Positions 1-64,000 of a DNA stretch of 64,000 nt are shown here, one piece after another. Source of the DNA: Botryllus schlosseri (lineage: Eukaryota); contig CM119378.1 of assembly GCA_051294905.1 (NCBI GenBank), positions 5,022,001 to 5,086,000 of the forward strand, read 5' to 3'. The position numbers and the translations under genes were made by a program. The number at the start of each line of letters is the position of its first letter. Within the stretch, counting starts at the first letter, position 1. Below the pieces are notes generated by a model, which saw only the letters and a program-made list of their open reading frames with translations, was not told the origin of the DNA and ran no database searches.

Positions 1-225
1 TCGTACATTGAGCATAAGCCATCTGTTCGAATTCTTGTGCCTGTGACCTCATAATTGGTGATACGACTGTTGATATACTAAGTTCTTCTGAATTCTCTAC
101 TAGATGCTGATGATTACCCCTGATGTATGTCAATATGAATATACCATGCCATTGTACATTAAAGCACTGTACCTCTAATAGTCTCATCAAATATGAAGTT
201 ATGAGCAACTCGGCACAAACTCTAC

Positions 226-3200
226 CTGGGTTATGATCCCTTTGAATTCAGTATAAGTGAGAAAGTCGACTTGGAACCATGAAGTTTCTTGATCATTGTC
301 GTCTGGCTCCCATGCCCCATGGGCACCAACCGAAACTGGGCCTGTACATAAGGAATATGGAATTATTGCACCATCATTTTTCAATAAGAGACGCCCTTCA
401 ATATTCTTTAATTGAAATCCTGTTGAATATTTGAGATTCCAATCCAAGTGGAAACACAAATTTCGCAGCATATCTAAATCAAAGTCCAAAGCCAGTCAAT
501 CTCACTTTAATAGTTTTGACTCGTATCAAATTGAGTCATCTTCAATTCACCACCGAGTCAAGGTGCAAAGGTTGCAAGTTGTAGCTTTTAGTCCAAACAT
601 AGTGTTCAATACTGTTTAGTAGGGTTGTTCAAAAATAACATTTTTTTTTTGTCGGATTCGGAGGATTCACCGATTCAATTGTTATGTTACCTAAAATAAT
701 GCTGCACACCATATTTTGCTCAATTCCAACCAGTACAAACTGCGGCAGGGCCAATTGAAATTTTTAAATACATTAGAAAAATATTTTTTCAAGGTACTGT
801 CAACCCCGCGAAATTGTCAAATTGCCTAAGAAAAACAATGCATATCAAGTTTTTCTCATTTCACCAGTAGAAGCGAAGTTATTGCTGTTGAAAGTTTTGG
901 ATTTGCAAAAATATCTTTGAATGGCGGGTAATCCCAGAACTATTGATGAAAAAGTCAAATACCTTTGCTTCTACAGGTTGGAATTGCGTCAAATTTTTAC
1001 TGCATCGTTTTTGTAGACAACTCAACAATTTCGTGGGGTTGACAGTAAAAATTGTAAAAAAATTTTTTTTTTTTAATAAATCCAAAAATTCCAATTGCCT
1101 CTGCTACCGTGTATTTACTGGTTGGAATTGAGCTGAATTTGGTGATCAACATTTTTTAGGAAACTTTTAGGCAATTGCATATTCAAATCTAGTCCTAGAA
1201 TATTTAGTTTTTCTCTTGCTTGGAAACTACTACTTCTACTTGGTGTGAATTTATGTCGCTGGCGCTACATCTACTCAAGTACCGATGACGATTACTCGGG
1301 CCACCTCTACTCTTAACAGGGTTCTTCAAACAGATAAAGGAAGGTTTCTGGCCGAGTTTGTCTCCAGTCATATGAATTGGTAAAGTCATGCGCAGTGACT
1401 CGAGTACAAGTCGAGTCGATTCATTTCCATATTTAGGAAAATGACGTGAGTCAAGTCGAGTCACCGAAAAATCACAACTCAAGACGAGTCATTACAAACC
1501 TGAATTTTATGACAGAGTCCAAAACCAAATTAACTTTCATATCAATCTTAAATCCATATCCGATTAATATCCGTTATATTTTGATATCCAAATCCAAACC
1601 TAAGCTTATCTCCAACTCACGCCGCTCAGACACCAACCTGCGTCAACCACCACAACAGTGTCCTGCATGTTCAACCGTCCCCTGGTCGCGTTGAAATTCA
1701 CATCACGAAAGGACGACACGCTCAGAAAGCTGTCTGGGATGGCGCCTCCCTTCTCCACACCGAGATGTCTGAAGCAGCACGCCTCGTTGCTCCTGCATTC
1801 GCTCTGCGCCACATCAGTCCCGATGATGCTGTTACCCGTGTCTCCGATTTTTTCGCAAATAAAGTGACGCGTTCTGGCGCAACGGTCGTCGTTCCACCTC
1901 CCAGTGGCTAAGTAAAGCTCGGCGCAGTCCTCTTCTCCGGAGTTGTTTGGCTCGCCTGAACAGCAACATGGTTGGATGGTAATCATCTAGCTTAGTGCAG
2001 AGCCAAATCATGGCGCAGTCATGCTATAATCCAGCACAGGTAAGTTACAGCAAAAGAATACAGAGTCAAGTGAAAAGAAACATATAATTTGGCAATTACA
2101 ATTCGTTACACAGATAGAAAGAGAGAGATAAAGGATTTATTGATCACCGCAAAAATCCAAAAGCAGAATTCAAGTTTGCATGACACAAAAGATTGTTTTG
2201 ATGCAGTACACAAAAAGCTGTTCCTATAAGGAGCAAAATGAATATAGATAGATACATATGTGATAATAGTTACAGTAATACCTAGATAAAGCTGCATCGA
2301 AGTGATCTGGTGATTATTAAGTCTACTTCAGCTGTTAGGAGTAATCGGATATATATTGTGTACTTTGAAGCTATAACAGTGAATACTGTGGTGAATGTAA
2401 CATAATACAGCAAGTGCTGCGAAGGACTAGGCAAATCTTGAAATATATATGACTAAATAAATCTAGGGCAAAACATAAATATACGATGGACCAAGATAAA
2501 TAAAGAGTAACAGTTATGTAAAGAAACAAATCAATTTCAATGCAACTGTCAACACTATAATGCTCTACATCAGGGATGTGCAGACCTTTTGACAAGTGGC
2601 CCAGATTTAAAACAACGGTCCGCGTCCTCATGTTGGCTCCAGTATATTTTCTAGGCCCATCGTCTCATAAGAATTGCAACGGTGCTGGCGTAACTGACAT
2701 TAGAATCTGATACCCCACTTTATATAACATTTAGACTGGATGTTACTCAATAAATTTTGTCAATATATACAATTATACATGCGCATTGCGCAAAGTCCGC
2801 ATCCAAATTTTAGTTATTTCAATTTTCTCGTAGCCCACGTGTTTGGAGAAGGATAACATTTGTATAGATTTTCTCTACCTGACTCCCAATTGAGGTAATT
2901 GAAAGGACTTCCATCAGACCACGACCATCCGCCGTCATAGACATCAACTACATCGTCTTGCCAGGACATTTTGTCTGACGCACCGATCCATAGATTGGCA
3001 GCGAATCCCAGTTGTTGAGTCAAATCTAAATCGAAAGTGTATGCCAAATGCTTAACCAGTCAATATCGGGAAACTGGTTGATGTGTATTGCTGTAAAACA
3101 CACCATGAATGAATGCGTTCTCTTCGGGTGTATTTATCGATATCAAATCTCCCCCGTGATTCTGGCATTCTGCTCTTGCGTCATTCCATGTTCTTGTACG

Positions 3201-6200
3201 GCCCGCATCGACCTAGTAATTGAACAAATGCAACAGCTTCAAACATCTCGCCTGTACCGTGTCATAAAACCGAGTTGGTTGACAAAAGTACATGGATCAA
3301 AATTCGAATAGAGCGACACGATCTTTTCCAAATTAAATTAGAACGAGAATCACTGAATTCACAAAAACTTGAAAAATGAAAGAAATTTCAAATTAAAAAG
3401 AAATACAATAAAATCAAGTTCCGTTAAATCATATCTGCATTCATTCCCATGAGCATGAAAATGGCAATATCATTACCGTACACTAAGCTTGACTCGTTTC
3501 GCACTATACAGTTCTCTTGTAGCATTTTCAGGGCAACGAGAAATAAGATTAGAATTTATATTAGAGCAAAGAAACAGTCCACAAAGCAGATTAGAATTAG
3601 ATTACCGGCATTTCCTTCGAACTAGTTGCATAATAATTGTCTAGTTGTCCAAGACTGCTCGACAGATGCCTTTCAAATCGGAGACCAGAGGGAATGTCTC
3701 TAATTGACTCAATATAACGTCTAGCGGTGATGTATCAACAGAAAAAGATAGTTTGACTTTACAAAACAAATTCAATACCTTGTAGCAGCTGCTTGAAGAT
3801 GGGTTGGAAAACCATCCATTACCGCCACACTTTTCGTAGTCAGGATCTAAACATGAAGATGTCATCAATATTTCAAGGTTTATTAGCATCTACAGCGAAT
3901 AGGCTGCTTTGGCATGTCAGTAACAAAGTACTTCTACTTTCTCAACGTATTGAAGGCGGCTTTAGATAATTGAACTATTGACTACTTTTACACGAATATT
4001 TAACCCCCTCTGCGCTTTGGAAATAATCCGATTTTGTGAATATGCTTAATAGGCAAATATGCTGGTCTGAAAATATGGGAAAAGTTGATATGATACCATT
4101 CAATTGCAAATTGGCTGTGTGCAGACTTAGGAAGCTGTACAATGCTATTTCTGCGCCATTCTTGTCCAGCAGCATATGCACAACATGCACTCGTGGTGGC
4201 GATGCATATGCGATCATGTATATGCCACAAAAACAACACAGACAAAAATATAAAACGTACTATTCCTATAACTGTTACTGTAATCTTAGGGCTTAGATTG
4301 TTACATAAACACGGTATTTCTTACGTAAATCTGGAGGAGTCGGCGCGACCGGCGTGATTTCAACTGAAAAGAATACATAACTCATACAACTTTTTACTCA
4401 AGCACATGCATAATCGAGTTTGGCATACTTTCGTTCGTTTTACAGACAAAAGTATGATACTGGGAACACGAGTCATCCACCCATAAGCCCGAGTCTTCCT
4501 TAGCAAATACACACTGCTTGCTTTTTGTAGCACTGCTGTCCCAATTCACTATTTGAACTTCGTTTCCTGAATCAAGCCACGTATACTGTCCACCTTGATT
4601 TTCGAGTCCAATCCAGCTGTCCTGCTGCATATGTCCTGATAGCGAAAAGTGCAGCATGTGGTATTTGAATAATGGTTGAGGATTTGAAGAAATTCTTGGA
4701 GGTACCAGATATTAGCATACAATTGACTGGTGTATTCATATAGAAATGAAACCGAATATTTTATTCTGATACTGGTCAGGGTTAATCGGTAGCAACTAGT
4801 AGAGAATTGGAAAGAATATTGTATATCAACCATCGTATCACAAAATATGACTTTGCCCCGATTATTCAAAATATCATGTCGGTGACGTCATATTTCGTGA
4901 TACAATTGCTGATATAGAAAGTTCTTTCCAATTCTCTACTAGTTGCTGATGATAGCTCCTGACCAGTGTCGGCCGAAAATATTCCAGTTCAGTTCAATAT
5001 ATACTTATAGTATTCCGTTAAATAGAAAATTTATAAAGGAAAGCAGTATCAATAGAACAATTCCGGTAATAGTTTATTCAATTAAATCAATGGTTGAAAC
5101 CTGACTGGACTAGGAGTTGAATTGAAAATGAATCGACTTGACTCGAGTCAAAACTATATAAGTAAAATTCACTCATGAATCGGAACCTTGTGACTTGGTT
5201 ACAACCATGGGGGCGGACCCCTAAAGTTCTGAGTGGTTGTGTTGACCCCGAGACCGGACAGTTTGGGAAGCTAATCACTTCCACCCAGTGATAATTACTG
5301 TCTCATATTGCCATCTGGTCAAGTCGTTTCCCAAAAAGCTACCAGTTGACTAAAAAAACGAAAATATGATAAAGTAAGGATGTAAGTCAAAATATGGACA
5401 GATCTTATAAAGGACAGTGTTTTTATATTGTAGTTTTAACATCGGCCTTTCATGAACCCCTTAAAACTAATCCATGAACCCCAGGTTAAGAACCCCTGAA
5501 TAAATGAACATTTTTTTCAGCAAACATGATTGGAATTAGCTTGAATCCCATCTGTTACAATTACTTTTCCTTCTATCTTCAGTTGCCAACGATAGCTTAG
5601 TCATACCCATGGGATTACTTACCCACAATGAAGGACATTTCACCAGTCGACAAAACACTTGCCAATGTCGAAGGATGGTCTCTGTCCGATAGATTTTCAC
5701 AAAATACCTTAGCCTGTGACTGCGATTTTTCAGAGTTCCCAAAAAAGAAGCAATACCCGGTCTTGAACCATCGCCAGCCATCTTTACACTTTCCATCCAC
5801 TAGATGACGCCGTGAAAGGAATGGTTTAGTGGGGTGAACGCACAATTAGTCAATCAAGCCTAACGAAACATCAAGCCCATTAATTTAAAGTTGACATAAC
5901 CGACTCATTCAGCGATAAAACATAAGTGTCAACTCAACAAGTTTTATGCTAGGTTTGAAACTCGCGATTTGACATTGTAAATATACACAGTTACAGTAAA
6001 TATTGAACGATTAATTGACATGCATGAACAGCAACTGGGCCGGAGGTCGATATTGGCAAGGGTAGTCATCGAAAGTACTCTTGGTGAAAATTGAAATTGC
6101 AATTCAAGATGTGTTTGCCAGGCTGTATCACTTTGGAAATTACCAAAGAAAATGAGTGATGCGTAGAGTATTAACTTGAAGGGTTAGATTTCGATGCTTG

Positions 6201-9200
6201 ACACATTGTACATATCTCTCATTTCAATATTCTAGATGCTGTGTGTGTGATTGAAAGACTAGTGCAAGTCTTTTTGACTCTTTCCTATCTGGTCAGGGGT
6301 CATCGCTATCTAGTGATGTTATTAAATGATGAAAGTAATAATAAACTGAATCAAGTTTCCTTAAAAACAAAACGTGCTAAAAAATCAAACTTTCAAATTG
6401 CCTGTTAGGAGTGTACTGACAGGTACAATATTTCATGGTTTTAGAGTTTCTGAGATTCCTCTTATGTGAACATAGTAAATCAAGCCTTTTGAAGTACAGA
6501 AAGTCATAATCCAATCTAAATTGTAATCTGTGTGATGCTACGACGTAAACTGATGTCAAATGCATTTTATTCTCAACTTAATGTGAATAGGAAAGGTACT
6601 TGTTCTTCAAAAACTGTTGAAATGTTAGTAAATCAGTTGCACAGAAACTATATTGAACTCTCAGAAAAAGCATAACTGCTTTGCTAGTGATCACCACTTG
6701 AAAGTGATAAACTTACCGACTACAGGATCCAACTGCGGAAGCCTGGATCCTTCCGGCAGCTCACATATGAATTGACGTTCAAAAAAGCAGCTAGTTGTTT
6801 CCCAGTTATTGTGATCCGAACTGCCCGAATACATAGCCATGCAATCGTACTGATCTAAAAGCATCGTGAATTTCAGAAGACAATTTTCATACGAAAATTC
6901 ATATACCAATATTAATAGAAACTGCTATCATAAAACATGGATTTCAGTGCGCTCCAGAAGAGGAGCCTAATATACAAGATCAGTAGACTTGATGCTTTTT
7001 TGAAAAATATATCCAAGGGGAATAATTGAATGTTGATGTATTGCGAAAAGTGAAGGGGACAATCAAACTTGGTATTATTTGCGAAAATGTCTTACAAGAA
7101 TTTACGGTACCCAATGTGTTAGCACAAGCAGTACAAACATCTAGTTCAGCGGTTCCCAACTTTTTTCGACTCATATCCGCCTTATCAAGCTCAACACAAA
7201 TTTTTGCCACCCATATTTACCGATCTGAAAATGAGAAAATCTAAACGGGAAATTTATTCAATTAACTATGATCGCTGGTGAATTGACTAAAAATAGGTCA
7301 AGTTCTGTATCTTAAATAGTCTTTTCAGAGAATGATTTGTTAGTGGGAAATCAAACTGGTCAAATTTTTGTTCCTGTTAAGCGATCTGTTTGTTTTAAAG
7401 GCAATGCATTATTAGGGAATGCAGTTTTGCAGTGCTATAAATATGTTATCGCACATACCTTTAGTTGCTTTGGGCATATTGTCATCCCAGTACTTTATCG
7501 CCAGCGGTGTATTATCCCACCAAGTGAATGAATCATCGTGCCCAATATCAGACCCTCCAATCCAAATCAGATCAGCACCGGAATTATAATACTGCTCCAG
7601 GGCACCAGCCAGGTTGTCTTGCTGCTCTTTACTGTTAAGCACATCCAATACTTGATCATATATTATGCAAAAAAAAATGGTATGATTACGTTTCAATCTT
7701 CAATAGTCCGCCTCCTTCCAAATTGCAAGTCGCGAGAGCATTGGTCCAAGATGTTGCTCGATTAGGATTGACGATAAACTCGTAGCACTTGTCAGCAAGA
7801 AAAGTCCAGCCCGTGGGACATGTCGCTGAATTGAAAATTAGCATCATGAGAAGAGATACAAATTTCCGTCTTATGACAGGCTACATCTTGCGGCTAGTGT
7901 AAGTTTCTTGCGAGATGTGAAAAGAATATTCGACACCACAAATTGACACCATCCGCAATAGCTAATGTATGTTATGTGTATTATTTAGTAATATGAATCA
8001 TCAAATTCAACATCTCTATAGATTAGTGCAGTGCAACCTGTGGCCAGCCAAGAATTGCCAATTTATATGGCTTGCATGGCTTGTAAAATGGGTTACTGAG
8101 TCAGCTCAGTCTGGTAAGCTTGAGATTAGCTCATTTGGGCTAAGAGGCTGCACTAAAAGGCAATAAAATCACTGAAATATACTGACTTTGAATTTTTCGA
8201 CCAAATTTATTTGATACCCTGGCAAATATTTACGTAGTTTCTGAGAAAAGGAAAAAATCATAAATTACATAAAATATACATTTTGTTGTTTAAGGTGTTT
8301 CGAATCCATTAATGGAGAATTTTGGAGCATCAATTTCAACTTTTTTCAGCAATGTCAACCGAACAAGGGGTAAAACACGTTCGTTTGTGGATTGATGTTT
8401 CCGTCATTTCTAAACATCACAAGATTGCAATTGCAATACACTGTCAGATAGAAAGGAGACGGCATGACTTGGTGAAATTTATCAATCAAAATCAAATCAA
8501 ATAAACGTTATCATGAATAGTAAAAAAAACATGTTAAAACGAAGCATGAACAATGAATGAGAATAAAGAAACAACATCATAATTTGCAAGAATCAAGATG
8601 CACTCTATGCTGTGAGAAGTAAGGCGGCCATGGATTGGAAGTTTGGTAATCACCACTGTAGCGATGAACAATGTACCTTTGAAACCTTTCTCGCATATGA
8701 TGTTGTATTCGTTGGAGCATTTCACAAGATCCCATTTGTAATTATTATTTGGATCCATCACGGCACAGCTGCTTCCTTCGTATGGCGGGCTGAAATCAAG
8801 CCGCCATTACTAATAGACACTGTCCACCATGCACAAAAAATTCATGCAAATCTACCATTGTGAATTGAGTGGAAATTTTCATGAAACAACATGAGATTTT
8901 GATACGAAAACCACGTTCAGTAAACCTTACTCGTTTGGAGTGGCTGCCGACAGGAAGTTGCTGTAGGAATAGCTTTCAAATGTGCTCCATTGCAGATTGC
9001 CACCATCGGCCTACAATATATGTTGGTTTTTGATCAGAATCAGATTTCAGGCACAGTTCCAGGTCAGAACATGTGTAACTGCATATGTCTGTTGGTATGA
9101 GCTATATTACACCTTGTAGTACACATAGCTCATACAACCAGAACTAGGTTTCTCTATATTTACTGATTACTCGAGCGGCTATGATTTCTGTCTACTTCCA

Positions 9201-12200
9201 CTTTCAATTACATTTTTTTGATGCTAAACTACTCACTTTTACACTTGGGTTTTTGTAAAATAGAAAGTAGTTTGAGATCGGTTTCCAACATTTTTGTGAG
9301 TAAAATAAGAACAACCGTGCGAAATAACCCCTGTATCATGATAACATAATATATATTTGAAAACTGCCGTAAAAGTCAGGCTTATTTTGAAAATTGCTGT
9401 AATATAATCAGACTTATACAAACTACTCATATAGTTAATTGATGGTCAACTAACTAACGGTTTTTTGTGTAGTTCTAGTTCTTGCTGCAGATTTTGAAAA
9501 GTGAGCAGTTCTGGTTCTAGTTCTAGATGCGGATTTTGAAAAGTGAGCAGTTCTGGTTCTAGTTCTAGTTGCTGATTTTGAAAATTCAGTTGTTCTAGTT
9601 TCATATTTGAAAAATATATTAATTGCCGAACAACTAGAAAGCATGTGTTGTAGTTTTGCGTGAATCGAGATATCGGTGTTCTGTTGAATAACATCATGTG
9701 ACAAAATTTTACAAAAGTTTCAGTTGGCTATAATTTTTTATGTATAGTGTTTTAGTATTCCAATCGAATTACAAAAATATCAAAATTTTCCGCGAAGTGT
9801 CCCAAATTTTGAAGAAATGTCAATTTCTCTAATTTTTTATTTTACCCATATTTGCTCTGTATTAATCACAATAATTCTTTCTTGGAGGCAGGAAAATGCT
9901 AATGAAAAGGTTAATATGAACAAATATAGCTTACTCAATACTCATGCATCGAGTACCAAATCAACACTTTAAAAAACGTCAGAAGTGGTTTTGTTTGCGT
10001 GACTTGCGTCCGTAAAATGAGAAATCTTCTCTTCTTATGGACCAAAAATAACACCATGTAACAAAATTTTGCAAAATTTTATTTGAGTAAAGATTTTTAT
10101 GTATTGTGTTTTGCTATTCCAAACCACTCACTAAAATATTTCTAAAATTTCTTTTGGAGTGTTCCTAGTCTTAAGAAATGTCACTTTTTGTGATTTCTCG
10201 TTTTACTCTAAATTGCCCTGTAATAATACGCATAATTCCTTATTGAACGTACAAATCCACTAACAAAACGAAGGAATATGCACAAATGTGGCTCCCACAG
10301 ATTAAAAAGGATGGAAACACTTCAAAAATCTTCCGAATTGGGTTTGTTTGTATGATTTGGGTCTCTAGACTGAGAAATCTGCTGGTATTATGGAATACGT
10401 GAAAATCGTTCATACCCTTTTCTCGACGATGGACATCGTTCCCTAGTTTCAACCTTGGAGTCAGAATTTCCGCATTTAATTTAGTGATTCCCGACTAAAT
10501 CATCAAGTTCGTGTTGGTTACGAATGTGTGGTTTTGGATTTATATCTGTGAGATGTTGAAGTCGTCATCGGAGTAATTTTCTGTATCTTTAAGCCCTGTC
10601 GAGTCTTCTGGAGCTTTTTTGCCTGATAGTTGGGCAGTGAAAACCTACTGCAATACGGAACAGGTGCTCAAGAGTAGATGGCATAGAAGGATATACAATG
10701 ACAAGTCATTTTTTAGTTATTCTGAATCTTGGAATGTCACCCATACAGAAATTACAGTCATCTATAAGGTTTCGAATTTCCCTTCAGCTTCTTTAATAAC
10801 AAATGACATTGAATGCCGATCTCCCCTTAGCCATCCATCCATATTTCATCCGCATGTTTCGCAGATTACACGAAATGCTCAGTTTTTATCTTTGTCCCCA
10901 ATCTTCATGCCAATGTAAAGTTAATAAGTATAAAAACCTTACTTCTATATATATTTTATGCTTAACTTGTTTCAAACTGATACACACCCCGCAGATATAT
11001 CAAAATCAGCCAGCAAGCAGATTACATTTATGATGTTGAAATTAATAATGAGATTGTACTTACTAAATCCACAATCAGATCCACAATCAGAACAAAACGA
11101 AAAGGAATTTGAGATTGCTTGGTGTAGCCAATACCGACTGAGACGATGATTGTTGCTAACACCCAACTATTATAAATTGTTGATAGGAATTTCAATAAAG
11201 GAGTTTGTAAAACATGGTGCGGGCAGTTTAAAAAGCTTAAAATGACATTTTTAAACGACACTTGAGGCAAATAGATGCCAGAAACATGTTTTACTAAGGA
11301 ATGTGGTATAGGAAATACCAAAAAATCGGCTCAACTAAATTTTTGTTACATGGTGGAATGTTTCTGCAGCCATTGCTAGTTCATAGCCATCATTACTAAC
11401 TGTGGCGTAGCCAGCGGGTGGGTTTTTTGGGTTGAAATATCTCCCATTTCACACTCGAAACCCTGTCCTCTTCAAATGTCGATATAAAATAAAAACTAAT
11501 GGGTTGCCTAGCAGAATGAAATCCGGTTCAGTACGGTTCTTAACATTAAATGACTTGAGAACCCCTCTTCCTGAGTGTGACAATTATTTTTCTGAGATTC
11601 ACAAGAAAGTCAAAAGTTTGCACTATGTTCTGCAGTGTATTAATTTATAAACGTCGTTAGTTCTAGTTCTAGTTGCGGGTTTTGAAAAGTGAGTAGTTTT
11701 AGTTTTAGTAGCGTATTTTGAAAAGTGAGTAGTTCCAGTTATAGTTACAGTTTTAAAATTTGAGTGGTTCTAGTTCTAGTTAGTGTTGCGCCTTTTGAAA
11801 ATTCAGTAGTTTGCACAAGTCTGAATGTAGTGTAATCAGTCAGTTTGTATTGTGGGATGATGCATCTTGAAATTTCTCAAGTAGCCACTATCCATTTGAT
11901 ATTAATATGCAACACCTCGACTAAATCTAATTTTTATAAATATTTTATCAGTGTTATACTTCTACTTGAAGTAGCTTTGTCATGTATTTGAAATTGCTAC
12001 TCCTGCTTGTGATTATGTAAAAATTTACGGCATTACCACTGCTTCTACTTGACTAGCAGTGGTGAATACCTTGACCTCCTCCGGTCTAGTGTATCAGAGT
12101 CAAATTTACCGTGTCTGACAGTCCTATCCAGAAGTCTTCATAAATTCCAGTATTTTGGACCAGATTTTGTACGGTAATCTGTTCCTGCGAACTCGTAATG

Positions 12201-15200
12201 GAAGTTAGTCGTCCACCGTCTGTACTGAAAAATGAGTGCACTGCATATGAAAAATTGGGCAAAAGTAAATGTATCTTGAGAGAATGAGATGTTTTTTTGT
12301 AGGGAAATAGCACAATAATATAGAAATTGAATAATCACTTTGACCGGACAACAGCAAAATCATGTAGATGGGTTACAGGCTTGAAGAAACATAATAATTC
12401 AAGATAGATATAAAAATGAATTATTGAAGATCGAACGCCAGATAATATATTTCATGTTAAGAACTGCCAATGACACTGCACAGAGACAAATGAGATCACA
12501 ATTTTCAGTATAAACGTGTCAAAAAATTATCTCTAATTCATGAAGTTTGTAAAAAAAGTTGCAACCCTGATCACACATCAATTATTATGATTGTGTTGGT
12601 TCATCACACAACTATGCTTGGCACAATTTCTTTTGCAATAAATGAATCTTTGGATATTAAAACACCGAATCCACTTACCCGCAAAAAGCATTAGCTTCTT
12701 GCCACATGTACTTGGTTGTGAATGTTCTGTAACAGCTGGTACTACCCTTGGTCCAGCCACTCTCACAGCTTTGCACCCCCATATCTTGTAGAAAGTAGGA
12801 ACATTGAGTGGAAGTAAAGAAATTTGTATGTCCTTGTATATATGAAATCACCGCTATGAAATTTGAGTATAATCAGATAATTCTAACATCACAAACGTAA
12901 ACTATTGGTCCCAGCATGTAACACTGAGTGACAAGGAGTCAATTTCGTGTAGGCCGATAGTAAGCACAGCAGTGACAGCACCCCCTTCAAATTGTACCAG
13001 TCAGAATCCCAAGTGAAAATTGATACATCTATTATTATTATCACTGTGAGTTTTATTATTCTGTCATTAAGTAGCCAGTTACCTAACGAGCCTCTGCAGA
13101 CGAAATTATCAATTTTGTCACAGCTTGCATCATTCCACCTTCCTCTGTAAAGTGGGAGCTCCACCCACATGTTCGACGCAATCCTCTCCACCCGTATTAC
13201 TTGGCTCACTTGTTTCCAGAATCTATTAAAAAACATTAATTCAACAGGTGATACCGATGAACCGAGCATCACAGTGAGTCAAGGTTAAATCAGGAAATTA
13301 ATAGTTTGTAAGCTTGCATTGATATCAGGGATATCTAGGTTTCCGTGATTGATATATAATGTCACAAATTGTAACGCATCAAGATGAGAGAACAAAAATT
13401 GCAAATTTTCTTGGGCTTTGACATCATATGTGTACGTGGGGTGACCTCAATACCCCATGAAGTCTTCGCATGAAAATGAATTTGTTATCTCGCAATGAGC
13501 TTTGAAATACTAGCGCCATGATGAAAATGAGTTTGACATCATGGCATCGTGCATCCTTCTTAATTCAGTGGTACCGGCATAGGCGCCGACTTACGCGGTT
13601 ACGAGGTGGCGGCCACCTCGTACAAAATGCTCAAACGCCCAAGTGATTGTGACCAGTAATTGGTAATCAGGCGAATCGGATGCAACCTCGTTAGAGACGT
13701 CTTCGATTTCGATACGCGCGTGTGGCAGGCGCGTAGCCACGGGGGTTTCGGGGGTCGAACGCGAAACCCCGTCATTTTGAAATGATAATTCTAACTCTAA
13801 TATTCAGTTGCAATTCAATCATTGTGTTATCAGTGTTCCGCGCGGCCGAATTGAGAGAAACGTGTTGTCAATTCGCGAGAAGAGTCTACAACAGTGGTTC
13901 TTAACCTTGCCACCAGCGCCCCCCAGGGGGCGCTGGCGATCTTGAAGGGGGGCGGAAACGCTCAGGGGGCGATATGGGGGGCGCTGGGCTCAGGGGGGCG
14001 GTATGGGGGGCGCTGGAGAAAAATGGCTTCGCAGTAGATGATGTGGTGATAGGACATATCCTTAATGAGTATTCAGAGCAAATTAACACCGAAAACGTCG
14101 TTACATATAGCCTTCAAAATACATATAGGTTTGATTGTCCATGGGCGCTAAATGACTGACACCGAATGTTCCTGTCTTGGCAATCAGAACCCCAGAAGAC
14201 GAATTCCATCTGGCAGGGAAAAATTATATGTCAGTAAAGAAATATCAATCTGAAATCGTGTGCGTCTTTTAGTTTAGTACGATTGGGCGACAGGGATATT
14301 CCTGTTGGGCGATATCCCCGTTGAGCGATTCTATATATTTTGATATTGCAGACAGGGGGTCACGAAATAACATCATGCAACGAAGTCATACCAACGGCTT
14401 CGCCCGCCCGAATATGTTTAATTATTAGTAACGGGCCCTACAGTTTCCAAGAAACCTCACAATGTTCGCTTTAAGTTTTGATGAGTCTGCGCACACTCAA
14501 CAACTCACTGCGCTGACCCTTGGACAACAGTGCGTAACGACTGCAAAAAGATAATAACTCCGGATTTGTTGTGCGCAACGTAGATTTTCCGTATGCACAT
14601 ACCGTGTCAGCACTGCGCACGTGCGCAGCTCAGAGAGAACATTGCACCTCACTCAGCTCTACCGATAAATGTGTTTACGTGAGCAGAGAGAGGATAAAAA
14701 TTGATCTCAATTTACATGCAATTCCCGATGATATTGACCAATTCAATCATTAATTAGTGAAATTTTTCGCACTTTGCGCGAATAGGCGAGAATAGCTTCC
14801 TCAGTAAATGGACACCCAATGTAGATACCTAATAGGCTATCAGCAAATAGCGGACAGCCTAATGGGGGTCTGGGAGTGAAGTCCCCCGGAAGTTTGGTTT
14901 ATCACCCGATGGGGGCCCAGGACCAACGTTTTTAGTTTGGGGGGGGCTGACGAAGTGCTGTTACGGCCCTGGTAACGAATAATTGTACCTGCGGGCACGC
15001 CCGAATATGTTTAATTATTAATTACGTGCCCTTTATTTTCCTATACAACAGCTCACTCAGTGCTACTGGTAAATCTGATTACGTGGACTGAGAGGATAAA
15101 AAGTTTATATAGCGACTTATATATGTAATTACCAGTGTTGGGATGACTCGAGTCATGACTTGACTCGAGTCAGACTCGAGTCACCTTTTTCGTATGACTT

Positions 15201-18200
15201 GACTTGACTCGAGTCACTTTGCTAAAATGACTTGACTTGACTTGACTCGGCGTATCAGAAATGTGGATTGACTCGTGACTCGGAGCAAAATTCACGAGTC
15301 AATTTCAAGTCATCAAGTAAAGATGACTTTATCTTGCATATGTTCGGATTGTTTGCTAAACACTTGTGTAACCCATGAGAGCGACCGCTCATTCAATGAT
15401 CGTGCGTTTTACTGAGCCTCAAATATTCTCTCACAAATATATTGACCACAAACGAAGTGATCGAAGCTACAGCTTACTGTATTGCATCTTATCAATTCAT
15501 TTCTCGATTCTCTATCTCGGCTAGTAACTATAAAACGAGGTCATGCAATTACTTACGTAGTTTAACAGTTCTACGTATATGCGAGCGATACAGCCCCTTA
15601 TTGCATGTATATTTAACTCTATATTCGTTCATCGGTTCAAATTCAATGATCAATCAATCTGTTATTCAGACACCTAGCGAAATGCAATGACGTAATCATG
15701 CTTCATACTTCGAAAAGGCAACTTGACTTGAATTATGACTTGACTCGTGACTTGACTTGACTTGACTCGACTTGAGCCGAGTCACCTCCAAAAATCGAGT
15801 GACTTGACTTGACTCGAGTCACCTTCGAAAATCGATTGACTTGACTTGACTCGAGTCAAAATGTGCAATGACTCGAAATGACTCGTGACTCGAAGGTAGT
15901 GACTTGATCCCAACACTGGTAATTACCACCTATTCATTCATGCATTATGGAAAATTTTGGTACTTAGGGCGACCAGTACACACAAACTTTGCTGACCATC
16001 AAAATCACGATATGGGGTTCGTGGGGGCGAAGCCCTCAGAAGTTCGGTTTATCACGCTATGTGTGCGCAAGGCAATCGTTTTTAGGGGGGTTAACGAAGT
16101 GCTGTTACGGCCCTCCCTCTTACTCATTGTCTTTATTACATTCCTTACAATATGAAGTTGGGGGGGGGCGCTAGAGCACGATAATTTTGAAAGGGGGCGC
16201 TGGAAGAAAAAAGGTTAAGAACCACTGGTCTACAATGATCTCCCGCTGAGATGGTCGCGAAATTAGGTCATTCATTCCCATGCGCGTGGCAATCGTCGCT
16301 AGCCTGATTTATCGCGTCTCGAACAAGCCTGGTTCCGCGGCTTGAACATGAACAATCGCATCTGCAATAAGCCCAGTTCATGCTATATCATCGCTTGCCT
16401 GCGCAATCGCATCTGCATTGGCGGATTCGGCCTGGTGTGCACGATATCATCGCTGGCCTACACAATAGCCTCTGCAGTAGGGCTGGTGCGAAAGATGTCA
16501 TTGCTGGCCAATCATCGCGTCTCGGGCCTAGCATAATTCGGCTCCATCTCCCACTGGTTTGGAGACAATGCGGCCGAGTTTACGCTTATTAGTGATTGTT
16601 TTATGTCATCGATTAAAAAGCAACATCGCGAAACTGAATAACATCGAATCGCTGCAAAAAGACTTTAACGTGCGTAATTGATTATTCCCGCTAATACCAG
16701 TGGCGGCTCGTCCTATAGGGCAACTGGGGCATTGCCCCACCTAAAATTCTGTTCAATAACAGTTCTTTACCATTTATAGACGCACAGCAATCTATATATA
16801 CCGAAATCACAGCAAAAATCGTATTCTTCTTGTCCTTTCCCTTGTAAATGCCCATATATATAGCGAAGTCTCTGCGAAAATCGAATTCTCTTCGTGTTTT
16901 CGCTTTGCAAATGCCTAGCCGGGGCATGCCCCGGTAGCGCTCATAACAAGCTTTCACTGTCTATTCTCTCAAAGCTGCGCACAATAAAGAAACAGTGATT
17001 TACTCTCTCCTATTCATAAAATGACCGAGCAACCGGGGCAACATAGCCTACTCGCCCTTAAGGTGTGATGTAACAATCGTATCTACATCTGAACTCGGTT
17101 ACCGTCATATGCGTTTAGTCGACCTTTGCTGGTATAGGTCGATTTTGATGGTGTTTCACACAATGATAATTCTTGAAACTTGGTATGTCATGTCGTGATG
17201 GTGGTATTTAACATTGTCCCAAGTTTCAGGGTTTCTACTTAAAGTTTAGGGTAGTAATTCCGTTTCCGAAGTTGAGTGTGTGCTGATTCGTCATGTATCG
17301 CAAACAGATTTTACTCAAAAGCCGGTATTGGTATCCATTGATTTTGACGATGTTCCATACCGAGATCGGTCATGACATTTGGTACGGTAAGTCTTAATGT
17401 TAGTATTCAACGCGGTACCAAGTTTTAAGTTTGTCACTGTACTGTGTTAGTGGTAATTTCGTTTCCTAAATCGAGTGAGAGCTGACTCGTCATTTATCGC
17501 AAACATATTTTACGCAAAGCCGGTATTGGTCTCCATTGATTTTAACGATGCTCCTTACCTAGATCCGTCATGAGCTTTTGCATGGTATGTCTTGATTTTA
17601 GTATCGAACGCTGTGCCAAGTCTCACGGTTGGCACTCAATGATTAGGGCAACAATTTCGTTATCAAGGTCGAGATGTTAAAGATGTGCGCTGATCTGATA
17701 CTTAGCCTACCTAACGCATTGCGGATTTCACGCAAAAGTCGGCGTATCTGTGTTAACGCTAACTGTGTTCCATACTGAGATAAGTGATGAGATGATGATA
17801 TCATGAAACAGTTTACTAGCATCCTCGGTTTGCATTCAAATATTTACTTTTATTTTATATTCTCCAATGTCAATTTTGACCGTGAAATTGTGGCCTTCAG
17901 GCCATTTGCTTACAATTACAACCCCTGTCAAGCGCGATAGCTGTTTCGTTTTCGATGGCGGCTAACAGCTGATCGCTTGATCAATGATCAGCCTATTCCT
18001 CAGTAAATTTTACGCAAAATTCGGTGTTGGTCTGTTTGTATTAATTTTGACAGTGTACCATACCGAAAACGGTCATGAGGCTACTTCTCGTTGATTTCAT
18101 GTAACAGTGTACCAAGTTTTCGGCTTTCATCCACGTATTTATTCGGTAATATATTTTCCAAAGGCGATTTTGCAGCAGACATATAGACCGTAAGCCGTAT

Positions 18201-21200
18201 GTGTCGTGTGACAGTCTCCAGCACCAAGGCCAAAACATCTCCTATGCTGTATCGGGACCGAATTTCCGAGGCTGCTATCCGTAGTTCTTCAGAATTATGT
18301 TTTGGATTCAATATGACATTGTCCAATCTATGAGATAACAATTGCGTATGTGTCCGAACTCGTTGACCTTTCCAGCTAGGCTTACGCTTGGGCTTACGCA
18401 ATCTCTCGAGTTATAGTCATTTCCATTTCTGCAGATAATTAGTCAAGTCAGGTATAGTGCGAACATGAGCCGTGTGAAATCTTTGTTCCGTACGCCGTTT
18501 ACGCAGTTACCACACTTCAAGTCACAGCTCACCGGCAGACCTCTCGCGGCACATACGTTAAATCACTGTTGTCGGGAAGTTCGTGTTACCGTAGTTCGTA
18601 CCACTAAGTTACTTGTTTACGTTGGAAAACTCCATTGTGACGTCATCTTGATAAAAAGTCGCTTGCAGCCCTTGCCCCACCACCCGATATTGTCACGAGC
18701 CGCCACTGGCTAATACTACAATGTAACGATCAGAAGATGTGTATCATGGCTTGAGTTATGGAAGACAACATAGGTTTGAAATCGGTGCCATCAAGTTCGG
18801 ACATTTTGATTTGCGAAAACTGTCGCCGAGACTGCGTAATACGCGCGCGTATTTAATTGTTCGCCAGGGATCAGGGACTCGTTAATTGACAGCCCTCCCG
18901 GACTCTTTGGCAAGCTTATCGTACGCCTAAAATCGTCAATACGAAAAGATTATATGATCGTCATTTACACATGTATTTGACCAGAATTGAATTGATGCTA
19001 TATTGGTAAATTTGAAAAAAAAATCTAAATCCCGCTATTTCGTTACACACGGCGCATTGCGCGTGAATAACATTAGTGCAACTCCAGATTCTGATTTTTG
19101 TTCGATGCATTCCATCAGACGGATTGGTTGCGTAGTTACTCTTTCGAATGATCGTACCGTCTTAAGATTCCATTTAATAACTCGACTGTATGGTTTGATA
19201 TTAGTGAGTGCAGGGCCTATATTAAAACGTCGTGCGAATGGTTTAACGCCAGCGGCATGTAGTAAAGTGCGTTTTAGTGCGACGATGATGTCATCGATAT
19301 GGAACAATTATGACGTCACAAGACTTCGCCACCTCGCAAAAAAAGATAAGTCGGCGCCTATGGGTCCGGTTATAGGGCTGGGCACAATGATTCGAGTACT
19401 CGAATCTGAATCGAGTATTAATTTCAATGATTCGAGTCGAGTAGTAAAAGACGATTTTTTCGAGTACTGACATTATACGCTCCTCGCAACTGAAAGTTAA
19501 TTTACTAACGAGAATTATAGTTTTGAAACTATTTTCCACTGAGGAAGCCTTGAAACCTTGATTAGCCGTGTCGCATCATACGAGACATAGTACAAAGCTA
19601 CGAACGTTACTGGATATAACGCACTTACGAAGTCCCACAACATTGTCACCAAGTGCAATGAAATCGGTATTATCGAAAAAATACCGAAGTATCTTTAATG
19701 TGACGGATAACAGGCATTATGTTATATGTGGTGGCATAAAAGGAACATATTTGAACTTTGATATAGTATATTCTGTTGTGACGTCATAATGTGTGATACT
19801 CGAATACTCGACTCGACTCGATGCGTAATACGTGATTCAGAATCGAATCACTCAGGTACTCGATTTTGCCCAGCCCTAGTCCGGTATATCATTAGTTCCA
19901 ACTGACATTAAGTGATCAGTATCTACCTACGACACAAACAGATTTAATGGATTAGTCCTATTGAGCAAGTGATCAGTGCATATTGATAGCATAGGTTGAC
20001 CAAACAATTTGAACATTAGCCATTTCAGACTGGACATTTAGGACATTAACATTGTGATGTGATTGCTGCTATTTCATTGCGGATTAGGATAGGACTTGTG
20101 ATGGATTTAGTGTTTGGTTGGGGCTTGGGTTAAGATCAGTGATACCTTTCTGCAATACGAGATCGGGGATTACACGCCTCCCCCGTGCTCGTGATGACAA
20201 GTCTGTACGTTGTTGTTGTTTGTGGTATTCATGGTTTGTCGACCACTATGGTCATTTGCACCAAGCCAATTCTCTTCATTTTTATTTCTTAGCTGCCGAC
20301 TTGTAGCACGGCCCACTTCTAGACACCGCTTACATGGATGAGACGCGAGAAGGAGCCTAGATAAACCTCCAGCTCTTAGGTAGGAATTCTAGAGTCGACC
20401 TCGGTTGGACTCGAACCCGTAACCCATCGGTGTTGCAGCTACGGATTATAAACTATTAGTACGCTATCTCGCTAGTCGTCACTCACGTCTGTACGTGGCG
20501 AGTGTCCGAATTAATCGTGATTACATTTATTTCGTTTGGTGGAACTTGAGCTTTGAACACATAGGGGGACAACATAGCTGTAGATAACTAAGGTTTACCT
20601 TAGTTACCTATAATATAACGATTGCGATGGGAATGCCCTACGACATGAGATAAGAAATTTCTTTTTGAATGTGACGTCATTTATGTGGTACGTCACAAGT
20701 GATCCAAGATTCACATTCTAGCCTCAAACCAACAGCAACATGTTGTACAAGCGGATGACTGACGGCAGATTCAAATGTTGGATAAAGAATTACTAAATAA
20801 CGATTAGTGCGCGTTTTAAGTAGGGCCATAGGAGAATATGATAAAGCGAAAATGAAATTCATCCATAACGTTACTCTTTTAGTTGATCACTGGCATACCT
20901 ACAATCCACCAAATACGGATATTACGAGCGTCCGTTGGTAGTAACGGCAAGAACAGCTCAGTCATGATTTAAATCAGCAGTCCTTCATTTTTATTGATTT
21001 GATGTGGCAGTCGACATGTTTTATTTAGCGAGCATAGAATTTTAAATCTTTGTACGCATGTACGACGTACGTACGTACGTATAATGTACAGTACATACTC
21101 CCCCGATTAAAGCTGCTTTCATACCGCATTTAACTAAGCATAACCAAACACCATGGTGGTGATTGTCATCCTCTGCGAAGTAGTGGTGTGTGTTGTGCTG

Positions 21201-24200
21201 ATACACGGCATGGCGGCACCTATATACCAGGGTTGTAATGACTCGAGTCATGACTCGACTCGAGTCAGACTCGAGTCACGATTTTATGATGACTCGACTT
21301 GACTCGAGTTATTTTCTCAAAATAAGGAAATGACTCGACTCGACTCGAGTCAATCTGTGTATTGACTCGACTTGGACTCGAGTCATTGCGCATGACTCGA
21401 ACCAAGTTATATGACTCGAGACACAGAAGGCCAATACCGATATTTTATCGTAATTTCGAAGATTAGTAATATTAACCACCCCATTGAGATTTCGTTTATT
21501 GGTACTAGTACGTGAAAATGCGATCAGAACTTGCTAAAAGTGAGGAAAATTACTATATTATGAATGCGAACCATTCAAATCACCAAACAGAGTTATAAAA
21601 AGTGAGTTTAACAAAATATTAGCTGGAAACTGGGCAGTCAACATATTGACATGGAGTCGGACTCGAGTCATAATAGCATGATTCGGACTCGACCCTCTGA
21701 TCGATGACTTGGACTCGGACTTGACTCGGTGGTGAGTTGAAAATGACTCGACTTGACTCGAGTCAAAATTATAAAAGTGAAATTGACTTGTGACTCGGAG
21801 CCTTGTGACTTGGTTACAACCCTGCTATATACTCCTACACTACATCGGTATCTCTTCTTACCGCGTGTGCATAATTCGTTGCGCAATGATGAGCACAGCA
21901 CATGTGATTAATAGGCAGTGGAGTTCAAAAATCTGACATTTTACGACCTAACTTTATATAACGTATACTATATTCCTTGTTCACTAATGTTCATGTTCAG
22001 TTCATCACATAGACCCCGTTAAAGTAAGGAGTAGCGTTGGGACCCCGGGATCCCGGGATTTGAAGCAATCCCGATCCCGGGATTTGAAGCAATCCCGATC
22101 TCGGGATTAGCCCCAATTAAATCCCGGGATTTGTGAACAGCATCTACCAGGGCTTACGTAGCGTCATGTGTCATTTTTTGGTAATAAAGCAGTGTCAAAA
22201 CTAGACAGGTTGTCTAAAACATTGTTTCTTAACCTTACGTCCCTGCAGCGCCCCTTTTCGAAAATGGCCTACGTCTGACGCCCCCGCCCATATTTCAAGG
22301 ATATTTCGCCAACAAATTACGAAACCGTCTAAGCGATGATACTCTTTATCAGTGATTCCTAGCCAATATGAATGTCGGAGCCACATTTCAAACTTCATAG
22401 TATACGCAGGGAGCCGCATTAAAACACCCTATTAGACTATATACTGATTCTAAAGGTATCTGATAACCTACCTCTGAATCTCAGCATCTAGCAAACTCAA
22501 AAGCATGCACATGCACACAGACTTTTAAAGATTGTATATCTGTTATTCTAGCATTGGTAGACGCAGATTGGCAAGTGCTATACATTGAAATAAATTGAAA
22601 ATGCATATCATTACTCAACATACTATTTTGTCGTTATGTGATAACTCTTCATACATTCCAGCACATGATACACAAGTTTGCAGAGGATTATTCTATGAAA
22701 AATATTGGACTTATTGCAATTTTTACTTGACTATGAGCCGTTATTTTAATGTTAGTGAAATTGTGTCGGAACTTACTCTTCAAAAAGACGATATATAAAG
22801 GTCTACGACAGGGTACGTTGTAACCAAGTCACAACACTGTAAAAAATAACCGTGGGTTTTGGGGTGGAATAGGAGTGGATAGGAATAATCCACCGTAATG
22901 CTGGAGTGTACCTTTTTGTTCCACCCCGTTTTAGAGTGGAATAGGCGTGGATTGTTGCTCCTACCCCTGCATTACGGTGGATGACATCCTGCCACCCTGG
23001 ATTAAGCATGGTACGGCGACCCCACCGCTGATCAATTGAGGAAACCAATATGTTTCCGCTACGATCATTCCAATCACCTGTGCTGTATAGTGTATATGTA
23101 CGCGCGAGATGCTTGCACGGACTGACAGACATATCATTTATCGATACAGAGAGAGCGGGAGTGATAGAATATTCATCGGTCAGCCGTGCAAATCAGCACC
23201 ATTAAAGAGGAATTGAATGAGTTAAAGGAATATATAATAGTTTGTTCATTTCAAAATTAAGCAGTGAGCTTATATCAGGAAATCGCAACATCGTTTTTGT
23301 TTTAAACTCACAATAACTCACAAACTTATACAATGAAATTCAGGCGATATACCGATCTACCGTATAAAGTTTGATCTAAAATTCTAATATGGTTGTGCGC
23401 GGTATCGAGATAATATTATTCCATGTTACCGTATGCAACGCCTTAGGTATTTGCGCGGCGATCCCACGAAATCAGCTGTGTTTTCGCGGGAACCAAATTT
23501 AGGCGGCAAAGCCCTTTCAACCACCGAGTTTTATAAACACAGATGAGCTAATGGTTCGACTTACATCTTACCATCATATTCGATCAATTTCTAGTCTGAA
23601 CTCAATAATGATAGGTATAATATGCATTTAGTGAATGTAGGAAGCGGCACGCACACAAAGCGAAGATACTAATATCTGATGCTGACTGATCAACCGGGTC
23701 GGTTACGCTTTAGTGACTCAGCAATCGAGGTTAGAAAGCGAGAAGCGGAATGCGTAAGCTGAAGATCGAAGGGGAAAGATCGCGAATATGTCTTTCAGTT
23801 TTACTATGAGGCGAATTTCTTATCCTCACTGCACAGGGCAATAGCTGTACGCTTTAGAATATGAGTCCGGTTCATCCTGTTAAGGGATGCGTTATGAACG
23901 CATTCTATTCTCGCTGGCCTATACGGGTTACGCGTTACGGTATGTGCTCTATTGTTTCTGACAGTCGGACGCCATATTGGATATTACGTTACGTGAAGAA
24001 AGGGAAGGTGAGACGACAATGCACTCATAATTGTATTTTGCATGCTTCTAATCTGCCTTTTCAAATTTGCACTGGAGTTGAAGTCATTGAGTCAGATTTG
24101 TTCGGTTGTAATTATATAGTTGATAACAACTTCTTGTTATTAACAAGAAGTTACTGCAATTCAATGTCCTTTTCTAGTATGAAACCATGCTGGTATATCC

Positions 24201-27200
24201 AGTATGGAATTGGTGTCCGCAGCACACTTGATTGGTCGTCTGGCGCGCTGAATATCACTATCATGAAAATTCGACTGGTTTACCAAGTCACCGTAAAAGC
24301 TAAAAATTATATCTGCTCGAGCCATAGCAGTCACCACAGACGTTGTTAATGTAAATTTCGTCATTTCTGCATGAGAGTGTGAGCATCGTGCTATTATATT
24401 TCATGTGTATGAATGCGAGTGCGCGCGATAAAATTATAAAACATAAATTGAAATTATATGTATTGAAACTATTTAAGCAATAAATAAGATTTCATTCGCA
24501 TCAGCTATTCCATACAGAAAGCCACTGTAAAGAAATTGTAGCTAAAAGATAAATTATCTCCATTTCACACTAGCTGCCTAAATAAATGTATATATTTTAT
24601 CGAGGTTGCTTTGTTTTTGTTGCTTCACCTGTTGCAAAAATGTTTGAGTTTCGGTTCCACACATTCAATCTCCTAATGAAATTGTAATTCTGGTTCAGTG
24701 CATATTTCAAAATTTGACTGCTTTTCTTTGTAGAAAGCTGTTTCGACTTACGTACCTGAAGACGAAATAAGCGAGATCAACGCGGTTCTAAATATCCTGA
24801 TCCTCCTACCATGGTTGATAGAATGAAGCGGGCATTGATATCCCGGGGAGACAAAATGCTGAAATCTTATGGGTATGTTCTTCTCTTTCTGCTATCTACG
24901 TAGGCCTATTTGTTCCAATGAAGCTGTTGATTTTGGCAGAAGCCGTAATTTCTTCAAATATTTGTACCAAGTAGTTAATCTCTATCTATTAATTGCCTCT
25001 CATGATATATAGTATTCATTAGTCGTGCTAAAATGCATGGCAATCGAAATCGTGCCTCGATGCCTCGATACGTGCACCGTTTTTTATCTAAAGAAATACG
25101 TGCATATGAAACGAGACAACGATGCACTCTTCGATATGCTGTGTCTTGTAATGAGTTAATGTTCATCTGCATGTATTAAGTGACAAACTTTGACTCAATA
25201 AGATATTTTGGGATTGTGTTACAGCATCTCCAAATCTAGACCGGATTGTTTCTATACCTACCATTTTGCATGGAAGATAATATGTTGATCAGGTAAGTCA
25301 AATAATCTTTGTTTTTATTTTGAAAGGTTTACATTTGATTCTGATGGAATATAATTCAGAGAAGTGTTTCACAACTTTTTTACCTCGCGGAGCGGTAAAA
25401 CATTGAAACAAATTTGCATGGGAATGAATTGACATTTTATTGCCGCAACCGCAACCAATGGAATAAGTTCAATGTTGATGACTAAAATAGGTCTCCACGT
25501 TCACCTGGCTGCCAAATCCGCATATATGTATTTTGGCTGGAAATTGGGGCTATTCCTTTACTTTCGTCGTTTGGCAGGTCTACTTATGGTTAGCGATACG
25601 ACAACTTTTTTCGTCAATACTATATTCAAATTGTGTCTGAAAAAAGCAATGCCTGGTCCAAGCCTGATCATACCCTATATTTCATAAGCTGAATACTATA
25701 TAGCAGTGGTCGGGAAGCTATGGACTCTTTTGGGTATAAGATATGGCTATTAGCCAAATATTTATTTTTGTATTGAATTGTCTGAACTGTCACGCCGGTG
25801 GCCAATATCACTCGCGAATTCTATGTACCCGACTCGAAATCTTGAATTGCGCGATACGTTAATTTATGAAAGAGCATAGCAGACACGGCGCCGCCCATTT
25901 CAAAACGCACTTTTCAAATACGCATTGTCTTCCTGATCTACGTCACGAAATGAACTGTTGAGAATGTGACAATTAAAAATTCGAATTACAAACAACGCCA
26001 TGTAGATGTAGCTATCCACGTTCTTGATCGGTAAGTACAGCTCTGTCTAGTCGCGGCGATAAAATGTAACGTGTAACGCAACGTTATGTTGACGTCGAAT
26101 ACTTTGAGAAGTCGAGAAGTATATAGATTTTCGTATTCAGTGTGACAGTCACATTCGATTAATATCAGCTGTAAAAAATTCTAAACTACATATGAATTGC
26201 GTTATTTAGGGTGAGGCTCTATACCTCTCATTTCGACCTTCATTTCCGAACAATAAATACCAGATTTTACTGAGAAAATATGGCGCACACGAGGAATCCC
26301 ATGCAGTGAGCTCGAATTAGTGCTAACATGACGTCATGAATTTTCAATTGTGACGTAACCGCTGATTGACATGTATAGCCCTTTGGGAGTTGGGATGGAA
26401 AAAAATAAGGCCAATATGACTCTTCGGACAAAAAAGGTTCCCGACCCCTGCTAGGCTAGGCTAGTCTAGTCGATATGTATGTTTGCGTGTATTTTGACCC
26501 TTATTCTTTTTTGTTATATCAACAGACACCCAAGTATGGATACCCTGTCATCTGCTTCAATATGGCGAATGAAGAGTGGGCAGTCAGTTTTGAAGCGGAA
26601 CGCGTGACACAAATACATACCATTCATGAGGTATTGGCAGTGATGATATCAATTCATTGAGTATTCAACATGCTATTTTTTACCCATGATTATAAAATCT
26701 CCTACTTTTAGGTCAATTAATTTTCATAAGCCGTGATTTGCTCTGTATTGATTAGTCATCAAAATCAGATATGACACCCATTTGAAACCTCCTTAGCAAA
26801 CAAAGCACTTGCTCTATAGCAGGGGTGGCCAACCTTTTCAGCCAAATGGCCACATGAAATTGACGAACCGTTGCGCGGGCCACTTGAATGCAGATGTCAT
26901 TTTTTCATCGTCCGATAGGAGCAAGCCAGATGTGGTAACGGTAATAATTGAACTTATTATCCAAATCGATAACAATTTGCCATGTGCTAGCTATTGACGT
27001 AGCCAGGAACGAGACACGTTTTAGTAGATCTTAATTCTTAGTATACGTCCATAAAGTAGAATATTTCGCAGCGGATTTATTTGACTTGGAATTTTTCTTA
27101 GCCCTTTGCGCGATTTATGGTCACTTGATTTCTTGCCCCTAATTTACAGAAACGAGCTCAACTATAGTGACACGCACAATGGTTTGTTGGATTATTGTGG

Positions 27201-30200
27201 CCCTCCGGCCGAAAAGGCTGGTCGCCCCTGAACTATAGTAATTGAAAGATTACAGCAATGTCCCTAGCTAGTAAACTAGCTCCCCGCAGTAACTAACTCC
27301 TGACTTCAATATTGTATTTTTTACAGAATCTCAGATGGTCGCTACCGGCCGTTTTACATGAAAAGTATTGCCACTTCCTATTCATTGATCAGGTACGAAG
27401 CTCATCAATGTTATTAGCCTATGCATCGATTATCAAATCCACTATGTAAATTATGCACCATTGGTATTTTATTGCCGCAACTAATATAATTCGTTCAATG
27501 TTGGCGACTAAGAAAAGATCGCCACTTTCACCTGGCTGCCAAATCTGTATATTTTATTCGAGCTGTACCAAGTTTAATTTTTTTCCAAAATCCGTTGTTG
27601 CTCTGATATTTTGACTGACTCTCCATTTATGTGTCACTAATAAATTGACCGCAACCAATGTCATCAAAGCTATGTTTTAACTAGTAAACTTTTGCTCCCT
27701 GCAGTACCCAACTTCATTATTGTATTTCTAGATTGGATGGTCGCACTTCGCAGTACTCGCCGTTTTTCACGAAAAGAATGACCACTTCCTATTGATTGAT
27801 CAGGTAAGAAGTTCATCAATGTTAAAGTAGCATGTGAATCTATTATCAATTCTCCTATGTAAATTACGCACCATTGGTATTTTATTGCCGCAACTAACAT
27901 CATTATCAATGTTAATGACAAAAAAATATTGCATCTTTCACCTGGCTGCATAATCTGCTTAGTTTATTCCAGCGATTCTCAAACTGTGTGTCGCGGATTT
28001 TGAACAAAAAATATGGTATAATATTGAATATAAGCAAAATGTTCACACAAACCTGAACCTTTCAGGGTTCTTACCATCCCTTTATTCACGTTATTCTGTT
28101 GATGTAAGCTCTGGGAGTTTTACTAGTAATGAAGCGAAACTGCCTCGAGATTTTCCGAATTAAAAAAAATACAAATTAGGTTATCAACTATTATGAGGCT
28201 TCGCGAACCCCCTGAAAATGCTTTGCGGACCCCCGGTTGAGAACCACTGGTCTAGAATAAACTTACATCTGAACAGTCTACTTTACAAGTTTTGCATTAA
28301 ACAAAATATGCCTGATGATCATGCTCTTTATGTATCATGGGCTGATTAACAGTACTGGGATGACTCGAGTCACCTTTTTCATATGTCTTGACTCGACTTG
28401 AGTCACTTGAGACGTAATGATACATCTTACTTCGAAAAGGCAACTTGACTTGAATTCTGACTTGACTCGTGACTTAACTCGAGTCACTTGAGACTTCGAA
28501 AAGGTAACTTGACTTGAATTCTGACTTGACTCGAGTCACTTGAGACGTAATCATACATCTTACTTCGAAAAGGCAACTTGAATTGAGTTCTGACTCGAGT
28601 CACTTGAGACGTAATGATACATCTTACTTCGAAAAGGCAACTTGACTTGAATTCTGACTTGACTCGAGTCACTTGAGACGTAATCATACATCTTACTTCG
28701 AAAAGGCAACTTGACTTGAATTCTGACTTGACTCGTGACTTGACTCGAGTCACCTGAGACGTAATGATACATTTTACTTCGAAAAGGCAACTTAACTTGA
28801 ATTCTGACTTGACTCGAGTCACTTGAGACGTAATCATACATCTGGCTTCGAAAAGGCAACTTGACTTGAATTCTGACTTGACTCGAGTTAAAATGACTCG
28901 TTACTCGAAGGTAGTGGCTTGATCCCAACACTGCTGATTGCTAGAAGTATGTGTCTGTGTGATGTGCTGTGTAGATTTGTCCTAATTCTTTTTTTGATAT
29001 AATAACAGACACCCAAACACGGAAATGAATACCCTGTCATTTGTTTTGATACGACGAATGAAGAGTGGACAGTCGGCTTTGAAGGGCAACGCGTGACACA
29101 AATACGCAGCTTTCATCAGGCATTGGCGGTGATGATATCAATTTATTGGGTCTTCAACATGAAATTTTCACCCAAGATTAAAAGATCTCTCATTTTCATG
29201 TCAATTTTTCTCGCTCGCGTGCCTAATTTAAAGGCCACTGGTGCTGTTCGCACCAAACTTCGCGAGATTAGTGACTAGTTTGCAAATGAGTTGCCTGAAA
29301 TAATGATGATGTTTGGTAATTTATGTCAGCATGCGAGGCATAATGAACACTTCAATAAACATCACAAAAACCGATATGGTATATCAGAGTGCAGCAGGAA
29401 TAGGCGTTTGACAAAGATATGGGTTAGTATTGGTAACCGGAGATTAAGCGTTTGATGAAGATATTCGGGCAGGATATAGGTTGTTATGCCTTGGTTTGAC
29501 TTTTGAAAGCATATCCCAAGGTTGATATATCCGGATAGGTAAGGGTTGTATCCGGATAGGGGTGGTTAGACCAGTCTACCCTGTGGCGTGGTTGGACCAG
29601 TCTACCCTGTGGCGTGGGTAGACCAGTCCACCCTACCCTTCTGATCAGGGGGTGGCGTTTTGAACCACCTCTAGGGGTGGGCCCAGTTTTTACAGTGAAG
29701 GCTCCGAGTCACAAGTCAATCTCACTTTTATAGTTTTGACTCGAGCCAAGTCGAGTCATTTTCAATTCATCACCGAGTCAAGTCCAAGTCCAAGTCATGG
29801 AGTACAGTGTCGAGTCCAAGTCATGGAGTACAGTGTCGAGTCCGAGTCATAGTGTTTTGACTCGAGTCCTAGTCATAGTCATTACGTTCACTGTTCAGTT
29901 CCGTGTTAATGTCACGTGAAACCCACTTTTTACAACTCTGCTCGGTGATATCGAATGCTTCGCGTTCATAATATACTAATTTTTCTCACTTTTAACAGTT
30001 TCTGGTATCACTTTGAACTGCCAGTACTGATAGACGAAAAAATAGTAGTGTAATAACTTTACTATTCTTCGAAATTACAATGAAATGCATGTCTTGGTAG
30101 ATACGGTCTCAAGTCATATGACTTGGTTCGAGTCATGTGAAATGACTCGAGTACAAGTCGAGTCAATACACAAATTGACTTGAGTCGAGTCGAGTCATTT

Positions 30201-33200
30201 TTCACTTTTGAGAAAATGACCCGAGTCAAGTCGAGTCACCCAATAATTGCGACTCGAGTCGAGTCATGACTCGAGTCATTACAACCCTGGTCTACGAGCA
30301 GCAGAACTCAAGATATGTCATTGTCTGACGGGTATTCCTCCGTGCGTTTGACGCTAGTCCGCGAGAATTCTGTTTCTCTGTTTTCAGAAGCGGCCTTGGA
30401 CGGCTTTAGAGATATCTAGTATTCCTCATTCCAGCATTCATATACAATAATTGCCTTTAACTATATATAGAAACAAACAACAACTGTCGTCCATTATATT
30501 TTGTGGCATATTTAGAGGTCACTCAGAGCCGCAAGAAGGCTACTTTGGAGCCGCGGTTGGGAATCAATATTATAAGGAATAAATGTTGTTTATGTAGCTT
30601 GCATTATGCGTATTTTACAATTTTGCTAATCCCGGGAAATCCCGGGATTGAGAAGCGAAAATCCCAGGATTTCAAATTCGATCCCGAAGTCCCAACCCTA
30701 GTAAGGAGTTGAATAATCGTTCTTTCGCAGATAAATCGATTAGATCTGTGAAATAATCGATTTCTTCGGATTTTTTCGAATGTAATCGATTGCGATTACG
30801 ATTACTTTAAATTACTGTAATCGTCGTAATCGACTATACGAATGCAAATCAGCATCACCACATGTCTGGACATGTGTAAAAAGTGGCCAACTGAGCTAGA
30901 TCACCCTTCTTGTTCATATATTTGTGAATCTAACTTGAAAGGAGTATGATTACTAGGGCCATTTTTATATGACCTTAAAAAATCAATTATATGACTTTAT
31001 TTTCGGGAAAATATGACTTTATATGACTTTATGCGAAAATCGTGTGTTTTTACATGTAACCAACGTCACTCATGGAACTGACGAGTAAAACATGAACAAC
31101 ATAACAGTAATACACATCCATTTTTATTTTAAACCACTTTTGTAGTACAGTTTCATAGTGTGGAATGTTGGAGTTGAATTGACTTTATTAAAGAAAATGA
31201 GCGCTCCACAGACGCTGATGTTGGTTGACACTTCTGCAGTTTTGCATACAGCGCTGGTGAAATGTCTTGTCTTTGTAGCTCCATAATTTGTTTCACATCG
31301 TTTTTGTCCCATCGCTTCTTAATGTAATTTTTGAGCTCAAGCGGATCTTTTCCGAAATGGAGGGCATTTAGATCAGCATTAGCTTCTTTGATAGTGTACG
31401 CACAACTTTCAATTTTCAGTATCAAGTTTGAAATATTTTTGTAGTGGAGGCATATTTCTGTTAACTGACTCGTCAACTTTGGATCGTTCACTGAATCTTT
31501 GACGCTCTTTACAATAACTCCTTCAGCTTCCCGTGCGTTGACTATTTCTTTCACTTGTGGAAGTCTCTGAACTTCAAATGACGTCCCACTTCAGTGCACA
31601 GAAGTAAAACAGATTGTGTAGCAACACAATGCAATATGTGACCTCATAATGCAATGTGTGACCTCATAGGTCTGCGACTGTAACTGTAATGTTATGTAGG
31701 CTAACCTTACAGTTTGCCTTCGTTCAACTAGAAATTGCCTTACTTTCTTAGTGCGTAATTGCTTCAATTGGCACTTTTTATTTAAAGTATACAACAATAT
31801 GACTTTATAACTCAAATATGACCTAACCAGAAAAATATGACTTTATATGACTTTATAACTTGCTTAATACACCCCATATGGATGCGGTTTTTGCGCTAAA
31901 ATTGATTTCACGACTTACTGATGCATAGAAAAAAATATGACTTTAATGACTTTAAATGGCCCTAATGATTACCCAGTATGAACCTCGCGTCATTCGAATA
32001 AAGTAAATATGGGACCGTTGACCATCACTAGGGTTTCATTTAAAACAGACGGTGTTTTAAAACACTTTGTTTAAAACATGTTTTGTTTTAAGCAAAGGCC
32101 TTTAAAAAAAATTATGCCATATTTGTGTAAATAATTTCCAAAAACATGTTGTCAAACAATCAGGTTTATTAATATTTTCATCGTTTCACAACATCACAAA
32201 ACTGCGATACAATGAAAAGATAGGAAGGTGTCGAAACAACTTGGAGTAGCATTTAAGGTCAGACACCCACCTTAGCCTAGGGAGGCGAAGTAAATAAGAG
32301 GCATGCACACTGAATGAAAAGTAATGCAGAGAATATAAGACGCAAGCGACAAAATGAGGTGGCATGTGCGGAGGGCGAGGTCGATGTTAGGTCGTGGTCC
32401 GGTAATCCTGAAGACTGACTAGTATTGATTTAGAAGAAATTGCTTGTATTTCGACTTGAATGTGGACATGTTGTATGAGCCTGCGGACGATTGCCCCCTG
32501 ATATAGCCGACGTATATCGATATGTGATGGTTGGAACCCTCAGAACAGCCGGTTCAACAGCAATAGTACAGATATTTCGTCAAAAGAGCTATATTTTTAC
32601 CCTATATTTTCAATTGGTAATGTCAATCGACTATGACGTCACAATTGAATATATAAAAAACTTGTTTGTTTTAAATTGATTTTTGTATTAAGTGCTGAAG
32701 GCTGTCTCTTTCACATCGCGTATTAGCAGTAGGCTGGGACAGTGCTGATTTATTTATTGCAAGGATGCGGCCATCACAGCCGTCTATGCTGACGGTTTGG
32801 ACAATGGACATTGACCCTCCGTCACTTCAGAGTTTGACTCCCCCGCACGATGTGTCTAACACCTGACCGACAATGTAGCGTAATGGTGAAGCGTCCGGCT
32901 TCTTGATCGGTAGGTCGTGGGTTCGATCCCCGGCCGGGTCACACCAAAGACCTGATTAGTAAAACTGGTATAAATGTCTTCCCCGCTTGGCGCTCATGCA
33001 TTACAGGGATAGCATGGAGGGCTGGTGCAAGACTTAGAAAGCCGTACAAGGCTATATCTGCACCTTCCTTGTCCAGCGGCATATGCCCATCATGCACTCA
33101 TGGTATGCATATGCGCAGATCGTGCGTATGTGTATCATGAGTCGGTGTATATGCCGCAAAAACATTAGGGACAAAAATAAACTACGTCATTTCCTTTTTC

Positions 33201-34571
33201 CTGTCTATATACAGCAGTAAAAGCGTCTGCGAATAACAATTATCCTTGAAGAGAATGAGCAGAACTTGTGGAAGTATCTTACCTGACATCACTCGATACC
33301 TCTGTGCCGTCGACCCATTTGAATTGACTTTCTGCCTCGAAATCTGTCATGCCGATCCACCACCTGGATGGCTGGAACGCTTTCACTTGGTCATAGGCGT
33401 AGTCCTGTAAATGGGGCTCGTGAGTTTCAAGAACTAATATAAATTCGCTTCGAGCCACAAGTCAATCCATATTTCTGAAACCCCGAGTGAGTTCAAGTCA
33501 TTCAATTGCAAAGTGACTGGGGTCAAGTCAAGTGATGTGAAAAAGTTGACTCAAGGCATTCCATCACCGGTTTTTAGTAAAACAACTTTTAAATCAGGAA
33601 CGAAAAAGTTGAACATTTGCTCCTTCGTTGTTATATGTGCCCCTGTCGCCATAAATCATGTATAGGCCTACCTTCATTGTGTATTACAATTCAATGTAGA
33701 ATTCCAAATCAGCACGTTAAGTGCATCGTTATTCCAAAACTATATAGTCCATTGTTGGTGCGGGTAAACCCTATTTATTTACAGTCCCCACAGAGGTAGT
33801 CAAAGCAGTCACTGTTGGTAATCAAGTAGAAGTAGAAGTAACATCCCGAATTTCTACTCAAGCAGAATTAGCGATTTACAAGTAAGTAAAAAAGTAAGTA
33901 TTTTAGGCTTAGTTTTGTCGAGGCAAAATCTGGTTGAATTAGGTCTACTTGAAAACGTAGAAGTAGACGAATGCTTTGCGCAGCAGAATATTTGATGACT
34001 TAAAATTAATGTCACGAGTTATTCCGCATTTCTCATACGTCCAGTCTGAGTCAAATCATTCTGTGACAGTGACTCGAGCCAAATCGGGTCATTCAAATAT
34101 GCGACTCAGGTCTCACTCGGGTGGAATCATGGCCCGTATCGCCCGCCACATTGTTAGAATCATGTTGTATCGATTGTAAAAAAGATGGACTGATATGAGG
34201 AGCTACAGAAAATTCAAACCCTCTGTTCCACGGTATTGAATATTGCCAGGTCTGCGCCCCGCGTCTGACAGAACGAACTCGCTCCGGTAAAAGTATCCTT
34301 CAGATCCCGTCCTATTCCTCTTGAGAAGTACCAACAATAATTGTCATACTCCTTCCAATCTTCAGGGCATTGCCCGAATGCTGCAAATATAATTTGGATA
34401 AACCTACTGTTCTTGGTATTCACAAAAATATCGTGAACTGCCGCACTGATTGAGAAAACATCGAACACTAGCGTACTGCAAACACAGATTATTACATCCA
34501 ACTGACACCTTACCCAGTTTCGTTGACGCTAATCCAAGAAAAATCGTGAAAACGAGGCAATATCTCTTCAT
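226..34571 (-). CDS. Secreted multi-C-type-lectin-domain protein with F5/8 (discoidin) domain, mannose-receptor-like (paralog A); 3' end continues beyond the left edge
   Basis: Phase-consistent exons, 5'->3': 34571-34514 (signal MKRYCLVFTIFLGLASTKL), 34380-34220, 33404-33283, 13222-13083, 12784-12679, 12224-12110, 9010-8931, 8789-8677, 7825-7690, 7631-7459, 6854-6717, 5799-5623, 4635-4429, 4363-4325, 3846-3779, 3212-3104, 3025-2879, 1955-1638, 419-226. CTLD motifs include WIG, WND..C and GEPNNSGEEDC. F5/8 motifs include RGRLN, GAWEP and WFQVDF..GIITQ. Confidence 0.9.
620..1197. mobile_element. Degenerate MITE related to the 53979-57024 family, inserted within GACTCGAGTC-family fragments
   Basis: Starts TAGGGTTGTTCAAAAATAAC and shares caattccaaccagta / tactggttggaattga motifs with the 53979-57024 MITE. 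Right end degenerate. Confidence 0.5.
4740..5010. repeat. Foldback repeat whose plus-strand arm carries a hammerhead-ribozyme-like motif (4941-4989); family also at about 90-125, 38210-38290 (minus) and 41735-41800
   Basis: Inverted arms at about 4765-4850 and 4888-4980. CTGA(T/C)GA core is conserved in four family copies. Confidence 0.6.
9409..11823. mobile_element. hAT-like element (TIR CAGACTT(A/G)T(A/G)CAAACTA) with internal ~36-bp tandem repeats, interrupted by Chapaev-like sequence
   Basis: Inverted termini at 9409 and 11823, TSD aatataat/aatgtagt (6/8). The same ttttgaaaagtgag..gttctagttctag repeats occur in direct orientation at about 9470-9600 and 11655-11810. Confidence 0.6.
10052..11355 (-). 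mobile_element. Chapaev3-like (CMC superfamily) element with degenerate transposase N-terminus
   Basis: TIR CACCATGTAACAAAA(A)TTT. Minus-strand remnants F*YICG, GMKIGDKDKN*AFRVICETC, DDCNFC and NQHELDDLV..AEILTPRLK match the recalled Chapaev3 transposase N-terminal motifs. Multiple stops and frameshifts. Confidence 0.7.
13892..16227. mobile_element. hAT-Charlie-like non-autonomous element
   Basis: TIR CAGTGGTTCTTAACCTT, perfect TSD GTCTACAA at 13884-13891 and 16228-16235. Internal direct duplication (about 14400-14970 versus 14995-16115). Confidence 0.88.
15133..15918. mobile_element. hAT MITE (GACTCGAGTC-rich) nested in 13892-16227
   Basis: TIR CAGTGTTGGGAT, perfect TSD GTAATTAC at 15125-15132 and 15919-15926. 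Confidence 0.9.
17165..17760. repeat. Degenerate tandem repeat, period about 200 bp, about 3 units
   Basis: Recurrent blocks ccaagttt, atcgcaaac and gccggtattggt.tccattgatttt at about 200-bp spacing (e.g. near 17320 and 17520). Confidence 0.7.
19373..19878. mobile_element. hAT MITE, TAGGGCTGGGCA family, copy 1
   Basis: TIR TAGGGCTGGGCA, near-matching TSD (gtccggt(t)a). Homologous to the inverted copy at 42905-43419. Confidence 0.8.
20100..20470 (-). mobile_element. Second tRNA-derived SINE family (boundaries approximate)
   Basis: Minus-strand B box GGTTCGAGTCC near 20403-20415 with a tRNA-like head, but no complete cloverleaf. Confidence 0.5.
21228..21824. mobile_element. hAT MITE, GACTCGAGTC family, intact copy
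   Basis: TIR CAGGGTTGTAA, perfect TSD CTATATAC at 21220-21227 and 21825-21832. Confidence 0.9.
26820..27230. mobile_element. hAT-Charlie-like MITE inside the EnSpm-like element
   Basis: Ends CAGGGGTGGCCAACCTTT / AAAGGCTGGTCGCCCCTG, TSD ctctatag/aactatag (6/8). Confidence 0.65.
28350..28933. mobile_element. hAT MITE derivative containing a 7-unit minisatellite of about 65 bp
   Basis: Ends CAGTACTGGGAT / ATCCCAACACTG, TSD ctgattaa/ctgattgc (6/8). The unit containing cttcgaaaaggcaacttgacttgaattctgac recurs 7 times. Confidence 0.8.
30954..31964 (-). mobile_element. Internally deleted hAT element retaining a transposase C-terminal fragment (31153-31554)
   Basis: TIR TAGGGCCATTT, perfect TSD ATGATTAC at 30946-30953 and 31965-31972, subterminal AATATGACTTT repeats, hAT dimerisation-type motif PTSASVERSFS. 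Confidence 0.88.
32865..33185 (+). mobile_element. tRNA-derived SINE (Meta-domain-like, tentative), copy 1
   Basis: A box TAGCGTAATGG (about 32876) and B box GGTTCGATCC (32920-32929), followed by GGGTCACACCAAAGAC...CTTCCCCGCTTGGCGCTCA. Homologous to 39200-39465 and to a 3' fragment at about 4120-4265. Confidence 0.8.
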
Positions 34572-35324
34572 CTTGACTAATTATACGGATGTTCCGGAAG
34601 TATCGACGACTGTATGCTATGAAATCAACTATTTGTCATCCATCCATAGATGGATCGTCAACTCGGAATGATCCTGTATACCGTATGAGCAGGGGTATAG
34701 TTACGGCGGAATTTTCCTGTAAATAAATGTTTACAGCGCAACAAGCGCTAATCGTACCGCCCAAACATTGCAGTGTTAAACCAACACATGACGTTAGCAG
34801 GAATTTAGATAATATAAGGCACATTTGTATTTGCATTGTTTGCGTTTCATCGTGTAACACTTCATTAATAAGTGAACTAATCAACGTGAATGCATGTGAT
34901 TAAAATGATTTCATAACGTGGAAAGAGCGGTATTCGCAAAACGATTATTACTCAATAATAAAGTTTACTTTGGCTGAAGATTTTCCGTCCTGCCGCTATT
35001 CCAGATTACGTAAATCGTTATTTAGTCTTCGGAATGAGATTTGTGATATTTGAAAGTCGCTTCACTCTGAATTTTCTTGGTTCGAAATCGATTTTATTTA
35101 GCTTTTCTTGAGCAATATAACTCAACTATTGAGGAGACTTATATTATACTGTTATGTGTCATTATATTGTACAAGGATCACTAGCTGAAGCACCACACCA
35201 ATCAGTGAATATGACACGGAGTAGCATAAAGTAAATATGCCAACTAGTCATATCGGTAAATATGCTAGGGTGGTACAGGTACCTTGCATATGCAACGACA
35301 CTCTGCAAGGTACATTCGACAACG
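34572..35324. promoter_or_regulatory. 753-bp interval between divergent start codons (lectin A and GH gene); candidate shared promoter region
   Basis: Only the ATG positions and opposite orientations are seen; no specific cis-element identified. Confidence 0.4.
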
Positions 35325-38300
35325 ATGAAGCTGCAGATATTTTTGCTGATCATTGCCGTTATTGGAGTTTCGCTGGGTAAATTATGAATTCGCTGCAATA
35401 TGTCTAGCATTATATGAGCGTGGATAATTTAGTAAGAGCCTCTTGGAGGTACAGAACTTCAAATACAATTGAATAGTATAATCATATTGAAATGAACCAG
35501 AATATTCAATTGTATAATTTATGAAATGGATTAATTGGAAAATGTGGTGAAGTCGTAAATAGAATACGAGAATAATTAACCGTTTGGTTTTCAAATCGCA
35601 AATGTAATGCGAACTCGTTGTGTTTTCAGGCGACAATGACAAACTCGCCTTCTCGCTGAATCAGGATGGTTCATATTCCTTTGCTGCGGGCGGAAACCAT
35701 GCCTTCAATCTTACCAGTGGGGATGCCTTCCTTCAGTCCAATAAATTGCCTTACTCAGCGAAAGACGGAACCTTGAAACTACAAAGTGATTAGATTAATC
35801 AATAAATTTGGGACGGATCGTATTTGCAGTCCAAACTAGTGGTGTCTGTAGTTGTGATGACATACTAGACGTTAAAATATTTTCGTATGTATGCAACAGA
35901 CTTTTCAATTCTAGAAAATTCATTGCTGCCGTGTCCCTAGGTCAAACCGCATTGAAAGGGGAGGATGCCATGGGGGAATACGAAGGAAATTCTTACACCT
36001 ATTCGGCAGGCGCTGTCGCTGTGCACTACCAGGTGCTGGTGTATCAGGGTGGTCAATTTGCCCGATTCAGACAGGTATTGTTTGCGTTGTTGTTACTTGT
36101 TATTGTTATTATTATAGTACCGTACTCCATGGTGTTTCAACATCTGGTCATTTATGGTCAATTGGTCAACAGGTTGTTATGATTCTAGACCTGCCGACTT
36201 TTAGTATGACCTAGGTGAGGCTAGAACCGTCAACCCACTGCCGTTGCAGCAGACGTTACTCGCCACCAGTGTTTATTGGATTACTTATTTCCAATATACC
36301 CCATCGGACCACAGTGGCACAGAGAGTACAATTACGTCCTAGAAATGCATTTGAATTGGAGCCTTGAAAATAATTGTTCATTTACATTTCATGGAATACA
36401 TAAATATAAGCGACGTTCAAAATTTAGTATGGAGTACGTGTACAACTGCACAATTGCACATCTCAAACTGTCAAGATATGTCTGAGGGTGGTGTGAGCGC
36501 GAGGTTCACGTTCGCGTTCTGTGTGTGAACCTCTGAAATTTAGAGGTTCACGTTCACAAACGAACCTTGGTAGGTTCTGCACTGTGAACCTTTTTCATAA
36601 ATTACAATTTAACGCGTCAATATAACATCTTTGTTTGAAATTCTTTGCATTTCAACATCTGACCACTCTATGCATGGCCCTGGCAGCATCCAAAACCGAC
36701 ACTAAACCAGCATGAGCATGCACCTTGATAATCTTAAACAGTTTACTTGCTTTGTTACAAACGTTCGCTCGAGATATTCAGATTTCCGTTTGTGAATATT
36801 GAGTGACTACATGCTGTGAGCTTGACTCGCCATCACACAATATCACGAACGAAATATAGTCCGCGAATGATGCTTATTCAACCAATCAACGAAATTGATA
36901 TGAAGAATACATCGTTGTTTAAAGTAAAAATCTAGGCGGCTTCCTACGGGATCCATCTTGATTTGATATGTTTATCGGATCATAAAAACCAAATCCGTGT
37001 GTGGTGCGTGGTGTTGGCTAACTTGTTTATGGGGTTTACACTCTGTTCGTCGAAATTGTTGGCAGAGCGACGGAAGATATTGATTTTATGGGATTATTAT
37101 AGCATTTGCTTGCTCCAATTGATACATTTGGTGACGTTTAAAAAGTCAGCATGTACTTCAGCTTTGTGACATAATGGGGCCTGAGTCGACACTATAGGTA
37201 TCGCACACACTCAAATGTAGGGTTGCAATGAGCAGTATGACGTCACGTGACGTCATAGGTTCGCGTTCACACGAATCTGAACCTTTCAAAGGTTCACACC
37301 ATCCCTATACATTCGATATTTTATCGAATTGATCCATCCATACCTTTCCGTTGAGTTCATATCGCGTTCTTGCCGACATGTCGAGATATTAGCATGGTTG
37401 TTGTATTATTTTGCACATTAAAAAGAATCTAGGAAGATTCAGACCAATGTTCGAATATATAGGGTTATTAGGCTACTCCCGCATATGCCGTTGAGTCCTA
37501 TCTTTATTGTATCCCGGCATTTAGCATCTACGCAACAACGTCGACTAACTTCATTTCTTCGCCCAGGTGTTTCCAGAAGGGGTACGAAACTCGAACATGT
37601 CTAATCATGACGATGTTGTCTCAGCTTTTCCCAATTTTCGTACTGATCAAGGGACAAAAGATATCGGATATATGAACATGTTTGACAATATGTGCGGGTA
37701 TTCATACGTTATCGGCAAGTGAGATATATATTTAATTTGTTTTTCCAGCATACAGGAGAATACCAGAAAGTGACGCTAGAAAACAGCTATATTAGCAAAG
37801 CAAGCGATGATACATTTGGAATCGCCACTGAGCTTATATAAAGATCGTTAAACAACTGATTTGTATTCCAGTTTCAGCTCGGCGAAATTTCTGAGAGGTG
37901 GCCAAAGAGCGGGCCCGCTGGTTGCATTCGACAGCAAAGGAAACGTGATGATTTTATCAGCTTTCAGCAACTTTATGGCTCACAATATGCATTTCAACTT
38001 CACCACGTTACAAATGAACTTCGGAATCATGGGCGGAGTCACAAATATTCCAGTTAACTATGAAGTAAGCGGGTAACGAAATTTGAAAGTGGATTTTCAC
38101 GACGACTTTCAATTCAAAGTTATGTTTCGCAAGCTATACCAATCCATAATTTGGTACAGAACTTCAATATACAATAGAACAAAAAATTAATATTGAAATA
38201 TACCCGTCAGAGATAATCGTCAGTAACTAGTAGAGAATTGAAAACAGCATTGTATCAACAATCGTATCGCGAAACACGACGTTACCAGAATGAAACTTCG

Positions 38301-41300
38301 AATAATCGAGTCGAACAGGTGAATTAATGGCGAGAAATCAATTATATGGGCCTATTTTAAATGCCATTATTGAAGTCAGCAGAACAAACGGTAGGCCGAC
38401 CTACTTTTCTCATATATGGTATGGTTTCGTCGTAGAAAATTCCTAGCTGTGTTATTGGCCGGATTCATATTGAGCCCTTATTCACGCTTCTCATCTAGAT
38501 TGACACTATTCTTTACTTCGGAAGTAACGGCATCAATCCGGCGATCGAAGGTTGGGGTCATGTGCTGACGAAGAGGTTCGGAAAGACTCCCGAAGTCAGA
38601 GACAACGACTTCACGATACGATATCTCGGCTATTGGACTGATAATGGTAAGGTCTGGTTTATTACAGGAACACCAAATAAATGCATAAGCTTGATTTTAA
38701 TTGCGGTTTGTTTGTTTATTGCACACACACTTCGCGCTTATAGCCTTATGATTCGAGTCATTTGCGCCACGAGAATCACTAGGCTACTGTAACGTTCGTA
38801 GGTCTTCGGCTTTGTATGCTTTTCGGGCTACTTCCGGTCAAGGCTTCCTTCGCCATCGTTTTCTCTCGCTTCCATCAGTCCTTGTCGACGCATGTACCAA
38901 GCTCAAAACCCCGCCTACATTGTCCAATTTGCTGACTCAGCCACACGTATTTACCGCGCTCGCCGACTTCATTATCTCATGTGGCAAGCATAAAGGTTTT
39001 AAAATTGCCTTTAATTAATTATACCCTCAGTCTCATGGCGTAGAAAGCAAACATTAGATATATATACAATATACATGCATCTTTTTGCATAATACTTTAT
39101 TTATTTATACATTATATAGGACTATACGGTTTCTTAAATACTACTAAATTACTTCATCGTAACATATGACCATAGCGAAATAGTTCAATCCATCAGGATA
39201 GTCCGATAGTGTAATGGTGGAGCGTCGGGGTTAGTGATCGGTAGGTCGTGAGTTCGATCCCCGGCCGGGTCAGACACAAACGTGATAATAACACTGGTAT
39301 CCGTGACTTCCCCGCTTGGCGCTCAGCATTACAGGTATAGCATGGCGGTTAGAACAAGACTTAGAAAGGCTATTTCTGCGCCTTTCTTGTCCAGCAGCAT
39401 ATGTGTGTGTGTGTGAAAAACACGAGTCGGTGAGTATGCCGCAAAACATCAAGGACATAAATATACAGAGTTGTATTCCTATTCCTGTTTAGGAGCATTC
39501 TACTACTACCAAAAAGAACAAAATAAGACCTACGAAGACACAGTGTTAGACGTTGTGAAGTACGCGTCTTCTGCCGGAATACCGTATAGATATTTGCAAT
39601 ACGATTCTTGGTGGTACTACAAGGGTATAGGCTACGGAGTCAAGAACTGGACTGGGATGAATGATGTCTTTCCACACGGGATGGAGTGAGTGTCCCACGT
39701 TTTATCGTTACCGGTTTGCCTCAGTTATCTATAATTCACACAACAGCTTGACTTTGAAAAGTTATTCACGCTTCGATCACTATATTTATCCCAGGTATTT
39801 ATTCCAACAACACGGCCTCCCCGTTGCTGCCCACAATCGCTACTGGTCATCCAATACAGATTACGCGAAACAGAACGGCGGGAAATATAACTTTGTGGTG
39901 GAGACGTCCAAGGCAATTCCTAATGACGATGTAAGAAATAGGCCCTAGTATATACCCATTCACAGACCGAATGCCGTTGAATAAAATGAAGTCGAATTTG
40001 CAGCCAGCGGAGTTCTTTTTAATATATTAATTTCTAGAAATTTTGGGATGACCTTCTTCACAATTCCACTGCCTGGGGTCTCATCATGTACGAGCAGGAT
40101 TGGCTTGATCGCGAATTTGAATTGATGACGGTGAGTGAGCATTTAGCCTAAGTGTGTATAGACATAAGAGCATCCAAGAGCCAACATAATTGCATAAGGC
40201 ACTTCAACATTTGGATTAAAGTTAAGGTTGTGGTCGAAGCCCCCCCCCCCCCCCCCCCCCCGCTATTTGGATTATGCGTTTTTTTCAAGGATAATAACGT
40301 ATAAACATGGAAATACGTGTACCAAGCAACAATATAATTCCGTACAGGTGTGTCAATCATCATCAAATCTCTGCATTTGTTAGAAAAGTCCAGTATCCCG
40401 ATAATCATCACGTCTCTGCATGCGATAGAATTACTTTGTTTTGATGTAGTCTATCCTTGCACACATGCAATAACGGACATGGCCCAACCTTGCCGGGCTG
40501 AAAGATATGTAATAATAACAGTTTCTATAGGGGGGTCTGGGGGGCGGAGCCCATCAAAAGTTACGGTTGGATACTTAAAGAGGGCCCCCGGTAAGTCTCG
40601 CCCAGCCTCCCCCCACCCCACCCCCCTTCGTAGTGTCACCACTAGTTGTGGTTAAGTTAAGTTTAGATTTAGAGTTAGTTCAGTGTCAAAGTTAAGGTTA
40701 ATTTCGAGTTTAGTGTTGTGTTTATGGGGTTGCTTGTTGGATTATAAAGTCATTTGCTTAGGTGTCGCATGCTCAATAAATGCCGAACAATTATTCGAAT
40801 ATCGCTTGAGATGCAGATTGCAATTATATTATTCCTCATATAAGGCGACTCACACTGACATCAATCTCGGAAGAAACTGGCTGCTTCAAATGGGACACGG
40901 GGCAAGTGAACGCGGAATGACTGTTCAATACTGCATGGCTTTGTCGCGACACATGTTGCAAAGCGTGGAGATCCCGTCTGTAACGCAGGTTTGTCGCTAT
41001 TAGTGAATAGTCTCTCGCTGTTTAAAGCAGACTGATACAATTAGCTAATTCTGGTTGTCCATACTAAATAATGTAATCTAATTCTAATCTAATTTGTGAA
41101 ATGTTTTCATGCTCGGATTTCAATTCCAATATAATTTCTGGTTTCCTGAAAATGCTACAAGACCACTGTATAGTGCGTACCGAGCCAAGATTGATGCATA
41201 GATATTTGCCACTGTACTACTTATTGGAGCGAACTCTGTTTTGATAAGAACTGAACTTTGTTTTTGTTGTGATTTTTCCAAGTCGGAATTTCATTTAATT

Positions 41301-44300
41301 TGCAACACTTAGGAATTCAGTAATTCTAATTTGAATCTAGTTTGGAAAATCTGAAAATGTTCTCGTTGTCCAGCTCTGGTTTAGAGACTTGATTGAATCT
41401 TAAATATGAATTCTCAGGCTCGCGTAAGTCATGACTATCAGCCTGGCAACGATCAATGGAAGATCGGCGTTACGTCCATGTTCGCAAACGCCTTGCATTT
41501 GGCCCCGTTCAAAGACACGTTCTGGACGACTTCCCACCAGAACGGGAGCGAATACAATAACGACGAGAAATATCCTGCCTTGCAAGCTGCGGTAGCCACG
41601 TTGAGCACTGGACCAGTGGGTCCCAGCGACAGTATTGGTATGCAAAAGCGGGTAGACGCTAAGTTGGGGTAATCGTAATCTTATATATTCCCGCAATTAC
41701 GCAATCAATTGGTGATGCAATTGTGGATATGTTCTTTTTAATTCTCTACTAGTTGCTGACGATTGCCCCTGACGAGTGTTAGCCGAAAAGATTCGGGTTT
41801 ATTTACATATGAATGCAATATTCAATTGTATGTGTGCAATCAATTATGTTCAGAGGTGGTCAAAGACGTCAATGTTGCTATTCAAGTGTAAGTGGAAGTA
41901 ATGCGATTTTAAATAGTGTCAAAACTACTTCAAGCGGGGGTATTAATAAAAGGTTAACTCAAGTAATTACTCTCCAAAAGTAGATTTGATCGAGGATCCG
42001 CGTACTTTAGGGAGTAATGGGCGCTGTTTTCGAAATTGCAAGATAAACCTTTGAGAGAATTTAGCAGTAGCAATTTATGTGTTGGCTATTTCACGTGGTT
42101 CTTATGACCATTTCACACATTGAAGTGATACAGACATATCCCGAAATCCCCAAACTACTTTCTACTTTTCAAAATATAAATTGTAAAAGTAGGTCGGTTT
42201 GCCTTAAAACTGCCAAGTTCAAGTACCAGTTAAAGTAGTCTAGAACAAAACCATTCAAGAAGTTAAGACTACACGATTACTCCTAAAAAGTAGAAGTAGC
42301 CTACTCAGTTACAGACCACCTCTATACATGTGCTTCTCGTATACCAAGTTTAACAAGGTCCGTGGACATTGAGCATGCGACATAATAGCATTCGACAGAT
42401 GAGCATGTGAGTTAAATTGCAGGTTAGAGTTAGAATTACGATATATTAAGGGTAAATGTCTGGGCTATGGTTGGGGTCAGGGTTAGGGCTAGTTTAGGGG
42501 TTATAAAGTCACATGCTCAAGTGACGCGTGCCGAAGTGTCCATGCTCAACTGTCGTGTTTCATTGTGTCGCATGCTCGTGCTCATATGTTTAACAAAGGT
42601 GTATGTTAAGAAGTTCAGCTTCCTAACAACTTGACGTTTTCAGGCATGACATCAAACATCATTCACCGTTCATGTCGCTCCGATGGGTTGCTTCTTAAAC
42701 CTTCGAGACCTATAACAACTCTCGACGTGCATATCGTGAATAAAGCATTACCGTCGCTATTGACTCCAGGTACGTATAGGCTGGGTCAAATTGGCCTGCT
42801 TCAAACTTAGACCACACCTCCCCATAATCCACTTTGTATCGAATCATCATTGACACTGTGCATGAAACGTGACTTGGAGTGTGTATTTTGGCTCTATTTA
42901 TCAGTAGGGCTGGGCAAAATCGAGTACCTTGAGTGATTTGATTCTGAATCACGACTTTTTGCTTCGAGTCGAGTCGAATTTTCGAGTATCACTCATTATG
43001 ACGTAATAACAGTATGTAAGATGTTCAATGTCCATTGTCCATGTTCAAATTTGTACCTTTTATCCGTACACAAAGAATATAATGTCTTTTCTCCATCACA
43101 TTGAAGATAATTTTCTATTTTTTCGACCATACATTCATTGCGCTTTGTTACATGTTGTGGGTTGATCATGACTTCAGAAATATGTTATTCCAAGTAATGT
43201 TAGTAGCTCTGTACTATGTGTTTCGTATGCTGCGATACGGGCAATCAAGGTTTCAATTATTCCACAGTGGAAACTAGTATCGAAACTATAATTAACTTTC
43301 AGTGGCGTGGAGCGTATGGTTTCAGTACTCGAAAAAATCGTCTTTTACTACTCGAATCGAATCATTAGAATTAATACGCGATTCAGATTCGAGTACTCGA
43401 ATTATTCTGCCCAGCCCTATTGATCAGGATATTTATGAGACCCAGAAAGTATCCGATGCCTGTCAGCTAGTAACTTGCCTATACGGATCGTTGTTCTGCG
43501 GTATCCGCGCCCAATCAATTGGTATACGGTATTAATCCAGTTCTTATCATTTGTCCATTTGACTGACACCAATATGTTAAAACATGAATTTGATATTGTA
43601 GTCTCCTCAAGAAGACATAAATAATTACTATCGATATTTACCTTAATGGCGTAGCCTATAGTCCGTTGCAAAATTGATCATTTAACCTATGTTGTTGATG
43701 AAATTAGTTAGCGTGTGGCGCAAAAGACCTTTGTTGTTATTGCTATAAGCTCCATAACATTATTTTATTAATTATTAATAATAATATCAATAACAATAAT
43801 CCATGGTCTAGATTCGTGAGAGGTGAGAAATATTCCCCATATTTTAGCAATGAGGAACTGTGTCACCTCCGATTACGTAATTAGGTCATGTCGAGGCATC
43901 GAATCTGCTATAATTTGAATATTTTTTGAAACTGTAACGGCATGAAGAACCATGAAGAGGATAACGTATTGCTGAAGTTTGAAATTAAGCAATTATATCA
44001 AAATTCCTGGTCCGGATCCGATACCTTCAGAATATTGTTAGGATCTAATCCAATCCTGTTTCCAAAAGTCAATAATGCAATATTAAAAACCTGTACTTGT
44101 ACAATGTACAAGTATACATGTATGTATACTATACCCTCACCGATAAAACAAACTCCCCTACAGAAGGTATAGATATTAAGCTATAAATAAATATCCTCGC
44201 TTTGCCGCAGCATCTGCAAATCTCGAAGCAGAAGTCTTCACCACCTACTCCGATATCTCATACACAACTCACATCGGACGCCATGGCGTGATGCTAGTGA

Positions 44301-45257
44301 CTGACCTTACGACCGCTTTCCAAGCCGCTCCAGAAATGATGTACATGGATCCCCAGGTAGATACATGACAAGGGGCCTTTACCAGAGCTGCTACATACTT
44401 TAACGCACAAGTGTCCGAGCTTGCTTTATGTATGATATGTAAAGTATTGTTGAAAAATACTATCGTAAAGGATGCTACCAATTTTATAGGGAACCTATGT
44501 CGCGTATAATGGGTACCCTGGAAACGATCTGAATGCATACGAGATTGCAGCGATGAAATCACACCCCGTTCCTAAGTGTGGTCGATCGGACTTCCAGCTG
44601 TGGTATTTCTCCCCTATTATCACAGTGTAAGCCGATTACAATATCATTGTGTAATATGTTACATTATGAGATCAGCTCGTTAGGTTTATGGTCTGATTTA
44701 TGATTAATTTTTCGTCATTGTAGTGGCGGTAGAAGATTGGCGGTATTGGGAGAACGAGGGAAATGGGTTCCACTATCGACGCAACGCACCAAGAGCGTTG
44801 AAGTGACAGCAATCAACATAGTCGTACATGCTGAAGGCGTCCCAGGCGAGGTTCGTCAATCAAAATTAACCTTAGATGCTAACTATAGTTTGACTTACCA
44901 TTCATGTGTATGTCATATATCATGTCGCACGGATTTATTGCGGGTTAGGACGTAAGGGCTTATTGAGAAAGAGAGAGAGGGAGAGAGAGAGAGAGAAAGA
45001 AAGAGAGAGAGAGAGAGGGATGCTGAGCGCCTATTGGTTTGACACCATCCCGTGGCAGAACTACTAAATCACTCAATTCCAACATTGAAAGCTGAAGAAT
45101 CCTTGTTCTTGTCCTTTTTCAGAGCATACAGTTCGGATTCTATGACCCTTCGGACGAATACGATAACAAAGTAGCATTTGTGAACTGCAGCTTCGGAAAT
45201 TCGGGGAAGATACGATTGACCTACCCCTCTACATCGCAATCGTGCATACAGGAGTGA
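35325..45257 (+). CDS. Uncharacterised secreted glycoside-hydrolase-like protein (clan GH-D / GH27-GH36-like TIM barrel), 756 aa, 16 exons
   Basis: Exons 35325-35376, 35630-35785, 35941-36074, 37567-37697, 37872-38064, 38499-38646, 39493-39685, 39795-39930, 40038-40130, 40845-40988, 41418-41637, 42644-42769, 44211-44356, 44490-44626, 44724-44850, 45123-45257. All are GT-AG, total 2271 nt, open to TGA. Signal MKLQIFLLIIAVIGVSLG. Motifs YLGYWTDNG, YLQYDSWWY, HNRYW, YEQDW, ARVSHDY, STGPVGPSD, CRSDGLLLKPS. Gene model is strong; family assignment is from motif recall. Confidence 0.85.
36483..37307. mobile_element. Probable hAT MITE with GTTCACG/GAACC subterminal repeats (intron 3 of the GH gene)
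   Basis: Imperfect TIR (G/T)AGGG(A)TGGTGTGA; no clear TSD. Confidence 0.5.
39200..39465 (+). mobile_element. tRNA-derived SINE, copy 2 (intron 6 of the GH gene)
   Basis: A box TAGTGTAATGG and B box AGTTCGATCC; same body as 32865-33185. Confidence 0.8.
41040..41390. repeat. Dispersed repeat family (other copies at about 3340-3650 minus and 62765-63150 plus)
   Basis: Shared core ctgaaaatg(c/a)taca...gtgcg...agccaag and ttctaatct repeats. Confidence 0.65.
42905..43419. mobile_element. hAT MITE, TAGGGCTGGGCA family, copy 2 (intron 12 of the GH gene)
   Basis: TIR TAGGGCTGGGCA, TSD tttatcag/ttgatcag (7/8). Confidence 0.8.
44966..45017. repeat. (GA)n microsatellite
   Basis: Directly visible imperfect dinucleotide run. 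Confidence 0.95.
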
Positions 45258-47542
45258 TTGGCTGGAAATCAGAGTAATAAACTTGCAACAAACGATGAAC
45301 TGACTAAAGACGTTTTGCTACAACCTATAATCAAAAAGACAGTGGGATTACTGCAAAGCGGACACCAAAGAAGACGAATATATATGTTGAATTTAAATTG
45401 TTCGATTAGATCGAAACGACTATAAATTCTGTGACTAAGTATCTGCTGTGCTTCCGCGTTTGTGTCTGGTGATTGGGATAGGATTATAATGATATCCGCG
45501 CGTTGTCTTCTTTTATTGTGATGGGCACAAAACAATATATTTCTTACACAAAATGCAATGACATGAACGGGTCATCGTCGTCGTGGTACTGCAAACATAC
45601 AATACAATAAGGGTTTGTAGATTACCTTCCGGCTGCACTCGGCGGGTGTTACTCGAAAGTCGTGAGAAGGACCATATTACATACTCATGACATCGCTATT
45701 CTCTTTCTTCGAAATTCGGTGCGCAAACGATATCGCACGACTTTGATTCACAGCCGTAGCTAGAAACATATGGTTCATGCGAAACTGAACAGCTTGTTCA
45801 AGGAAAGAATGATGCATTACCACGAAGTGCCATCCCATATTAATTCTACGAAATTTATGTGGAAAGGAAGCAAGGTCTGGCGTATAATTAGTGAGTCAAA
45901 CCACATTTGCGAGGCTCGCATTCACAACAATGATTTTTAGACATTGCCATTCCTAGCACCACTGCAGAGCTTCAATGCTAGGGAGCGAATTTGTAGCATA
46001 TTTCATTCTATTTTGACAAAATATTCAACTGACAATTTCTCGCGCTTCGCGCGATTTACCTCTAGCTTACAATTATTGCTTCGAGTCCGAATATCTTGAG
46101 AAGTCTCACAACAGGCATACCCATAATATATGCGTTGGAAATGCCAACATCCTGGTTGATCTAATATTTTTCGGACATGAAGATAAGGGGTGCGTGAAAT
46201 TTTTCACCATCATCAAGATGGGGGATGTCTAAAAAATTTTGATAACCGCTGATCTAGGTCAAGGGAGATGTTCCATTTGAAAGAATTTTAAACATCGTTC
46301 GACAGATTCCTGTATCTTTTCATTCTATCGCAATCTTGTGGTGTTTCAACATGATAAGATTTCTAGACAATTGAACGAACAAAGATAAACAAATTATTAC
46401 ATTACCTTAAATTTACACTGTTACAATTAAATCTACAGTTTAAAATTCACGATTTACAGTTTAATTTTCCGAAACTCACAATATAATCATTTCCGACAAA
46501 TATCCCTCCTCTTCCCCCGCCGTTGCCGCCCTTACGGCGACAAAAAGACCCGACGAAAGAAAGCACTCACAAGGAATGGAAAGAACTAGTAGAAAGGGCC
46601 GCGGATTCAAAAAGATCAACATCGAAAAGAACTGTGACATCGGGCACTCTAGATGGATGTTAGAGTAAAGGATCGCTACTGATGCGTGTTGTTCAACATC
46701 CTCCTATCTGTTCATGACATCGCATTGTGTCTTATCGCATTACACATTGTGCGTGACTTGTTCAGATGAAAAATATAACCCAATATATAATTTATCTATA
46801 TATCCCATTGCCAGTTTAATGCACGTACTTGGCAATTCCATAAGATCCTACCAATATCTTGGTTCACAGAACAAAAAGTAACTTTTATTCTCTTTGTTAA
46901 AAAAGAGGTGCGAAGAGGTAGTCGGTTTGGATCATGCTATGCTCTGCTATCATAGTGCAAAATCACAATGCAAAATTCGAGGCGAGTTGTGGGAGGTTCC
47001 AGGACCATGAGCAAAATAAAATTTATATTTTCGTAATCAGTACAGCAGCAGCTCTCCATTGATACCCGTTTTATCGTATTTAGCGCTCGACAAGCCGGTC
47101 AAAAACTACCGTAAAGTTGCCTTTGACCAAATGGAAAGTTTGACGTAGACCAATTTCACTGAGCCGTGAGATTTGCTTGTGTCCACGCCATAGGACACTA
47201 TGATGCTATGCTACGCCATTTAATAATGATAATAATGATAATTGATCGATAAGTCACAACAATTTGACAAAATGGTGCAAGGTGTATTTCATAATAGCAT
47301 TGCCGCGCTGCATAGAATTAATCGAGTCTTTGCCGTATGTCTTGGTTGTTGGTGGCATATGGCACGATTCTCGATTCATGATCTGATTCGCTTATCACTG
47401 ATACGTATTCATTAGCATAATCACCTCTCTACGTACCAAGTATCCGGTAAGAAAGTATATAATCAAGTTAAGTTGCAGCATCGTACCTACCTTAACGTTA
47501 TAATAGATATCAAGAGTTGCTGAATAGTTCCTGGTAACAATC

Positions 47543-47993
47543 ATGAAATATTTGACTCTGATTTCACTGTTGATGATCACTCTAGTTCTCGCTGATTCTT
47601 CTCATGGCGGGTGGTGGCGCAGAAAAAGGGGATGCAGGGGTGGCCGATGTCCTGTTGGGAGACCGCGTGGCCAAAAAGTCAGAGTAAGAACGCAAAGAAT
47701 GATTCAAACTTTAACATTTTATTGAATAATTTTTTTTTTCTAGGATGTCGACTTCGGTAAGTGTATTTTCAAGTGTATTAGAAGTTATTAGATATTAGAA
47801 GATATTTGGTCCTTTTAAACTGTAGAGTGACACGGAGCATATTTTACAGACGAATTCGTATCTATGTTCGGCATGGACGCAGCTGGTAAGAGATTGATTT
47901 GAAATCAATTCTTCGTTAATTAGATGAAACACTTTCTTACAACATTCGGAATTAATTACAGAAGCAATGCTGCAAGAAATGAACACTGAATGA
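47543..47993 (+). CDS. Putative antimicrobial peptide precursor (signal + cationic peptide + anionic propeptide), 73 aa
   Basis: Exons 47543-47683, 47744-47756, 47850-47885, 47962-47993 with donors AGA|gtaaga, TCG|gtaagt, CTG|gtaaga. Product MKYLTLISLLMITLVLADSSHG-GWWRRKRGCRGGRCPVGRPRGQKVR-DVDFDEFVSMFGMDAAEAMLQEMNTE*. AATAAA at 48071-48076. Confidence 0.8.
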
Positions 47994-48156
47994 CTTCGTT
48001 GAAGATCGAAGATCACAAAAGACCGTTATCGAAAATATATTCAGATTCACCGTGACTGTTGAGTTACTCAAATAAAAACTCGAAATACTCAATTTTTGTA
48101 CTGAATTCAGCTGCATAGAACAAAGTAACCTAGGTATCAACGTGTAGCACAGAATA

Positions 48157-48157
<1 letters not shown>

Positions 48158-48197
<40 letters not shown>
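48158..48197. repeat. (CT)n microsatellite, about 165 bp downstream of the AMP-like gene stop
   Basis: Directly visible. Confidence 0.95.
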
Positions 48198-48198
<1 letters not shown>

Positions 48199-49178
48199 AT
48201 GTGGAATTAAGCACTGTCTGAACTAGTGCACGCATCTCGCCAAGTGAACCTATGATAAATTTTGCAAACTCTGCTGTGGGAAGGTAGCAATAAGGCTTTA
48301 TTGTAAATCGGTGATGTAAGTCGTGTTTGTGAGACACACACTTATGCCATTAATTAATGCAAAGTTATTTGACATGTTTAGCGCCATTGCCGTTTTGTTA
48401 GAACTATGATAACAGGAGTGAAATTCTATTCTGAGATGCAACTTCGAGTTCGAACTTGAGAATAGAGGATAGCCTCTACCCACACTATATCAGTGGTGTC
48501 AAACATATGGCAAGCAATTCTAAGTATTCGAAAATTGCTTGTATTATCCAGCACTATTCTATTAAATGTTTAGATTTTTCGTAGAAATACTTCAATTAAA
48601 TATTCCCTCAAGAAAGCAAATGCTGAGTTATGTTCATATGCCGCATTCAAGGATATATATCATTGGTCTCATTATAACCATCCGACAGGGGTGTTATGGG
48701 TTTACTCTAGTCCCCACAAGAAACCAAGTCAGTGATATTGACGTCTAATTCCGAAAAGTACACACTGAGTTCAGATGTTTATGAAAAAGTGGTTAAAAAA
48801 GTAGTTCTTCAGTCTTCATTTCCTCAGTCAATGCGAAACCGTTATATGCAGGTTACATGGAGAACTAAATATAGTCACAAAAATATAATTCAAATATCTG
48901 TTGTCGCACCACTGTCCTCGGCCACCATAGAAACCCGAATCGCGATTTAATACTGATGAACCAAATTCGTTTACTGCCTAAACTTATATGCACCCTTGCC
49001 ACTAAGGGATTGGATCAACTTGGATTATCGTTCAAGTCGATTATCGCGTTCATCAGGATTTAACAACCCAGGATTAAGGAAACCGGTTGATCGCCGACCA
49101 TAAATTTACGTTTTATCTCATGTTTTAACAGACCGGAACAAACTATAGATAACTAGTTATCTATAAACACTGCTTACT

Positions 49179-49179
<1 letters not shown>

Positions 49180-49219
<40 letters not shown>
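49180..49219. repeat. (GA)n microsatellite
   Basis: Directly visible. Confidence 0.95.
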
Positions 49220-49222
<3 letters not shown>

Positions 49223-49672
49223 ATCTATTCGGTTCCTTCCATGAACATTGAAAATACATAGTTCGATGAATACAAGGCAAAGTATACGTAATTCAATTCA
49301 GAACCAGGCTGTAGCGAAGGGATCGGGAGATCATCAAGTCAGCTACAGCCTGAAAGGATGGTTGTAATATGAAACTTGAACAGAATATGACACGTTCGCA
49401 AAGCAAATAATATAACATGTTCGCACTGTATCAAAACAGATGTAAGACTAAGTAGGAGCATTCACAGTAGGTGACCTAAAGAATGGTGAAGATAACACAT
49501 TGGCACCGGTTACAGGAACACAAACAAGGCTGAGAGATGCTGATTGACAAATTTAGTGAGTGAGTGACATTCCTAAGCGCAAATATTTCCAATAATGACC
49601 GAGACGATTGTCTCATCATCGAATTGTACGCTTGCATAGCGATATTGATATAACTATCAATATTCTCTAATC

Positions 49673-51506
49673 CAAGGGTCACCCACACCCAGCCCGCGGG
49701 CCGCATGCGTATTGCGCATGTATTTCCTAAGTATAATATTATTTCTTTTGTGGTACTTATGCCCGCCGCCGATGTTAGAGAGCACAGCGTTGTACTGACG
49801 TAAAGTCTTAAAAACGTGATTGCTAAACTGGGTGGCCTATTGTTATCTCCATCGAAATCATGCGGCCCGCGGCCTCTGTGAAATTTGAAAAGTGGCCCGC
49901 GACCCGTTTTGAGGTGGCGACCCCTGCCAGGGGTCACCAACACGCGGCCCGCGGGCCGCATGCGGCCCGCGAGGTCATGTTTTGCGGCCCGCGACCTGAT
50001 TTGGAGAAATTTCGTAAGAATGCTTCGTAAAGCATTTTGAAATGCTGAAATTGATTTCAGTGTAAACATATTGTTGGTGTTGTTCTAAGTAATCCATTCT
50101 ACTGTGCCCAATATCACTATTCCTCACTAGATGATACCGCTTGGGCATGGTAATATCATACCATGGAGGAAGAATTTGCCGATATGAATGGGCATATTGC
50201 CTTGACGTGCAATGGCCCACCACCACCAAGACCGAGGTGCTTAAAAACGACTTAGGGCTCTCCAAAAGACCATACTTTACGTGGAGATTGTTTTCCAGCA
50301 AGTAGGCTACTGTGTCTAGCTAACCCCAATATCGATTCTTTAGACCAGGGGTGGCCAATCTGCGACAGTAGAAGGAAAATTATGCGGCCTTCGACACTTA
50401 GTTCAATTACGATGTGTTGGCGGCCGTCAATATGCAAATCGAATTTACGAATTGACTCCCTTATTAATGAGAGGTTTGAATTCTTCTTGAAATTTTCTTC
50501 GCGCTACGCGCGGTTCAATGCGAGTTGATTTTCAATTTTTATATAGTAGTGTCCTTTGTAATCTGAGTCCCACAGTACAGATGCGAACAGCAGAGGAAAA
50601 TGATGAGCTCCCTAAAGAAATACCAATTTTTAATCGTGTTCCCCTCATCACGAGTGAATTTTTGTCTGGTAGGCCTGCGTTTGGGCGAATCCAATATATT
50701 TCCACTACACCGACAATTCTGATGGGAGGTCAAGAAATAACTGCATGCAACGCAGGGGACTTAATAAGACTTGGCCCACCCAAAGATGCAGCACAGCATT
50801 GATAACTTCCGTACATTTTCCAAGACACCCGCTGCATCATCAACTATACCGGTGAATCTGATCACATTGGCTGAGAAAGGATAAATGTTTGATAGTAATA
50901 TGTGAAACCATACTAATATTTAATGACAAAATTCATTCATGAACATGAAAAAATTTTCGCGCTTCGCGCGACAATCTAACGATTCCCGGTGCCTCTCCAT
51001 AACATGACCGTTCACGATTTCGGTCGCATAGTACGTCGATATGATTAAATAGATTAGTATGGAGTGTACCGGCAATGGACATGGACAGTTTAACGTGGGT
51101 ATTGGGCCCCAATAAGTTCATTACGATTATGTACCGGAATGAGGCCGCAGGCTACATTAGTAATCGAAATGTGGCCGTGTACAGCAAAAGGATTGCCCAC
51201 CCCTGCTTTAGTTGGTACAGACTGTTGTCAGGTATCGTCCGCAGCTCATAGTTCACAATATAATGAAATTGATGATCATGTTATTTTTGTTGTATTTGTG
51301 TTTCTTCAATAAAATGTTATTTTTTTTGTGGTGACTATGCCCGTCGCCAATGTTAGAGAGCACAGGATTGTAGGACGTAGAGTTATCAAATGTGGTTGTA
51401 AAACTGCGTTGCCTATATTTTAATCTTGATATTGAAGTAATGCGGCCCGCGGCCTCTAGGAATTTTGAAAAGTGGCCCGCGACCCATTTTGAGTTGGCGA
51501 CCCCTG
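49673..51506. mobile_element. Head-to-tail hAT-Charlie MITEs (49673-49926 and 49928-51506) with a nested MITE (50346-51205)
   Basis: CAGGGGT(C/G)...ACCCCTG termini, repeated GCGGCCCGCG motifs, nested copy TSD ctttagac/ctttagtt (6/8). Confidence 0.7.
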
Positions 51507-53868
51507 GTATAAACGAACAACATACACATAAGAAAGCCATGTTCGAACAGCAACAACAACTGGCGTAACCGATGCCAGCTGGGCAAAATTATAAATTTTC
51601 AGCACGGCAGTTGGTAATATTTTGACTTTTTTGACGTTTTGGCACGCTTCATATTAAAGGTTGCGGACCGCTGCGTTAGGCTATATTTCAATGCACTTTG
51701 ACACGAGAGGCAAGTATTGGCCTTTATAGAAGTGTTTCATGTTACATGCTGATGCTTTTGAACCTACACAGAACCCGCGCGCTAAAAATTAACTTTCATT
51801 TAGCGCTTAATCAAACAAGGTTGGAACTGGTGCGTGCATCTCGGTTTGTTTGGTGGCAATGCTTATGCTTGAGGTTAGTCTGCCATTGGTATTGCCAGAA
51901 GTGTGTATTGCGTCCCATCACCGCATTAGTTTATCGGGGTTGCAAAGAGTAACCAGAAACACTGACTTATACCATTTACGACTTCAGGCAGACGTCTATA
52001 GGACATATTTTGGATATTCATACGTCGTAACTGCCGGTTCGAGCATTTGCCACGTCGCGCCGACGTTTCAGAGTTCTGACTATTACTTTGTAATGCAATT
52101 TCTCCGTTTTGTCATCATAATCACAACCATTTCTTTCAATATTCATCAGTTCAAAGCATCGCAGGATTTCGATACAGTGAAGAACAGGAAAAACTCGAAA
52201 CGAATTGAAATAGTCTTTCAATCAAACATCCACCTTGGATGTACTTGTGCAATGTACTGTACAGTGTACACAGTGTACACAGTGCATATATTATTAACGA
52301 AACATGAAGACACTGAATAGAAAACAAGCGGTGTCTTAAAAAAGCCTGGTAGTGGGCCGTGCTACAAATTGGTTAATACGTACTCAATAATCATAATAAA
52401 AAACATCGGCCAGGTATAAAATGATCAATGTAGTCGCGTGCTTGAGACCACTGATATAGTTCAATCCGCACATGGATTCAATATTCCACTTTTGTTTAGC
52501 TCGCTATTGAAAATTTCTCATACGGTATGACTGTTAGACTTTGTTATATTGTCTACACTGGACATATAGTTCCATGAATATTCAGGCATGGTGCAAAAGT
52601 CCTCAGTTTCTCGAGAAGTACCCTCTCGCCCCCGTACCTACATACAACCAGGCTACTGATTCGGACTAATTGCCTTCAATCAATCAGGGTCAAGTTGGGC
52701 GTATAATGACAAAACATATTTCTGGGCGTTTTGAACCTGAAACTGGCTCAGCGGACCCATAGTGTTCCATGGTATTCCGGTGAAGATACACCAGCACAAT
52801 TGAAGGATAAGGAAGCACGTGAGTGTGTTGCACCTATGTGCTTTCGATCTCGAAGTGCAGAAGTGGACAAATTTTCCGAGCCAGTCATCGCAATGGAACT
52901 GATACATAAACACGGCAATTTTACAGTTGCACGGGGTCGGGTGCATTTATTTGGCTCTTTTGCGACTTAGCCCTGATATTTCATCCCAGCGAAACATTGT
53001 GAAAGTAAAGATTGTTCGGAAGTACCTGGCTCCTCTGAATTTCGATTATCTGTTCAATGGTATAAACCAGTGGTCGGCAACCATTCGCATGCGGCGTGTC
53101 AAAATGTCAAGAATGTCAACATAATACTAACTGGCGTGGCAAACGTTTTTTATTTTGTCATATTTAGTGTTTCAAGCGAGGAATGCACCCACTGCTTAAC
53201 TGTAGTTCGCTTTGGCATCGGTTACGCCAGTGAAGGCTCTAAATTTTGGTCGCTATCGCACTAGACCTATTGCTTAATGTACGTAGTCGCACTATCATCT
53301 ATATTCTATACTGCGTGGTTGCTTTGGTCGTCACTCGGTATGAACATACAGCAGTTGTTACTGAGATCATGTGAAGTAACACGTGCATAGTCATACAGTC
53401 AGCCCACCCCAAAAGGCTGTGTATTTAATCCTATCCCGAAAGCCTGCGCAATCTCAAATTCATATTTTTTTAAAAATATTCTACCGAATATTTAGGGAAT
53501 AGTGGTCGGCATGCATTCATTCTATTGATGTTCATTTTAGATACGCATCACATTCTCGTGAGCGTGACGAATGTTATGTAATTGCATTTACACAGTTGTT
53601 TACATTTGCAGTCTGTTGTTCTGTAACTGTTGACTTGTGACACGATTGCATAAGGGATAATTCACCCTAAATGTTTGACTGGTGCGATTAGCGAGGTCTT
53701 GATTAATCATTGTTTGAAAGGAAATAGATTCTTTACGGCCAACTGCAAAGGCATATGCGTAAGGCTTGACTATTCTACGGTGTGCATCAGGATATACGCC
53801 AACGAACCCTACGGCGCAGGCAAACGCATTTTCAGATATATACTGTATGGACCAGAAAGAATAAAGAA

Positions 53869-56800
53869 ATGGGAAGATATATCCTAGTCCTAATTCTTTC
53901 AATGACAGCGGTACAATTGCGTAAAGGTGGGAAACGCTTTCCTGTCGTGATGAAATATACTTTCATGGACATGAGCAATAGGGCTCTTCAAAAATGACTT
54001 TTTTTCTCAAATCGTACTGGCTACTTGATAAAATTGTTACGTTACCTAATTTAAGCCTACACACAAAATTTGGTTCAATTCCAACCAGTAACCGCTTTGC
54101 TACACGAGAAGTAAGTTTCTATTTATTATATAAAAATAAATAATAAAAAATTTGAAAATTTTCTGTTCACCACATGAAAGTGTTAGGCTGTCTATAGAAA
54201 CGATGCTCACCAAATTTGGTTCAATTCCAATCAGTGGAAGCGGAGCTATTGCCGTCGAAAAATTTGGATTTGAATAAAATAGTATTTACGGTGAGCTCAA
54301 CTGTAATAAATAAACAAAGAATCGGTCACCGTAAATACTATTTTATTCAAATCCAAATTTTTCGACGGCAATAACTCCGCTTCTACTGGTTGGAATTGAA
54401 CCAAATTTGGTGAGCATCGTTTCTATAGACAGCTAAAACAGCTAGAATGTCAGGTAGACGAAAACGAGATTAAAAATATCCTCAACCAAATGGACAATGA
54501 CAAGTCGCCAGGGTCTGACGGACTATCAAAGGAATTCTACCTGCAATACTGGAATATGATAAAACATGATTTATGTGAGGTAATAAACAATGCCTACCTT
54601 TTCGGTGGATTATGTAGCACCTGGAAAACGGGAATAACGACGATAATTTACAAAAAAGGCCAACCCACAGAATTAAAAAATTGGCGACCTATTACTTTAC
54701 TAAACACAGACTACAAAATACTCACCGGACTGATTGCTAATAGACTAAAACCAATACTACCAAATCTCATTCTTGAAACACAAAAATGTGCAATAAAAGA
54801 TCGTGAAATCACGGATATTTTACGAAACACGCAAGCTGCAACAGAATACGCGAAAGAGAAAAAGAAGGAACTCCTGATAGTCAACTTAGATCAGGAAAAA
54901 GCTTTTGACCTGCTAAATCATGAATACCTTTTCAAAATTCTTGAAAGTTATCATATGCCGGAAACATTAATGCGGCTGATTAAACACATCTATAACACCG
55001 CATCGAGTAGAATTCTGGTAAATGGCGCAATGACACACCCCATAAAACTGGGTAGAGGGATACGGCAGGGGTGTCCTCTGAGCATGGCGCTCTACGCCAT
55101 TAGTTGTGACCCCCTAGCCAGGAAAATAACGAATAACGAAAAAATCCAACCCTTCAGAATCGGAAAAGCCACCATAAAAATCCAACAATATGCCGATGAC
55201 ATAACTTGCTTCCTTACCAACGAAAAAGACATTGGCCGCATATTCCAGGAATTCAACAAATTCGAAAGAGCAACAGGACAGAAACTAAATGCGGAAAAAA
55301 CCGAAATCTTGCATATCAACCAGAATAAGTGTTCGAGCCGAAACCCGATTTACGATAATAAGAAAAAACGAAGCATAAAAATATTAGGTCAACACTATGG
55401 AAAAAATCAGATTGAAGAAACCTGGAGCGAGAAAATTGCGAAAATCAAACGAACACTATATGGCTACCGTGATAGAAAACTGACATGGGTAGGAAAGCTT
55501 ACGATCCTGAACTCCCTGGCATCAAGCCAGATCATATATAATGCGAGGGTAATAACAGCACCCAGAGAAATAAAAAAAGAGCTAGAGAAGCTATATTACA
55601 ACTTCTTATGGCACCCCCAAAAGATGGAAGCAATAGCCAGACGAACGCTTATTGCAGAAAAAAAGAGAGGGGGGGTCGCAATGCCGGACGTGGAATCAAA
55701 GTTCAAAGCGTGTGAACTTGAAAAAATTGTCGCGCTGAAAAAATTGGATCAACCGAAGGAGATATGGCATCAACATGCCATATACGAAATCGGCACAAAA
55801 TTGAAACAAATTAACCCCGTGCTCTATAATAACTCTGAGCCGCATAAATTCCCGACACCCGAAAACTGGGTGGAAAACCTGGAATTAACAAAAAAAATAA
55901 AACTCACAAACGATGAATGGGAAGTCGCATCTCACAAAACGCTATACAAAGAAGTCAAGAAACTGAAAGAAAACAATCCAAATATTAGAACAAAAAACGG
56001 AGACGAAATCAACTGGAATAAAATTTGGCAATCGAAACATATGGGACATAAAGTAATAACCAACGAGGAAATAATTATAAACTACAAAGTAGTCCACGAA
56101 GGATTCATATTTGGGGCAAAACGGAAAAGCAGAAACTTGACCCATGACAAAGATAATAAACCGCTCAACCTTAATTGCAAATTTTGCAATAACGAAAAAG
56201 ATGACATAAGACACATACTAACAGAATGTAAATATGCAAACGAAATTAAACTCCATGTTGAAAGAGCGCTCGGAATAACAATAAACGAAAATAACATACT
56301 CTACAACCATAAAACGGCGAAATTAATGTGGATAATACTATCCATATTAAAGAAGGTTGTGATAAAATTCAAAATAGCTCTAGATATTGATAATAGAAAA
56401 GCAGGAGAGGAAAAAATTGGAAGAAAGATCCTGGAAAAATTCATTACCAGAATGAAAAGAGTACCAGAAAATGAAAACATCAGCGAAATTATCGCAAAAA
56501 CTGACGGATACCTACAAATTCTGTAGAAATTTTTAAAAGTAAAACCATTGAGATTACAGTGGGGGGAGTAAAACATGAGTATAGCAGTAAAATAGAGAAG
56601 TTAAAAAGAATGAGAGAAACCGTTTTATCAAGTTGAACCATTTAATCACCTAAGTTGGAAAATATAAAAAACAAACTAAAAAAAAAAAAAAGAAAGTGTA
56701 ATCAAGACCCCGAGCGCGAGACAGCCCTACACATACGAGAGGGCTGCCGAACGCCGGCGGATACGGGGAGCCGTATAAAAAAAAAAAAAAAATGAGCATC

Positions 56801-59800
56801 GTTTCTGTAGACAGCGTAACACTTTCATGGGGTGAACAGACAATTTTCAAATTTTTTAATATTTATTTTCATATAATAAATAGAAACTTACTTCTCGTGT
56901 AGCAAAGCGGTTACTGGCTGGAATTGAACCAAATTTTGTGTGTAGGCTTAAATTAGGTAACTTAACAATTTTATCAAGTAGCCAGTACGATTTGAGAAAA
57001 AAAAGTCATTTTTGAAGAGCCCTAATGAGCAAGCGACAATTATGTAAATATATGCTGCTATATCCTGGTGGGGTTCCGAAAACCAGGAATAATACCCATC
57101 CGAAATACCATCGCATCACCTAGTTAATTCTCTATATCCAATCTGAATTTCAAATCACAGTTAGAGCTAAAATTGTAAAAATGCATTATATATACAGGTA
57201 ACTAATATTTTGCCAAAGCCTACTAGTATATCTGACAGTTTATTAATATTACCATTGTTTCAGTATCTGCACAATGTCCTGATGATTGGAAAGAGTACGA
57301 CGACCACTGCTGGTTTTTCTCAAAAGGAATAGGTCGCGACATAACGGATACATATACTGGAGCACGATCATATTGCACTTCGCGCGGAGCAGACCTCGCT
57401 ATTTACGATACCGTTGAGCAGAGGGTAAAAAATGATTACTTAAATCGAGATTCATCAGATCACATGGAAATACGTTGTCACATTTCATTGCCGATTCTGT
57501 ATCATATTCAAAAATATTTCTAAACCTATCTAAGAATGATATTTTCGTCGTAAAATACTTCCTTGATCACAAGCGAGAAAACTAAAGTGTTGATGTCTGA
57601 TTAAAAACAGTCAATATGATTACCTAATGTAGGCCTACTATTTTGATAACGACACTTTGAGACATTATTTGAAGAGACTCTTTGGGGTACAGAACTTTAT
57701 TATACATTTTAATAATATATTCATTGCAGAAATATATTAAAACCCGAAGCTTGTCGAGCTGACACTCTGCAAGGGCAATCGTCAGCAATGGAGAATGGAA
57801 ATGTAGAATTTCAAAAACATGCATCTAGCTTATATTGTATACAACCAATTATGACGTCATAAAAACAAACCACATGAACTCTGATATATTTCTGCAATGA
57901 ATATATTATTAAATTGTATATGAGACATTATTGTTGCCTTTGGTCCCTGAACGCTAAATTATATCCGAACTTTTAGACGACCATGTAGGACATTCCTGTT
58001 TGCGTAGCTATCACTTTCATTCTTACATTATAATCTAATCTAAACTAAACCGAGCACTCCGAGTCGGGGTATTTTATTTTCAATTTTAATTCCTCTGATT
58101 TCATCAGTGCAATATTACAAGGTTTAATCGGATGTTGAATTCGTCAGGATTACGCATACGAACAAGTGAGAACCTTCCAGCCCTCGCGCTGGTGGATTGG
58201 ATTAAACGACCTCGAACTTGAAGATTACTACAGATGGGTGGATGGCTCCGACATTGCTGATGGCGTCAAGTACAGTCGATTTAGCTAACAGTTTGTGATC
58301 CAAGTTTCTAATAGTAGATCTCTCTTGGATCACCGGTATGGAGATTACTGACATTATTACTTAAAGTATTTCGAGGTAAAACATTGCTCCTAACAGTTTC
58401 CGTCTTCGGAATTTCAGGTTTTGGAAGCAGGGAGAGCCCAGCCACACAGGGGGAGAGGACTGTGTTGAGATGTGGGTGGAGTTACCGCTTTACAGGGGAA
58501 GATGGAACGATAGGAGCTGCGACGCTGTTGTCAATTTCGTATGTAGGGGTGATCTCGGTGAGTCGTCAATTCGTCATGTATGGATGTTTCAGCGTAGAAC
58601 ATCGAATGATTCATTTGGACGACTTCTCTTGGGCCTGATCTCATACTTTTCCGAGAGAATTCCAACTCACACTGAGACTAGATCGACTGAAATTTGAGTG
58701 ATAGGTATCGGACATCAGCTGAATCTTTGAAAAAGATTCACAGATAATTCCCTTTGTCATCAACGTCTTGCTTCATTCATCCACAAGTCCGCAGGAATAA
58801 ATATAGCTTCCTATCATAAACTGTAAAACATGTGTATCGTGATTGAACTTTACAACAGGTATGAGCGTTGAAAGTTGCGAGTCGGGGTGGACGCAAGGCA
58901 GTACTGGTTGCTACAGACCCTTTACAACAAGATATATGTGGCAAGAAGCCAATGCTCTTTGCAGGTAAGTTGACCGCTGATGAGTAGCCTACATATCGTC
59001 ACAGAATTGATTAGAGTAAATATAGAGAATTGATCTGAATATGAAATTGTGAATATGAATTTATGAGTTACCTCTTGGAAACCACCCGCACCCGCTTGAA
59101 TACCGGTAACACCCCGATATTTCAGTACCTATGGAGGAAGACTCACTTCAGTTACTACTTCTCAAGAGCAAAGCTTTGTTCAAAATGTGATTCAAGCCAG
59201 TGGAATTTTTGAAAACTTCTGGATTGGTCTCTCGGACACGGCAAGTATTTCTTTACTCGACATTTCATGTTTTTCATTCCTTTTTTGATAGCTAGCTAGC
59301 TGATCAAATCTAACGACTTTTGCTTACGGCTCGGGCGTTTATTACGTCCGCGCAAACTTATTGAGAAATTATGACATTGCTCATAGGGTCACTGTGATGT
59401 TATTAGCGAACCAATAGTAAAACGGTGATCGAAAAATACAGAATTTCAAAGTTATTGCGATGCTTGTTGCTGCTAGAACCTGGTGACGATGAATTCGGTG
59501 ATTGCCAGTTGTTGACATTTGTCAATAGCCAATATTTATGTATGTTACGGTTTTTAATATAGATTTCACCTTCTTGTTATATGTTATGGCTTGACGGACT
59601 AAGGAATAATCCATAAATATGATCATCCATGTATCTGTCTGTCTGCCTGTACGTCTGCCTGTCTGTTCTTAAGTTTCATTACACGAAAAAGGACGTTCAA
59701 GTTCAAGGCTCTGTGACACGTTACGGTACTATGATTTTCCCACAAATATACCTGGGGAACTCCCGAGAATGATTATGTTCTGGAATTATATAGATCGGCT

Positions 59801-62800
59801 GTAGGCCAGCTTGGCCTTCCCCGTAGCCCTGTAGTCTCTATACTGGAATCTCGAATTCTTGATAATTCAAGCATATGGTGTAGCAAGATGAGTTACTGGT
59901 ATCTAACGCTGACAAGTAGCAACGTTTGAAATGTTCGGGCGTCGAAAGAGTTTAGTGTGACTTAGAAATGTTCACCTAAAGTTTGAAATACACGGTTAGT
60001 GTTAGTGATGGTTTTCGTATCTGGTGAGATCACGGAGACGTTTCATCTGAAACGTTTATGACCTTATTTGCTACATGAAATATACGCACAAATTGCACAT
60101 GGACATGACAAATGCTATATCTGTGTATTGTATATGTACATTGTACAACTACGATAAAGCACCGGATTAACTTCCTGTCTTCCATAGCATAGCAGGCACA
60201 ATACTGTGTTTGAATATTGTGATGTTAGTAATAGTAATAGTACTATTAAAAACATATATATTCAAGTGCCGTTATCTTGATTTTGCTTCGTACATATCTA
60301 TTACCCCATTCTTAGATATTTGTTTGAACCAATATCATTTTAGGCGACTCCTGGGACGCTGCAATGGAGTACGCATGAGAGTTTTTCATATGACAATTTT
60401 ATCAATGCTATCAACCCGAGCAGGTGTGTATGATATTCAGAGGCGGTTAGTAACAAAGTCCTACTTCAAGTAGATTTTGCTGACTTACACTACTTTTACT
60501 TTTTCTAGAGTATCAATGATGACTAGTTTGACGACATTTGATGGTGTTGTGTTCTTATGTGTTGATTTTAATATACTCTGATAAGACTTGGGCAACGAAC
60601 AACATAAAGTTTATAATCACTTTTCAATAAATAGTTTCGTCAGTACACTAGTGTCCATTCTCTATTTTCCAGTCCACCATACTCAGGAAGCAGCTGTACT
60701 GTCATGGATCCCAGTAATAACTATCAGTGGAATCTGGTAAAGTGTGTGAACGAATATAACTTTGTCTGTGAGAAGGGATTTCAGGGTGAGTACCAGTGTA
60801 ACACTGGATTATAAAATATTAACAATCCAGCAGTGATTAAATTACAGGCAGTTAACGATTATCATTGACTACATACAGTCCATCAGCAAATCACCATTAC
60901 GAATGTGACATCACAGATACATCCCGACTCATACTTTCTGCGTAAATCAGGGCTGTAATCAAGTCACACGGATCCGATTCACGTGTCAATCTTAATTTTA
61001 TAGTCTTGCTTTAAGTGAAATAAACTGGGCGAATGCCTCGCATTCATAATATACTAATTTTTCTCACTCATAGCAGTTTCTGGCCCTATTTTCCAAGTAT
61101 CAGTACCAATAGACCAAATACAAAAGATGTGATAACTTTGCTATTAAGCGAAGTAACAATGAAATACCTGTTGCAGCTGTCCGATTTTTGAGCCATACGA
61201 CTTGGTAGAGTCATGCGCAATGACTCGAGTGCGGGCCGATCAATAGAACAAACGACTCAAGTTGAGTCGAGTAACCAAAAATCGTGACTCGAATCAAATC
61301 ACGACTCGAGTTATTACAACCCTGTGTAAAACTATGCAAAATTATATCACTATATTCAGTAATTCAGTTTAAAAATGCAATTACTATGAACCCTCTAAAA
61401 ACGACTCGCCAACCATTCTCCGCTCAATCCTACGCTTGTTTATATTCGGTAGCCACTTGCCCTCCAACGTGGACATGGCTGGCTGGAAAATGTTACGATC
61501 TTGTGGTTAATCCCAATAGAGCAGCCACATGGACTACTGCAAATGAAGAATGTCAGTTATATGGCGGTGGTCTTATAAAGATTCAAAGGTAAATTTCGAA
61601 TGAATATGCAATCACTATGCCTGTCCTAATAGTTTCGGTACTTATGAATGTATCTCATTTCTAGTGAAAACGAACAGAAGGCTCTTGGAAGCGCTTTGGA
61701 GCAGTATTACAATTCTGGAGCTGATGCTATATGGATCGGAGGATCAGACATTGGACATGACAATACTTTTACATGGTGGGACAACTCTGCACTCGGTACG
61801 ACTTATTGGGATGATAACATGCCTAGGGAAAATGTCGGTAAGTTAATGAATGTCTAATAGCGGTGTTCAAAATTGACTCTTTTTTTTCAAATTGTAATTT
61901 CCCACCTCCTCCTCTCTCTCTCTCTCAACGGGTTTAATGGCAATTGCAACATTGTTTTGGCAGATCGCTATGACTGTATGGCCATGTACTCTGCAAGTGC
62001 AGGCATTAATAACTGGGAGACAACGAGCTGCTTTCATGAGCGTCAATTCATATGCGAATTACCCGAGGGAGCAGTTCTGCCTCAGGTTAACCCGATTGTC
62101 AGTAAGTATTGCAATCATCTCTGCATATGTGACATTGTGTCATCAATATTCTGCATTCTCATATATTTCTTGTTTAGTTACATCTAGCGTCTGCTAGGAC
62201 ACATGGTATATAATATAGAATGACCACTGATTTTGACACCCTCACACTACTATAAAGTGTCATTACTTGAATTTTATTGATTTAGACACATAATGCATAG
62301 AAATTTATTTACTTATTCTTTTTGTAGTCTTATGATGACAGACATAATAGCATGTGACATTTTAGCATGCGGATCGAGGTTTGTTGTGGGCTTGGGCTAG
62401 AGTTGAGTTGATTTACAGTTGGTTTCATCTTTAGGGTTAGTTTTAGTGTTATAAGGTTACACACTCAAGTGTGTGGGATTGGTATTTCAATCAACAGCGT
62501 CAATCAGCACTTCTATGTGTGATGTGCATTCTTCCGAAAGAGAATCTTTTCATCTTCAGTTGACGGAAAGTGCAAAGACGGATGGCGTTGGCTGCAAGGG
62601 TTTTGCTTCTTCTTTGGAGAAAGTGAACGGAGCCAGTCTGATGCGAAGAAATTCTGCGAGGATCAGTCCGACCGAGATCATCCATCGACACTAGCAAGTA
62701 TTCTGACCGCCAACGAAGAGTCATTCATCGTTGGTAAGTTGAGAAAACGCGACGCATTACTACGCAGACTTGGACAACTAGAGAATTCTAATTGTCTATT

Positions 62801-63770
62801 TAGAGCTAAATGCCGATAATCTGATTCTAATATAATTTGTGAAATGTGCCTTTGCTTTCTGGTTTCCCTGAAAATGATACAGGGGAGCTGTAAAGTGCGA
62901 AACAAGCCAAGCTTGTTGTGTTGACATTTGCAATTCTTATGCTTATGTGAACGAATTCTGGTTTGATCCGAACTGAACTTTATTTAATATCTAAGTTTTC
63001 ATGACTTCAGTAATTCTAATTCTAGTCTAATTTGAAAAAAATGTGTAGACATAATTATAATTCTAGTTTAATTAGGAAAAAAATGTGTAGCAATAATTCT
63101 CAATCTAATCTGGTTTAGAAAAGCTTGAAAGTTTCTAGTTCTCCAGATTCTGCTGCTGCATTACCAAGTTTTCAAGATTGCTTTAATTGGGATATCTGTT
63201 ATTATTATTCACATAGAACTTCCGTCACATACCACCTCATTTATTTGCTTGCCCTTTTTATATTATCTTCTTTTACTTTTCATTTAGCGTGCATGTCTCC
63301 TCTTTACATCGCCTAGGCCCAGGGTGGTGTCTGATTTCAAGACTGCTCCAAGTCGTTTCGACACCTTCCTATCTTTTCATTGTATGGCAGTCTTTGTGGT
63401 GTATCGATTTGATTAAATGTTTAAGAATAAACTGAACTGAAATGAGCACTGCTTGTTATTTAGGGCATATGTCTCAAACAAGCTGGATCGGACTTGAAAT
63501 GGTGTCTAGTACGTATCAATGGATTGATGGCAATCCAGTGAACAATGAGAATTGGGCTGGGAGTGCGCAAAAGACTCAGACGTGTGTTTATGCGAGGGAG
63601 GACAGCGGTATCTGGGTTGATGCGGCATGCTCAGACTTGCACACGTTTATATGCAAGACAAATGAAAGTGAGATATTGCGGTATTTTACATCTGAATACC
63701 TCTGACTCGACTTGATTATCTCAATTTTCAGTTGAGATTACTCCAATTACACCGACTCCACCTGACTTAC
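53869..63770 (+). CDS. Secreted multi-C-type-lectin-domain protein (paralog B, inverted duplicate of A); incomplete at right edge
   Basis: Exons 53869-53920 (signal MGRYILVLILSMTAVQL), 57264-57424, 58148-58269, 58418-58557, 58859-58964, 59126-59240 (GC donor), 60344-60423, 60673-60785, 61453-61588, 61665-61837, 61964-62101, 62560-62733, 63464-63667, 63732-63770. Ten consecutive exons have the same lengths as paralog A (161,122,140,106,115,80,113,136,173,138 nt) and alignable peptides. Confidence 0.9.
54434..56792 (+). mobile_element. 5'-truncated non-LTR retrotransposon, L1/Tx1 clade (RT plus C-terminal CCHC; endonuclease missing)
   Basis: Reading frame open 54436-56526 with KSPGSDGL..EFY, NWRPITLLNTDYKI, DQEKAFD, QGCPLS, YADD and CKFC..HILTEC. 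Poly(A) at 56777-56792. TSD tgagcatcgtttct(a/g)tagacagc at 54411-54433 and 56793-56815. Confidence 0.93.
54490..56526 (+). CDS. Reverse transcriptase (Tx1-like ORF2 fragment, 678 aa, uninterrupted)
   Basis: ORF track plus canonical RT motifs QGCPLS and YADD; DQEKAFD is typical of the Tx1 clade. Confidence 0.9.
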   Translation: MDNDKSPGSDGLSKEFYLQYWNMIKHDLCEVINNAYLFGGLCSTWKTGITTIIYKKGQPTELKNWRPITLLNTDYKILTGLIANRLKPILPNLILETQKCAIKDREITDILRNTQAATEYAKEKKKELLIVNLDQEKAFDLLNHEYLFKILESYHMPETLMRLIKHIYNTASSRILVNGAMTHPIKLGRGIRQGCPLSMALYAISCDPLARKITNNEKIQPFRIGKATIKIQQYADDITCFLTNEKDIGRIFQEFNKFERATGQKLNAEKTEILHINQNKCSSRNPIYDNKKKRSIKILGQHYGKNQIEETWSEKIAKIKRTLYGYRDRKLTWVGKLTILNSLASSQIIYNARVITAPREIKKELEKLYYNFLWHPQKMEAIARRTLIAEKKRGGVAMPDVESKFKACELEKIVALKKLDQPKEIWHQHAIYEIGTKLKQINPVLYNNSEPHKFPTPENWVENLELTKKIKLTNDEWEVASHKTLYKEVKKLKENNPNIRTKNGDEINWNKIWQSKHMGHKVITNEEIIINYKVVHEGFIFGAKRKSRNLTHDKDNKPLNLNCKFCNNEKDDIRHILTECKYANEIKLHVERALGITINENNILYNHKTAKLMWIILSILKKVVIKFKIALDIDNRKAGEEKIGRKILEKFITRMKRVPENENISEIIAKTDGYLQIL

Positions 63771-64000
63771 GTGAGTAATCATCATATTTTCTTAGTAATG
63801 TTCTAGCTGTGTCTTCATTTCTTTTTGGACAGATCTTGGCCATGCTCTAGTTTGAAACAATGTGACAAACATGACCATGGCCAAAGAGAATGAAAATTTT
63901 ACAAAAGTTTCTCAATTTCTCAAAATTTGTAAAATGGATATCAAAATTTGCAAAATAGACATAAGCTACTTTGATGTCCAATCATATGTTATTATTAGAG

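What the first reader, a model, noticed from the sequence alone, without database searches (positions are those of the whole stretch)
13170..13211. Compensated double frameshift rewrites the Ca2+/sugar-binding loop of CTLD1 in lectin A
Seen: paralog B reads FWKQ-GEPSHTGGEDCVE-MW, while paralog A reads FWKQ-VSQVIRVERIASN-MW in the through-frame. The alternative frame of the same A bases (GT GAG CCA AGT AAT ACG GGT GGA GAG GAT TGC GTC GAA C) still encodes (G)EPSNTGGEDCVE. A 1-nt deletion and a 1-nt insertion about 38 nt apart therefore swap 13 residues and leave the exon at 140 nt. Known: the EPx motif and this Cys are the carbohydrate-site and disulfide residues of CTLDs. Inference: either a recent event that disables or repurposes one domain while keeping the rest of the receptor in frame, or two assembly errors.
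Basis: partly seen in the sequence, partly recalled or inferred. Interest (0 to 1): 0.7.

Follow-up and report, generated by a model that had tools for sequence, protein, structure and literature searches.

The report
Frame-restoring indel pair in lectin domain
One of two old sea-squirt sugar-receptor gene copies has lost one base and gained one 38 bases later, so 13 amino acids of its first sugar-binding loop are rewritten while the rest of the long protein stays readable; the change is very young and is either a real mutation pair or two assembly slips.

Summary
Gene A (minus strand) and gene B (plus strand) are head-to-head paralogs of an ascidian multi-CTLD mosaic protein. The first 11 of their 13 mapped exons have identical lengths.

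In A's exon 4 (13083-13222, 140 nt, as in B) one G is missing next to 13209 and one extra base sits at 13171. Codons 13209-13171 therefore read VSQVIRVERIASN where B has GEPSHTGGEDCVE.

The abandoned frame of A still spells EPSNTGGEDCVE. Nine of its ten base differences from B fall on that frame's third codon positions, although A and B are saturated at silent sites. The rest of A's CTLD1 has not evolved faster than B's, and A is otherwise intact: signal peptide, GT-AG splice sites and an open frame over at least 17 exons.

So the shift is very young or not real. Either indel alone gives a premature stop, so the pair fits the known class of compensatory frameshifting mutations (Biba et al. 2022).

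No reads, transcripts or orthologous copies of this exon could be reached. I put a real, young, possibly still polymorphic allele at about 0.6 and two consensus errors at about 0.33. If real, CTLD1 loses three Ca2+ ligands and one core disulfide. Interest is modest.

The parts
13171..13209 (-). The 13 frame-shifted codons (GTG...AAC), which read VSQVIRVERIASN. The old frame inside them reads EPSNTGGEDCVE.
13209..13210 (-). Site of the 1-nt loss. The Gly codon GGN of the W-K-Q-G-E-P motif is reduced to G-T.
   Evidence: Alignment to B
13171..13173 (-). Site of the 1-nt gain: GAA-C-ATG where B has GAG-ATG. It can be read as an inserted C or as a doubled A.
13083..13222 (-). Gene A exon 4 (140 nt), the third and last coding exon of CTLD1. 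Acceptor ttttaatag|A, donor G|gtaact.
13223..33282 (-). Gene A intron 3, about 20 kb, holding the transposon nest. The matching intron of B is 148 nt.
33283..33404 (-). Gene A exon 3 (CTLD1 middle, with the WIGM motif).
34220..34380 (-). Gene A exon 2 (start of CTLD1).
34514..34571 (-). Gene A exon 1: ATG plus signal peptide MKRYCLVFTIFLGLASTKL.
4429..12784 (-). Gene A exons 5-13 (CTLD2-4): 12784-12679, 12224-12110, 9010-8931, 8789-8677, 7825-7690, 7631-7459, 6854-6717, 5799-5623, 4635-4429. All are open, and all have GT-AG borders.
226..3844 (-). Further gene A exons (CTLD5 and the start of a discoidin-like domain), colinear with the Styela clava homolog. The gene runs off the window.
58418..58557 (+). 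Gene B exon 4, the canonical counterpart (GEPSHTGGEDCVE).
53869..63667 (+). Gene B exons 1-13, head-to-head with A. The gene runs off the window.

Best explanation
Gene A is an intact member of an ancient paralog pair that encodes an ascidian secreted or membrane multi-CTLD mosaic protein. On the sequenced haplotype, exon 4 carries a real pair of mutually compensatory frameshifting mutations: a 1-nt deletion in the Gly codon before the EPS motif, and a 1-nt insertion 38 nt downstream. Either change alone gives a premature stop, which would presumably make a null allele. The -1 alone runs into the TAG formed by the last three bases of the exon. The +1 alone stops 14 codons later. The second change restored the frame for the remaining protein, which is about 2,500 residues in the Styela homolog. 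The cost is 13 rewritten residues. CTLD1 thereby loses the Glu and Ser of the EPS motif, the following Glu and the beta-3 cysteine, so it can no longer form the canonical Ca2+ site 2 or the inner disulfide. That leaves the WNDxxC cysteine unpaired. The event is very young relative to the A/B duplication, and may be segregating or only recently fixed. What is shown: the sequence, the gene models, the conservation of the old frame and the integrity of the rest of A. What is inferred: that the bases are real, that the domain has lost sugar binding, and the order of the two indels.
For: The -1/+1 geometry is exact and exon length is unchanged. The old frame is conserved at 11 of 12 residues against B, with 9 of 10 base differences at its third positions. 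By contrast A and B overall are 65% identical and differ at 58% of third positions. Outside the block, A's CTLD1 shows no rate acceleration: 6 A-unique against 5 B-unique changes with the Styela outgroup, and 4 against 5 with Ciona. A has a start codon, a signal peptide, 13 GT-AG exons matching B in length and phase, and open downstream exons. So there is something for frame restoration to rescue. Each single indel gives a stop. If two indels were placed at random in 1,726 nt of CDS, the chance that they fall within 38 nt and also cancel is about 2% (my calculation). That argues against independent errors or neutral decay. The class is documented, including a 1-bp deletion plus 1-bp insertion 32 nt apart in NCR3LG1 (PMC8935012).
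Against: No independent sequence of this exon was obtainable, whether reads, transcripts, a second assembly or an ortholog. In the published survey, 624 candidate genes shrank to 6 after quality filters, most candidates were seen in a single species, and the authors name sequencing, assembly and alignment errors as the main noise. Real pairs tend to lie in poorly conserved regions (section heading), whereas this one hits the best-conserved loop of the domain. The perfect preservation of the old frame is also exactly what an artefact would give.
Confidence: 0.6

Rival explanations
1. The two indels are consensus or polishing errors of the assembly. The real gene A then encodes the canonical loop FWKQ-G-EPSNTGGEDCVE-MW, and nothing biological has happened.
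For: The old frame is intact and selectively conserved, and the rest of the domain is under normal constraint. Both are what an error predicts. Both sites can be read as length changes of very short runs (GG to G, A to AA). The published survey found that most single-species candidates fail quality filters.
Against: Two independent errors that land 38 nt apart and cancel have a chance of about 2%, given two errors in this CDS. No other frame break occurs in about 3.4 kb of A and B coding sequence or in the downstream exons. Neither site is a long homopolymer, where long-read errors concentrate. No gap or N lies nearby. Correlated local errors cannot be excluded.
Confidence: 0.33
2. Gene A is a decaying pseudogene, perhaps crippled by the 20-kb transposon-filled intron 3, and the two indels are neutral lesions that cancel by chance.
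For: Intron 3 has grown from about 150 nt in B to about 20 kb in A. The donor of exon 2 is weak (GTTTGA).
Against: There are no other stops, frameshifts or lost splice sites in at least 17 exons. There is no excess of A-specific amino-acid changes. Random placement and cancellation of two indels has a chance of about 2%.
Confidence: 0.04
3. The exon is rescued at the RNA level, by a cryptic splice site or an alternative copy of the exon, so the rewritten loop is never translated.
For: The deletion site reads CAA|GTGAGC, which looks like a donor, and CTTTACAG|A lies downstream. Another lectin gene in this genome was noted to use mutually exclusive exons.
Against: The internal GT...AG interval is 65 nt, and removing it runs into a stop (FWKQ-RKVE*). 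No second copy of this exon exists anywhere in the window, even at E <= 50. Skipping the 140-nt exon would shift the frame.
Confidence: 0.02

Closest known systems
[quoted passage not shown]
   Same: Two 1-nt indels of opposite sign lie less than 100 nt apart in one lineage, with no stop between them and a radically different peptide in between. The geometry nearly matches the high-confidence human NCR3LG1 case (1-bp deletion then 1-bp insertion, 32 nt apart).
   Different: It is seen in a single assembly only, with no mRNA, protein or second-species support. It lies in a highly conserved functional loop, not in a weakly conserved region or near a gene end.
Canonical Ca2+-dependent C-type lectin domains (Pfam PF00059; e.g. 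selectins, collectins, mannose-binding protein)
   Same: Gene B's domain and the old frame of A carry W-x-x-G-E-P-S, G-E-D-C-V-E and W-N-D-x-x-C. B exon 4 aligns over residues 2-45 with P-selectin, collectin placenta 1 and mannose-binding protein A.
   Different: A's through-frame matches only the last beta-strands (Pfam profile positions 88-106; PDB alignments from residue 24 on). It lacks the EPx motif, the following Glu and the beta-3 Cys.
Styela clava LOC120344952 (2,497 aa) and Ciona intestinalis LOC100176392 (2,666 aa), unnamed multi-CTLD mosaic proteins
   Same: They are colinear with A and B from the signal peptide through CTLD1-5 into a discoidin-type domain, at 40-50% identity per exon. 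Both have the canonical GEP(N/S) loop in CTLD1, and Styela also has the EDC cysteine in its usual place.
   Different: They are co-orthologs from other genera, not the same gene. They say nothing about the state of this exon in the present species.
Vertebrate macrophage mannose receptor family (MRC1, MRC2, PLA2R1, LY75)
   Same: Many tandem CTLDs in one chain, of which only some keep sugar-binding residues. Automatic annotation names distant relatives 'macrophage mannose receptor 1-like'.
   Different: A and B start with a CTLD directly after the signal peptide, with no N-terminal ricin-type Cys-rich domain and no FNII before the CTLDs. The Styela homolog adds discoidin, LCCL, trefoil, kringle and Link domains.

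Membership tests
Compensatory frameshifting mutation pair (pCFM) | Two indels, each not divisible by 3, whose lengths sum to a multiple of 3 | tested here: met
   A has -1 beside 13209 and +1 at 13171. The exon is 140 nt in both paralogs.
Compensatory frameshifting mutation pair (pCFM) | Short shifted segment (<100 nt) with no stop codon, and the original frame resumed downstream | tested here: met
   13 codons are shifted. MWVELPLYRGRWND... is then identical in frame to B.
Compensatory frameshifting mutation pair (pCFM) | Ancestral state is the unshifted frame (polarity) | tested here: met
   B, Styela and Ciona all have GEP(N/S) at this place, and B and Styela also have EDC. A's old frame spells EPSNTGGEDCVE.
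Compensatory frameshifting mutation pair (pCFM) | Derived state confirmed by independent data (reads, mRNA, protein, or more than one individual or species) | not testable with these tools
   The protein collection has no match to the exon ORF. Metagenome DNA has no match. Exact look-ups of neighbouring ORFs are empty.
C-type lectin-like domain (PF00059), for A's CTLD1 as now encoded | WIGL-type motif and WND motif | tested here: met
   WWIGMTD is in exon 3 and RWNDASC in exon 4. Exon 3 matches Lectin_C at 20.6 bits, just below Pfam's 22.6-bit cut-off.
C-type lectin-like domain (PF00059), for A's CTLD1 as now encoded | Four core cysteines forming two disulfides (alpha1-beta5 and beta3-loop after beta4) | tested here: not met
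   The beta-3 Cys (EDC in B and in A's old frame) is replaced in the through-frame. The other three remain.
Ca2+-dependent carbohydrate-recognition domain (mannose/galactose-type CRD) | EPN/EPS or QPD motif plus the downstream Glu and WND as Ca2+ site 2 ligands | tested here: not met
   The through-frame has VSQVIRVERIASN in place of GEPSxTGGEDCVE. Pfam and PDB alignments start only after the block. B meets this feature.
Vertebrate mannose receptor family | N-terminal ricin-type Cys-rich domain and an FNII domain preceding the CTLD array | tested here: not met
   In A and B the signal peptide is followed directly by CTLD1. The Styela homolog has a different domain set.

The most novel reading that the evidence does not exclude
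The indel pair is real and fixed in the species. Selection then kept a first lectin domain whose sugar/Ca2+ loop was replaced in one step by an unrelated 13-residue peptide with a freed cysteine. That would be a frameshift-born new binding or cross-linking surface on a conserved immune-type receptor, in one of the most conserved parts of the fold.
Probability: 0.1. Interest if true: 0.55.

Novelty: new member of a known kind. Interest (0 to 1): 0.3.

Why it matters
If real, this is a clean and very young example of frame restoration. A null allele of a very long receptor gene (about 2,500 residues in the Styela homolog) would have been rescued at the price of one domain's canonical sugar site. 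Such pairs are known but rarely verified, and they usually sit in weakly conserved sequence. A case in the Ca2+/sugar loop of a CTLD, with an unaltered paralog 19 kb away as an internal control, would be a convenient test of how much rewriting the fold tolerates. If it is an artefact, it marks a local consensus problem in the assembly that would put a wrong protein into annotation.

Tried and rejected
1. I searched the protein collection with the 127-aa genomic ORF over exon 4 and found no hit.

2. Two profile searches were seeded with a long homolog plus A/B exon translations, to reach long or transcript-derived proteins. The first returned only generic multi-CTLD proteins from other phyla plus the Styela and Ciona homologs. 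The second scored nothing, probably because the fragment alignment left too few profile columns. That second search was in effect wasted.

3. The representative search with exon 10 found no long protein closer than about 46% identity. This species' proteins are therefore not in the library.

4. Two metagenome DNA scans gave no match.

5. Exact look-ups of two ATG-started ORFs over A and B exons are not on record.

6. Logan contigs L001 and L002 come from other ascidians or are old paralogs. They cover exons 9-13 only and are equidistant from A and B.

7. A self-comparison of the window for near-identical repeats, meant to gauge the indel error rate, found too few repeats.

8. Cryptic-intron and alternative-exon rescues are rejected by the sequence.

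10. A literature search for the two SRA run numbers found nothing.

Full report
**What is in the sequence.** The feature lies on the minus strand. Window 13221-13084 translates to FWKQ-VSQVIRVERIASN-MWVELPLYRGRWNDASCDKIDNFVCRGSL. The adjacent frame reads ...SEPSNTGGEDCVE and then runs into a stop.

A plus-strand paralog at 58418-58557 reads FWKQ-GEPSHTGGEDCVE-MWVELPLYRGRWNDRSC.... The DNA alignment of the two exons needs exactly two 1-nt gaps:
- A lacks one G of the Gly codon, beside 13209.
- A has one extra base before the ATG, at 13171. This can equally be read as a doubled A at 13172/13173.

Both exons are 140 nt, and the shifted stretch is 13 codons, 13209-13171.

**Gene context.** By comparing the two halves of the window I built both gene models.
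- Gene A runs on the minus strand from an ATG at 34571, with signal peptide MKRYCLVFTIFLGLASTKL, through 13 exons to 4429.
- Gene B runs on the plus strand from 53869 through 13 exons to 63667.
- The first 11 exons have identical lengths (58, 161, 122, 140, 106, 115, 80, 113, 136, 173, 138 nt), and the last two differ by 3 nt. All intron phases match.
- Every A intron is GT-AG.
- Both reading frames are open and encode four CTLDs. The proteins are 65% identical.

The frameshifted exon is exon 4, the last of three exons that encode CTLD1. Its two partner exons lie about 20 kb upstream (34380-34220 and 33404-33283), because A's intron 3 has swollen to 20,060 nt. The same intron is 148 nt in B.

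Downstream, A continues colinearly with its Styela homolog through CTLD5 into a discoidin-like domain and leaves the window. The two start codons face away from each other, 19 kb apart.

**Family.** A search of 1.8 billion cluster representatives with exon 10 found no long protein closer than about 46% identity. The best colinear relatives are:
- Styela clava LOC120344952, 2,497 aa, with Lectin_C, F5/8C, LCCL, trefoil, kringle, FN2 and Link domains;
- Ciona intestinalis LOC100176392.

In a four-way alignment, B and Styela have W-K-x-G-E-P-(S/N)...E-D-C-V-E at this position. Ciona has G-E-P-S with the cysteine displaced by one residue.

Pfam matches B's exon 4 to Lectin_C profile positions 73-106 (23.6 bits). 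A's through-frame matches only positions 88-106 (13.6 bits). Against solved structures, B's exon aligns over residues 2-45 with P-selectin, collectin placenta 1 and mannose-binding protein A. A's aligns only from residue 24.

From textbook CTLD structure, the replaced residues are the Glu and Ser/Asn of the EPx motif, the next Glu (all ligands of Ca2+ site 2) and the beta-3 cysteine, which pairs with the Cys of WNDxxC.

**How old is the shift?** In the abandoned frame, A and B compare over 12 codons as 3 identical, 8 synonymous and 1 non-synonymous. Nine of the 10 base differences are at third positions (binomial P about 3.6e-4).

Over the whole CDS the paralogs differ at 58% of third positions, which is saturation, and dN is 0.24. 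So for nearly all of the time since the duplication this stretch of A was selected in the old frame. With at most one change in 24 first and second positions, my Poisson bound puts the age of the shift below roughly 0.2 neutral substitutions per site (0.4 if the new frame is itself constrained). The total A-B distance is above 1.

The rest of A's CTLD1 shows no acceleration: 6 A-unique against 5 B-unique changes with the Styela outgroup, and 4 against 5 with Ciona. The event is therefore recent, or it is not real.

**Mechanism.**
- The -1 alone would read on to the TAG formed by the last three bases of the exon.
- The +1 alone stops 14 codons later.

Either change would presumably give a null allele of a very long protein. 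Together they cost only 13 residues.

This is the documented class of pairs of compensatory frameshifting mutations (PMC8935012). That paper models such pairs as arising when a second indel hits a low-frequency frameshift allele. One of its six high-confidence cases, NCR3LG1, has the same layout: a 1-bp deletion followed by a 1-bp insertion 32 nt later.

**Real or artefact?** In favour of a real allele:
- If two indels fell at random in 1,726 nt of CDS, the chance that they lie within 38 nt and cancel is about 2%.
- No other frame break occurs in either gene.
- Neither site is a long homopolymer.
- Gene A is otherwise intact, so frame restoration would be favoured by selection.

In favour of an artefact:
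- The old frame is perfectly preserved.
- The hit is in the most conserved loop, whereas published pairs favour weakly conserved regions.
- In the published survey 624 candidates fell to 6 after filtering, with sequencing and assembly errors named as the main noise.

I could reach no independent copy of these bases. My estimates are real 0.6, assembly error 0.33, pseudogene decay 0.04 and RNA-level rescue 0.02.

RNA-level rescue is contradicted by the sequence. The internal GT...AG interval is 65 nt and its removal leads to a stop. No second copy of the exon exists in the window.

**Verdict.** This is a candidate new member of a known kind of event. It is of modest interest until reads or transcripts show that it is real.

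Noticed in passing
window 13223-33282 (minus) versus 58270-58417 (plus): The same intron (intron 3, inside CTLD1) is about 20 kb in gene A and 148 nt in gene B. The expansion holds the transposon nest that another reader noted at 22032-30700.
   Followed up: partly
window 59241-59242: Gene B intron 6 seems to use a GC donor (ACG|GCAAGT), where gene A has ACG|GTAAAT. It is the only non-GT donor among the 24 mapped introns.
   Followed up: no
window 53927-57263: Gene B's signal-peptide exon (53869-53926) is separated from exon 2 by an intron that contains the MITE/LINE insertion at 53979-57024. The inverted ends at 53979-54209 and 56793-57024 are 96% identical.
   Followed up: partly
window 34571-53869: Genes A and B are arranged head to head, with their start codons 19.3 kb apart. 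The small cationic-peptide gene noted at 47543-47993 lies between them.
   Followed up: no
window 34214-34219: The donor of gene A exon 2 is weak (AGG|GTTTGA), compared with AGG|GTAAAA in B.
   Followed up: no
L001 (Logan contig SRR23343704_269351), 1-1764: A related ascidian, or an old third paralog, packs the counterparts of exons 9-12 into 1.7 kb with very short introns. It is about equally distant from A and B (63-75% amino-acid identity to A).
   Followed up: partly
window 1822-1959 (minus): CTLD5 of gene A keeps a full mannose-type site (GEPNNSGEEDCAELY...RWNDDRC), so the protein retains canonical lectin domains elsewhere.
   Followed up: no

Follow-up and report, generated by a model that had tools for sequence, protein, structure and literature searches.

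Tunicates are the closest invertebrate relatives of vertebrates. To our knowledge, few gene-encoded antimicrobial peptides (AMPs) have been described from them, and almost all of these are linear helices, such as the styelins, clavanins, halocidin, Ci-MAM/PAP, and botryllin, with the Cys-rich turgencins as an exception. The mature peptides of the styelin/clavanin/botryllin type, found in Styela clava and Botryllus schlosseri, are Cys-free, Lys/His/Phe-rich amphipathic helices of 23–37 amino acids; they are abundant in the producing cells, and the anionic C-terminal extension of their precursors is removed. In styelins and botryllin, the precursor is laid out as a signal peptide, a cationic peptide, and an anionic extension (PMC9966394; PMC10608444).

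The window, by which we mean the whole 64-kb stretch of DNA analysed here, contains a small gene whose predicted 73-aa product has the same layout. Its hydrophobic N-terminus consists of MK and 15 mostly aliphatic residues ending in VLA, followed by the polar stretch DSSHG. The 25-aa core contains 8 Arg, 2 Lys, 6 Gly, 2 Trp, 2 Pro, and 2 Cys (CRGGRC), with a computed charge of about +9.7 and a pI of 12, and the 26-aa tail is Cys-free and carries 4 Asp and 4 Glu, with a charge of about −8.2. These values reproduce the +10 and −8 claimed in an earlier note on this DNA, and the parallel with ascidian AMP precursors that the note drew is borne out in the order of hydrophobic N-terminus, cationic core, and anionic tail. 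As in botryllin, whose published epitope is GWYNKHK, the mature peptide may start with Gly-Trp, and the transcript is likewise abundant.

The kinship does not extend further than the layout, neither to a sequence relationship nor to the helical, amphipathic type. The core is Arg/Gly/Pro-rich, has two Cys, and shows no helical amphipathicity, unlike the styelin type; its helical hydrophobic moment is reached by 66% of shuffled sequences, and the same comparison gave no support for an amphipathic helix in either the core or the tail. Because the core is neither an amphipathic helix nor an obvious β-hairpin, its mode of action is not readable from the known ascidian AMPs. No sequence homology to styelin, clavanin, or botryllin was found in libraries whose styelin and clavanin content is unconfirmed, the query against the protein representatives and Pfam being the exon-1 product. 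Identity with botryllin itself was considered and rejected, as the botryllin precursor has 158 amino acids (PMC9966394) instead of 73, and the published epitopes differ. Judged from the predicted precursor, the resemblance to styelin and clavanin is thus one of layout only.

We rebuilt the gene model by script and obtained a 222-nt spliced open reading frame (ORF; 73 codons plus TGA), in which three introns of 60, 93, and 76 nt, all with GT..AG ends, join four exons of 141, 13, 36, and 32 nt at the same coordinates as proposed earlier. The donors read gtaaga, gtaagt, and gtaaga, and each acceptor consists of a polypyrimidine tract plus ag. The unspliced ORF (47543–47725, 60 aa) enters intron 1 and then meets a stop, in agreement with the earlier description of its end as nonsense. 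The start codon (47543) has A at −3 and is the mRNA's first AUG; the 5′ leader contains no ATG before it. The RNA data compared with 47300–48155 were transcript contigs of a 2015 study (X2) and of a run labelled as a second organism (X26), and two raw runs, X13 and X14. The features, all on the + strand, are as follows.

47456 to 47462, + strand: TATA box TATATAA, from the sequence, about 32 nt 5′ of the capped end given by template-switch-tagged reads.
47488 to 47542, + strand: 5′ UTR, with an approximate start near 47488, from tagged reads and a rise in depth at 47474–47502.
47543 to 47683, + strand: coding part of exon 1, 141 nt; X14 depth about 1,800–2,700 per mate direction, and contigs in X2 and X26.
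47684 to 47743, + strand: intron 1, 60 nt, gtaaga...ttctag; X14 depth about 0, with reads joining exon 1 to the micro-exon.
47744 to 47756, + strand: exon 2, the 13-nt micro-exon GATGTCGACTTCG, encoding DVDF plus 1 nt.
47757 to 47849, + strand: intron 2, 93 nt, gtaagt...ttacag; depth 0–2.
47850 to 47885, + strand: exon 3, 36 nt, the middle stretch of the acidic tail; about 2,000 reads deep in each direction.
47886 to 47961, + strand: intron 3, 76 nt, gtaaga...ttacag; a residual depth of about 9, and 2,441 reads that skip it.
47962 to 47993, + strand: coding part of exon 4, 29 nt plus TGA, end of the acidic tail; depth about 1,500–1,700.
47994 to 48100, + strand: 3′ UTR, with an approximate end; depth 560–700 up to 48082, about 90 in 48083–48111, then 0.
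48071 to 48076, + strand: poly(A) signal AATAAA, from the sequence; read depth stops about 15–35 nt downstream.

The locus is a small stand-alone gene with a TATA promoter, four exons including the 13-nt micro-exon, and an mRNA of about 370 nt. Exon 1 encodes the predicted signal peptide (aa 1–17 or 1–22) and the cationic Arg/Gly/Trp core (aa 23–47, with CRGGRC). A T-rich tract and ag stand directly before the micro-exon, and gtaagt directly after it. The poly(A) signal that had been noted at 48071 is present, and the read depth ends just beyond it.

The RNA data show that the + strand is transcribed, where the transcript is capped and where its poly(A) region lies, how its three introns are spliced out, and that the predicted frame is under coding constraint. 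In X14, 14,014 of 9.98 million reads (0.14% of the library) fell on the locus; in X13 there were only 12 of 6.9 million, about 800-fold fewer per read. The X14 depth in the introns is about 0–10 versus about 2,000 on the exons. The window-like junction from exon 1 to exon 3 (47684>47849) is carried by 247 X14 reads, and 245 of them hold ATGTCGACTTC in between, which is the 13-nt micro-exon with its flanking G's absorbed by the adjacent alignments. A divergent form of the same junction is carried by 1,665 X14 reads, 1,644 of which hold GACCCAGA and the same micro-exon. Intron 3 is skipped, with GT..AG ends and 76 nt left out, by 2,441 reads (47884>47961). The X26 contig is spliced as exon 1, micro-exon, and exon 3, and the loose end of X2 contig 2 likewise runs from exon 1 through the micro-exon to exon 3. 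The proposed junctions, including the 13-nt exon, are therefore borne by three separate studies, far above chance, and the RNA-seq check that the earlier note had called for came out in favour of its four-exon model, with both the micro-exon and intron-3 splicing present in reads and contigs.

The first mate of all 12 X13 reads maps to the − strand, as a dUTP-type stranded library would give for a + strand RNA. In 2,258 reads, GTACATGGG, which we take to be the 3′ end of a SMART template-switch oligo, runs into leader sequence that is homologous to the window from about position 47489 on. The tag and the leader together place the capped end near 47488, 32 nt after TATATAA, and spliced-leader trans-splicing of the mRNA was not seen in the tagged reads. 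A few joins between opposite strands at 47523–47560, in the 5′ UTR and the first part of exon 1, have 4 reads each and most likely arose during library preparation from this short and very abundant cDNA.

We found at least three expressed variants in X14, which align to 47503–48030 at 88–97% identity. Only 65 of the X14 reads are at least 99% alike to the window, most are 90–95% alike, and not one is an exact match to the window allele. About 80–85% of X14 is variant a, which is also X2 contig 2 and has 18 differences in 173 nt; relative to the window it carries I7V, S20T, H21N, K28R, R29S, K45R, V46P, and Q68E, its synonymous changes number about 11, and its 3′ UTR is in part different. Variant b accounts for about 14% of X14 and is also found as the X26 contig and as X2 contig 1; compared with the window, its one amino-acid change is V38I, alongside 8 synonymous substitutions. 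Variant c has a divergent exon 4, seen as 984 loose ends reading ...EAMLEEMNRE... A 7-nt deletion at 48001 occurs in 14% of the X14 reads.

Across all four exons, there is a clear excess of synonymous changes in the predicted frame. The dN/dS values (Nei–Gojobori), which are approximate because the haplotypes were phased via read frequency and the two X2 contigs and not per read, are 0.03 for the window versus variant b, 0.21 for the window versus variant a, and 0.29 for variant a versus variant b. Within the comparison of the window with variant a, the value is 0.34 for the core alone, 0.10 for the signal, and 0.09 for the tail. The stop codon and the frame are retained in variants a and b. 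GGWWRR, GCRGGRCP(V/I)GRPRGQ, both Cys, and Arg47 are unchanged among the variants, and the acidic tail differs by one residue (Q68E in variant a); such strong conservation suggests that the tail has a role beyond charge neutralisation. Furin cleavage at RRKR was considered as a conserved step and rejected, because the main expressed variant has RRRS; cleavage there is unlikely, which agrees with a GWW-containing product.

The ratio of variant a to variant b is about 6:1 in X14 and about 3:1 in X2. The variants may be paralogues or very divergent alleles; that the ratios are unequal, and that two studies contain both forms, speaks for paralogues or for a pool of animals. No second copy was found within the 64-kb window, where tblastn with the product and blastn with 47300–48200 matched only the gene itself and CT/GA microsatellites. 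The transcripts form a small family whose members are closely related and are very highly and unevenly expressed.

The earlier note had matched the mature peptide to none of the helical ascidian peptides and had suggested a possible new family; the searches likewise gave no similarity to a described peptide. No relatives were found among 5.8 billion protein clusters by a k-mer/phmmer search, and an exhaustive phmmer search of the exon-1 product against 1.84 billion representatives returned one match only (P0001, E = 5e-4), a repeat protein with QSCRGSNCP units that we judged to be a chance match and rejected as a homologue. Exon 1 matched no Pfam family at E up to 10, the Toddler model included, and the PDB sequences gave nothing significant, only noise at E near 1. 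The neighbours in the Atlas feature search were weak (0.54–0.78) and comprised frog skin AMP precursors, pleurocidin, hepcidin, conotoxins, Toddler, and GPR15L, with plant glycine-rich proteins also among the weak leads. They weakly indicate a signal plus a short cationic peptide and nothing further, as an echo of that class. Motif strings from the core and tail had no relevant match in about 8.4 million papers and preprints, save GWWRR in EeCentrocin 1, and recent marine-AMP reviews list no such tunicate peptide. The gene is most likely unannotated and so far without relatives, encoding a secreted cationic prepropeptide of the host-defence type.

The surroundings hold no recognisable genes at 42–53 kb, where the ORFs lack Pfam domains, and a nearby 197-aa ORF gave no record on exact look-up. 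Farther downstream, a 678-aa ORF at 54490–56526 on the + strand matches RVT_1 (E = 4e-36), a reverse-transcriptase domain, and weakly zf-RVT, and is a LINE-type element. Far upstream, on the − strand, the ORF at 1606–1986 terminates with part of a C-type lectin domain (Pfam Lectin_C, E = 6e-5). About 60 nt beyond the 3′ end of the gene, at 48160–48198, there is a (CT)n microsatellite of some 19 units, and matching GA/CT repeats occur at 44965–45028 (about 3 kb upstream) and 49181–49233 (about 1 kb downstream). An NF-κB-type site is absent from the 540 bp upstream of the gene. GATAAG occurs at 47248–47253 and 47391–47396, two copies within 300 bp upstream of the TATA box versus 0.15 expected from the window density; as an immune promoter motif, the pair would be too weak an indication.

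The most likely role of the product, which we put at about an even chance, is that of a stored antimicrobial effector of an ascidian. We infer it from the Trp-Trp pair and Arg cluster, the chemistry of membrane-active host-defence peptides of the Trp/Arg type; the very high library-specific expression, the co-expressed variants, and the faster-changing core also fit an immune effector. The hydrophobic N-terminus would direct the precursor into the secretory pathway, with cleavage after VLA (Ala17) or SHG (Gly22); V-L-A fits the −3/−1 rule. The 26-aa acidic tail (−8) would balance the +10 core during synthesis and storage, like that of other stored cationic peptides. A proprotein convertase might then cut after the invariant Arg47 (KVR or RPR before DVDF, with a basic residue at P6), releasing an Arg/Gly/Trp-rich peptide of about 25–30 amino acids whose basic residues may be trimmed. 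The two Cys (C-x4-C) could close a small loop or link two chains, and the Trp pair beside the Arg cluster would bind and disturb anionic microbial membranes. A wider proposal, which we advance tentatively and hold to be somewhat doubtful, is a new chordate host-defence family of non-helical Trp-Trp/Arg/Gly-rich peptides with a four-residue disulfide mini-loop, possibly brominated, stored with an unusually conserved acidic partner that may serve in sorting, controlled release, or signalling, and produced in very large amounts by one particular type of ascidian cell.

Cationic Cys-loop peptides can also act as receptor ligands, and the product might be the precursor of a signalling peptide (a hormone, neuropeptide, or cytokine-like ligand) from which cleavage at basic sites releases a small cyclic C-x4-C peptide for a receptor. 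Cuts near the conserved RR and GR/RPR, for example, would yield a CRGGRCPV-type loop that might be amidated. Vasopressin/oxytocin-type nonapeptides have the spacing C-x4-C-P-x-G, which the core matches and follows with Arg; the loop and its flanks are invariant across the variants, and the weak Atlas neighbours (0.54–0.66) include GPR15L and Toddler/ELABELA, the latter itself an Arg-rich C-x4-C peptide. We nevertheless regard a signalling role as unlikely, because ligands do not usually reach 0.14% of the reads in a library, a level typical of effectors or structural products, and because several variants are co-expressed. Moreover, neurophysin or another family hallmark is absent, Pfam including Toddler is empty at E up to 10, and RRKR is not conserved, being RRRS in variant a.

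The same very high and very uneven expression across libraries would also suit an abundant non-immune secreted product, serving in the packing of polyanionic granule contents, the chemistry of a tunic or adhesive matrix, or reproductive or larval secretion. The Gly/Arg-rich make-up is like that of low-complexity matrix or packaging peptides, in line with the plant glycine-rich proteins among the weak Atlas leads, and the strongly conserved acidic tail agrees with such a role as well. However, at 73 amino acids the product is very short, the Tyr/DOPA-type and repeat features of adhesive and tunic proteins are absent, and a Trp-Trp pair and Arg cluster with a balanced anionic pro-piece is the usual mark of stored membrane-active peptides, which makes a non-immune role distinctly unlikely in our view. 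Least probable by far is a spliced non-functional or non-coding transcript with an accidental ORF. The ORF is short and a homologue was found in none of the databases searched, but the excess of synonymous over non-synonymous changes spans all four exons, a classical signal sequence follows the first AUG, whose context is good, variants a and b keep the frame and stop, and the expression is extremely high.

With the stored antimicrobial effector as the preferred reading, the locus is for now a good candidate for an AMP-like gene and not yet a discovery. If the reading is true, a massively expressed family of Arg/Trp mini-loop peptides would be a different chemical type among tunicate AMPs and, being small at about 25 residues, would offer a concrete target for synthesis. 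Such genes evade annotation because of their micro-exon structure (13 nt here) and their lack of homologues.

Comparisons with peptides outside the tunicates indicate how the product may work. The N-terminal GWWRR of the EeCentrocin 1 heavy chain, from a sea urchin, is identical to the putative mature start here, and centrocins bear a 6-bromo-Trp at the N-terminus. Centrocins are two-chain heterodimers (30 + 12 aa) held by one disulfide and cut from a single precursor. The product here has no light chain and resembles them in nothing more; its two Cys are both in the cationic segment, 4 residues apart, with none in the tail. Among Trp/Arg peptides, five common residues are no more than chance could give. 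Trp/Arg-rich and small-loop AMPs include indolicidin/tritrpticin, lactoferricin, the bactenecin dodecapeptide, thanatin, the C-terminal loop of nicomicin, and arasin-type Pro/Arg domains. The core has a comparable Trp pair beside an Arg cluster, a charge near +10, a short loop predicted to be closed by a disulfide, and a PxGRPR-type stretch. Nevertheless, the loop has four residues (C-x4-C) instead of the six in nicomicin (PMC10608444), and the pro-region is C-terminal, whereas that of the small-loop AMP precursors is N-terminal (cathelin-type or BRICHOS-type). The likeness may point to a possible working mode, by analogy, and none of these peptides is a homologue.

Toddler/ELABELA and vasopressin/oxytocin have in common with the core an Arg-rich character and a C-x4-C ring followed by Pro, the spacing here being C-x4-C-P-x-G-R. 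The product has no Pfam match to Toddler/ELABELA (PF22050), which scored 0.58–0.66 in the Atlas, and its cationic peptide precedes a 26-aa tail instead of being C-terminal. In vasopressin/oxytocin precursors, the nonapeptide comes right after the signal peptide and is followed by a GKR site and a 14-Cys neurophysin; here, only the C-x4-C-P-x-G spacing is present, there is no neurophysin, and the remainder is the Cys-free acidic tail of 26 amino acids. Compared with both the Toddler and vasopressin rings, the core has no conserved ring residues, and the expression is far above that expected of a ligand. The traits of host-defence peptides as a class are found here: the product is small, predicted to be secreted, and cationic with aromatic anchors, and it has a neutralising pro-piece predicted to be removable; its expression is abundant and library-specific, at least three variants exist, and the core dN/dS is 0.34 versus 0.10 for the signal and 0.09 for the tail. 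On the features of the predicted precursor, the gene should be filed as a new orphan family inside the known class of cationic pro-peptide genes.
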